A stretch of DNA of 64,000 nt. Origin: Catajapyx aquilonaris (lineage: Eukaryota). Shown piece by piece: positions 1-64,000 of the stretch (its first letter is position 1; every line of letters starts with the position of its first letter). The notes beneath the pieces were generated by a model that worked only from the letters and a program-made list of their open reading frames with translations, was not told the origin of the DNA and ran no database searches. The DNA lies in assembly GCA_000934665.2 (NCBI GenBank), contig KZ538311.1, forward strand, positions 1 through 64,000. Direction: 5' to 3'. The translations under genes and the position numbers were made by a program.

Positions 1-870
1 ATAACGGAGTCTCAAGTCCCTTATGACTAGGTCACATGCTATCACAGTAATAACCTTGTTGTTTGGCAAATTGTTGAAACGAAGGGCAGAAAATATTTTT
101 TGTGCTCCTGGACGGCCCCTGGGCGGAGAAGTATGATAGTTATGGGGTGATAGATGGAGACCATTGAGTTGGTGTTTCCGTGGAGCTTTTGGATGACAGC
201 ACCAGTACTGTGGTTGTGTAAGGAAAATAATTGCATTTTAAGAAGAGCTTGAGTGTCCAAATTACACCAGGCGCCAAATCTCCAGTCGTTCATGTTGGAA
301 GAAGAATTGGAAACAAGTTGGTGCCAAGCCTTATTAGACTAATTCGACCACGCTGATTTAGAAAATCCAGGTTAGAACTCGGGATTTCGGGTCCTTCTGA
401 CCCAAACACAAGATGGCGTCCAAGGTTACGGCATTTCCAAGAATTACGAAGTAGTCGCGAATTTCTCACCTAAATGTGGCAAGTGAGGTGTGGTTTGAGG
501 GGTTTTCTGGGTCGATAAGGTCAACCACTAGTGACCCGAGGTGACAGGACGTCACTGGAAGTAGAAAATTTGAAGTGACAGGTGGTTTTAAGGTCTTGAA
601 AGATCTCGGTCGACGACGTCTGTAGCTCAATTGGCTCATGAGATATGACCGATTTTTGAAACCCTACTTTCCCAAAAGGCTTTTTTTTTTAGGTGGCTCT
701 ATCTCTGGGGAGGGCAGGTAAATCGCAAAACCGCGCAAATCATATTCTTGTAAGACGTAATTAAAGCGATGGCCCGTTTTTCGGAATAATCTGACAACCC
801 AAGGGTCAGGGGGCTCGGTGAATTGACATGGAATGACCCAACTGATGTCCAAATGGTGGATATTACTCAC

Positions 871-3137
871 CAAGAATCAGCAGCAATTCCTGCGCCCTTC
901 CAAGTGCAAACACTGGGATAAGACATCGACCACCTCGATTGACAATGTCATTCACCAGACTTGTGAAGCGGCTCTCTCGCTCCTCCCGCTTTTCATGAAT
1001 GTGAGTCCCATACGTTGATTCCTAGTAATTTGGCAATAATTAGTTTGTAAGTAATAAGACATATTGGAAGCTCCAAAAATAACGAACAATTTGCATCTTC
1101 ACTTCAAGCAATGAACCTAGACCCTGCTCGCACACACCTAATTTCTTGCATGATAAGAAAAGCAAATCTTCAGAACATCTGTTCCTAGTGCTGTATGATC
1201 GTCAGCACTTTAAAAAATTAATTAAATTTCCCACAATATTGTCATCATGCTCCAACCCTAATAGTTGTGTAGCAAGAGGATATTTGTGACAAAAAAAATT
1301 TGACGTACAACACGTGGGATGTGCAGGAATAATGAAATTGTCGCACACGCTGTGAGGGACTTGATGGTACAGTAGTTCATTATTTTCATGAATTCTGAGC
1401 CAGAAACTTCATAAGAATTACTCACAATAATGAGCACATCTGGACGCACGTTGGGAATTTCTGCAGCCATCAGATGCCTGTCTTCCTGCCTCGAGAAGTC
1501 TCCCGTGTACAAGATCTTGACACCTGCAATCTCGATCATAAACATGGCAGCTCCTAGAACGTGGCCAGCGTTGTAGGCCCAAAAGCGAATCCCATTGACG
1601 TCCTTCTCTTCGTGGAAGTTTATTGTCTCTATCCTGTCCATGCTGGCCTCCAGGTCAGTCTCGGAGTACAGCATCTGTTCTGTGGCTATGTTGCTCACTT
1701 TGATGTAATCAGAGAGAAGCCAGCGGTAGATGGCCTTGGTGGCATGTGTCATTAAGCAGCGCCCTTTGAACGTCGTCTTCACCAGAAACCATGGCAGGGC
1801 GCCACAGTGGTCCAAATGAAAGCTGAAAAATGGAAGAATTGTTTCAGGGCACATGTTGCCAGATGTGGAAGAAGCAATATGAGGAGTCAGAATTACATAT
1901 TTAAACATAGCTTGGTATGCATACCACTGTGGAACCAGACACACACAAAAAAAAGGAATTCGTCGCCACAATTAAATTTGAACAACTTTCCTCCCCATTA
2001 CTTTCTCCAAGAAGTAGTATCATTAGCATACAATTGGAACACTCTAAGTCCAAAATAAAATTCCATAAAAATGTTGACTTACTGTGACACCAAAAGGAGA
2101 TCAATTTCGTCAGCTTCAATCAGATCTACAAATGGAAGTGCATCCATTCCTGAGAGTCCAGGGTGGATCCCGCAGTCCAACTGTTTTCAAATAAATAGGT
2201 CAAAACAAGAAGAGAATTAATATATGTGTATTAATACTTCGAGGAAAACGTACTTCAAAAATTATTGTCCTTGTAAGTGATACCTCGTAAACCACAAGAT
2301 GACAGAAGATCTGTGGTTCAATTTGTGACCTGGGAAGTGCATGAATTTTGGAATTTGCCATTCAAGGAGCACATTTTGATGGAATATTGGACAGAAAGAG
2401 CGCACAATACTTAATGTTGTCACATTTGTTTCTTTACATTCCCTATTGCTCTTTTCGGAATCAATGAAATATTATTTGGTGCTACGTTTGCCTGCGATAC
2501 AGGAAGCGTAAAAGACATAAAATCTGCCATGTTTGACACGTTCTTGTGGCGTAACCCACGTCGAAAATATTCGGCAGTCTGATAGGTTGGACGATTTTGA
2601 TTGTGATAAGATCCTCCTTTATTACAGCAAAGAAAGTTCACATTTTTCGTTCTTGGCCAGCTTTTTCCGATTCTGCCGCAGTGTGCATTGGTAAGAAAAA
2701 AAAGGAACTGGGCATGTTTCTGGTGATCCATTACAGACTGGGTTCACGATAAGAATAATATTACCACTCCCGCCAACTCACCATAATTTTCTTTCCTTTG
2801 AACTCCAGCATGATGCATGACCGCCCAACTTCCTGACCTGCACCCCTGAAACATGACATTGCAACATTATCATTATAAGTTTCCAGTGAAAATTATGCAT
2901 TTCCTCAAGCTTGACCACCCCACCGGTCACGACAGTTCGAAGCACATGCTCCGAACATTCCCCACATGGCTTCCCCCCAATATAAAGCCCGGTGTCCCCC
3001 GCCCTGTTGGTCTCCCTCCTTCCTTACAAGGGCCTGATGAGCAGCAGGTCGCTCTCCTCCGCCGGAACGTGGGCATCGGGCTTCCGTTTGATCGTCGCCG
3101 AACCCGAAGAAGACGAGACGACAACAGCAGCGGCCAT
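871..3137 (-). CDS. CPSF3: Cleavage and polyadenylation specificity factor 73 kDa subunit (metallo-beta-lactamase/beta-CASP endonuclease), 5' part; continues beyond the left edge
   Basis: Exons 3137-3028 (MAAAVVV...[11 protein letters not shown]), 2845-2782 ([21 protein letters not shown]), 2180-2083 (LDCGIHPG...LLLVSH), 1822-1426 ([11 protein letters not shown]...[10 protein letters not shown]...[13 protein letters not shown]), 1021-871 (ESTYGTH...[15 protein letters not shown]). All introns are GT-AG with matching phases; HxHxDH motif present. Confidence 0.97.
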
Positions 3138-4989
3138 CTTTGCCAACCGGTTCGAATATCCTGGGCAGCAGCTATGCTACTACTTACAATAATAAAGCCA
3201 ACAAGCGCAGCAGCTTATTTCGGGGCAGCATGTAGCAGCTTCAGTGGATAGCAACTTTCGATCATGCCCCAACTTGCCTTTTAAAACCAGTCCTCCCCAC
3301 CTCATGACCTATGACCCTATGACGTGTCCCCAGCAGTCATGTGCTCTTCTGATTCCAGAAGAGAAATGTAGGTACCACGGCCGTGCTAGGTACGGAAGAG
3401 TCAAAAATATGATTAAGAGGTTATATGACAATAAGTCACGGGTCACCAGGCCCGGTTTATTGTTTTGACCTCCTGATGAATAGTCACCATGACTCATACA
3501 CTGTGCAAGTGAGACGTGTTCCGCATTTTAGGTGCATTTAGCTGCCCTTTTTTCGCATTGCGTAAATGTGCCCAAAATATTTTTTGAAATTTTTTTCGGG
3601 GGACATTTGCACAGTGCATATAAAAGTGTCTAAATTTAGACGGCTTTTTGCGATTGCCAAATTGCGCTGAAACCATATCATTCTGAAGTCCTGCTAATTC
3701 ATGCGATATTGAACTGGACCGCATTCAGGTTTATTAAGACCTTAATAAATTTTTAAATCCAGCTGAATCAGCAGCGGATATAACAGCCTCGGCTGTAATA
3801 ACATACTTTCGGTTATAACAGACTCGAAAAGGCCTGACCCGTAATATTATTTCCATAAGACCCTCTGTATTTTTACTCCTGATATAATAGACTCATATAT
3901 TCACCTCACAGCGGGTATAACATTTCATGACCCTTGAAGGGAAAATACTCTATTTTTTCTGGTATAAAATTGGCAAAAAGGAGACGGCAGAATCAAATTG
4001 CGGGTTTTTTAATGCCCTGCATAATTTTTGGGCGAGCTATAATATTGCGTTTTTGTGGATGGTTTCATTATTTAGTATGTAAAGCTACAGTACGTATAGT
4101 AGTGTAAAAGCGGAAAACTTTCTGTGCGGTATTCGTTGCAAATGGGACGATTTGGCTACAATCTATAACATACCTTGGTATAATGTATCATACTTTTTTC
4201 CGCGGTCCCTTGAAGTCCGTTATATCCGGATTCAATTGTACAAAACTGTAATACCGATGCCGGTATACCCTAAATAAAGAGACTTCATCGTAAGTTTGTG
4301 TCCCTATTTTAAAATTCCAGCATTGCTTTGTACATTTTTTGTAAATTAAAAAATTGACGGAACTTATGTCCACATATTGTGGATGAATATGTAGGCCTAA
4401 TAGCATTAAGAGAGATCGTACAATTTTGAAAGACAATGCCAGGGAGCATCTCCCTGCCAATGATCAATTTTTAAAACCATCAACAAACTGTCACTATTGT
4501 CAGTCTGCAGTAGGCTATACGACAAAATAAAATAACAATGATGAATAATTTCCAGTGTGTCATATGATGAAGGCCGTGAGAAAATTCTTGTAGCATACAA
4601 AAATTTGGCCTGGACGATGAACTCAGATAACTACAGAGCTCCCCCATGATTCAGAGTTAATCCTCAAAGTTAACCTGGGAAAGAAAAGTTGCACGCGTCA
4701 CCAAACTACCAAAAAGGGGAAAGGTCACCGGGGATTGGCCTGTTGGGGGGCAAGGGTTGGGGGGGGTATTGCAAAGGGGGCGTCCCCCAAAATTTCTGGC
4801 GGGTCCTTCCTGGTTCTGCACTGCAACTTTTGGAAATCATTCTGCAGTGGTCGCCGAGGTGAGAAGGTCATCCTCTCCGCTCTGCTTACTTCTTCTTCGT
4901 GTGATTGCTGCAGGCCCATCTTCGGTCCACTCAGCTAGCTTGGTCTTCTGCAGCTTTGGTCCATACCTGCTGCTCTTGCTTCGTGATTG

Positions 4990-5621
4990 GTAAGTAACAC
5001 AGTAGCACTAGAGATTCTATAGTTGCAGCATGATGGTGCAGTACAGCGTGCTGATGCATGTACGGTGGTTTAGTTTGGGATTATTTTTTGCCGCATTTGA
5101 AAATTATACGTGACAATCAAGCCGTATTTATCACCAGCCATTGTCGACTTTTTGCATCTGTACGATGCGAAAAATTGACTTATTGTTGATTGCATATTTG
5201 ACCGAAATGCTGCGCAGTAAAGTAGCATGGTAACTAGCCATTTTCTGATTTAACGCAAGGGGGTTTATTTGCCGTAATATCAGATACCAATACTGGTCCG
5301 CCCCAATTTTCTAGCATACGCCAAAAGCACTTGTAATTTGCTAGCAAAAAGTGAGTCAAGAAAAAGCATGCACAGTGCAATGTAGCGTCACCCCAAAGTT
5401 CCTGGGAGGGACAAAGATTATCTGGTCGGATAATCTGGCCGAAGGGGACAGCTGCCACGCTGCTGGTTGCACCGACCCCGACCGACCCCTACCTGGAAAT
5501 AACCCTTTTCTTGGTTTTGGACAGTGCAAGGAGGGGAGGGGGAACCGGCACTTTTTATTGCGGATTTTTAGCATTTTCGGTTCTGCAGTGTGTATAATAG
5601 CATCCTCGGTTTTCTTTTTAG
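4990..5621 (+). other. Probable 5'-UTR intron of the Jun-like gene
   Basis: Donor G|GTAAGT at 4990; polypyrimidine acceptor TTTCTTTTTAG ending at 5621, 14 nt before the ATG. Confidence 0.55.
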
Positions 5622-5635
5622 CTTGATTGTTGAAG

Positions 5636-6427
5636 ATGGAAGCCAGCATCGTTTACTCCAGCAGGATGCTTCCTGCCGTCCACATCGACGACGACACCTT
5701 TTCGACGTCAACCTCCGAGGAAGACTTCCTGTCCCAACACCAAATGAGCCGAGACTTTCTCCCCTGCCAACAACCGACCTTCAAACCGGTTTTCAACCCG
5801 TCCCAGCAACAAGTTCTGTCCACCCCTGCGCAGGACACGATTGAGCACGTCTCATCCGAGTTGGGGATGTACCTGCAAGGAAACGGCCATCACCAGCAGC
5901 CACTTGTCTTCACCAAGGTTACCGAAGAGCAGGAGGAATACGCCGCGGGGTTCGTCAAAGCCCTTGAGAGCATCCACCAGTCATCCGGATCCTCAACCTA
6001 CAGCAGCAGCCCCGGCTACAGCACATACAACCAAGAGTTTTCGTACCCAACATACGCGACTCTGGAGCCAAAGCCAGCCGTCTTCTCGGAGCCAACAGCA
6101 CCATCCCAGCAGTACAATTTCCAGACCATCACGAGCCAGACACAGCCGGACACCACGATGAACACGGAGGCCCAGGACATGGAGAAGTTGGAGCGGAAGC
6201 GTCTGAGGAACCGCATTGCAGCATCCAAGTGCAGGCGTCGCAAGCTGGAGAAGATTGACAATCTGCAGAAGACGGTGCAGGAACTCAGAGGGGGTAACCT
6301 GGAGAAGGAAAGGGAAATGGTGTCGTTGAAGGAGGACATTGGCAACTTGAATCAGGAGATCAAGATTCACATGGGGTTCGGGTGCCAGGTCGTGGACATT
6401 AATTTTCAGATGAGCAGTTTCAGCTAG
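5636..6427 (+). CDS. jun: Jun-family bZIP (AP-1) transcription factor, 263 aa, intronless CDS
   Basis: Jun motif VTEEQEEYAAGFVKALESIH; basic region KLERKRLRNRIAASKCRRRKLE followed by a leucine zipper; C-terminal HxxxGCQ. ATG at 5636 follows a splice acceptor at 5621. Confidence 0.92.
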   Translation: MEASIVYSSRMLPAVHIDDDTFSTSTSEEDFLSQHQMSRDFLPCQQPTFKPVFNPSQQQVLSTPAQDTIEHVSSELGMYLQGNGHHQQPLVFTKVTEEQEEYAAGFVKALESIHQSSGSSTYSSSPGYSTYNQEFSYPTYATLEPKPAVFSEPTAPSQQYNFQTITSQTQPDTTMNTEAQDMEKLERKRLRNRIAASKCRRRKLEKIDNLQKTVQELRGGNLEKEREMVSLKEDIGNLNQEIKIHMGFGCQVVDINFQMSSFS

Positions 6428-7561
6428 GAATTTGTTGGAAGAGATAAGGCTCAAGGACAGCAGACATTTTCTCCTTTGTCTTCTTTCAAGTTGTGAGCGA
6501 GGATTTTTTTTTTCACCCGGCTGCATGTTTTGACATTATTTGGAAGAAGTTTTATCGCATTTAAATGGCAGTGTGTGCGCGTTTTAATGCGAAAATTTGT
6601 GCTCCTGCAGGGTATTTTAAAAAATAACGAACAACAGCAAAATAGCTGCACGTTCATTTTGAGTAAAAGTGTGAAGGTAGTCATTTTTAAATTACTGCAA
6701 GTTGTAAATATTCCGCATTTTTTTGCCATGCTGAAGTATTGTTGTTTATTTCAATTAATTTTTTTAAAGTTTGATATTGTCAGACCAACTGCAATCTGGA
6801 ATAGAAAATTCAATTTATGATTTTTAACCGATGCGGAAGTCAGTAAGTGCTATTTTATCGGATTTTAAAAAAAAAACCCTTTTTGTGGTTAGTGATATGT
6901 TGTACAAGATGTAAATAATTTGTGTAAAATACCTGTAAATTTGTTCCAGGTATATTGTATGCCACCAATGTTGAACAAACTGTCATTGTTGTAAGTTTTC
7001 AACGCTGTGACGTTGATATTACTTGCAGTTGTTGTTGTTTTCGGAAGGAATGTATCTTGGGCGGGTCCTAAAATATGTTGATATCAATAAATTTATGTTT
7101 GAAGTTATTTGGATATTCAGTGAATTTTTACAGCGTTCTCCTATCTCGTCCAATCTTTCCAGATGTGTTTCTTGCTTTCAGCATGTTGGATTGAGTTGCT
7201 GCACTTATGCCAAATTGTCTGAGTTAGACGATTACATTTCAGTTGAAAGGTTGAAGGTCGACATAAATCTGTCTAGGTCGTCTCAAAAGACAAAAGTCAG
7301 CATTGTTGAAGTCAAGAAGTGCTCCATGCGCAGAATAGGGAATTTTAAAATTTTATATTCTGTTTTACGCTGTCGCAAAGTAGGCCTACGATGGCCAAAG
7401 AAATAACTCAAAATCGTATAATTTAGTTTTATTTGGGTCTCAAAAGTATGGTTTTCTATATCCCAATTGGCATAAAGGCAAACGAATTTGAAAAGTTATT
7501 TTGTAAACTGCGCGGCATCTCTTTTATCTGAAGCCAAAGAAAACTGATAATTTGTGAGAAT

Positions 7562-7657
7562 AGCTGCTTTTCCACCCAAGTGTAGCCTCTTCGGATCAGC
7601 TTTGCCTCTGTAGAGTGTAGACTACAAAATAATTTCGAAAAAATATTTGTAGACTAT
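7562..7657 (+). repeat. Direct repeat copy 1 (~90 bp; partner at 9517-9605)
   Basis: AGCTGCTTTTCCACCCAAGTGTAGCCTCTTCGGATCAGCTTTG...AAAATATTTGTAGACTAT matches 9517-9605 with a few substitutions and indels. Confidence 0.85.
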
Positions 7658-7658
7658 A

Positions 7659-7955
7659 CAGTAGAACCCCGATTATTCGGAATCCGCGGGATTGGGCATT
7701 GTCGGATAACAAGAAAGGTCGGATAATTCGAGAAAACACTACCAAAAGCATTAAAAATTACGAAATAATGTACAATATGACACTTTTATAAGAAATAGTG
7801 AAGTATTTATCTTTTATAGGTACACACTCCGCTGTTTAAAATTTAACTATAGAGCAATACAAACGATTTAATAGCATGCCTGCATTACAGTATATGATGA
7901 GAAAAACATACATTTATTTCTGAAGCTGGACGGTCGGATAAAGGGGATCCTACTG
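7659..7955. mobile_element. MITE, pogo/Tc1-mariner type
   Basis: TA|CAGTAGAACCCCGATTATTCGG ... TCGGATAAAGGGGATCCTACTG|TA: imperfect ~22-bp TIRs with TA target-site duplication. Confidence 0.8.
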
Positions 7956-7972
7956 TATTAGATTCGATTAGA

Positions 7973-8763
7973 TCATTTTTTATTTGAGTTATTTTGACAG
8001 CAGATGGTCATGTCCGGGTAATGGTACTTGCACACGCGGTACGGAGTATCCCTGTACGTCCTCTGCACGTAGTTGCATTTTGACCAAGGCATACACACAC
8101 CAGGCCTGCCCTTCGCTGTCGTACACTCCATAAGGACCTCATGCTCCTTCACTTCTTTCTTGCAGCTCTCTGCTGGCGCACATAGGGGGTGGGAAAAAAA
8201 CATCATTTACAACTGTTTAAAAATTTGTGTTTTAAAATCATGCTGATTGCACATTGTTTTTTCTTAATATTTTTCTTGGCACAACTTCACATACTGCTGG
8301 GTCCACCAGCCGACAGCGGCAAAAGAGCTCTTTTCCGCCATCAGCCAACACCATTAAGAAGGATTATCCCGGAATGTAAATCTATATGAATAAATAAAAA
8401 TTTCTACTGGGGGCGCCTGACCACCACCGCACTATAGGGAATATTCTTCCACCTCATTAAGAGTTAATGTCCATCACTGCACTACACATTGTTGTCTGGC
8501 TTCCCAATACTGTACCCAGCAGCATCTAAAATGTCTGATTAGATCTAGCCCTGATAATTACACGGTGCTTCAGTACTGACGTCACTGAGCCTTTAATTAT
8601 TGTCTCATTGCTGGCATTGTTGGAGGTCATAGTTGGCCGTCAGTACCACAGAGTTCCGATTCGTGCACTTACCTGCTGCTTTCTCCTGCCTGCCTTGGAC
8701 AAACACTCGCAAATCAAGCAGGAAACAAAAAAGGATGACTCGAAATGGTAAAGGAAGATTCAT
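7973..8763 (-). CDS. Putative secreted stand-alone CLIP-domain peptide (~95 aa)
   Basis: Exon 8763-8673 (MNLPLPFRVILFCFLLDLRVFVQGRQEKAA, signal-like, phase-1 GTAAGT donor) joins in phase to exon 8169 (or 8172)-7973, which carries C-X9-C-X5-C-X14-C-X9-CC and then a stop. Confidence 0.65.
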
Positions 8764-9051
8764 GATCCTGCTCCTCCGACCTGCCAGGATAGGAATGGGG
8801 CGACTGTGCGACAAGAGCTGTTACGAGGATTTGATTGAACACGCCTCGGCCACAATGCGTCGTAACAATCATTTTATCGCCTCGCATAATTTAGCTATCA
8901 GGAACAACACATGAGGAGTTTGCGGTCATTTTAGACAAAGATTTGTTACGTACGGGGTACACGCCAATAATGGAGCATTTTCTAGTCGCAATCAGCACCA
9001 GTGTATATCCAGGGAGGAGCGATTTTTGAGCCTATTGTGAGTTTGAGAATA

Positions 9052-9240
9052 TACGAGGGCATGCTGATAATTTTTGCCTCCATCATGCACATATAATTTT
9101 TAATGCATGTCACAGGACAATGCGGGTGGCATCATATAAAAGCCTGAAATATCCTCTTCAAAACCATATACAGTAAGTATGCCCGTTTTACGCCGCTCCA
9201 TTATTTCAATCGGTGAAACGGTGAACGTCATGACTGTTTT
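9052..9240 (+). mobile_element. Truncated mariner-like end (remnant)
   Basis: TACGAGGGCATGCTGATAATTTTTGCCTCC resembles TACGAGGG-type mariner TIRs from memory; no matching right end or transposase seen. Confidence 0.4.
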
Positions 9241-9265
9241 CTCATTGCATCAAAATAGAAAGGTT

Positions 9266-9485
9266 TGAGATCAAAAAACAACCAAGTCCACTTTGGAAAA
9301 ACTGGTTGTAAAATGAGCAAAAACTGATGATTACTTCACTTTCACTGCTACAATCATGAAACTCTTTACGTCGGTTCAGCGACATATACAATGTGCAATT
9401 AATACCCAAGGACATTCAAATATATAAGTGCTGCATGTATTTGTGTTACATCCCCCAAAAGTGGACTTGGCTGTTTTTGATCTCA
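9266..9485. mobile_element. MITE-like element with ~30-bp TIRs
   Basis: TGAGATCAAAAAACAACCAAGTCCACTTTGG (9266) versus CCAAAAGTGGACTTGGCTGTTTTTGATCTCA (ends 9485). Confidence 0.65.
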
Positions 9486-9516
9486 GATAGACCCCCTCAA
9501 CAGTAGCCTACGAGTG

Positions 9517-9605
9517 AGCTGCCTTTTCCACCCAACGTGTAGCCTCTTCGGGTCAGCTTTGGCTTCAGGCTATAAAATAATATCGAGAAAATATTTGTAG
9601 ACTAT
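9517..9605 (+). repeat. Direct repeat copy 2
   Basis: AGCTGCCTTTTCCACCCAACGTGTAGCCTCTTCGGGTCAGCTTTG...AAAATATTTGTAGACTAT. Confidence 0.85.
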
Positions 9606-10607
9606 GGCTTTCACTACTTAGCGTTCAAGAATACGTAAGTGCAATATTTTCTCACAACATGAAAAAAGTGACAGGTCGAAAGAACCACTGACCCAAGCCG
9701 AAATGGCCTGTCTATTTTTAAGTTATCGCTCACTTTGCCGGCTCCGTCTTGTCTGGAGGCAGACTGGCTCCTTAATCCTTTTACTAGTAATTGGGAACAG
9801 AAGCCAGGGATGGCCAGTCGACCTGTCAAGTATAGGGGCAGGAGTCACCAAGGTCGGTCGGCTCTACAGGTCCCTTCCGTACCTTGGCGCCAAAGTTGTA
9901 GTGATATCAGAGAGCACATGATGAGGTCCAGACGACACGCCCCAAAAGGCCCTCCAAAATATGTCGTGGCACCATGTAACCGTGGGAAAGCCGGAAAGGC
10001 GAATGTTGGACAAATAACTTAGAGTGCGGAATGACTCCGCCGTGCTCAAGATTGTACTTGTCATCGATAAGGTGGGTTATTATTCCACCGAACCGTGGGA
10101 ATGTACCAACATTTTTCAATTTTCAGAACCCTCGAGATCATGCGCTTAGGTCGTTTCAAGACATGCGGTTAATTCCAGTTAATACAATGCTCACATGGGG
10201 CTGAAAGGGATGATTCCAGGAGTTTTTGTATAGTTGTTTGTGTATGCAGATCCCAATTAGAAGTTTATTTTGGTCAATTAATATTATATACTCGAAAGGA
10301 AACAATTTGAATCCTTGTAAATTCCGAATTTGAAAATTCTCAAAATTGAAGCATTTTAATCATGTTGGCAGTGGGCTGCTCAAATATAACAAACAAAATG
10401 GGATTTGTGGAAAACAGCAGTCATTTTATATACGGCTATCACGTAATTGTGATATTTGTGCACACATCGTATACCTTTGCGAGTAAATTTTAATAATGCG
10501 TATTACGGTTCGAGTAACTTAAATATAGGTCGACTCTATTGCAGCACTTGAAATAGATTGTATAGTCGTGCCTATAGTTGCTTTGCAATATTATTTTCTT
10601 CTTGAGT

Positions 10608-11208
10608 TTTGTCACAGAGTGACCAACACAAGCTTTGGCTGGAGCAGGGCAGGGCATGCCCATTTCGCCCAAGGTGCGATGACACCACAAGGACATGTCT
10701 GTGTATAAGAAGGGCAAAGACCTCCCCCATGTCAGCCCTTAAGGTATAGTAAGGGCAGCTGGTTAATCCTTTTTGGTTTTGGAAATGCATTTTCATCGGA
10801 CATCTGCCTGCAATTTAAAAAGATTGACTTAAGAGGTATTAGAGAGCCCAAAAAGTATTCCGACTTAATCATTAGACCAAAGCCCAATCTAGACCTTTGT
10901 ATATGAAATCGCTTAAAAATAATAGCATACTGTACAGATCGGTACAGATGCTGGAAGGAAACCAAAGTGGATATTCTAATGGCAATAAAAGCAACCCGGA
11001 GAGGGTCTGCTACATCAAAACAAGGAGAAAATCTCTGCCTGCACCTAATCGCAGATTTTATTTAAGTTGGGCTGACATGGGGGGGGGGGGAGGTCTTTGC
11101 CCTTCTTACAGACATGTCCTTGTGGTGTCATCGCGCCTTGGGCGAAATGGGCATACCCTGAGCTGCCCTGCTCCAGCCAAACCTTTGAGTTGGGCACTAT
11201 GTGACAAA
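10608..11208. repeat. Inverted repeat pair (~130-140 bp arms, ~330 bp spacer); probable non-autonomous DNA element
   Basis: 10608-10738 (TTTGTCACA...CCCATTTCGCCCAAGG...ACCACAAGGACATGTCTGT...CATGTCAGCCC) is the reverse complement of 11069-11208. Confidence 0.85.
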
Positions 11209-11402
11209 TATATCTAGAAAGGGAGGCTGAGTGGCACCGAAAAGGTGAAGCACATACTCCCACGATTATTATTATTATTAATAATATATCTCTAGAAGGA
11301 AGATATTACACACACCAATAATGTAAGAGAAGCCCTATAAGACCAATAATAATATTTCAACCAAGTAGTAGTCGTATACTCACAAAGACCCCCCCCCCCC
11401 CC

Positions 11403-11411
11403 NNNNNNNNN
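11403..11411. other. Assembly gap after a poly-C run (another N at 14563, also after poly-C)
   Basis: N characters in the sequence. Confidence 0.99.
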
Positions 11412-12062
11412 AATTCTTCGTACTACCTGATTACATTTAATTCGTATTTATTAAATAGAATCGAGTAAATATAATACATCGCACCGGGAAATCGAAATTT
11501 TCCGCTTTATGTTCCCCATCAGTAATTGCACTCATATCTGTAGCTAGGTTCCATATTATGTTATTACACAGTATCATTAAACGTTAATTGGTTACATTGA
11601 ACATTATTCCATATCGCTGAGTTTTCTCTCTCATGAGTCGAAACTGGTAAGTATTTATTTGAATGTTATTCGAGCAGATGTCTGTTTGCTATTAATGAAC
11701 ACTGATTTTCGTCAATTAATGATTACAATTTCTTCCAACCAGAGCACGTGACCTGGTAAACAGGCCTCCTAAAAATGTTGACCGCAGCCTTAACCGTTAT
11801 ATGCTACTAATTTCTGAAAGGTGAAAAGAACTGCTTATTTTTCAAAAGCAGCTTTTCATCACCCATGAAAATGAGGCTGGAAAACGGGGATGCATCCTCA
11901 GAGTGTGTCATGGCGACTTCCATTCAACTTATTCAATTTGTATTATTTGTGACCAATCTTTAGGCGACTTCCCAGCCATTTTGGTAAGGAATTTTGGGTC
12001 CTCGTAAATAGTGGATATTAATTATTAAATATGAGATTATTTGAATGTATTTTTTTCCAGCC

Positions 12063-12809
12063 ATGGCCGTAGTAGACACCGGTTGGTTTGTTGTCCTGTT
12101 GCTTCTCCTGTGCGCTGCGGCTGCCAGGGAGGCTTATGAGACTGACTGTGGGAGCACCTTGCAGCCAGGGCAGTACCTGTGTCTTGATCTCAACATTGAT
12201 CCGGACACGCAGCAACCCAGGGGATGCACAACGGATAACAGGGCTAAAGGTGCGTCGTAATAATTGAACGCAAGGGTCGGTCGAAAAGGTTTGTTTCATT
12301 GCACTCTGAAGGGTCATTCAGATTTTGTGATAGGTGAATATGTATGGTTTGTATAATTGGCGTTAACTAATCATTGCAATTCTTACAGTGAACTGTACCG
12401 CATCTGATGGTATAATATGCAAAGAAACTGGGAACCAGACATTTGAGAAGGAAATTCCATGCAAATGGACGTAAGTCAGCTCGGAACTATATGTTGCATG
12501 TACGTCGCATTTATCCTGCAATTTTCTAGGAATGGATACTCCTTCGAGACGGCTCTTCTGTTGTCCATCTTCCTCGGGATGTTTGGTGCGGATCGATTTT
12601 ATCTTGGCTACCCAGCGCTGGGGCTGTTGAAGCTTTGCTCTTGGGGTTGTATGTTTCTGGGACAGCTGTTGGACATAATATTGATTGCCACCCAGGTTGT
12701 TGGTCCGGCGGATGGCTCCCATTATGTAATTCCGTACTATGGACCAGGAATTGAAGTCATACGGATGGACAATATGACCTACAGATTACCGCAGGACGAT
12801 TGGTTGTAA
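12063..12809 (+). CDS. TM2D1: TM2 domain-containing protein 1 (BBP-like), 182 aa
   Basis: Exons 12063-12249, 12389-12470, 12530-12809 with compatible phases. Signal peptide, Cys-rich LQPGQYLC...DPDTQQPRGC, TM2 motif NGYSFETALLLSIFLGMFGADRFYLGY and GPADGSHY. Likely non-coding exon ending ~11646 (GTAAGT). Confidence 0.93.
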
Positions 12810-13317
12810 GAGTGTTCGTGTGAGTGTGTGCATGTTTATATTGTAAATAGTGTGTAATTCTTAAGTGAAATACAATCTTAATGTGAAACCTGATAATGAG
12901 CCTGCAGTTTCTTTTGAGAAAGATTAATTTGTCAAGTGTGCCAGTTACTTGATCATTTGCATAGAGTCTGCTGCCATCACACATCCACCACCTTTACCTT
13001 CTCTCTTTTTGTCTCTATTTGTACACACCTTGAATCTCATTTATTCCACACACTGACCTATCAAGTAATAATATGTACTGGTCTTACATCTACCCTCTTC
13101 AGCCACATTGGGGTAATAACAAAAAAGGCGATAGGAGCAGCGCCCCTGCAAATGATCATTTATTTTATCGTAAGTTGTAATTGTATTGTAAGATTTCTCA
13201 TACCATAGGTTATTTTTGGTCAGAGATGAGTTCATTATTTAACTTATGTCGATCATAATTATGTACTGTACTATATTCAGATGAGAAGTTGCCTGAACGG
13301 TAAAGTGGGCTCTACAC

Positions 13318-13677
13318 TGTCGATCCAACTCGGAGGCATCGGACACCCTCTTCAGACAGAGGTCTGCTGTTCGATGTCCGATGTTCGATGTTCAAAGTTG
13401 GGGGGACACGTTCTTGCGCGTGGAGGGGGGTGGAGGGTGGGGGACAAGTTTTGGAGAGGTGGTGGGGGAGTTTGTTTATTATTTTTAGGTGGAGACAAGG
13501 TGGAGGTGAAGGTGGTGTGGGGGGCAACGAGTTCAACAGGAAGACCCCGCTAGCTAATCAGAGAGCCGGGATGAGTCGGACAGTGATTCACGCAGTCAGT
13601 CCGATGTCTTGCCCGCCCACTCTCCCGTCGGCGACCTGCCTAGATGACCTGAGCTGGCTCCGATGTTGGATCTGACA
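13318..13677. mobile_element. Possible degenerate MITE with G-rich interior
   Basis: TGTCGATCCAACTCGGAG versus CTCCGATGTTGGATCTGACA (imperfect inverted ends); no TSD seen. Confidence 0.4.
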
Positions 13678-13955
13678 CAGAATTCTATTTACACAAAAGG
13701 TTCGATGTTTGAATTCGTTCGAAGTCGGAGTCAGATCGACTGTGTAGAGCACTCACTTGAATCTCACTTGGCTAATAATCATTACTTTGTAAGTAAGTTG
13801 TCATGGATTCTAAAAAAGACAAATTATTGTGGCCCATTCACATACCCTCCATGGTCACTCCTCTGTGTAAAAAAATAACGGTTTGCAGACTTCAGGATTT
13901 CCCAACTGGCTAACAGCCTGTGATCAATCTAGCTGGGAAGAACTAGTGTCAAAAA

Positions 13956-16900
13956 ATGGAAGAAGTAATGGCTGGAAATAATCAGGTATAATATGTATTT
14001 GCTGTAGGAGATATAATATTTTAGGTTGACAAACTACGTTAAAACCATTAAAATATGACCTAAGTAATCTGAAAAACCAGTAATATTTGATTAATATGCT
14101 TACACTGAAACGTACAGGGTGAAGGGAAACTCACGGACAATCGCCAGGTAGACTGACCTTTGCTTCTTAGAAGCAGGCAGAACAGGCAGGCAAGTACTAT
14201 CAGTCTACCTGGCGATTGTCCGCGAGTTTCCCTTCACCCTGTAGAAGTGTACGAATGAAATGATTTCCTCTCAATGATATGCGATGTGTATTTTTTACCG
14301 AAGCAGGTTGGTGTAAGGGTTAAGGAGCCAGACTGCTAATCTGGAGGTCCTGGGATCAAATGCCGGGGCCGGCAACTCTGACCGTGGTTTTCTGTGGTTT
14401 CCCACGGTCCCTCCAGGAAAATTCCGGAGTTGTTTCCGTAATTAACAGGCCACAGCCGCTTCCTTCCATCCCTATCCCTTCCCAAAAAGCGAAGCAAAAA
14501 GTAAAAAAGCAAAAAGTTCCTGACAAAAAAAAAATGGGATGAACATACTCCCCCCCCCCCCCNATACATACATACATACATACATACATACATACATACA
14601 TCACGGCATAATCCCATAAATGGGGTAGCTAGCGACGACTAGTTTCTGCCTAGCCGTCTCGTATGACCATTACAATGAATCTTCCGGTGACTGGTCAGGC
14701 CACGCAGAAGATATAATGAGTTTGGTGATGATGAAATCGGTGATATGAACACATACACATACAAATACATAAACATACAATGTAAAAAGTATACAGTATG
14801 GAGACTATAGGCCGCCCACTGCATCCCATCAGCGACGGTGTTATTTGGCACCAGGTTGTCATCTTGCCAGCGAGCACCCCTACTTAATATTATTGATGTG
14901 TATTTTTTCTATTTTAGATATAGGGTGATCCAACTCTATGGCACAAACAGTTATTGGAAAAATCGCGCAAGCTGCTTGTTTATAAGCAGGTCATTGCTAA
15001 GAGATACTTTCTGGAGCATAGGGAATAGCACCTGCTGATATTAGGTCCAATGCCCATGTAACAATATTAATGAGGGAAAAAAGGGTCCTCCGTGGGAAAC
15101 AGGCCTGTTCTGATGTTCGCTGGAGGGTTTCACATGAGGTCACTAGCTGCCAAACCAGAGGCCTAATCCGTCGGAACTGGACAGACCCGGGTGTGTCAAT
15201 AAATAGGCCTTCTGGTCTGTTCATTGTTGGCCGCAGTTGGCGCAACTGAGACAGGTCAACAGGCAGCGCGTTGTTTAGTTACCAGTCTTAGCATCTTCTG
15301 CTGATGTCCAATTAATGAGAGAATGCCCAATGCAGACTGTACTGTTAGAATCCTAGAAGCCCTTGGACGGCCCTCAAACAGGCCCCCTGAGTAAGGCATG
15401 TCCTGACTCTACAAGAACTGTTTATTTACTGGTAACTAAACAACTCGCTGCCTATTGACCTGTCTCAGTTGCGCCAACTGCGGCCAACAATGAACAGACC
15501 AGAAGGCCTATTTATTGACACACCCGGGTCTGTCCAGTTCCGACGGATTAGGCCTCTGGTTTGGCAGCTAGTGACCTCATGTGAAACCCTCCAGCGAACA
15601 CCAGAACAGGCCTATTTCCCACGGAGGACCCTTTTTTCCCTCATTAATATTGTTACATGGGAATTGGACCTAATATCAGCAGGTGCTATTCCCGATTCTC
15701 CAGAAAGTATCTCTTAGCAACGACCTGCTTATAAACAAGCAGCTTGCGTGATTTTTCCAATAACTGTTGGTGCCATAGAGTTGGATCACCCTGTATTTGC
15801 CGTTTTGTTGCATCAGTCATCACAGTGCTGTAATTGTAAGCTTAATCAATTACATTATTTATTAATTCAATAACTGAACACTTTTCCCATTCATTTTCAG
15901 ATTGTGGCCAATTTCCACATGCTGCCAGTGGAGGTCAAACTGAAGATATTTTCTTATCTTCCCAAGAGTGACCTGATGATGAGAACAAGCTTGGTCAGCA
16001 AACATTGGAAAAAGTTGTCGGGAGATTCAAGCCTGTGGGAAGAGATGGAAATTAAATGCTTGAGCTTGCCATCACTGAATGCTCATCGAGTCATGGGAGG
16101 GAAGGTCCAACTGAGAAGGTTGTTGATACAGTTTGGATGTGCAGATGCCATTCTACTTGAAGTAGCAAACACCTGCCCTAAACTTCAGGTGGTCATACTC
16201 ACAGATGCTGTCATTAATGAAATGGTAACACTTGATACTCTAGTACAGAAATGCACTCATATTAGGGATATTGACGTCCGAGAATGTCTGTTGCCAAGAG
16301 GAAGCAAGAGCCTCATTGACATTTTCTCACAATGTTCCCAATTACAGCGTCTGACCTTGCACAATAACAACTGGAGCCAAGCCCCTGTGGATATATCAGT
16401 GCCACGTCATTGGCCTGAACTCAGAGAGTTTTGCATAAGTAAATCAAACGCTAGCAGAGAATTTCAAGTAGTGCTCACCAGTTGCAGCGCCCACCTCACA
16501 AAGTTGGACATTGGATTCAAGCTGACAGATCCAGACCTGTACTCACTTCTGGCTGACTGCCACCAACTAAATGATCTCCGCCTGAAGTACTGCCTCAATC
16601 TGACAGATAAGCAGTTCAACTTAGGCATTGGGAGACTCTGTCGCCTCCGTCATCTCAGTATTGTCGCAGCAAGTAGCCTCACAAGCAAATGTCTCACGGA
16701 CTTCTTCTCAGTACCCGAAAAAGCACGGCATATTGAGACTCTTGATTTGAGTTTCTGTAAGCTTGATGACAGTTGCCTTGCTGCCATTGGCTCCCATTGC
16801 CCTGCACTTACCAAACTGAAACTAATATGTTGCACCAAGACATCTATTGAGGGCCTGATAGGCTTGGTGAAAAAGTGCATTAACTTGAGGTTTTTGGACA

Positions 16901-17016
16901 TCAGGGGATGTCATCAGCTCTACATGTGTAAGGAAGTGCCAGAGCAGTTTAAAAGTTTCAGTCCTCAACTTGAGATAAAGTACTGGTATGAAGGAGCCCA
17001 CATTTTTGAGTACTAG
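13956..17016 (+). CDS. F-box/leucine-rich-repeat (FBXL-type) protein A, ~381 aa
   Basis: Probable first exon 13956-13985 (MEEVMAGNNQ, phase 0) plus 15901-17016. F-box LPVEVKLKIFSYL...SLVSKHWKKL; Cys-containing LRRs such as IETLDLSFCKLDD and LRFLDIRGCHQL. Confidence 0.88.
14115..14241. mobile_element. 127-bp Tc1/mariner-type MITE
   Basis: TA|CAGGGTGAAGGGAAACTCACGGACAATCGCCAGGTAGACTGA ... TCAGTCTACCTGGCGATTGTCCGCGAGTTTCCCTTCACCCTG|TA; 42-bp TIRs with one mismatch. Confidence 0.9.
14297..14600 (+). mobile_element. tRNA-derived SINE
   Basis: A-box-like TGGTGTAAGGG, stem-loop CCAGA-CTGCTAA-TCTGG, B-box-like GGATCAAATGCC, a body (GTGGTTTTCTGTGGTTTCCC...GGCCACAGCCGCTTCCTTCC), an A-rich tract and an (ATAC)n tail. 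Confidence 0.75.
14921..15793. mobile_element. 873-bp foldback/MITE with ~366-bp near-identical inverted arms
   Basis: Arms at 14921-15286 and 15428-15793, TA flanks, termini (C/T)AGGGTGATCCAACTCTATGGCAC. Mirror ORFs 14997-15245(-) and 15469-15717(+) are almost identical. Confidence 0.93.
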
Positions 17017-17464
17017 AGTCTGACGAGGAAGAGGAACCTGGAATAATTGTTGACGTCAAGGATAAGTGAACAGTTTCATTACATTTTAGCATACCTGTGA
17101 GAATAGTTAGTTACTCGCAAAAGAAATGCTAGCAGTTGTAATTTGTGTATTATAATGTTGGTTGTCACTCAGAATTATGAATAAAGACTTTGATTTCCCT
17201 ATAAAAACAGTGTGATCCACAAGTAGTTCCCACAACTTTTTTCACCCACCAATAACATTATACATCATTGACTTGAATAGTCATCATTTCACTGATATTT
17301 TACAGTAACAATTGGTGGCCGTTATTACATTTGTTATTGTGTGACAATAACCTTTATTTCCTCCATGACTGTCATCCTACCAGCTGTGGGAACCATGGTT
17401 GCTACATGTTGATGCCATTAATTGTTGAGGAATATATTTTGTGAACATGAATGTAGGATACAAT

Positions 17465-18769
17465 ATGGATCATGGTGACAATTTCAATACCCGCAAGGTC
17501 TTGAACATCATGGTAAGTAAAAAAATTAATGCGTACCACAACTATTGTAGTTTTGATGAAGTTAGTGTGCCTTATTTGGCGGAGTTATTGAGCACTTATA
17601 TTTTAATGAATTTACTATTGCAGGCTAACAAAACGACATTCTCGTCTCTTCCTGACGAGATTAAACTGAAGGTCTTTAGCTTCCTGTCAGCTCAAGATAA
17701 GCTGCTGACCGCTTCCCTAGTGTGCAAGAAGTGGCATCATCTCTGCCAAGACTGGAGCCTCTGGAGGCATCTGGAGCTTCGAGGCTGGAAGCTCACCATC
17801 CCAAAGGCGATCCAGCTGGTGAAGAACCTGCCCCATGTCAGCCGCCTCACCTTAAATTGCTGGTTTCCGCATCAGAACGAATCGATTTTGGCAACCCAGA
17901 ACGTGGACGACGTTTTGCAAGCAGCCAGTACTTCTTGCACCTCACTGGAAAAGCTGCATCTGGCCTGCGCGAACATAGCTCAAGAGGAAACCCTGGAAGA
18001 TCTGGTGCAGAATTGTCCAGGGCTGACCGAAGTCACGGTCGAGTACTGCAGGCTTCCTGGAAACGGATCACACTTGCTGGACACATTCTTGAGGTGCCAG
18101 AACCTGAGATGCCTGCAGTTCAACTTCAACAGCCCGCTGATGCTTCAGTTCGACGAGAGGACGATGCACAGAAGGTGTCCTAAGCTGACAGAAGTTGCAG
18201 TCACCAGCACCACAACGGATGCTGAGGTTGGTGCTGTGGTTGCCTGCGTCGGACCACAGCTGAAGGCGCTGCATACTTTCTATCTTCACAACCCGGAGTC
18301 GTACCTGCTGCTCACGAGGTGCCAGAATCTACGTGACCTGTGTCTGACTGACGCAGTGTCCATGACCAACGAGGGGCTGCTGAAGGGGGTCGGATCTCTG
18401 CACCACCTTCATCGATTGGTTATACTCATGGCGACTTCCTTGACTGCAGATGCCCTCATCACCTTCTTCTCCAGGCGACGAGTGGTGGGTCACCTACGAC
18501 ACCTGGATATGGGAGGGACACGCCAGCTGAACGACGAATGCGTCGACGCCTTGGTCGACAAAGCTTGTCTCTGCCTGACCTACCTGGACATCGGATCCTG
18601 CAAGGTCACCAAGTGGTGCACCTTCCTGAACCTGGCCACTCGATGCCGTCAACTGACGGACCTGTACGCCCAGGAATTGCTCGGGTTGCGTTTGGAGGAC
18701 TTTGACCTGCAGCAGCTGTCGCAAGTGCGGCCTGGACTTGTCATTCACGATGAGGGGAACGAGGAGTAG
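17465..18769 (+). CDS. F-box/leucine-rich-repeat (FBXL-type) protein B, ~397 aa
   Basis: Exon 17465-17512 (upstream in-frame ATG at 17447) plus 17624-18769. F-box LPDEIKLKVFSFL...SLVCKKWHHL; LRRs LRHLDMGGTRQLND and LTYLDIGSCKVT. Confidence 0.9.
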   Translation: MDHGDNFNTRKVLNIMVSKKINAYHNYCSFDEVSVPYLAELLSTYILMNLLLQANKTTFSSLPDEIKLKVFSFLSAQDKLLTASLVCKKWHHLCQDWSLWRHLELRGWKLTIPKAIQLVKNLPHVSRLTLNCWFPHQNESILATQNVDDVLQAASTSCTSLEKLHLACANIAQEETLEDLVQNCPGLTEVTVEYCRLPGNGSHLLDTFLRCQNLRCLQFNFNSPLMLQFDERTMHRRCPKLTEVAVTSTTTDAEVGAVVACVGPQLKALHTFYLHNPESYLLLTRCQNLRDLCLTDAVSMTNEGLLKGVGSLHHLHRLVILMATSLTADALITFFSRRRVVGHLRHLDMGGTRQLNDECVDALVDKACLCLTYLDIGSCKVTKWCTFLNLATRCRQLTDLYAQELLGLRLEDFDLQQLSQVRPGLVIHDEGNEE

Positions 18770-21700
18770 ACTTCATAATAATCAACACAGTAGTGTGTAA
18801 CTTGGAATAACTTATTTAGGCTTCGACGATATGCGGTCTCTCTAATCTAAAGCTGCAGTGTACAATAGGGAGTAACCATGCGCAGGTTATCGCAGTGCTC
18901 CCCTTTTGAGATTGATTGTAACAGTCAATGTAGAGTGATGTAAACCTTGATGGTATGCTCCCAATATTATTCCCAATAAAATGAAGATATAGGAGAAAAT
19001 TTTCCATTATTTTAAAAAAATGAAAACGAGGCAAATGAAGGTGGCAAGAAAGCGAAACGTGTCTGATCATTAATACTGTGGGCGTCATTTTTATCCAGGA
19101 AACGATTTCCCAACTTTTACACTATTATAATTGATAGTGCGAGCCGTGAGTCAGACGGGGAGAAGTTATTAATTATTTGTTCCAACAACTAGTGTAAAGT
19201 CTCGCTTTTTTTGTCTGCAAAATCAGGACTATACTCTCAATACTCATGACAATCCGTTTCTTCTTCTTATTTTTTCACCCTTATTTACAACTGTTTTCTT
19301 CAAGCTACTCCATACACACTCATTGGATCAAATGCAGTGTGAGTATTTTTGGAGGCACTTATATTAACCCTTCTGAATATTAATTCTGAGCAACAAATAT
19401 TACTGTGCATGAAGTAATTACCGTTAGGCACACTGTATATGCGACTAAATAATGCAGCAAACTGTAATGTGCTGGACAAAATAATAGTGAGCAGCTTTTT
19501 GCATTCAGCATTGTGTATACTCCATGGAGCATATAAAGGCAGCTCTTCGGTTTTCTTATGTGGAGCCTACATGACGGTTGACTTGCTGCAATGAACAGTA
19601 AGGCACTAGTGTAACGGAACTATAGTGAGTACTCAGCTACTTTCCACATGATTTCGCAATATCGCGCACACGACTAGAAACGAGGCGTATTGACTTATTT
19701 ATTGCCTTCATGCTCATGCTCATCATGTAATTTCTTTGAATTATTGCGCGAGTTACTGGTGTTACTCGCATCTTCAGTTTTTAGCAATTCTTAACACACG
19801 GGTAGCTTTGTATGAAAACATCAACAAAATACAGTATGACACGTCCATTTCGTAACATACAGCCTATTTAAATATTCAAAAAGTCATTCTAGCTTGCTGG
19901 CATCTGATATTTTTACCGGCCAGATTCCGTTTACATATAAATTGCCAAGTGAACAAGTTGGACAACGAAGAACCATATGGCTTACCTGCGTCCCATTTGT
20001 CATGTCACACCCGAACAAATGAGTCGTTGAGTTGCTTGTGTAAAGAACCGTAAAGTGTGTACATCCGGAATTGTAGCACATTCTGATTGCAACACTAAAG
20101 AAGCCTGCGCAACCAATAAATAAATTCGGTCATCTTGGAGACCATGCTCAGACTAATCATAAATAGTTTGCTATACATTGTTGTTCTGAGTTACATATTT
20201 AATTTCAAAAAAAAGTGCAGGGAGAGTCTGGTTAAGGAAGGATGCAAAAAAAAGTGCTCAGAGAACAATCCGACATCCGGAAAAAAAACTGGAACAAGGT
20301 TTAAATTTCCTGCTTCCTGGAAAAAAAATTTTTTATACATATTACGCGGCGAGTTTTCGAGTACAGCGATGGGTACAAAGATATGTACCCGGTGGCAAGG
20401 AGAGACTTTTTTTTATTTTATATATATAAAAAAAGCTCACAAAGGAAAACTCATCGGGCGAATAGGTGGCTACGTTTCTCACGACATGTCTTTCTGAGCG
20501 AGACAAGAGAAGAAAAGTGGTGGTGGTAACGCCTCCTGCTGCTTGTTGCATAGTCTGCTGGCTCAATCGCAAAACCTACAAGGAAAAAAATATATATAGG
20601 ATTTTATAGGCCGACGCAGAAAGGCGTTACCGACGAGTAGAGAGAAGGTATACGATTTACGGATCACTTGCTGATCTTGGCCTTATACCGCACCAAAAGA
20701 CGTTCTTTGATCCAATTTTCAAGACGAGCTGTAGCCTAAGATTTTTTTTTTTGGTATATCGCTGTTGTTAATCAGTGCTTTACGACTGGAAAGGAATGAG
20801 CTTTTCTGTTCCAAGGCAGATGTTATATCAGAGCCGTATCAAGTTGCTTGGAATTTCATTAAAAATACACACTACGATGGGTACATTACATGCTGAGGGT
20901 GGCGAATTGCCCATATTTTGTATATAAAGAATATGAAGGAAGAAGAGGAGAAAATAAATGTAAAATTACATCAGAAGTTATAAACATAAAGCATAAAATA
21001 TGCTGGTGTAGTTTTAGAGCAAAACAGCAGGAATATTTTGATAAATATTTGCTATAAGTTAACATTTTCTAATCTTGGACTGTGGAGTTGGGCAGTGCAT
21101 CACACTGTATAGTAGCCTAATATTGCTAATGTTGTTCATCAGTGCATATTAAAAAACTGGCTTTCTATTTAATAAATTGGGTGGAGTCATTACGCATTGT
21201 TCGAGTAATGACTTTAAAAAAAATTCCAGGTCGGACGAAACGGTTAGTTCAGATGCATGAGCTCCTCTCATTGCTGGTTACAAAATTTTTGCATATTTGT
21301 ATACCCGGCCGAGAGTGTCCAATTGCACCCCCCACTTTCCGCCACTCTAATGAATCCGCATGGTGTAATTTCAGATTCCGGAAGCCAGGCCAAAAAGAAT
21401 GTCCCTTTTTTTTCGTATGTGCACACACACACAACGCAATTTGGCCGAAGAAAGTCTCCGAGAAGGAAATGCAAATTGGCCTGGCATAACCACTATCTGA
21501 AGAAAAAAATAAATACAAATTCCGGTATAAGTAATTATTGCAGAATAAGACTAGTGGAATATATGGGGCATGAGCAAGATGAGCGCATTATCATGTGATC
21601 GACGACAATTGCGCGAATTAGAGATGGTTGTGTCCTAGGACAAGAGGGCCTTCCATCAGCTCCATGATAACCAGGGCTTGAAATGCTCCAAAACTTTCCC

Positions 21701-22196
21701 GAGAGCCCCGTGCTCTGTGAGGCAGGACCAAAAGGAGCCCATGTGTGCCTTAGTGGCACCTACTACCCCTTTGCGAGTTAGCTGTGTGCATTTAGTTGTG
21801 CCACGTACGTCACGCCGGGGCCCTACTTTTTCCCTTCTTTTCAGTTCCTCAAGAGTGGCTCTTGCTTCTGCTCGGGTTTGCAAAAGCTCCCAACAAGAGA
21901 GGCTTCTTTCACTCTGCCGGTCTCCTCCCTTCTTTCTTCTTCTTCTCCTGGAGGACCGAGTCTTCAGTCACAACTCGAGGACCCCCCAGCAAACATCCTC
22001 TCAGTGGTGCCCCCCCCCCTCCTCATATAACAGTGTCTCTCCTGGCTGTATATATAAAGTGATATCCCATTTTTGTGCATTGGTGAGTCCATCTCAACAG
22101 CGTCTGTTGGTGACGCAAAGTGACAGATGGTCACGAGCATGAAGTGACGGTAACGGTTTCTGTTCGCAGATGTCTGCACAACGAAGTTAGGACACT

Positions 22197-22239
22197 ATGA
22201 GTCATCCGGGCTGTACGTTCCTGGTGCTCCTCATATTTG
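22197..22239 (+). CDS. Candidate first coding exon (signal-peptide start) of the giant ChtBD2 gene
   Basis: Acceptor TTCGCAG at ~22169, then MSHPGCTFLVLLIF and a phase-1 GT donor. It needs an unidentified intermediate exon to reach the phase-0 exon at 28117. Confidence 0.45.
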
Positions 22240-23854
22240 GTAAATATCTCTGTACTTTTTATCACATTAGAAATAATCTAACAAATTAATGCTTAGCAAG
22301 TAAACTGTGGCGTTTCATCCTGAGAGCAATTACAAGTGGGAACAATTTCCGTCACCTGCAATTGGTGCCAAGAAGTAGCGGAAGAGGAACTTGGGTATTG
22401 CAACAATGGAAACTAACAATTATAGTGACGTCAGCACCAAATGGTCAATAATAATAAAAAAATTGTCATCTTATCATATGTCTAGTTCCATTGATAGACA
22501 CAAAATATTCGCAAGAATATTCAAGTAGAGGAAGCCTATTATAATTATGTTGAGGTCTATATTTAGCAATTCAAAAATAATAACAGCTTCATGTTACATT
22601 GTAACACTCTCCTGGGGTGTAAAGAGCGAGCAATTTGTCTCTGTTTGCCCACAAGAGAAAATAATTAGCACCTCGCGTGATTGATTATAATATTTTCTAG
22701 CCTAGTTGAACAGTTAATCGCCGCCTTACTTTTTTTTCTCCTTTTAATAACAGAGGAAATTAACGGTATTGGCCACGCAAATGCTTCCGGAACATAACTT
22801 TCTCGCTCTCTTTTCATGCATCCAAATCGCAAGGTTTGACAGGCGGGCCTAGACACGAACAAAAACAAGGGTTGGACATTGAAGGAAGGGGAAAAAAAGT
22901 TGGTGAAACCTCAAGATCCGTACCGGTACCAATGTTATTTGCAAAAATTATCAAGCTGTATGTTCCACTGACCTATCCAATTCCTGTTAGGTTTTTCCGA
23001 AATTCTTTTTGGACATTCGGTCATGGAAGGTAGGTTAGGAGTGTTTTGTTCCTTAATGAATAACAAAAAGAAAAGAAAAGAAATAACAATAATGCATGAG
23101 ACCCGATGTAATTCCCCGTGGTGACCAACGTTCGTCCTTCACGGACAATGCTTTTCTGAAAGCCAACTTGGAATTGGGCCGGAGCCAAAGAGGAAAATAA
23201 GGGGAACGGAGGATTCTACTTATGCCGTGTTCTACACTTCCAGAAGAAGAGACTGGCAACGAAAAAAAATATACTCAACCGCACATTTTTTTCTCTCCCC
23301 CAAAAAATGGAACCAAAATGATGATTCTCAAGGACTGAACTAATCGCAAATTTGTCACTGTCCAGTTTGTTTGTGCTCAACAATAGTACCCCCATCACGG
23401 TCAATACCAATTGTTGCGTAAGGAGTCATAATGACTTTATTGTTCTCATAATTTCCTTCGGAAGAACCACTTTCACTGCTGACTGTACAAGAGTTTTGGT
23501 AGAGACGATTCCATTCCTCAAGTATCCTCAAGAGGCGGGTATCTTCTCGCCCAGGATTTCCTGCCCAAGCAAAAGATGGTCCTAGAACTTTTTAGAAATC
23601 TCTCTTGTGTTTGGAGCGTTACTCGCAAATACAATCGGCGGAAATGATGGAAAACTGAGGTCACATAAGAGTTACTGTGGAAGGGAAAAATAATATTGTA
23701 TTCTCATCTGTTGTGTATTGTTGCACCTATTCGTTTGATAATCGTGGTTCAACCCTTGGGAGAAAAAATATATGTCCTAACCAGTTGGCATAATATTCCA
23801 AGGCCTTGATTTTTATCTGGAGGTGTCTTGGGTGGTTAGGTCCATTATTGCATA

Positions 23855-23857
<3 letters not shown>

Positions 23858-23933
<76 letters not shown>
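23858..23933. repeat. (CT)n microsatellite
   Basis: Perfect dinucleotide run of ~76 bp. Confidence 0.99.
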
Positions 23934-23940
<7 letters not shown>

Positions 23941-26900
23941 TGAACTTCTTGGGACACTTTGCACGGCTTAATAATTTTTGGACTGGGCTTCCACGCCTTG
24001 TCGACTTCTGAGTAGTGGCTATGCCTGCGGACTGAAAAGGAGCAAAAATTTGGATTCAGAGTTGGACTTCCGCAAATTTTCGCATTGTTGTGTTTTATAA
24101 ATCCATGTCAGATTCAATTTGCTGAGGTTTTATGGTTCAAATCCATGGTTTTGCTTCTCTTTTGTGCTCTTGTAATATAAGGCAAATGTAAATGTCCCAC
24201 ATACAGTACATGCGGTTTGTACTATTGACATAAGTAATTCAAGGACGCGGAAGTTCAGCTACGAAACCTACATGGTAAAAAAAGCGATGACTGATGAAGT
24301 ACAAATAAATAAGCAATCTATGTTCATTCCATAGAATGACATTGAAAGTGTCACATGAAAGTAATAAGTATACGATGAAGATACTTTCACAGGTGCCTGG
24401 CACTTTCAGTGTGCGGGTCCTAAATACGTGTCTATATGCGAGAATAATAAAACTGGAATAAAAATCAGGCAGCATAAATGAGAACAAGGTTAAGTCTTAG
24501 TGGTTTGTGCTATTTCGGCCCATATACATGTTTAATTACTCCCAGGGTGCCATAATGTTATTCCTAAGTTGACACCCCCAACAATGGTGGGCGGGTAAAA
24601 AAGTGATGGATTATTTCCTTCAGTTGCTCATTGCCATTAATATGTATGTACGCTCAACTGGAGCGACTAATCCACCATTATTTTCTTATCGGTCCCATTG
24701 TTGGAGGTGTCAGATTGTGCAGTCTGAATAATTGTTACTGAGACTGCCAGCATTAATTTCCAGCCAGACGTAAACACAGTAAAAAAATCATTATTACACT
24801 GTACATTAGCTCCAATAAAACACAATACCGAGGTTACCATATCATTCGTATCTTGTATAAAGAGACAGTAGTTTACACCCACTTGGGGACTGAACAATTC
24901 TCAGCAAATATTGTTGTTCACCGGCCAATAAAATCGCTGCAATTAGCCCTCGCCTGTCTCCAATAATCCCAATTTCTCCCCCTCCAATAAAGCACTTAGC
25001 ATGTACTACAAGGCCATGCCACGATTTCGGAAGAGCGTAACGAAAGACCCATCAAAACGAGACGTCGAGCACTAATTACTCATCCCTGCTTAACAAGAAA
25101 GGGCGTGGTCATGGTTTTTAAGACTGCTTTTTAAAAGGCAGAGAAAACGAGTCGAAATTAGTCCCCCTTTTTAAATGCCCTTTTGTCCATATAGCAGGAG
25201 ACGGATGTCACTTTGGCCAAGCTTATTTCTTACATGGCATTATTTTGTTTCACGGTGTAAAAACCTCAGCTTTCGGGGGGAAAGACATTCCGCACGCAAT
25301 CCTTCTCTGGGGAGGCTCGTCTTCCTTTAACTGCTGCCGTTCTGGTCACTGTGCATCCGGGCTTCTGGGTTATGCCGATTGGGGCTTATGTGGCTCACGG
25401 GTCTGGATAAAAGTCGCTTTCACACCCCGCCTGCTTGCTGGCTGTTGCCTTTGCCTTTACCTGCAGGGCTGTCACTCAAAATGGGGAAATGGGGCCGCAC
25501 AATTAAGCACTGCGCAGGGAATATTATTAGTTGGAGGATTGTTCACCTCCAGCAACCCAGGTTGGCTCGGAGAGGGATAAACATATCTCTTCGTGAAGAC
25601 TATTGGACAGTGAACCAACCGGTATAATGGACAGCTGCACTTTTGAAGGGGACAATATACATGGACCAGGATGTTGAGATACCGTATACTGAGAGTGGGC
25701 AAATAATACAGTTAATATCAGACACATGCAGGTGACGTGTTGCTCTGAAAGGCTCGGGTCACATTAGTAGAAAAAAATCATCATTGTATCAGTAAAGTCA
25801 TGACCATGTATGTGAATTTAAAAAATAATGTACTGTATGCTGTAAATTACTGAGAGTGTAAACACGGATTTTGAGGAGAAACAATTGGGGTTGATAAAAC
25901 AAAGCAATTAACTCTAAGATCTTGGCACAGATCTCTCTCAGGCCCCAAAAGAGCAATTTAATATTTAATTAGTACTTAATCGTAAGTGACCATCGTGTCA
26001 ACTAAGCATGATAGTCCCGCACTGCTTGTGCTTAGTGCTACTCAGCTCCTGTTCATAAAGAGAAGCAACCCTTTTGCGGTCCCGTGAGAAAACCTCGTGA
26101 CCTATATTAGAGGGAAATATTAAAATTATTATTATAACATGCTGTTAAATGCGATATTTTGGCTGTATCATTAAAATGTCACCAGAAGTTTCTTTGCTAC
26201 ATTTAGAGCCATTGTCACAGTTTTGATTGCCACGTGAAATGCTTTCAGCTATTTATTACTGTATGTTCACTCGATTGTGACGTAGGACAAGGTTATGTAA
26301 AGGTCTCAGATGTAACTGTGTAGGCGAGTAGCTTATAAAAAATGTTTTCACATCAGTTGAATGTACTACAGCAATGTGCATGTAACCAAAATGTTCTCGA
26401 TAACTCAGGTCATTCCGTTATACTGATTTTGTGTGCCAGGTACCTATCATTCCTAACTGTACCGCTAGTAAGTTCACAGACCTGTTTTTTTAAAAAATAC
26501 TACATCAAATCAAATAACATGCCCTTTAGATATAGGCTTCTGTAACTTGACACGTTTTATTGCCAGAGCATAACGTTTCCTCCCAAAAGTATGATGTGTA
26601 ATAATTAAAATGCAAACGTTTTCAGGCATTTAATGGACCATAAAATGTATACCTGTGTGATAACGTCCTCTTGAATTTATTCTTAAAAAAAATATAGCGT
26701 CAAAGGTGATTTAAATGGTCATACTGAAGCACATGCTACCATTTTGAAAGTGAGTCACACACTGCATAATTATTTTAGATTAAAATTTGCATGTTTAATG
26801 TAAATGTACTGGTTTCAATATGCTTAAAAATATTAAATACGTCTTCAGATTTTATATGTGCTTTTCAAAAAAAATGCTTGAGTAATAGTGTTGTTTTATT

Positions 26901-28116
26901 GCACAAATGTGGGAAGTCCTTAAAAGATGAATAATTGCACATATTACTCCGAAGAATAGTCTAATATTTATTTCAACAAATTCTTTCATATATGATGACG
27001 TATTTAATGGCCGCTTATGCTTGAGATGATGACAATAATACAATTACCAACATGAAAGTCCAATTGCTGAGTTGAGGGAAAGTAAATCCTATCACACCAC
27101 TGCATTTGAGGAAATAAAGTAATTATCATGACAGGTGACAAAAAACGGTTTGACGGACCCAAGTGCACCGTTAATTCCCAAAATTGGCGAGAACACATTT
27201 TTTTTCCTTCGCAAAAAAAAGGGTCGTGTAACTTGTCAGTCACGGAACTACCACCTCCGAGTAGGTGTGTCAGTACACTCCTCTTCAATGAAGATTAGCG
27301 AGGAAAGAGAATTTGCATGCAGGGAAAGTGATACATGACGACATGTTATTCAAAGGCAGTCAGTCGTGGTCCTTAGGGCGAGGTCTGCGGAGCGAGTCGT
27401 GACAGGTGCTCTCGAAGGAAAATTTCACTTGCATTACATTACTTTGGTTACTCTTAGTTCACGAGGGCACTTGGCACACCGGGAAGTTTTCAATGGAAAT
27501 AAAAGCTACGGAAGGAGTTGTTAAAATGTCACGCTCTGCCTACTGCTGCTCCTACAGACCCAGTCTGGTGCACTCTTATTTTTTTTCATTCAATTTTTTT
27601 TGCCATTGTATCGTGCAATCTCTCACCGCATTGTTCCTCTCCTGTGTGTGTGTGTACTCTATGCAGAAAGCTCGAAAGAAACGTATAGTTAGCCAAGTGT
27701 GATCTGATTACGTTTATGACTAACTGTTATTCATTTTTTTTAAAGGAGCAACATTGAGAGGCCCAACTTCAGCCCTGCCAGAGAGCATTGAAGAACAGTT
27801 AAATGCGTCAGTGCAGGTAACAGCAAATTGAATTGCACTGCCAGTGAGCAGTAAAAAAAAGGGTCAAGGAATGCTTTGTCCTTTTTTGGTGCGAACTTGC
27901 TCCAGTCAGTTCCCTTCCCTGATACGTACTGTACGTGACAAAGGATGATGCGATAAGAGTTCATTGTCACTTTCAACCATCCTTCATTTCCTGGAAAACT
28001 AACCGTGCCGTGCATGGTTCGAAACTGCATTATGCAGTTTAACAGTCCTTTTTTGTTCATGTCACTTTCACACTAAAATCAGTGTGACAGGTGTAACTGT
28101 TACCATGTGTTTTCAG

Positions 28117-31100
28117 ATCGAAGAGGATGACCTCAACGCAAATGCCACTGACCTTGTGGTGCTGGTGCCCGATGAAGATTCAAACGACACAGTGGAAGTG
28201 TACGAGTCGCTAGAGAACATCACCAACGAGAGCACTGAGGCGACATTCTTCACGACATCGACGACGAGTCCTCCGGATAAGAAAGAAGCAGAAGTGGTGG
28301 TTGTGCTGCCGATTCGCATGAGAGGCAAGAGGCCATCGGCAAAAGAGATCCGAAGGAGGCAAGAAGAGGTACAAGATGAAGGAATTAATCCTCTAGAAGA
28401 AATCTTGCCTCGAGTGACCTTTGACTGCACTGATCGCCATGAGGGTTACTACGCGGATTTGGAGTTCGAATGCAGGGTATTCCACTTCTGCACCGAGAAT
28501 GGTGTGAGACACACCTACTTGTGCGGCGGAAACGCCACTTTCAACCAGGTGTGAACTCGCTCAATTACTTGCAGTTATATACCCTTTATTTTCCAGTGGA
28601 ATGAAGCGGAATATGTCCAAAGGCGGATGAGTCTGCACGACTCGATTTATTCAATTATCACTGCATTTGCTATGCTTTCTTGCATTCATCTCTCTAATTG
28701 CTTTCTGTGATCTCAACCTTGAAAATGTGATATTTGGCTGTTTTTTTTTTTCGAGGAGAAACGGACGTCTCGCGGTGACTTTCCCTAATGTTTTTACCGG
28801 CAGGAGAAACCTTTCTAATTGCGCATGCGAGTGTATTTATACTGTCCAAGACCGAGAAGTATATTTCCGCTAACTATACATCCTTGTATTTCCCTAACAG
28901 AAAGTCATGACCTGCGACTACTCCACAAATGCAGTTTGCAACGAATCGTCCACATACTTCCACATGAACGAGGTCAAGTTTCAGAAGGACGTTCAGCACT
29001 CTGCAGGACAACCCCAAGCCAAGAGGGAAGGACCACCAGTGAGGCTGCATCTTCCAAAGGGCACGCAATCTGCAAAGCATCCGGAGAAGTCTCCAATGTG
29101 GAAGCAGTACATGCGACCAGCATCTTCGCCGTCGTCGAGTGAACTGAACGCAGTTCCTCCTGAGGTCAAATCTTCCTGGAAGGGCGAAAAGGGCGATAGT
29201 GACCCGACTTTTAACAGTCCTCCTCCTGATGTGTTCGACAACAGCGAGCACCAAATTGCACGAAGAGGTCCTCTGATAGGTCCGATCAGTGTTGAAGAAA
29301 GGTCGTCTGTTAGCGACGAAGTCAGTATTGAGAGCTCTCCGATCATTGAACAAAAGGAAAGTACGATTGTAAAGTACGGAGATGATCGTCCGGCTGTTTA
29401 TAATGTTCCAATAGTACCTTTAACAAGCATTCACGTGCTGACCTCCCTAAAGCCTGTTTTGTTGAACGAGCAGCCAACACCTGAAGTTGTCCAGTATGAG
29501 CCGGTATTTTCACAGCTTTACAATGATCCTGTTTTGGAGGAACTGGAGAGAGAAGTAGAAGAGAGATGGGTAGCATCAGGTGAACGAAGACGACAGGAAT
29601 TGGAGGCAGAGAAAAAGGTGATTCAAGATGAAGTTGTCGCTGAAAATGTTCCTGAGAACAAGGCCGTAGAAGAAGAGGCGACTGATTCACCTCTGGTTCG
29701 TGAAATTGTACCTGAGACGACGGAAAGCAGCGTACCAGCTAGTGAAGAAGCTGAACTAAAATCAGAGACGGTGGAAGTACAGCTTGTGCCAGTAGTAAAT
29801 GACAACGACAAATTTGCAGTAAACGCTGCGTTCAATATGACAAATCAACACAATGAAAACAACTTGAACGACTCGTCGGCTCACACCGAACATGATTTTG
29901 CTCATGTCCGGTCTTGGAGACGGCGCAGGATTACCACATCATCGCCAGCAGTTACCAGAACGCCAATCACAACAGTCAGAGACGCACAGTCCATTATAAG
30001 AAGGCAACAACAATACAGACCACGTGCATTTAAAACTCGAAACGTCAAAACTCCAGAATACAGGAAGAAATATTGGGTCAGAAGTAGGGGGCCTGTACCT
30101 TCAACGGACAATAAAGAGAACGAAACCCAACAAGACATAAACAAGTCAGAGATTTTGACATCGACTCCTTCAAGCATTATTCTTGAGACAACAGTGGCAC
30201 CGACCCTACAAATTCCTTCCGACAACCTGCCAGAAATTGTGGAAGAGATCGAAGCAAAGAAGGACCCCGAAGTGGTAACACTTATTCTCAGTACTACTGT
30301 AGGACCTACAGAAATTGAGTACACGTTGCCACCAAATCCAACTTTCGAAATAAAGGAAGTACCTGCGGTGGTTGCAGAGGCCAGAAGCTTAGAATTGGAT
30401 CAAATCAGTCAAAATGGGCATCCTTCTTTGGAACACTCGAGCGAAGAAGCAGATTTTTTCTTCCCAAACATCAGGGCGCATCCGGATGAGGAAAAACTTC
30501 GCGGAAAACGTCGAGTTGCAGTTTTAGTGAGCGAGAGAGAAACTCGCAGAAATTTTGACAAAGACGGATTGGAAGCTTTTAGAGCATTGTCTCATTTTGC
30601 TGAAGCAGGTGCTCCTCTGCATAGAGAAGCGCTGTACGAGGTGCCTGATCATACCGTACCGTACCCTGACATTACACCTGTGGACGGTTACTTCGGATCC
30701 AAAATGCCTGTTGCACAAGACAGGAGTGGGGAAATAGATGATACTCCTGATTCACCAGTGAGACGAAACAGGCAGAGGTTGGCACAAAGAACAGATCCGA
30801 GCAAGAGAAATGACCGCAGGCCTCTAGAATTTGACGACAGCTCCGAAGTCACCTTTGTTAAAGAGGAACGTCGAGATGGAGAGTTCAAGCCATCGTTTGG
30901 TCCTCCGAAAAGAAAACCAGAGAAGCATCTGGTGCGACCAAGCAGAGACGAAGGGCAGGAAAATCCGGAATCAAGACGAAAGCATCGCCCTAGTTCTCCA
31001 GACCAATCAGGTTCACCCCAGACAATCGAGATAGTGAGGCACAGTCGTCCATCAGACCAGCGGTATTTGAACAGAAGGCCAACCTCTTCTGATCACAGGC

Positions 31101-34100
31101 ACCATCACAGCCCGCATCACTCTTCGTCGAAACATTCTCACGACAAAGTGAGGGCAGACGAGAGAGGTCACGGTCACCATCCTCCTGGAATTCCTCCAGT
31201 TCTCTATCAAAGGCCCCAGTTCGCACCTATTGGAAGTCTTGTCAACAACTTGGGATATCCTTCTTCGATATACCAGCTCAGAGACGAACCGCTCCCTGTG
31301 CGACCTTTGGAGACGAGCAAACGACAGGTGCATCACGGTCAATCCAGACCGACAAAGCAGGACGTAAGAAAACCCGGATCACTCTTCCAGGACTTTGAAG
31401 AAATAGCCCTGCCCCAGTTCCATCAAATATTGGAGCAGTATGAGCTGAGCGATCCTAGGGGTGTACGGCAAGGAGCTAATCCTCATTTGGCTCACAACAG
31501 GCCGATTCCTCTTCAAGGACCACCGGGGCACCATCCGCATTTGCCAGTACACCACCAACCGCCTCTGGAGTTCCATCCCGATTTGTTTCAAGCTCAGGGA
31601 CCTACCAGAGTCGTCCCTCACGACAGACGACCTGGACACATCCCTCAGGAAGCCCTTGCCCAATTCCAGAACCACAGGCCACAACCTTTCCGGATACCTG
31701 GCCACACCCAGCAAACTTTCGGTGGGCATCAGTTTGCTCAGAATCAGTTCTTCTCCTTGAATCCTCAGCAGTTGCACCACACTCCAGGACACGGTCACGG
31801 TGCTGGGGGTGTTCCAGGCGGACATGGTAGCAGGTTCTCGCCTCCAGTGAATCTGAGACCATTTGTCTTACTGCTGGACGAACACACTGACAAGCCCGCT
31901 GAAGGGTCTAAGACGAAGATTCCAAACGAAGTGGTGTCGCATCTGACAACAGCAGCACCTCATATAGAAAAGCCATTGTCTGCACAGAACACTAGACACA
32001 GGGTACCACAAAGAGTCAAGGTGGTAACGACAACACCAGACACCAAATTGCAGGAAGAAAGCAGCGTCGAACCCACACCATCTCCGGAGCAGTTCAGACG
32101 GGTTCGACCCAAGGTGCGAACCAGTCCTCCACCTGCAACACGGAGACCCACCAGACCCACTGCCACCAGACCAACAAGACCTACCACACACCAGCCAACA
32201 GTCATCAGCGAAACAGTACAGAGGAGGCCCTTGAAGACGTCCTTCATATACAACTCTGACGAGGATGACGGCGAGGAGTCTGTCCCTGCATTGGCACCTC
32301 AAAGACACAACAAGCCCGTGGTCCACCGGCCTCACCTGGACGGATCCAGCGAGTCTGAAGAAGGCTTCTCCGGAGAGGCGCCAAGATTTCCAAACCGTCC
32401 GTTCAACGTATATTTCAACTCGGACGAGTCGTACGAGCACTCGGAAGAAAATTCGGATGAGAGTGGTGAGCAACCCAATCACTTCCCGAGACAACCTCAG
32501 AGACCGCAGAGGCCACAACGCCCTACCTCACCACCTCCTCAAACCAGACACCGTCCTAGGGATCCAACAAGAACCCAGCATCCGTCCACAATCATTCCTA
32601 ACTTTCCTCTAGAAGAGTACAAGGAAGACGCTCCCATCGAAGTGGTGACTTCTCCAGTATTACGCAACTTTGGCGAAGGCGGTACGGTCAGACCTAATGT
32701 CGAATCGCAAAAGATTTTGCAGCATTTCACTACGCCTAATCCAAACGCACTCTTGTTCACGGTGACTCCTGATCAGATTCAAGGAAAGCCTACTACTCCG
32801 CAAAACTTCGGATCATTCGAGGTTCAGTCGAACGGGGCTGAACAAAACGCAATACTAGGTGTCACACCAGATGGCAATCCTTCCACGCAGATTCCGCACA
32901 AGGAAGAGCCCACATTTCAAAGGGGACGTGTCCCGATACGAAACACAGGTCAACATCAAAGAGTACCACAAACGGCAGAAACTACTCCAGAGAACAATGT
33001 AGTGGACGTGCCTTCCAGACGACCATCTAAGCCAGTGAGAGTCAACCACCACGCTTCTGGAGAAGTCCAACCGCCAGAAACAACCACTGAGACAGGACAC
33101 CTGAAAATCCCCGGAAGAAGAGTCCCAGTCAGACAACGCAGGCCAAACCAAAACCAAAACCCAAACCCCGAGCAAGCTGAATCCGAAGTGAAATCCACAC
33201 GTGGAAGGCTACCACCTGGAGTTGTTAGACGACGTCCCATCAAAGAGACCACGGAATCTCCAGACACAAAAGTTGCTGAAGAAACTGCAGAAAATTCGGT
33301 GAAGAGAGTGCCTGCTGCAGAAGCCTCACAACAGGAGAGTCCAGACGAACCGACATCAGACGATGCCACGACTGAAGCTCCTCTGAAGAATCCTCAGAGG
33401 ACCAGAGTACGTACTCCAGGACTCCGAAACCAACTGAGGCCAAGACCTTGGGCTGGACTTGGAAATCGACTGAACGGGGTCAAAAAGGACGAGAACGAAT
33501 CGACATCAAACAGAGATTCAGAGCTTCAGGTGACCACACCGCTGTCTGAACTGTCCGAAACCGCCACCCGTGCACTTCTACGCAACAGGCTTAATAATTT
33601 GCAAAAGCTAAGAAACTCCAGCAATGGTAGGTTGAGGTTTCCGCTTAGGTTTGGAGCCGGACAGCGCCAAAAAGAGCCAACAGAAGATGAGCCAATGAAG
33701 GAAGCGTCTGTGTCTGTTGAATCCGCCGCATCAGACAAAGCCGAAGAGCAGCTGTTTTCAACCAGTGAAGCACCACTGACAAGCTCCAGAACACCTCTGA
33801 TTGGTCGTATTCGTCCAGCCGCCCCTCTTTTTGTCCGAAACAGCAATGGAAACAGCCGATTCAGCAGCAGATATCGCTCGCCTACAGAAGGGCCTGAAGA
33901 TATGACTTCAGAAGCGGAGGAATATGACGTGGCCACTTCCAAACCGGAAGGTGTAGAAGAAAGTAGACAGGAGTCGACAACCAGCTTCAGCACTCAAGGT
34001 GCATCTTTACCTGCATCCGCTTCAGACCGGCTGAAGGCTCTGTACCGAAAGAGAAATTCGTTGCTGAAGACGCGAAACCCTCAAGGCGAAGTCGATTCTC

Positions 34101-34609
34101 AGGACAACCAAGCGGTCGAAGGGAAGGCTGTCATGACCAGCGCTCTGATGTCAGGAGGTCACATCACCCTGACCACCACGACCGAAAAGCCATCCTCGGA
34201 AGAGACAAGTTCAGAAGAGACGTCCACATCTGCCCCGACGGAAGAACAGGTCGCATCTCCATACACACCACCTGTGTTCAGGGATGCTAAAACCATACTG
34301 AACATAAAACACCTAATGGACGATTCATCTGAAAAGTTCGAGACACTCCATCCTAGCTTCACACTACCAGCTGTAACCACAACAACCAAGGCCGCATCGA
34401 CAACCACCGAAAAACCAACGACTACGACAGCTCCAACCACAGTCACAACGACCGAATCTACTACGACAACCCAGCTTCCTTCTTCGACAACCCAACTTCC
34501 TTCTTCGACAACCACCAAAGCGAACAAATTGAGCTTCACTTTTGCCACCGAGGACCCCATACTTCCAATCGAAGCTTTACTTTCATTCCGCCGAAGAGAC
34601 AGCAGATAA
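28117..34609 (+). CDS. Giant single chitin-binding type-2 (peritrophin-A) domain protein, CPAP1/mucin-like, >2040 aa; 5' end incomplete
   Basis: Exons 28117-28548 and 28901-34609 (phase 0) rebuild FDCTDRHEGYYADLEFECRVFHFC...YLCGGNATFNQ|KVMTCDYSTNAVC (6 Cys), followed by ~1900 aa of low-complexity sequence. AATAAA near 34829 and 35086. Confidence 0.9.
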
Positions 34610-37600
34610 AATCAATTTGGTACCGAGTGTTCCGAGTGCAACCAAAGTCTTCACAAGATATTCCTTCACACTCAGTACAAACACATTTGGTTGTTGTTTT
34701 TTTCGCAAAGAAAACATATTTGGCACCAAAGGGGATTAAGCGCGGCACACAAAAGTGTAAATACCCTGAGAGTGACAGCAGTATAGAGACTGACAAAGAA
34801 TAATTTCCTTCTAAAAAAAGGAGATTTTGAATAAAACCGCGGCCAAGGATGGAAAAAGCTCCAAGTCACACGCCGTGCATTGTAATAATAATTTGTAGCG
34901 AGCCTATTTATTGTGCACTTCGCAAGTTGCTTTGGAATTACTGGAGACTTAACTATCACCTAATTGAGGCGAGCACATCACTAGTTGAAGATTGCGTTTC
35001 AACAATTTCGCTACTACTTTATACTGCAGCTGCCTTCAGTGTGCGTTTTGGATCATGGTGTATGTTGTACTACAAAATGAATGAAAATAAAACTCTTTTT
35101 ATGTAATTTAGAAACTTTAACTTCCATTGTATATAGCGCTTTCAGGCTGTGCTCACTCATCTGAATTTATTGCATTAATTAGTTCCGTAAACAATTTTCG
35201 GATTTTTTCACCTCATTGTTTATTAATGATAACAATGATGACGTCATTCACAACTTTCAGAGTTTAATTTATTTCTATTGTATAAATTAATATTTTGATA
35301 AAATAATACTAAACAGCTTTCAGAGGGACATGCACTGAACGTTGTCATGAGGGTAGCGGAATGTCAGGATATTTTCTCCTCAGAAATAACACTACGTGAC
35401 AGGCAGCTATAAACTATCAAGTATGTGCTAAAATTATAGTGTTAGTTTTGCGAGGTACTTGCTAGGTACAGTACAATATTAAGATTCTGCATTCATAGAC
35501 ATGTGCTAGAATATTCTAGGAAATAGTATGAATTTCATTTGCAATCAAGGTGATCAGAGAAAGTAATATGTATTTACCGGTGTGGTGCTAATTGGAAAGT
35601 TGGCGCTACTTGTTCTTTAAAGATAAATATTGTACAGTTAGTTTATCTGGTTGGCAAGTCATACAGAAATTGATAAGATAACAAAGTGAACCAGTAAGTA
35701 ATATAGTGCTATCTATGGTAAGGAACAACTGAATTTCACTGAATTACCGTTTTTACGTTATTATTGAAACCAGTGGTTTATATATTTTGAGCTTTTTATT
35801 CGCATAATATTCGATAATTATACACGTGATCAACATTGCAAGGTCATTCACTAGTAACCTCCACAAACTGGTTAATTAGAGTGTATTTTAAAGTACTCGT
35901 TCTTTAAGTGATTTACACTTCCATTCATTTGTGATTCATTAAAATCCTTGTCTCAACCTAAGAGATGAAATGGATAAATAAAGATCCTGGAATCTCGTTT
36001 TTACAATGCCAGACGTCCTTGAAATGTAGCAGGTTCTTAGAACATGTATTTTTTTTACTACGAGAAAAGTTGCAACAACAGTATTTCCTGAGATAAAGCG
36101 ATATAAAGACAATGCACATACTGAATGCATGTTAAGTACAGTGCAACGGTAAGACGAACAAAAATATGTGCATGCAACTGCGGTTAGTCATATGTCCTGC
36201 CCAGTCCTGGATTCTTCCGACTACACCGACATAATATTATTGCTCAACTCCATTGACCACAGTGCCGCTTTTGATTGTGGAAATAGATACAAATCAGTTG
36301 AACTTATTTGATTTTTGAAGTATGAAAAGACGAAGACTTTTACTGTAAAATGCGAAGATTCAGTCGTGTTAGTTTGCATTATTACACACCTTGTTACACT
36401 GAAAAATCGATTGAAAATGTCAGCCACTTAGATAAGAATGCCAGATAACCTCGATTTGAAACTGCAGTAATCTATTCGCATCTGGATTACGTCACGCATA
36501 CCTTGAAGGACGGATGTGCCACAAATAGATGAAAGGAGATCAATCTACATATGCAGAGGGTATATAGTATAGGCTACACAGTACTGTTTTAACGATGCTT
36601 CCGCCATTTTTGAATCAAGCACCTGAAATCTGCAAAAAAAAAAAAATCTCATTCTTTCTGGACAACTCCATCGTGTCCCTACTGGCATTACAAACACATT
36701 TTTATCAGATGAAACTGACCCAATTATTGTAAAGCACCATTCCTGAATTTGAATTGCTAAATTATATCTCATTAATTACAGAGGTATAACTAAAGCGGAG
36801 TCACATGGCCACAAGTAGGTTGTTCTGGGCATGCTATACACCACAGCATGTCAGTTGTCACGCACTTGCTAAATGTCACATTGCGTTTATCTGGCCTGCC
36901 GGGTGACACTTGCCTTAATCCTTCACTTTTATAATTGCAGACAAATATTATCTAGCTACATGATATTTTGCAAGTCTCATTATGGATGTAGTGTGCTGGT
37001 CATATTTAATATTTTGCAGTTTGATATTTTGCAGTTGACCTCAATGCCACTGGATTCAGACAACTATAGCCGGAGGGAGGCTGAGACAATTTAAAAAGCG
37101 ATGCTCTTGTTACTTGACTGCCACGAGTAAAATAAAAACCTAGGTGTAACTAGCTATTAATCAGAGTATGGCAGTATGCCTGATGTACTGTACTGAAATT
37201 CTTGCCTTCTTCTGACCATATGGTGTCCTTCCTGAAGTGGCAACATACTATATACTGTACATTCTTTGTAGTAGCCCCATATTTTCGTAGCACTGAAGAA
37301 TGCCAAGGTTGGCAAGAGAGGCATTCCACGTGCTCATTATTTTAGGCTATCACTGCATTCGTATGAAAAAAAATGCTGCCCAAATTTGCCCAAACTCTTG
37401 AGTCATGTTGAGGCAAATGCTAGGAATGAAATGACCTTTCGAAGTTTTCAGTGTACCCGAAGGAAGCCAGTAGCAGTTAACAAGCCTGTAAAACACCCGT
37501 TAGAATTTAGTGTTACGGTCTCTTTACTACTTTTTCAATTTGTAACCATAATAGTAATTATATAGTATTTATATCTATGTACAGTACAATATATCTGTAT

Positions 37601-40600
37601 GTCTCATGCCATCCCAATGTCTGCAGCAATGTTTCAGTCCATATGTCATTTTCCTCCTGTAATTACTCATCACACTGAAACGTGAATAGTTGCATGAACT
37701 CTAGTAATGATGTGGATGGCAGATGTTCAAAACACATGAAAATTCTCTCAGCCCGATATGGTTAATGCAGCCTTTTCACGTTCCAATATGATCAATGGCA
37801 GTGCCCTCCGCATGTAGCCAAACGATACTGTCAACAATATATCACTTCCAGCCACACAAGCTCTGCAAAACTCCGCGGAAATACCAACCAAACACACCCC
37901 CCACCGTCCTTCAGCATTATGCCACACTTTCACTGCAAATCCCCACTCGTTAGTTCTGCTCATTTCATGCCCCTGAACGTTATGGGCTAACCCTATACCT
38001 CCCCAATTCATCCATCCTCACCCGTTTCATCTGGCCCACACGCCCACTGCCCAAGCCAGGCCAAAAAAAAGGCAATTTGTTCACCCTAGCAACCAGTTTA
38101 AAAGAGTCCGTTCGGTCATGACAAGTGGCGCACACCTTGCAAAACATGGCTTGAAACATCAATAACTTTGCTCGTGATATGACGCAATACATGGCCACAG
38201 GTGAGAAATACCCGTTTCATCCGCGAGTCCGAGAGAAAGAGAAAGCCTCCAGCATCCTGATTCGGTTGCCTTTATTTTATTTTTTTATGTTTTCGCGAAA
38301 CTATACCAACAGATGCAGGATTCCCTTTTGTCAGATGGAAGGGGGGGAACACACTCTCACTTTTCTTTTTCGCAGTGTAACGGAAGGTGCCTAGTCGAAG
38401 GACGTCGGCTGCACGATTACCGAACACCCCCAAACAAGATGATGATGACGGCTACTGCCTTTTCATTCCAGGCGATTTAAAAATGACAAACTCGCGTCGG
38501 GGGCCCTCCAAGCATGCCATTGTTTTCTCCCTAGATAAATTGAGCCGACCATTATCTACACCACATAATAGGGGGTGTCAGATATCGACTGGAATGTTTA
38601 CATTTGAAAAACCGCTCCAAAAAAAAGAAGTTATCAGAAGCAAGAAATATTGGTTTTGCATTATCTTCTGAAATTCAGAATGATCAGTCTATTATTCTAG
38701 AAACTCTGCAGTGTACAACCCATGCTAAATAAATAGCTTACAAAATATTGCCTTATTGCTCCCCTTTGTTTCAGACACTAATCATTATTTTGACCTACCT
38801 GCAAAGTTGCACCTATTGCACTTGCAATAAATGTAATTTCTATTGGAAAGTGAACAGCCGTTTATGGCTTATGGACCCGGAACCTTTGCGGCCACCCTCC
38901 AATACTTTCGACTTCCCCATGTAGAGCGAAGGCTGTTCCGAACAATTAGTGGACCGAAAAGTCGCCGTATGCTCTTCATATCGATAATAGGGCGGCGGCA
39001 TTGCCCTTGAAAGTTAGGATACCAAACATCAAAACCGTACAGTTGTAGTCACCTGCTTTATAGAGTATGACGAGAGAGGACGTCATCTTGGTCATTCCAG
39101 GAAGCACATCTGAAGGTGAGACCTGTGCGTGCCATTAATTGTGGCATAAATATAAAAAAAACCACACACAAGAGAATCCTCTCAAGGACCACTGCCAACT
39201 TTCATAATGTCGTTGGGACACCGTGAGGTCAAAGGCCACCAAGGTCGTCTCTCTTCAGGCACACGCGCTAATTACATGTCGAGGTGTTGCACAACAGTGA
39301 TTCGAGTATTAACCTGGCCAAACTTGTCCCCCTGTGTAATATCCTGTTCCGCCCATTTGAGATGTAGAGCCCCGCCCTGTCGAGATCCCCAGCTCCAAAA
39401 CGCACATCTTGACCTCTGATCAGTGGTGAATGTCGCTGACCCACATTCACCTACCTACCCGCCAGCGTGAAGGGGAGATCTCGAAAGAGAAAACAACTGC
39501 ATCCATTGAATTCATTCCGATTGACACCCCCCCTCGGGTCACTCCCTGCCATCGACAATTTATTGCGGTTGCCATCTTGGAATAATTAGCAATTATTTGA
39601 GGCACATTCGCGTGTACATATTGCGGTGACCTACCGCTACGAGTAATGTTTTGATACGTCAAGGTAACGACCTCATTGCTCAGGTTTCGCGTGCCAAATT
39701 GCACTCATTCCCATGTGGTCAGCTCGACTATTAAATATCAGAATTATACATATTATTGCTGCAATGTGGAGTTAGCATAATAGTATTTGCTATCGGAGGG
39801 CGTTTTCCGGTAGTAAATCTATAAGCGGTCAAGGTAGTTCACCTATTTTTGTTAGAAGGTTACAAAAGTCAGGTCACATTTCTTACACTTACTGATGACG
39901 ATGATAACTCACAAAAGGTCACATATCGGACCTAATATTATCATGGCCTGCTACTGAAAATGTGCAAGACATTTTGTGCCTCGTATGTTGTTTTTCTTGC
40001 TCGTAAGAAATGGCATGAACCAATACACGTCCTAATCATCCACACGACCAGTAGCAAGACCTTAACCACGGTTTTCTTGGCGAGAATTGACACCCAAGCA
40101 TGCGTTTAACACTCCCTCGACACACCGCACCCAATAGACCTTAAAGCCCTAATTTCCCATCATTCCTTCTCATTCCCAATTCTTTCATTCCGCAAGCAAG
40201 TAGAAAGTGGTACAGACGGTCAATTTCCTTACCCCCTTCCCTGCCCCCCCCCCTCTAAAAGTGCTTACCATTGCAACAACCACACCCTGAGGGCCCGCCA
40301 TGGAAATCTGAGCCGGCAAAAGACATTGCAAAAAACACACAAGGGGAGCTGCATGGGTGCTGTATATACACACCGAGATGCCTTTTTTATATATTTCCAC
40401 TCCAAAAAGACGTAACGGTAAGAACTCCTGGAAAGTTTGGGAAGAGCAGAGCCGATGCTGCCGAGTACCTACCGGGTTACGGTCATTGAGCATAACTTTC
40501 TTGATGCCTTTTTATTGCTGTGGCTCCCAGAGTTTTCTTTCGGACCGCAGCAAAAGGCCGTAATGAGCAGAGCTAATCAATTTCACCCTGATGATAATAT

Positions 40601-41605
40601 CAGATGCTCAACTAAGAAAGAGCCAGTCTTTCTTGAGGAAAAAAAAACAAACTTAATAGCAATGCACTGGTGAATTCAAGAAACTACTCGATTAACCAAT
40701 GATTATTTCAACATTATCTGAAAGTGATTTTCTTCTAAAAATATGGCATCGTATCTGGGATATTCCATGAAATTTTATTAGAAATATGACTCAACAATAA
40801 TAACATTTTCGAATGCAGTAGCCTACACCGGAGTCAACAATATATTCTAGACAAAATGCGTATTATTGGTAAAATTTATTTGCATTGTAGGCTACAATGT
40901 ACGAGTAGAGTTTTTGCATAAGTATATTTTGTCTCTTCTGATACATGGGCAGGCGTATAAGAGTACTGCTCAATTATTATGAATCGTCTGATGCAATGGG
41001 ATCTCTATATGCTGTCATTATACATTGTTGTATTGTTGTGACATAAATAACAGGCCGCAGGTCCGCCCAAATGCTTCAAAAATGGAGTGATGCACTTTCT
41101 CAGCCCGAATACTCTCCCAGAAGCATAATCTGTGGTGCTCATTCGTTTCACTTTTACTGGATCATCTTCCTGGCCTGGAGGCACATACATTCGAGAGTGA
41201 AATTTTCGGGCATGAATCCTCCCTTTTGTATACAATTTCGCATTCAAGTACTTGCCTTCCTGCTTTGGCAGACTCTAAATAAGAGCAAAAAAATGATGCT
41301 TGGCTATGTCTCAAAGAAAAACGGTTCCGGGTGTGTGAGAAGTCCGCAATAAAAATGCAAAAATCAGTCGACTTGAATGCGCGAATCTGACCCGATCTCC
41401 AGGAGGAATCGGTATCGCCAAGAAGGTCAGGCTACGGATCAAGTTCGCATAGACACTGATGACTGAGTTGGGCAGCTAACCGTGGAAGCGAAAAGCAAAC
41501 TGAGAGCTAAGAGGGTCCAAAGCCAGGAATGGAGCTGAGTATAGTGGCAAGAGTAGCACACCTTATCGAGGTTACAACGCGAAAGGAAAAGGCCAGACTG
41601 CCGCT

Positions 41606-41642
41606 TATAAAAGGTGTGCCTTTGCGCGTAGGCTGCTCAGTT
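41606..41642 (+). promoter_or_regulatory. TATA box plus arthropod initiator of the second ChtBD2 gene
   Basis: TATAAAA at 41606-41612 and TCAGTT at 41637-41642; non-coding exon to donor G|GTGAGT at ~41821; acceptor at 42743 just before the ATG. Confidence 0.7.
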
Positions 41643-42745
41643 GGATAATTTCCCTCGGGAGGAAGGTGAGAGGGGTCCTTACATATACGACATATTAGTT
41701 TTAGAAACAACAATACCTGCTGCCAGCCCTAAGAGGTGGGTGCCGCCTGTGGAGGATTGTTTGTGCGCCGGTGTGATTACACGGGATTGTTTTTGTGCCA
41801 CTTTGGATACTAGACTGTAGGGTGAGTCACAACATACTGCAATCTCTGATGTTAATATATTTTTAAAATAATACAGCTAAATTGTAATGTAGCATATGAG
41901 AAAACAGTATGTGGGGCTGGAGGCATTTGGGGGTAAATTATTTGATTTGCGCTAAAATATGCAGGGTAACTTGTACACTTTACTACATAAGCATGAACGC
42001 ATTTGTATCGTCATCATTTATTATTTGACCCAAACCAATGCTTATACATGAACAGTACTGCATATTTCATGCATATCGACGTCTTTCGGACTAGCCACCG
42101 CATACAGGGAAAACCTGTCACTCTTCTGTCTTCCTATATAAATTATTCAAATGCCATTCAACTCCATTCAATGCAATGATATTCGAACATCTACTGTACT
42201 ACAACTTATAGTGCGACTAAACATTTATAGCAGAGTCATTGTATAACAATTTCGTGGCGGTTGAATAATTTCGGCTTTGACTGCTGCCCATTAATGGATT
42301 CCAAATGGACCAATTATTATGTACGCTGAAGGTTTGAGTGATTTCTCTCTCGGTTACGACACTATGCAAAAATTAGGTTATTCGTGCGAAACAAATCCAT
42401 TTCTCCCTGAGTGATTAATGCTGATTGGTTCGACACTTTCACATGCTAATTTTTTTTACTTTAATTTTTTTCTATACTCCGACCATGTAAAAATATTGCG
42501 GTCCTTCGACAGAAGGATAATCCGCATAAGAAATTAGCCATCAACTTCCGTGCAACACCACTCGTGTGAAACAAGGGGGAAAACTGAACTTTTTCTTTAT
42601 GTCCACGGAAAAAAATCCGCTCACGAGACATTGTCCTTGATAAACCGCTTTTTCCCTTGGAGCTGCAATCGCACCCATGTAGGTCAAGGTGAAGATAAGC
42701 AATATTGTTGCTGCCGGACACAATTTTCATTTTTCTTTTACAGCA

Positions 42746-45700
42746 ATGTCGTGCGCACCTTTCGTACTTCTGGCGATGGCCCTAGTGGTAGCGGTTGATG
42801 CCAACAGAGTACCAAGACAGGCTTTCCCGCAGTTCCCACCGTTTCCGGGTCCTCGTGCCCAACAAGGAAGACAACAGCAGTACCGTCAAGCACCGCAGAT
42901 AGACTTCAGGCCGTCCCAGCCTATTCCTGCCAGACCAGGACAAGTGTTTGACATCGCCACGTTCCAGCTGGACGACTTCCCGGATGAGGAAGACCAAGGT
43001 TTTGTCCAGCAGTTCAACCCAGCACCATCTCCGTCACCCACGCCTGCACCTCCACCACCTCGTGTCAGGACAGGGACCAGGAGACCCAAGCCTCGACCTG
43101 CCCAGGCACAATTCGCAGATGCTCAGACGGACTATCAGTTGCCTGCCATTCGTGTGCCTGTGTCTCAGAGGCCTGGTCCCAGGCCGGCTGCAAGCATCAG
43201 GGTATGGCTGCATTGTTATTTTTCTCTGTTAATTTGAGGGCATTTTTTGACATGGATTATGAATGTGAGGTCAGGTGAGCATGAGAGAATCGCACGCTCG
43301 TTGCGAAAAAAAAATTCTGGTATGTGCGAATTGCAATGGGAATTTGTAGGACGTTGTAGCTATCACGTTTGCCTGAGGGTCAGCGATCAGCTGTGTGTCA
43401 AGGTGAAAATTTATTATCATTAGTGTTGTACTTCTGCATCAACTTTTTTCTACAATTATTCTGTAAGAGTGTAAGGAATGTTGATTACAAAACCACAACA
43501 AAGTATAGGCTACACTATATAATCAATTTAATTGAATCACCAATTTGTCAGTGAACTTATTATCCGGCTGAGTCGATTAGCCCAGATGAGTAGTACAGCT
43601 CTATTATAGTCTGGCATTTATAAATCCTACGCAAATACCATTTTGCACCATGGATACTCTGTAACGCATACCTGCGAATTACACTGTATGGCAGAGAAAC
43701 AAAATGAACGAATTACAACAAACCGGTGTACTATATATTCACGCAAATCTACTTGAGCTATTGTGAATAATAACTGATTAAATTCAATGTGATGATGCTT
43801 TTGCAAACGTCGCACTCATGTTCCATTATTCGTATGATATGCTCAGAAATTACACAAGAGTTTTTTTTTGCAATGCATACTGTGCAATTTCTGAGCATAC
43901 GGATAATGGAACAGGAGTGCTACGTTTGCAAAAGCATAACCAGATTGAATTTAATCACTTATTATTCACCATAGTTCAGGCAGATTTGCGTGATTGTATA
44001 GTACACCCCTTGGTATCGTAATTACACAGTGATTGACCAGCATGGTCAATATACGGTTCAGGGACAATATTTGCATAACACCTTCGAAGGCGCGGTGCAC
44101 GAGCTGCAGTAAAAGTGCATCACGCATTCAGTTTTCTATCAGTGAAATTTGTCCTACATTCAAATTTTTGCTGGTGGAAGCAACCTATTTCAATATAGTT
44201 CCAAGGCCGTGCCACATATAAAAAATGCAATTAGATTCAATGTCACCCGCAGCCGAAACTGCAAGAAAAATGTCAAATTAACCTAAATATCATACCCTTT
44301 TGTTGACAGGCAGCACGCAATTTGATAAAGGGGCACTGTATTTCTTTCACAGAAGAGTAATTTTTGGAGTTGGCGACTCGTTCATTACAGGTGCGGAGGC
44401 TTGTTAGAAAGCGTGACAAACTTTCCTTCGACTATACAACCTACATAGCATATGATTCCAAGTTGAGGGTGAAGGGAAGAAGCAATAATGTATCGGCAGT
44501 TTATCACGCCTTCTTTTATTTTTTTCCCTGAAATCTTCTATTTTCAACAAGAAACCGACCCCCAAAGCACACAGGAAGCTGTTATAGTAAGCGTAACCGT
44601 GACAGAAAATTCTCAAAGCAGGTAGACCGAGTTCTGCGAAAATTGAAAAGTATACAAGAGGTGAAAGTGCTGGATGCGTAATTGGAATAGCCCATTGCGA
44701 CACAAAAATGTGGTTATAAGGAAGGAATTTCTGAGCATTGGTCCAGACGGGTGCAGATAATCCGTAACAGCCCCCCTTACAATCTTTTCCGCAATGGGAG
44801 GAAAATCCAGAAGAACTAGTTTTACGATTGTCCCCACAGCACTTCCTGAAAATTGCTATTGTATAACAGTTGACAGTAGTTCCTATATAGTGAGATATTA
44901 ATCGAGTGAGGGCCAACTCATTGGAGTTCAATTAGGTTACCTGAAATCAATTCCGATTCCGCAACGCCCCTGGGAAGTATATCTGACCAGCATCCTTTCT
45001 CCTTGTCCCACAAAACCTGCTTGTTTTGACCCACCTTAAATCGGCCCCCACTTTCAGTTTCTCCTGGGAATATCTATTTACGCTGACCTCTTATTCCACC
45101 GTAGGGGAACAGCCTGTCAAAAGGAAATAAGCAAGAGCTGGACGAGGAGGAGCTGGAGGAGGAGAAGCCGGACAGACTGACCATTCTCCTTCAGGAATCG
45201 GACTTTACCTGCTCCAACAAGAAGGACGGGTACTACGCTGACGAGAAGCTCAGCTGCGAAGTGTTTCATTACTGCCAGGACAACGGGAAGCACTCGTGGA
45301 TATGCCCCAATGGATTCACCTTCCACCAGGTGCACCTGATCTGCATGCCCCCATCCAATGACAACATCTGCACCAAGTCTTCAGACTTCCACTTTGTCAA
45401 CGACTTCTTGTACAGACCGATTGAACTGGATGAGCGAAATGGAACCCTCAGATATGCTGACAGGTAATACTTGCGACAAATTGAAATGGAATTTGCAAAC
45501 TTTGAGACACTATTGAAGGACCCCACATATTTTGCACTATTCAGATAATTTAAATACATTTGATAAACACGGATGATATCAATGTTTTTTTGTAAATGCG
45601 TGCTATAAGTTGAATGAATCGTTATATAGATTGTTCACTCTATAATCCATTGAAAACAACAATCAGACGAGCAGTGTTTCTGGAGTGAACAATCCGAAAC

Positions 45701-46080
45701 TTCTTGGCCCTTGAATCCGATATTTGATGCTTGTCCATTGATATACATGACTAACTGACATCTGTTTTGATCGCAGGTACTTTCCGGACGACTATGTCCC
45801 AGGTGTCCCGTTCACTGACCATCCCCAAGGAGCACCCGCACCAGCACCTGCTGCACCGGCAACGAGGGTCTACGCACAGCAAGCCTATCGTGACGACATA
45901 GCCATTCCAGTGATCAGGGGCCGTCCAGCAGGTCGTGCCAATGGAGCTGTGTACAGGGCTCAGCAGGTCAGGGCCCAACTGCAACAACGTCAACAGCAAC
46001 AGGCACAACAACAACAGCAGCAACAACAAGCTCAGCAGGCCGACGAAGAGTACGACGACGATGCTTATTTCCGAGGGTAA
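42746..46080 (+). CDS. Secreted single-ChtBD2 cuticular protein (CPAP1-like), ~372 aa
   Basis: Exons 42746-43201 (signal peptide MSCAPFVLLAMALVVAVDA, P/Q/R-rich), 45105-45463 (FTCSNKKDGYYADEKLSCEVFHYC...WICPNGFTFHQVHLICMPPSNDNIC), 45777-46080 (polyQ, ends YFRG*). Phases 0 and 2 match; AATAAA at 46322. Confidence 0.92.
43711..44023. repeat. Degenerate palindrome (~130-bp arms, ~25-nt loop); probable old MITE
   Basis: GGTGTACTATAT...GCTTTTGCAAACGT...ATGCTCAGAAATT is mirrored by AATTTCTGAGCAT...ACGTTTGCAAAAGC...ATAGTACACC. Confidence 0.85.
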
Positions 46081-49000
46081 TAAGTTATTTTGAGTGCAAT
46101 GGACTAAGTAAACACTATAGAACCATCATGTGAGTGAGTGTGAAAATGTTATCTGTCAGTGTCATTCTTTTTCTGTCCTTCTCAAGTACGTATGGTGACA
46201 TCCAATAGCGCCAAACAGAACATGTGTATGTTACCAAAATAATTGTTATTATTGGACCGCCTCCTGCAAAGCTACGTTTTGGTCATTGTATTGGTGCATG
46301 ACTATTGTAGTGTTTTAAAACAATAAACTTAACTGTTAATGATTACTGTGACTGTTATTGTATAATTATTCCGCAATGGTTGTTGCACATGATGATCGGT
46401 TTAAGTATGGTACGGAAGTTGGTGTCAGCAGACCTTACTGGTAAGCCTAATACGCTCCACTATCCATATAATTATGACTTTCCCAAGTAGGGTATTTCAC
46501 TGGCCACTGGGTAGTCCCCCCCCCCCACCCCAAGAAAAAAAGAACCAACTACACTGTACTCCGGATTATCCGTGCATTGCCAAAAAATAAAATTAAAGAT
46601 AAAGATCCGAAAAAATGACACTATGTCTCACAAACTAATAAATATACCGTCCGTAATGGCATACATTTTCCAGAAGACAACCATACAAATCTCTATATGA
46701 TAAGTTTTATTACTTTCATTAAACCTTATTTAGGAGCATGAAATAATATGCATAAGCCCTAGATCTCAATAGTTTTTGAGATGCGGGGGGTCAAAAGGTC
46801 AAAAATTGACCTCTTTAGCAGGCATTTGTCCGTTTGGGCCCATCCGGTTATACGACATAGGGACATAAAAGTGCTTCCGTGTATATAAACATATCCAGTT
46901 AATTAAAAACATGTCACGAGATGATAACGTCAGCAAGGACTATTCCCCCATTTCATATTAAATTATTTATAATATTAAGGGAGATATTTTATTCCAATCG
47001 TTCTTATGAACAATTACATGGGGGAAATGTGTTTTTAAATTATTTTTTTTCATTGGAAGTAATAGTCGGAAAAGCATAAGGAAAAACATGTCCCGGTATT
47101 ATCAGAGGTATACAGTATAGTTTACAAAAACAATTAACCAGGAAAATAATGTTTTCTTGATCCACCTGCAGGCGGCCATCTTGCTCCTTTCTTTTTCCCT
47201 CCGAAAGTGTGGCCAGACGCAGCGGTCCCTCCCTCGTTGCCAGATGCCCTCCTCGAAATGCCTGAATGTTTTGGTCTCTCACTCTCTGGGGGCTTGGAAG
47301 GGCAGTGCAGAGAGAGGGGAAGGAAAGAGGAAGGGGGAGAAAAAAAAAGAGCGGGGGATGCATGCAGTGCTAGTCGGTCTCCCTGGGCGCCAATCCGGCA
47401 AAGGCCAGCAGAGCCAGTGCCAAAGCGAGTCTCTCTCCCGATGATCCCTCGTGGTTCCTCGTAGTGTGCCTTGTTGTTGTGATTTTTTTTCGGACCAGGA
47501 TGCTGCTGCAGGTTGCTGGAGAGGTCTGCTGACCTCTGTGAGTATTTGCCTGGCCATTGGATTTAACGAGAAAAATGTGCTGCCGTCTTTGTGTGTGGCT
47601 GGTGCAGCCTTGGAGTTGCCCTTGATTCAGATGGTGCACTTGTGCAAGACGGATTTGCACCCTGGAGAGGAGTGGGTGGGGGATTTTTATTATGGTGTAC
47701 AGTGTGTGGCTGATGCAGAGGTGCAAAAGTGAGGGACTACCAACAGGTGAATTTATTGAATAAGTAGGCACAGTAATGTACAGGAAGGCAGTTACAAGAA
47801 GCCCATTTGTAAAGGCCAGTTGCATGAGGTTTAATGCTGCATAAAATCATAGATCGAGTGACTGTTGATCATAATATGGATTCACAACCTGTTGCGCCTA
47901 TTGGCAAACAGTAATTGTTTTGCCAACATTAATGCAGGTGCAACAGGTTGTGAATCCTGGTTTTAACATTGGAATTGCATTTGGAATTGGCTGTTGTCGT
48001 AGAAGCTGCCAAACATTATTCTGGCATCGTTTGCGTACACCGGTATGTGCAAGAATATCTTTACAGTACCGTGTGTTACCGAGCGAATGCATCACATGTG
48101 TAGCACGTACTTCAAGTAAATAGTTGGACGAGAATATCACCATGGTAGCGGATAGTTTCACAGCAACAGCATTTTTACATAACTTGTGCCCGTTTAAAAT
48201 TACCTGCGAGCCAGCCTTCAGCATTTAAAGCTAGATATTAATTGAACATGCCATTTCCGACCTTAAATTTTTGCAAGTCGTGGGAATCAGCCACGTTAGT
48301 CTAACAGTTAGCGTTCCGTTTCCTGGAAAAGAAGGCACTGGCCCAGTTACTATCTTCAGGCTTTACCTGATGCAATGTAACGTGCACCTTGAAGTTGGCA
48401 ATAAGGAAAATAACTGATGGAAGTTATGCTCTGACTGCAGACGAATAATTGTCATATGTTGAAAATATTAGTTTTCAAATCATGTCGGGTAATTGTACAT
48501 CATGGTTCACATGTTGGCCTTCTGACAATGATTCAAGCACATGCGTAGCCCAGTGCAGGAGCATGCCGCAGGTGGATAACCCCCTCGCAGTGTAAGTGCA
48601 TGTGATGGAATTTTCTGAGGTCTAAATTGCTATAATTAGATTGTAAAGTCACTTAAAAAGAGTTTACGACTAGTGTTCTGCAGTCTTGATTGCAGCGAGT
48701 GCAGAACATGCCAGGCACAACTTTTTTTTTTTTTGGTATCCACTTATCTGTAGCAAACAAACCGTCACATATATTACCCATAATGTTCTACCCTGCCACC
48801 CAATTGCTCTGCCATAATTCATTATCAGGCAGCCGTGTGAGTTATCACAGTTTTGCAGCATTATTTCACCTGCTGGAACTAAAGGTTTAAGGTAGGTTAA
48901 TATAATGCGGGGTTACTGCATTGAATTTCATATGCAATGTCACGCCATTTAAGCCGGTGTTGGTGTAACCTACATAATGTGCTGCGCTTAACCTACTTAC

Positions 49001-52000
49001 CATGCCGGCACTGTGTGGGGCATGTAGAGGAGTTCAGGAAATCCCAACACCGTACTCTAATGGAGCCAAACCAATTTAGCTCTTCCATGTTAAGTGTTGT
49101 AATTATAACATACACATTTGACGTTGCAGAATTTTTAAAAGCAAGCAGTACCTGCCCTAAATTTTCTGACCTGACTTCATTGCATATAGTTATGTCATTA
49201 ATTATCTAGTTACATGATGGCAATATAAAAATAGAGCAGCTTAAAGGTATCCTCTGAACCGCTCTGCAATTACGCACGTCATTGCGGTACTAGCTTAAGC
49301 AGCCATTAATCCAACTGCGACATTAGATAATCAGAATCAGATGCCTATTGCTTAATCATATATTCAGCACGTAGCCAGTGAATGAGCAACATGCAGTTCC
49401 TGTTCCGTTTAGTTATTTTCCTTCAATTGCAGGACATCCTTCTCGGTGTGATAGGGACCCACTATCAGAGTCCAGGAACCACCCGTTTACTTCCTGTAAG
49501 CAAGAAAATTGCCCAATTAATGGCCTGTGTACTGGATGGCAAGTGCTTGCAATGTCTGGGCCCCAGCCTATTTGGCCCCCCTAATATAATTTGAGAAGAA
49601 CCTTTTTTTCTCTTCCACAACCCAGACATTTTCTTTGCCTTTTTTTTCACCCTTTCGTTGTAAATGCCTCGAGTGGAATTATGGTGAAGGCCGATGCCCT
49701 TAATGCCATTTAGAGTTGCTTCAGCTGGACTTTCGCCAACCAGCTTCCTCTCTCTCCATGATGTAGTTGGGCGACAGATTTTGCGCCTCTTTTTTAAGGG
49801 TTTGCATTTCAACCTCTGAATTTGGAAAGGGACGCACCTTGCAACATGCCCAAGTGACCTTTTAGGTCGGACCTGTCCTTGTTCCACAACGTGACAATGG
49901 CACATTCTTGCACATGGGGCAACTCGGCTCATCCTTTTCAGACCCATCAGTGTATATATTGATACCCCAGCCACCAGGGACACAATGAATCAGAATGACA
50001 ATGCACTATATTGCATCTCAAGGTGCGGTGGGGGTCACTTTTTGCGACACTTGTATTTTTATCAAAAGAGGTTCGGGACCTCTGATGCGATTGGTACGTG
50101 GGGCTGGCCTTCAGCAAAAAAGAAAGCTCAAAAATATACGACCAGCGCGTGGCAATTCGCCATCGACCAAAACAGAACGTTGTTTACCACGTGCATTGAC
50201 TGTGAGGTAACTAACTCTGTGGTAAAAATATGCTTCCATGATTATCAACAACAATAAGTATGCAACATATATGCTTTTACTACAAGTGGTTTTTTTCCAA
50301 TTTTGTCCACAGCAAATGGTTTTGGATTACACGTTTCAACTGAATCAAAAATGCAGTGCTTATTACATTTTTTAATTTGTTGAAACGTGTAATGCAAAAC
50401 CATTTGCTCTGGACAAAATTGGAAAACCCACTTGTATAGTAAAAGCATATGCTGCAGCTTTGTTGTTGATTGTCATGGAAGCATTGTATATTTTTGTTGC
50501 ATATTTTACTGAAATTGGCGGACAAACTGCATCAGAAATGTCAATATTGCGTTAGCTGGGAAAATGTTTGGAGAAAAATAACCTCAGACGAATTTACAAG
50601 AAGTTATACAATCAAACCAGAGGCCATTTGTTGCTTCCATGCCTTTTGGTGGGTAAACCATTTATAATATTTCTTTCCCTTGAATCGGTATCTTGGACAC
50701 TGTACCACTCGGTATAACCCTGCCAGAGAGATCCACGGTGCAAAGTCCCAACGTCACATGCCAATCTAGTCACTTATGCAACGTTTCCTCACTTAACCCA
50801 CCAAAGTGGGCGAGGTGGCCATATAGGGCACCTATCTCTTGTAAAAGAAGAAGAGAAGAAAAAAAAAAGATTTGAAATTAGTGACACACCCTGCAGCACA
50901 GATGCCCGCCATCGTAAACATAGTGTATCTCGCAATATCCGGTTGCCGTCATCTCCAAAGGAACCTTCGAATCCGGAGTGAGCCTCGTTGCAAATGAGAT
51001 GCGTGTTTGTGTGACCTCCGCGAGCAGTTCCAAGAAGCACTCTCTCTCTCTCTTAAGTTCTAAAGCCTTTTATTACCCTTACTGCCTTTCTCAAGACTAT
51101 TCTACTGCCAAGATTTTTGTTCTGCGAAACATGGTTGTGCCAACCTTTTTTAAAAAAATGTTGCATGATGACAACGTCGCATATTGCAATTACTGTAGTT
51201 GGACAAATGGGTTTTGCGTTATTTCGGCCTTCAGTTCATCTGACCTATGCAGGACAATGCAGGGCTAAGAATTGGACGTCACTATTTAGATAAAGTACGC
51301 AGTAATGTGCATTTTACAATTGATGGCTCAAGTGGCCAAACAGTATTTCCTCTCTTCAGCACAATTTTTCGTTATATTTGTGGATCTTCATTCCCCCGTG
51401 TTATTATAATATTATTTGACTCCTCACAAGTGTGTTCATTGACCGAATAGCTAGTGCGCATCGTATTCTTACATAATGGTGGAAATGCAGGTGAATATAC
51501 GCATTAAAAACTTAACGGGACCTATATTCTGACATTGTTTATGCTCCATCAGTATTGCGCCCGTTATATATATATTTTTTATCGAAACAATCTCTAAGAA
51601 GAGGGAACAATGGCTGGAGGGAAAAAATTGGAGGACAACGGGTTTTTTTCTTAACGACTGATTCAATTGTGACCATGCGGAAGATATTACGCGTGTCCCA
51701 AAGGGTTGTGACAGGAAATAGCAAGTAGTGCAAGACATTTGCATAACTGTCAAGGTGCAGTTTGAATTGCAAACGCAATCGCCTTGACATTGAGGATTGA
51801 TTCGGTACTTCCCGTACTGTAAGCGTGCCCTGATAGGATTAGCCTCGATTGTCCACAAGTGTCTTTATATGTGATAAGCCCATGTTTTTATTTGTCATCT
51901 TTTTTTAAACGGGCTTATCAAGTTCAACAGCCCTAATTTTGTGGAGGGTGTGTTACGGACTTACCGCCGTTTTTTTATTTTTTTTTATTTGTGTGTAGGG

Positions 52001-52696
52001 TGGGTGGGGTTGTGAGTATAGAGGTGTAACTTATCAAGGCACGGGAGGGTACTAACAGGTCGATAAACAGTGGAGTGGCCGCGGTCTGGGCTGGTGACTA
52101 GGGCCAGTTTGGGGAGTCACCTGTGCAAACCCAGGTGGATTTAAAAAAATATAAAACAAGACCATCATGTTCTCTCCAGCACTGGTGCACAGAAGCTTAT
52201 TCAGGTTAGTGGATTTTAAAAAATAAGAGAAGGGGCGTGTATATGCGTAAGGCACGTGCTGTCTGATATGTGCGTATATGTAAAGGAGAGGTCAAAATAC
52301 TATGCGAGAAAATTCGCGAAACGTATCGATTGTGTCGGTGGCACGCCAAGGGTCAGTGGCGTCTGTTGCGGAAAAAAATGATCGGGTCATGGCGGCAAAG
52401 GGGTCGATCCGGATGAGTGTACCTTGATATGTTAAGCTTTGATGTGTACTCGAAAACAAGTAAACCTGTACATGCTTAAAGCGTTGTGACACTGAGGTCA
52501 TATCCCTCATATAAGCGTTAATTGCTATCATGTGATGGTTGCTGCAATATTACAAGTTACGTAACAGCCCCCCCAATGCCATGTGTGAATGTCCGGAATT
52601 CTGTTTTGACGGCCGTCCGTTTTTTTTATATTATATTAATCTGGAGAGATAGCGCTCATGGATTTTTCCTCTCAAATTGTGGGTGCTCGCAGGGAG

Positions 52697-55600
52697 ATGA
52701 AGAGTAGTGAGATGCCGGAGCCCACAGACGCATCGGAGGCTGAGACCAAGTCGACACATTCCATCGACAGCAAAGGGAGCAGCGAGGCTGGCAAGGAAGG
52801 TGCTGAGGAAGAAGTGGTGACCACTAAGGCGAAAGGCAGCAGCAAGAAGAATGAGTTCCTGGGCAGGACTAGGAGCAAGAAGAAGGAAGGGGTCGGAAGG
52901 AGGTCCAGTGGCAGCAGCGACACAGACAAGAACAACGGAGAGCAGAAGAAGGCTGGTGGCAGAGAAGGATGGAAGCTGACCATCAGGAGGGACAGGAGCA
53001 AGAGCCTGTCCAAGGCTGCAGAGGAAATGGGTGAGTTCATGCTGATGGTTATGAGATGAAAAATGCTAGGCACGTAACTGATGGTCTGAATGCTCACTAT
53101 TTGGAATATGCCACTGCTGGGACAAACACATTTTTGCTAATACTTGGCCGGCGTTTCCACAAAATACCATCAGATTTGTATATGACAGCTTCGAGTAACT
53201 CAGCAAAGTTTAAGGCTTGAATTACCCGCACGTATGGAAATGTATCCGTGGGCATTACCGAAACACGTGTGCTGGGAGGCATCCGTTTGAACAGAACCGA
53301 AGTCGACATAATAGGCGGCGTTTGTGGCCAAGCACGCACATCATTGCATATCCAATATTACCTCTCAAGGTTTGACGACCCAGCAATTTGATGAGGGGGA
53401 CCGCCAAGATCAAGGGGGGGGGGGCACAACACCATTGGCATCCCTTTATCCATCTCCCTCCAGAATGTGACAACCCTGTAAATTGCCATTGGTCACTGCT
53501 GGGTTGGCACTAATGGCTCTTTATCATGGGCGGACAGGCTCCGTGAGGGGGGGTGTTTTAATTGAACCTTGTAATCCCCTTAATGCGAAATTTGTCCAAC
53601 GGATAGTCCTCCACCGACTGATGATTATTTTTTTTGCATGATTAAGCCATCAAAGGAGCACATTTGGGCAACCACGAAAAAAAATTCTGGGCAAATTTAA
53701 GCTGTTTTGGACCAACTTTTCTGCGAAAATTTGGCAACCATGAAAATTTTAGACGATTTTTCTTGGGTATTTGGCTGGTTTGAACTGTTTATGAAGAAGA
53801 AGAAAAAATGGACGATTGCTCCTTGACAAATTTTGGTTGTTTTGGACCCACTTTTAAGCAAAATTTTGACAACCGTGAAAAATTTCTCTTGGGCATTTGG
53901 CTGCTTTGGACTTTTTAGGCAAATCCTGCCAACCGTGAAAAAATTTGGACAATTGCTCATGGGCAAATTTAGGCTGTTTTGGACCAACTTTATGCAAATT
54001 TAGGCAACCGTGGGGCAAATTTAGGCTGTTTTTGAGAGCCAACTCCTTAAACAATTGTGCTTACCGTTCAGAGATGCTGTGTGGACCATGGATGTTGTCC
54101 GTCCCCAAAATCTTTGGTCATCCCCTCCCCCCTCCTTTTTCTCTGTTGGCTACTCCCCCTCCACCCCCTCCGAAAAAAAAGGTCATGTGGCTCGAATCGA
54201 TCGTCTTGGTCGGCGTTTGCGCCATGCTATTTGGGGCCCCCACCCCGACCCTTTCCCCCCCATCCAACCCTTAGTGTATGGCAGAGAGTGTGGGTCCCCA
54301 ATCAATGCAGATGTCTCCACTGCTGCAGGTCCCACCCACACCCACCCACTACGAATATATGACTTCTTTTTTTTTTTTCTTCGGAGGGATACCTGATTTA
54401 AGTGGAGTCAGTTCGAGTAGGGGTGACAAAAAGGTGGGGGGTCACCCCACCCAGCGAGTGGTGACCCGGAGACAATTATTGTAGTGGTGTCATGTATATC
54501 TTCGGGTGGGTGCTGGAGGGTGGTGGGTGACCCCCCCTGCCCTCCGCCGACTGGCAAGCACACTGTCCAGGTGGTTGTTGAAGTGGTTGCGGAGCTGCAA
54601 GGGGCAGCCAGGAGGAAGGGTCAAGAAGGGGTCGGCACCAGGTGACCTCATGCAGACCTTACGGAAGAGGTCAAGTCCGCTCAAGTTGTGTGAGTATGCG
54701 AAGGAAAGAAAAAAAAAGTGGACCAGCTAAGTACGCAGTTTGGATTTTTGAAGTTGAAAGCTACATGGTCCTAATTGTCCTTTTTTTTTGGAGCTTCCTG
54801 CTGCAAGAGGAGGGGGGGAGAGACAATTGAATTGTCAGTTGCAGTTCATTTAGTGCGGGCCACTTTCCGGGTTAGGTTACTTGAAAATTAACTGGGTTAA
54901 ACCTAAAAGTGGTGTACAGACTTTAAGGGGGGGTCACCCTGTATATCAGTCTTGCAACAGAATATTCGGTGGGGGGGCGGCCATTGCGAAAACGTGGGAG
55001 AATATTGACGCGAATGCACACCTCGCATTACAAGGGAAAATTCAATGACTATCGGAGGGGGCTGGTATGACGCGATTTATTTTTTTACGTAATCAAGAGT
55101 TCAAGGAAGTTACGGTTAATGGTTGGTTAGGCAATTTTTTTAAAACCACATTGCATGCAGGAAAATTCGAGTGAATCCGGAGTGGTTTTTTTAAAATTCT
55201 GGGACAATTGCAGTGAATGTGACGTATTAACAAGGGAATGTGTGTTTCTGATAGTTAACAACAAATTGTCTGGAGTCATTAACATCAGATTTTAAAAAAT
55301 ATAAATTTAGGCTGTTTTTTGAAGCATTTATGCAACAGATGTGGCTTTTTTGAGAACTTGAGCTTCATATCGATTCCATTGCAATTTTATCCACAAAAAA
55401 ATGTTTACGTAAATAGTTTTTTTTTTTTTGTAAGGTGACCTTCGCTACATCAGCCGGCGAGAAGCTCTTGCAATTTAATTGAATAAAGAGCTCTGTCGGC
55501 ATCACACGCAGAAAACCTAGAGAAACCTTCTCTCTCCCTTTGGTCCGAAAAACCCAATCGAGGAACTTCCTTGACCTGTGACTTATTATCCCTTCGAGGC

Positions 55601-58600
55601 CAAAGTCCTGAACCAGCTCCGAGCTTGGAAAAAAAAATCCTTAATCTAAACATGCAAATTCACGCGTTTTAATTTGCGTCCTGGCCTTTTGACAAGTGAC
55701 GCATGGTTCATATTAATTTAGGTCTGTTGGTGACATGTAGCATACGGATGAGTAATTTCTATGTGTTCCTAGAACAAGCCCTATTTTTGAGCGGGGTTGT
55801 ACTTGATGGATAAGGACAATTTTTTTCTTCTTCTTCTCTCGACTGATTCGGGTGTCCCTGGCAGTTATCAAGTGTCGGCAGCTGCTAGATGACTATGGCG
55901 TCACGCTTGGGGTCGTCTCGTCAAAAGGTCGTAGGCGGCCAATTATGGACTTCCAAGAAGTGAAAAAATAATCTACTCAGAGTCCCTGAAAGGACACCAA
56001 AAAAAGTGCGAAAGCTATGAAAAGCGGGAGGGATACAAAAGCAAAACTTTTGAGCGAAAGTTGACATAACTTTTCAATAATTGTGCACACCTGGACTGAA
56101 TGCAAAGTGTGTAACATAATTTGTTTCAAAACGAGTCAAGTGTTTGCAATCATTCCAGGTTGTCATTCATTCCATATTTAAATGGCACACTATCTTATCA
56201 GAAGCTGTGTTGGTTTTCAGATAAGGTTATTTAACAGGGCACTTGAAAAATTAGCCGAAGATTTGCGCAGCTCAATAAAAAAAGAAAAGAGTAATAGTAC
56301 TTGGTAGCACGTAGCAGTATCATGTACAGTATGTGGACAGTGCTTTTAATTAATTGGCGATAGTGACTTGAATACTTTGAAGGAAAATTGCTATTTGACG
56401 TTTCAGGATACGAAGGACACCTGTTAAACTTATTCAAGACATTGCGATAGCTCTTATGTATATGACAGTGGAATGTAGTTAGCTGTGCACAAAATTGATG
56501 TGAGGCTGATTAGCATTCATGTAATACTGTGAAGGGACAATGGCAATTTGTGGAAAGAGCCCTTTTAGCATTCCATCCTTGGTACTTTTGCGTAGTTTGC
56601 TTAGAATAATGCATGACTGGCCGACTTATGTTCAAAGTGCACGACAGAGAAAGATTTGAATATGACACACCCTTTTCTCTCTCTGCGCACTGTGAGATAT
56701 ACTCGCCATCCTAAAAATTTTAAGAGAACGTATTCATGTAACTCTGTTTGAAGTACACTATTTTTAATAATACGTCAATGTGGTGTTGGAATAACGTAAC
56801 ATTGCTCTAAAAAAATTCTGGCAAGTTTATGATGTACAGTGCAACTTTAAAGAAGCGCAGCTGCAGGAATAGTCAAATAGAAATGTTCAGGGTGCGTCAG
56901 GAAGAAGCTCGTGCTTTTTATTTCATGTTACTACATACTTTGGGTTCATGATATATCTCTGCTGACCTTTCTTGGGTCACGAGCTGTGGCTATGAGGTTG
57001 TGACATATCGTATCTAATGGAACTTTTCAATTCCAGACAAACATGACCCAGCGCGCTTCCTTGGAGAAGGGGTTAGCTTCAAAGCCAAGCTGATAGGGGT
57101 GCTTGAGGTGAACGAGGCGAGGGGAGACCGGGTGTGCCAGGAAGCACTGGGAGAGCTCAAGATGGCGATCAAGGCGGCTGGAGAACACAAGCAGAGAGTC
57201 ACCATCAACATTGCCATCGATGGGCTCAGGATCAGGGACGAGAAGACGGGGGTCAGTTAAACTTGAGCACTGCCCATGTGTGCAGGGATTCTTTAATTTA
57301 CTTGTGCTCTTGCCTCCACCACGCAGGATTGCCTATACCATCATCCGGTGCACAAGATTTCATTCATAGCACAGGATATGACAGATGCTCGTGCGTTTGG
57401 ATACATCTTCGGCTCCCCTGACACTGGCCATCGGTTCTTTGGCATCAAGACGGAAAAGGCTGCCAGCCAGGTTGTCATTGCCATGAGAGACCTCTTTCAG
57501 GTGACAACTTTTACGCTTCATTTGCACTTGTTAGCTGGACGGACAGCAGTTTAATGTGTCTCCTGCAGATTTACCTGTCATATAGTTGCCCTGAACGTAT
57601 ATTAGTGGCATACAATTTTAACAATAGCTGCAGCCAGAAAATATAGTAACAGAAATGTTTACACTGCAGCAGTAGCAACAGCTATTCACATTCATTAAAG
57701 AGGTGTGATGCAGGTTAAAGTATGCAGGAATTGAGCATTAATATTCAATGAAGCCATATGGAAAGTATAAAGACCACCTGGGGTGGAATGTGACTCTGCA
57801 CTATCAAGGTTCTTCCCTTAGGTTGTGACTAGACTTAACATTTTATCGTGTTGCAGGTGGTGTTTGAACTGAAGAAGAAAGAGATAGAGCGAGCCAAGCA
57901 ACAGCTAGAGCAGCAGCACCACCACATGCGTGCAGTGGCTGAGAAGAATGCAGCAGCTTTAGCGGCTGAGCGTGAAAGGCAGCAGCAGCAGCAAGCAGAA
58001 GAGGCCTCCGCACCTCCTCATCCGATAGACGAACCACCAAAGATGGAGCCAATCAGGGAGGAGCCGAAAGAGAATGGAGACATCCTTGGTGCCGCAAAGC
58101 TCCCTGCGCCAACGTCCTCGAAGCATCATGGTGCCGGAGCGGTTGCCGACCTGCTAGACCTTGAGTTCGAACTGAACAGCCTGCAGCAAGGAATTGATCA
58201 GATGGAGAAGATCACTCCGTCTGATCCGTTTGGCCCCTTGCGTGATCCGTTCTCCCGGGATCCATTCGGAGACTCGTTTGCACCTCCGCCAACTCCTCCA
58301 GCAGCGGTCTCCCTTCCTCCTCCACCACCCGCATCCGCACCAGCCTTCCCTCCAGTGAAGGATCCATTTGACACCAGTCCTTTCTCTCCGCCATCCATGA
58401 TCAACAAGGGGTATGTCAGGGACCCATTCGATGCCTCCAATGGCTTTGGCCCCCAGCGGCAATCGAGTGCATGTGACAGGTATGCCGCCTTCGCTGAACT
58501 CAAGGAAGAGGAGGCTGCGGCACCTTTGGCTGCGGCAGAGTCTGTGTCGGAACAGGCATCCTTCCCAACTGAGTTTAGTGACCCTGAGGTGAGTTACCGT

Positions 58601-61600
58601 TATTCTGTGTATTTGAAACATGTTAAAAATTGCTGTGGCACGAAGGAAGGCCTGCCGACATCTCTGGTCCTAGCCTAACTATGGAGTTTCTGTTTTCTTA
58701 AACGTTATGATGAAAGCACCAGAAAAAATGACCAAGTGAATGTGTTGCAGATTTCCAAGATGGAGGCGAATTCAGTGCCTCCGACGTCTTCCTCCCCCTA
58801 CGATGTGTTCACTGAGCTGGACCCCCTCGGCACAGGGAAGGTGAAGCCATATGTGGACAAGAAGGACTTCTTCCAGGAGCTCAAGAATCCTCCAAAGAAG
58901 GTGCTGAAGGATCTGTTGGAGGAAAAGGGAGTTCGACCAAAGTCGCCTCCTCCAAACGGCGCAGATTACTTTGGGACGCCTGCATTTGTTCCCACCAGCA
59001 ATGGGGCAGAGATGCAGAATGGAAGTGAGAGACGGGACAGCTCAGGGAACGAGTCACGGGGTGGGGATCCATTTGCTAACGTGGACCCCTTTGCGGACAC
59101 TGGGTATCCGCCTGCTGCCGATCCCTTTGGCAGTGTTCCCTTCCGTCCTGCAATGGCCGTTGACTCGGATCCGTTCAACACCAGCTTTGCAGACTTTACA
59201 TTGCTGAGGGAAAAGGAACTGGAACGTTTAGTTGGGCCAAAGGTATTATATGATCAGAAAATCTTTCCAATATTAAATGGAAACCTGATGGATTAAATGT
59301 CAAAATATGAGGACTATAAATAAAGTAGTGGCAACGTGTGCACAAAATATAAACGACATCACCTAACTAGATCTGTACAATTATATCAAAATCTCCTTCC
59401 ATGTCCTGCACCTTTTTCCAAATGTGTGGGCAGTGCCGGATTCCTTCAGCAGAGTGTTTCCTGTCGAAATCAATAAAAGTCCTGTCTAGTGTGCGAAGAC
59501 TCTGCTGCATGTCACAAAAGGCACTAACCCATCTTGCAACAGTCGAGTACATACACTTCCCAAAAGCCACGGTAACAGTCGCTTGCAGTTTTACCTCGTG
59601 CAATCAGAATTATGATCCAAGATCATTGATGTAATTTTGTGGGGCACTGAGACATTGACCTTGAAGACTCCACACAACGTCCTTGTTAGAATGGACTAAC
59701 TTCTAAGCACCGCGATGCAACTGGCGTCTCGACTCATCAACAGTAACATTTGAGTTACTGCATTTCTTGACAGTGCTGCCGCTACTTTATTTACCACCGT
59801 CGTGTGTGCTGTTGTCATTGTTGGTAGAAGAGGGTAGGCATGCTTTGAGAATGTTGGTGAAAGGGAGGAAAAAGGCATGCATTCAGGACCTGTTTTATAA
59901 AAGGCTGCATGCAGGAAAAATCTGTGCTTATGCATAGGTATTCACAATATTAATCCAACGCTATCGGAGATTTCCTCCTAGATTGGAAGTGATGCCACTG
60001 GCCGTTATTAAAGTCACTTGCAATGGTCTGCATGTGTAATCTTCGGAAAATATGACGTGAATAAATTTCATTTCAGGTTTTGCCAGATGCATTTCCTGAC
60101 AGGTCGTCGTCTCCTCCAAGCACAATACCATGGGGTCCTCTCAGAGTGGCTCTACCACCTGAAGAAGCAAGGGAAGATGACGAAGAAGACGAGGCAGCAG
60201 ACGATGCAGACGACGATGACAGTCCTCCTCCGTACACCCCACCTCCAGTCCCGGACAGTCCACCCATACTTCCTCCACCAAAGCCATCTTTATCGTCTTC
60301 ATCAGCAGCTCCAGGAAGGCAACCCAGTCCTATCTGCATAACGAGGCTCAACCTGAGCAAACCAGGTAGCACATCTTCCTCGTCCCGCTTCCAGAAGCAG
60401 ATGAGTCTGGGAGGATCTAACTTGTCAATGGCATCTGGAGCTAAGACTTTGCCACGGAGGCTCAGGCTCGGGGCCAAACAGGTAGCGTTGCTGCGTTTGT
60501 TAAGCACCCGATAGATTTACGCATTTAAATTTCCCTCGCAGGTGAGCATGGATGTTCCGACTGTGCCGCGATTGTCTCCTCCTCCTGGCTTGTCTCGCAC
60601 CAAGGATGAAAGCACACCTCCTACTCCTCCCAGAGTTCCACGCCAGTCCAGACCCTTCCCATCGTGGCAGGATGACTACATGTCTACCAATGGTGAATCC
60701 GCCCCTGAACCTCCACCGAGACCACCAGCAACGATCAAGCCACCGCCCCTCCCTCCAAAACGGCAGCAAGGACCTGCCAAGCCACCAGCGAGACTCCCCG
60801 AGTTACCAACAGATCCGCCAACTTACGACTACATCTCAAAGACTGCTGGTCCGCTACCAGATGACGACAGTCCTCCAATTCCAGTGCCTATGCGCAAGGC
60901 AAGGTTTCCAACTGCGGAGGCTGTTCCTCCAGAACGGCCTGCCAAACCACAGGCAGCACCGGCTGCCCCGTTAGATGTGACGCTCACACAACTTGCCAGC
61001 ATGAGCCTCGGTGAATTAGCAAACACTTTACGTCTGCCATCAGAGCGGTTATCGCAGATGACCATTCAGGAACTAGCAACGAGATTGGCCGAGGTTGGGC
61101 AAATGGAAGATGACAACGATAGTCCCAAAGAGCCTGAGTTTCAAGCTGACTTCGAATCTGGATTTAAGGATCCCGACCCTGATCCAGATCCAGATCCGGA
61201 ACCAGAACCGGAACCGTTTGATAAGTACGCTGTGTTTAGGGAACTGACTTTAGAAGAAGCTGGATGTTTCTCGCTGGGTGAGAAAAAGGCTGACAGTGTT
61301 GAAGAGCCAGCTTCTCCGGTGATGGCCAAAGACGACAGCGCCGTTGAGGAAGAGGAGTTGCTGCCAGCCAAGGCTGAAACCGACAGCTTTGAGCGACCCG
61401 ACGAAGCCGTCGATGAATTCACTCCGGCGGAAAAGGAAACGCCTCCAGAAACAGCAGATTCAACAGACGCAGGTGCCAACTGGGCCACCTTCGACGAGAA
61501 GAAGACCGAGTATAATCCCAGTCCATGGAATGGGAAAGAGGAAACTCCTGCCAAAGGTTAGATTCTCATAACGTCATTGAATAGTGAGAACAAACTAGTG

Positions 61601-63555
61601 TGTAAATGTGCATTTACATGCAAACGATTTGATCAGCGATGTTGCAGCAATGTCATCGGCGAGCCCCATTGACGCATCCTGTATGCACTTTCAGATTACG
61701 CTAGCCTGCCCATGGAACCTGCTAAACCAGCACCATCAGACGTGGATGACGCTGCGAGTGCCACCAGTGAGATGCCAGAAGCTTGGGACAAGGGTGCCAG
61801 GCAGAAGGGCAGCATGCCCACTGCTACCACTTCTGACAACCGTCGCTGGAAGGAGTCTCCGTGGGAAGAAGATCGGCCCTGGGATGAATCCGAGGATCGC
61901 CGGTATCGACACTACGAGGAAGAGGAGGACCGACGCAAGTACTCGCCTCGTGGTGACCGCCACTACTGGCGAGACAACAGGGCTTATCCACCGCCCCCGA
62001 GGAGTGTTGGTGGAAGGGACATGTCGCCTTGGGATGAGGAGGATGGGGAGGACTGGGAAGACAGGAGACGGCGACACTACGGAAGGGAGTCCCCGCCTCC
62101 AATGCGACGACCTCCGCCTCCGACCTGGGAGGAGGAAAGGAGGTGGCGAGATTACAGCTACGACGACGGGCGCAGAAGGTACCGGAGAAGGGATGACTAC
62201 AGGCGGAGAGAACCCTCTTGGGACGAGGGGCGACGCAGGAAGGAATCCTCCTCCTCCTGGGAGGACACTGACCCGTGGCGTGGTGGCACTGCATGGCGGA
62301 GGGACGAAGAGTATGATGACGAGTATCCGCCAGTGTACCAGCGCCGGAGGTATTGCCGGCACAGGTTGTTATCATTTTCATTTGGGCACTGTTTTACACA
62401 TTTCGTTGTGAACCATTCCTACCAACCCTGATCAGGCAACAGCCATTCCATCACTCTCTTCCGCCATTTGTATACTTAAGTGTGGCATACATTTAGCTAC
62501 CTAATGACCTGATTAATTGTTCCTAACCTAATATTTTATCTGTTCGATGAGCACCGATTTGGTTGATAGCACTCATTTTTATTGGTGCGTATTTTTTAAG
62601 GAAGTCTTTCGGTACAGCTCAACAGGTAGCAAGTTTCTATGATGTGAATTGATAATTTTGCGTGCAGTTGTTTAATTTACTTGTGCTGCTTCATTACAGT
62701 GACGAAGAGCCAGCACGGCAGAGTGCTGGGGAGGAAGAATATCGACGACCCCGTGTATCCTCAGCAGACCACCGCAGGTATCGTCGCAAGGACTACGAGG
62801 ACTATGCGACTACCCGATCTGTGGACGGTGGATACAAGTCGGCTGGCCGCTCTCCTCTTGAGGGTTCGTCTGGCGAAGATCCATTCACACCCACGCCAAC
62901 AACAGCGCGTCGGCCAGCTAGTGCTGACGCCAAGCCTGCAACTCAGCGCCAATCACCGTTTGAAGATGACTTCATACCTCCAGATGCACCCGCATCGCGC
63001 CACAACAGTGACCGTGTCCATTCCAGCATGAGTGTGTCAAGTGACGTCAGTGACCACCGATCACCACCTGACGAACGCCGAAAACCCCCTGAGGAACCAC
63101 CGAAGCAGCAATCGCTTGAGGATGTCTTCCTGCCATCTGACGCACCGACCAAGTTTGCTGACTTTGATGGCGCCTTCACCGGAACCAGCAGACCCAACGG
63201 CAAGACCCGGAGGCAGTCACAGTCACCGCAAGAGGACATTGCCAGAGAGCGTCCGAGGCCATCGAGAGTCAAATCATCCGGTTCTGTAATCATGAAGAAG
63301 TCGGAATCAGTGAACATATTCCAGAGGGAGAGCGACCCCTTTGACGACGACTTCTTCAGCTCACCGCTGGCGGAAGAGGATGAGGATGACGTCGAAGAGG
63401 ACGGAGAGGAGGGAGGTGCAGTTGAAGGGGAAGGAGGAGAGTACGAGAGGGCATCAACGTCATCCAGTGGCGGGGTTGGCAGCAGGAGGCATGTGAGAGA
63501 CGGAGGAGATTGGGAGCATGCCTTCCACGCATTCAACTTCCAGAAGGAAAAGTGA
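52697..63555 (+). CDS. Dab: Disabled: PTB-domain endocytic/signalling adaptor
   Basis: Exons 52697-53030 (or alternative 54650-54689), 57037-57251, 57327-57500, 57857-58588, 58751-59242, 60077-60481, 60542-61556, 61695-62364, 62700-63555, all phase-compatible. PTB: RFLGEGVSFKAKLIG...ARGDRVCQ...HKISFIAQDMTDARAFGYI...FFGIKTEKAA...RDLFQVVF. Eleven DPF motifs, clathrin box LLDLE, FxDxF motifs. Confidence 0.95.
53660..54040. repeat. Degenerate minisatellite in a Dab intron
   Basis: Recurring GGCAAATTT(A/T)(A/G)GCTGTTTTGGACC and CAACC(A/G)(C/T)GAAAA modules, about 5 imperfect units. Confidence 0.7.
54650..54689 (+). CDS. Dab: Alternative first coding exon of Dab
   Basis: MQTLRKRSSPLKL plus a phase-1 GTGAGT donor, in frame with the PTB exon at 57037 (…KLYKHDPARF). 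Confidence 0.7.
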
Positions 63556-64000
63556 AGGTACGTTTGATGCAATTACTCAAGCTAATTATCACATTGCCAT
63601 CTGACGCATGTTCTGATATTCTTTCCTTCTTTCGTTTCAGATGCAAGACCACAAGACCCAGTGAAAAAATAATAATTTTACAACTTGCCTCTTTGCCAAG
63701 ACATGAAAAAAGTGGTGCCATATTTCTAAAAAATAATAATAACTAATAATTCAACGGCAAAAAAGTCATGCTGTACAGGTGATATTTGTAAATCTGAGAC
63801 TATTTTGCATTTCATAGGACTTATAATGTTGTATAGCGGACGATGACTAGCGGAAACAGACAAATAATTTGCCGTGACTGAAACAGGCGGCTTGTTTGAT
63901 AAATAACGAGATTTGTGCAAAAAAAAAAGAAGATTTTTTGCTAACGGCTCAGCTTCCAGTTGTACATACATTTTTTTTTCCACCTTCCCTCCTTAACCTG

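Follow-up and report, generated by a model that had tools for sequence, protein, structure and literature searches.

We describe here a small gene of Catajapyx aquilonaris which, as read from its sequence, would encode a clip domain on its own, as a single-domain gene; the clip domain itself is known, and its encoding in this form is the new aspect. The gene lies in a stretch of 64,000 nucleotides (contig KZ538311.1, positions 1 to 64,000), referred to below as the window, and appears as an intact-looking two-exon model for a secreted CLIP protein, with a predicted splice junction. Our preferred reading, to which we assign a probability of about one half, is that of a secreted single-CLIP-domain protein acting as a free extracellular binding or defence module. 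Clip modules usually stand N-terminal to the proteases of immune cascades, and they define the protease cascades driving melanisation and Toll activation in arthropods. The binding and the role of the domain itself are only partly understood, and it has nearly always been studied within a protease or a protease homologue. The initial annotation of this DNA had proposed a signal peptide followed by one CLIP-type domain and no protease, which is supported here as regards gene model and domain assignment.

Gene model and predicted product

The gene is encoded on the minus strand, and its elements are listed, together with those of the surrounding window, in Table 1. Exon 1 comprises 30 codons plus one base, starting with the ATG at 8763-8761 and translating into MNLPLPFRVILFCFLLDLRVFVQGRQEKAA, and its donor, CAG/GTAAGT, matches the consensus (GT at 8672-8671). 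The intron has a GC content of 0.42 vs 0.47 in the coding sequence, where GC3 is 0.57, and a long pyrimidine tract (TTTTTTTCCCACCCCCT) lies upstream of a tandem CAGCAG (NAGNAG) acceptor. Since either AG of this tandem would be usable as acceptor, exon 2 may start at 8172 or at 8169, in phase either way, resulting in 96 or 95 codons and in two products differing by one Ala. A signal-peptide exon joined in phase to exon 2 had already been put forward for the 8673/8169 junction and is present there; the start at 8172 is an addition of this work.

Table 1. Coordinates of the clip gene, of its candidate signals and of the neighbouring features in the window
Feature	Position	Strand	Description
Exon 1, coding part	8673..8763	(-)	ATG and signal-peptide-like segment, 91 nt, ends in phase 1
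Intron	8173..8672	(-)	500 nt, or 503 nt with the second acceptor; GTAAGT donor
Exon 2, coding part including stop	7973..8172 (alternative start 8169)	(-)	Odd Cys, six-Cys domain, tail, TGA
CLIP-type core, Cys1-Cys6	7997..8125	(-)	C-x9-C-x5-C-x14-C-x9-CC, 43 aa, pI 9.06
Candidate AATAAA poly(A) signal	7913..7918	(-)	55 nt past the stop, T/GT-rich stretch next; read directly
Possible, weak TATA-like element GATAAAAT	8871..8878	(-)	~110 nt upstream of the ATG, by eye
~96-nt repeat, downstream copy	7562..7657	(+)	Direct pair with 9517-9605
~96-nt repeat, upstream copy	9517..9605	(+)	Direct pair with 7562-7657
Metallo-beta-lactamase (MBL)-fold exon	1261-1971		Another gene; downstream of the clip stop
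Jun-like bZIP ORF	5627-6424	Opposite to clip gene	Intronless; downstream of the clip stop
TM2-domain exon	12447-12806		
F-box/LRR ORFs, two	15874-17013, 17429-18766		
Chitin-binding peritrophin-A (CBM_14) exons and 1903-codon P/E/S/T-rich ORF	28003-28551, 28898-34606, 45105-45464		
Disabled-like PTB exons	near 57000-57550		

The exon 2 peptide reads ESCKKEVKEHEVLMEC-TTAKGRPGV-C-MPWSK-C-x14-C-x9-CC-QNNSNKK-stop, with Cys1 at 8125-8123, Cys6 at 7999-7997 and the TGA, seven codons past the CC doublet, at 7975-7973. An extra cysteine, within the residues ESC and N-terminal to the domain, is encoded at 8164-8162. Both the string CTTAKGRPGVC-MPWSK-C-X14-C-X9-CC with a stop seven codons on, and the additional Cys preceding it, had been noticed before and are read in exon 2 as described. 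In addition to the candidate poly(A) signal of Table 1, a second AATAAA overlaps the last codons of the gene.

By inspection and hydropathy, the precursor begins with a signal-peptide-like segment formed by an n-region with R8, a hydrophobic core (VILFCFLL) and V-Q-G at positions -3..-1, the Kyte-Doolittle 9-mer maximum being 2.74 at residues 9-17. The hydrophobic core is short (8 residues), with D and R following it, a point against this reading. Given the V-Q-G at -3..-1, cleavage is likely to take place after G24 (VQG/R), which would turn a precursor of 95-96 aa into a predicted mature form of ~71-72 aa, with 8.4 kDa, a pI of 9.04, 7 Cys, and 14 K+R against 8 D+E. No R-x-K/R-R site is present in the clip peptide. 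In this short region, a CLIP score above the curated cut-off (see below) is found together with a signal-peptide-like exon joined in phase, splice sites that fit the consensus, and a poly(A) signal, which makes a chance origin unlikely, and we consider it probable that this is a real, expressed, clip-only gene.

Relationship to CLIP domains

The naming of the domain as CLIP, originally made from the sequence letters, is borne out by the Pfam profile of this family (PF12032), which matches the exon 2 peptide with 23.1 bits (E 8.9e-5, cut-off 20), in a match that spans profile positions 1-27 of 54 only, and which scores 21.1 bits with the longer 77-aa ORF. No other Pfam family reaches its own cut-off for the clip peptide, Thionin and DUF7866 staying below theirs. 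The PPAF-II-type clip (CLIP_1, PF18322) gives no Pfam match even at E values up to 10, and is present only among the neighbour clusters of the Atlas feature search, with scores of 0.81-0.82. In this search, which we use as a lead only, the nearest clusters are arthropod Clip-domain ones, with a score of 0.85. Atlas clusters named 'Clip domain-containing protein (Fragment)', of 69-123 aa, were also considered as free clip proteins and discounted, as they may be fragments of proteases.

The peptide has six domain cysteines, the last two of them adjacent, and the sequence criterion given for CLIP domains in the available part of PMC11172050 is precisely that of four Cys upstream of a Cys doublet. 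In the PDB, the best-matching sequence belongs to the clip region of Drosophila Grass (2xxl), with CTT..G..G.CMP.S.C in common, at a non-significant E of 0.16.

A HMMER pass of the clip peptide over 1.84 billion representative proteins, with a threshold of E<=0.001, retrieved five matches. Two of them, LOC129906476 and LOC129907072, are CLIP-repeat proteins without a protease domain according to Pfam, and the other three proved in the same Pfam check to be junk translations of tandem repeats and were rejected. The E-value of LOC129906476 (1.8e-11) overstates the evidence, as such values sum many near-identical weak repeat matches; a single repeat matches with 31 bits, which by itself is non-significant in a library of 1.84 billion sequences. 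All six cysteines nevertheless align with each LOC129906476 repeat, at ~30% identity, and the matches to these hoverfly repeats extend to residues other than Cys: a T after C1, G..G before C2, an S before C3, a D before the CC doublet and NN after it. The cysteine spacing is 9/5/14/9 in the clip peptide vs 9/5/19/9 in 19 of the 21 hoverfly repeats that a pattern search picked out. In Smith-Waterman alignment the peptide scores 85, as compared with 36.7 +/- 7.8 for shuffles in which the cysteines were kept fixed, none of 1000 reaching 85. This result is supportive, and gives no clean probability, since the target had been chosen as the best of a huge library.

Clip domains are closed by three disulfides, with the connectivity C1-C5, C2-C4, C3-C6. 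Structure prediction for the clip peptide gave low confidence, with a mean AF2 pLDDT of 67.5 from the single sequence and 57.5 with a 5-row alignment, and in both of these low-confidence models the order of elements is strand-strand-helix-strand-strand. This order would be compatible with the clip fold as described in the available part of PMC11172050, a distorted beta-sheet with helices. Foldseek on the PDB with a low-confidence model returned no match at E<=0.001, and the clip structures of PAP-2 rank fourth (2ikd) and seventh (2ike), with kinase N-lobes placed above and around them. Over 48,161 chains, VIA-align likewise gave no significant match (best Z 3.2), with Z values of 2.6, 2.5 and 2.4 for 2ikd, 2ike and 2xxl, tied with unrelated folds, and a non-significant 2.4 for the sea-anemone defensin-like toxin fold 1wqk.

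The partial profile match, with a score 3 bits over the cut-off, the non-significant PDB sequence match, the Foldseek and VIA-align searches without significant match, and a C3-C4 loop of 14 residues in place of the 19 of the hoverfly repeats could also be accounted for by a secreted Cys-rich peptide of another or new family, in which the likeness to CLIP would be convergent and not homologous. We find this improbable: Pfam, phmmer against the PDB, the best real matches of the library phmmer and the Atlas features all indicate CLIP and nothing else, the residues around the cysteines match as well, the shuffles with fixed cysteines never attain the observed score, and clip structures from the PDB are among the top rows of the fold searches, even though tied with unrelated folds. 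A true CLIP-type domain, of the PF12032 kind and not of the PPAF-II kind, is thus very probable on the sequence evidence, and the strength of the assignment is moderate, not strong, because Pfam aligns only the first half of its profile.

Gene boundaries and surroundings

The initial annotation had also stated that no trypsin-like exons follow the clip domain, and the profile scans agree: Pfam Trypsin matches 0/457 stop-to-stop ORFs of at least 55 aa in the whole window, and, in positions 1..7972, none of the 57 ORFs of 28-54 aa on the minus strand, at E values up to 0.1. Neither the TAAHC-type His motif nor DSGGP occurs in the six frames of the window; a looser Ser pattern matches once, as GNSGS at ~60807 in a low-complexity context, and an activation-site pattern twice, far off and on the other strand.

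In clip proteases, a linker C-terminal to the clip carries the activation cleavage site and a Cys by which clip and protease are held together. The clip polypeptide described here has no linker, activation site or S1 domain, its tail being QNNSNKK and its sole extra Cys being N-terminal, and for this reason it is not to be filed as a CLIP protease or a serine protease homologue (SPH). As far as the visible window goes, the gene is read as ending at its stop codon. By eye, the only GT past the CC doublet is GTCAAA, which is not donor-like. The two exons could still form part of a larger gene, either through an upstream exon joining near 8780, where a pyrimidine tract and an AG at 8795-8781 (possible acceptor 8781/8780) stand just upstream of the ATG, or through onward splicing beyond the edge of the window, only 8 kb downstream. 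This is highly improbable in view of the in-frame stop at 8823-8821, the signal-peptide-like segment directly after the ATG, the lack of a donor-like GT past the doublet, and the presence of two other genes in the interval from the stop to the window edge, the downstream space being taken by the Jun-like gene and the MBL-fold exon.

The clip gene is found among ordinary, unrelated genes, with no immune-gene cluster in the window (Table 1), in which Rfam has no match either. The search for paralogues proposed with the initial annotation, carried out by tblastn within the window, found only the clip peptide itself, the next match having an E of 0.13. No orthologue was found among the 1.84 billion representatives, and a word-indexed homologue search among proteins of 35-114 aa gave no candidate. 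A metagenome scan produced a single locus, where the match lies off-frame within a bacterial prolyl-oligopeptidase-like ORF; it was rejected as due to chance. Two copies of a ~96-nt repeat bracket the gene, 82.7% identical over 98 columns and with no third copy in the window; they may belong to a dispersed element, or may have been left by the duplication or movement of a segment.

A single copy with neither paralogue in the window nor orthologue in the library, bracketed by direct repeats, is what would be expected of a relic or an unexpressed ORF, that is, of the truncated 5' duplicate of a clip protease or of a multi-CLIP gene, maybe moved between the repeats and not decayed so far. If so, it would be an ordinary by-product of gene-family turnover. 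We regard such an origin as rather unlikely, given that the ORF and the six core cysteines are intact, as are the two splice sites, the poly(A) signal and the context of the start codon, and that no remnants of protease exons are found downstream. Moreover, the best named relatives of the neighbouring Jun-like protein, from crustaceans and horseshoe crabs, reach only 33-41% identity, so the missing orthologues of the clip peptide may reflect a poorly sampled lineage. Taken with CBM_14 and CLIP, these relatives point to an arthropod source in such a lineage, seemingly a non-insect or a basal hexapod.

Proposed role and comparison with known clip systems

According to our preferred reading, a single CLIP-type disulfide domain would be secreted alone from an intact two-exon gene. 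After removal of the signal peptide, the six core cysteines would form the three clip disulfides, and the resulting cationic knot would work extracellularly as a free module for binding. Its likeliest role would be that of a defence effector binding microbial surfaces, with or without direct killing, and the seventh cysteine could tether the peptide covalently to itself or to another protein. A homodimer prediction with two copies of the clip peptide gave no call on dimerisation (score 0.04, mark 0.32).

The clip domain of the crayfish proPO-activating enzyme is reportedly antimicrobial as a separate peptide. The N-terminal clip and glycine-rich region of the shrimp protein PmMasSPH1 is described as antimicrobial against Gram-positive bacteria in the available part of PMC4372372, which cites earlier work. 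We lean towards a free extracellular module for binding or defence because of the PmMasSPH1 report, the small, cationic and disulfide-knotted nature of the peptide, and its closest relatives, in which several clip domains are strung together with no enzyme part. Binding seems a safer guess than killing, as a mud-crab clip-SPH bound bacteria without direct antibacterial activity, according to the available part of PMC3665817. Provided that the gene is real, expressed and clip-only, we would tentatively place an effector or binding role first, at somewhat short of an even chance, with the regulation of cascades as a more doubtful option and other roles taking up the rest.

In the regulatory alternative, the clip-only protein would act on extracellular protease cascades as a decoy or adaptor, or would form a disulfide in trans, via its odd Cys, with a protease having no clip domain. 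In clip proteases and their homologues, the clip domain is a regulatory or docking module, and the seventh cysteine of the clip peptide is unpaired; this odd Cys is N-terminal to the domain, however, whereas the tethering Cys of clip proteases is C-terminal, in the linker. According to work cited in the available parts of PMC4553444 and PMC4372372, the cleft of the PPAF-II clip domain is the site at which it binds phenoloxidase, which would speak for regulation. In the case of Vn50, a venom protein of a wasp, melanisation was left unchanged by the clip domain in isolation, whether by itself or mixed with the protease-like domain (available part of PMC4553444). The Vn50 result somewhat disfavours a simple decoy, with the limit that its clip is of the PPAF-II type and transfers only loosely to this case. 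We see competition for the partners with which clip-domain proteases interact as less likely than a role as a microbe-binding effector, and a regulator of cascades as an unlikely reading overall.

If the free module that we favour were confirmed, a secreted clip domain of ~8 kDa would be a reagent-sized probe for binding to microbes, phenoloxidase and upstream proteases, and it would show that the module is usable alone in evolution. A far bolder idea, which we offer as a long shot, is that arthropods possess a class of extracellular factors so far unrecognised, made of free clip domains that are encoded singly here and as proline-linked strings in hoverflies, with the odd Cys here attaching the domain in trans. 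Were this true, the hoverfly strings could be cut into single clip peptides. Attachment in trans, to a clip-less protease or to a target, would reassemble a two-chain 'clip protease' whose parts come from separate genes, or equip a surface with a docking module, and the binding of clip domains, a long-unclear matter, could be approached with a natural tool. The full-text literature searched, which covers part of this field, yielded no report of a clip gene occurring naturally on its own.

Compared with the clip proteases, such as Grass (2XXL) and PAP-2 from Manduca (2IKD/2IKE), the clip gene shares the six cysteines with the terminal CC, the C1-x9-C2-x5-C3 start found in Grass, the predicted secretion and the arthropod context. 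Contrary to them, it stops 7 residues past the CC doublet with no protease or protease-like domain, and it has a short C3-C4 loop (14 residues) and an extra Cys N-terminal to the domain. Clip domains have also been likened to defensin-type three-disulfide peptides (big defensin, beta-defensin), and the clip peptide resembles these in being small, cationic, predicted to be secreted and built on a six-Cys core, even though neither its sequence nor any profile matches a defensin family. With the PmMasSPH1 and crayfish fragments it has in common a clip module set apart from the protease part, the difference being that those are laboratory pieces of larger proteins, whereas here the free domain would be encoded by a gene.

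The closest real relatives found are the uncharacterized proteins LOC129906476, LOC129907072 and LOC129907073 from the hoverfly Episyrphus balteatus. Protease-free clip proteins thus exist in public annotation, and four proteins of this species carry only PF12032 repeats, with no protease, according to Pfam. Like the clip gene, these relatives have N-terminal signal-like segments, x-N-N after the CC doublet and no protease. Unlike it, they contain several clip repeats in tandem, from 3 to at least 7, with proline-rich linkers in between. Clip domains are grouped by the length of the C3-C4 loop, and this loop has 19-20 residues in the Episyrphus repeats, as opposed to 14 in the single domain of the Catajapyx gene.

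Splicing and surroundings of the CLIP mini-gene

The mini-gene (7973..8763, minus strand), predicted to encode a secreted single CLIP-type domain with no protease, has at its second exon a tandem acceptor from which, judging by the sequence, two isoforms may be produced, both in phase and one Ala apart. Its Jun-like neighbour reaches at most 33-41% identity to named relatives, the best being from crustaceans and horseshoe crabs, and would either be a divergent paralogue or stem from a lineage that is poorly sampled.

The mini-gene is also enclosed by the two copies of a repeat with an imperfect palindrome inside its 3' half and with no third copy elsewhere within the 64 kb window, which would be either a dispersed element or the trace of a moved or duplicated segment. 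The nested inverted repeat, past which 9 N stand in a row at 11403, is by its sequence features a MITE-like or foldback element.

Features located in the window
Feature	Positions	Strand	Remarks
Jun-like bZIP ORF	5627-6424	+	intronless; convergent with the mini-gene
Direct repeat, ~96 nt, two copies	7562-7657 and 9517-9605		83% identical; mini-gene between copies
Tandem acceptor CAGCAG (NAGNAG)	8169-8174	minus	exon 2 of the mini-gene
Nested inverted repeat	10630-11185		arms 59, 29, 23 and 18 nt; 93-96% complementarity; centre ~330 nt
Two adjacent long ORFs	15874-17013 and 17429-18766	+	each F-box, then leucine-rich repeats
Peritrophin region, three segments	28003-28551, 28898-34606, 45105-45464	+
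Exons with Disabled-type sulfatide-binding motif and PTB/PID domain	57018-57551	+

Other genes of the window

The peritrophin region includes an open frame of 1903 codons with a high content of P, E, S and T and a Thr-rich tail, for which a Pfam search returned no match. This frame is flanked on both sides by exons for chitin-binding peritrophin-A domains, together with which it probably forms one or two mucin-like peritrophin genes. The two F-box/leucine-rich repeat ORFs look like a tandem gene pair, apparently intron-poor. The PTB/PID exons probably belong to a Dab-like adaptor gene; after them, long GC-rich ORFs continue up to 63552, with no match in a Pfam search.

Library matches and hoverfly CLIP-repeat proteins

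In the HMMER library search with the mini-gene peptide, the E-values of repeat proteins are inflated: three of the five matches at E<=0.001 (P0004, P0005 and P0007) are translations of tandem DNA repeats, with scores that are sums over many weak matches. The protease-free proteins P0003, P0006, P0008 and P0009 from the hoverfly Episyrphus balteatus, all reported from a single chromosome-sized contig, consist of clip repeats only, with 3 to at least 7 in each. These repeats are connected by proline-rich linkers, each closed by a basic pair ahead of the next repeat, a layout reminiscent of multi-peptide precursors.
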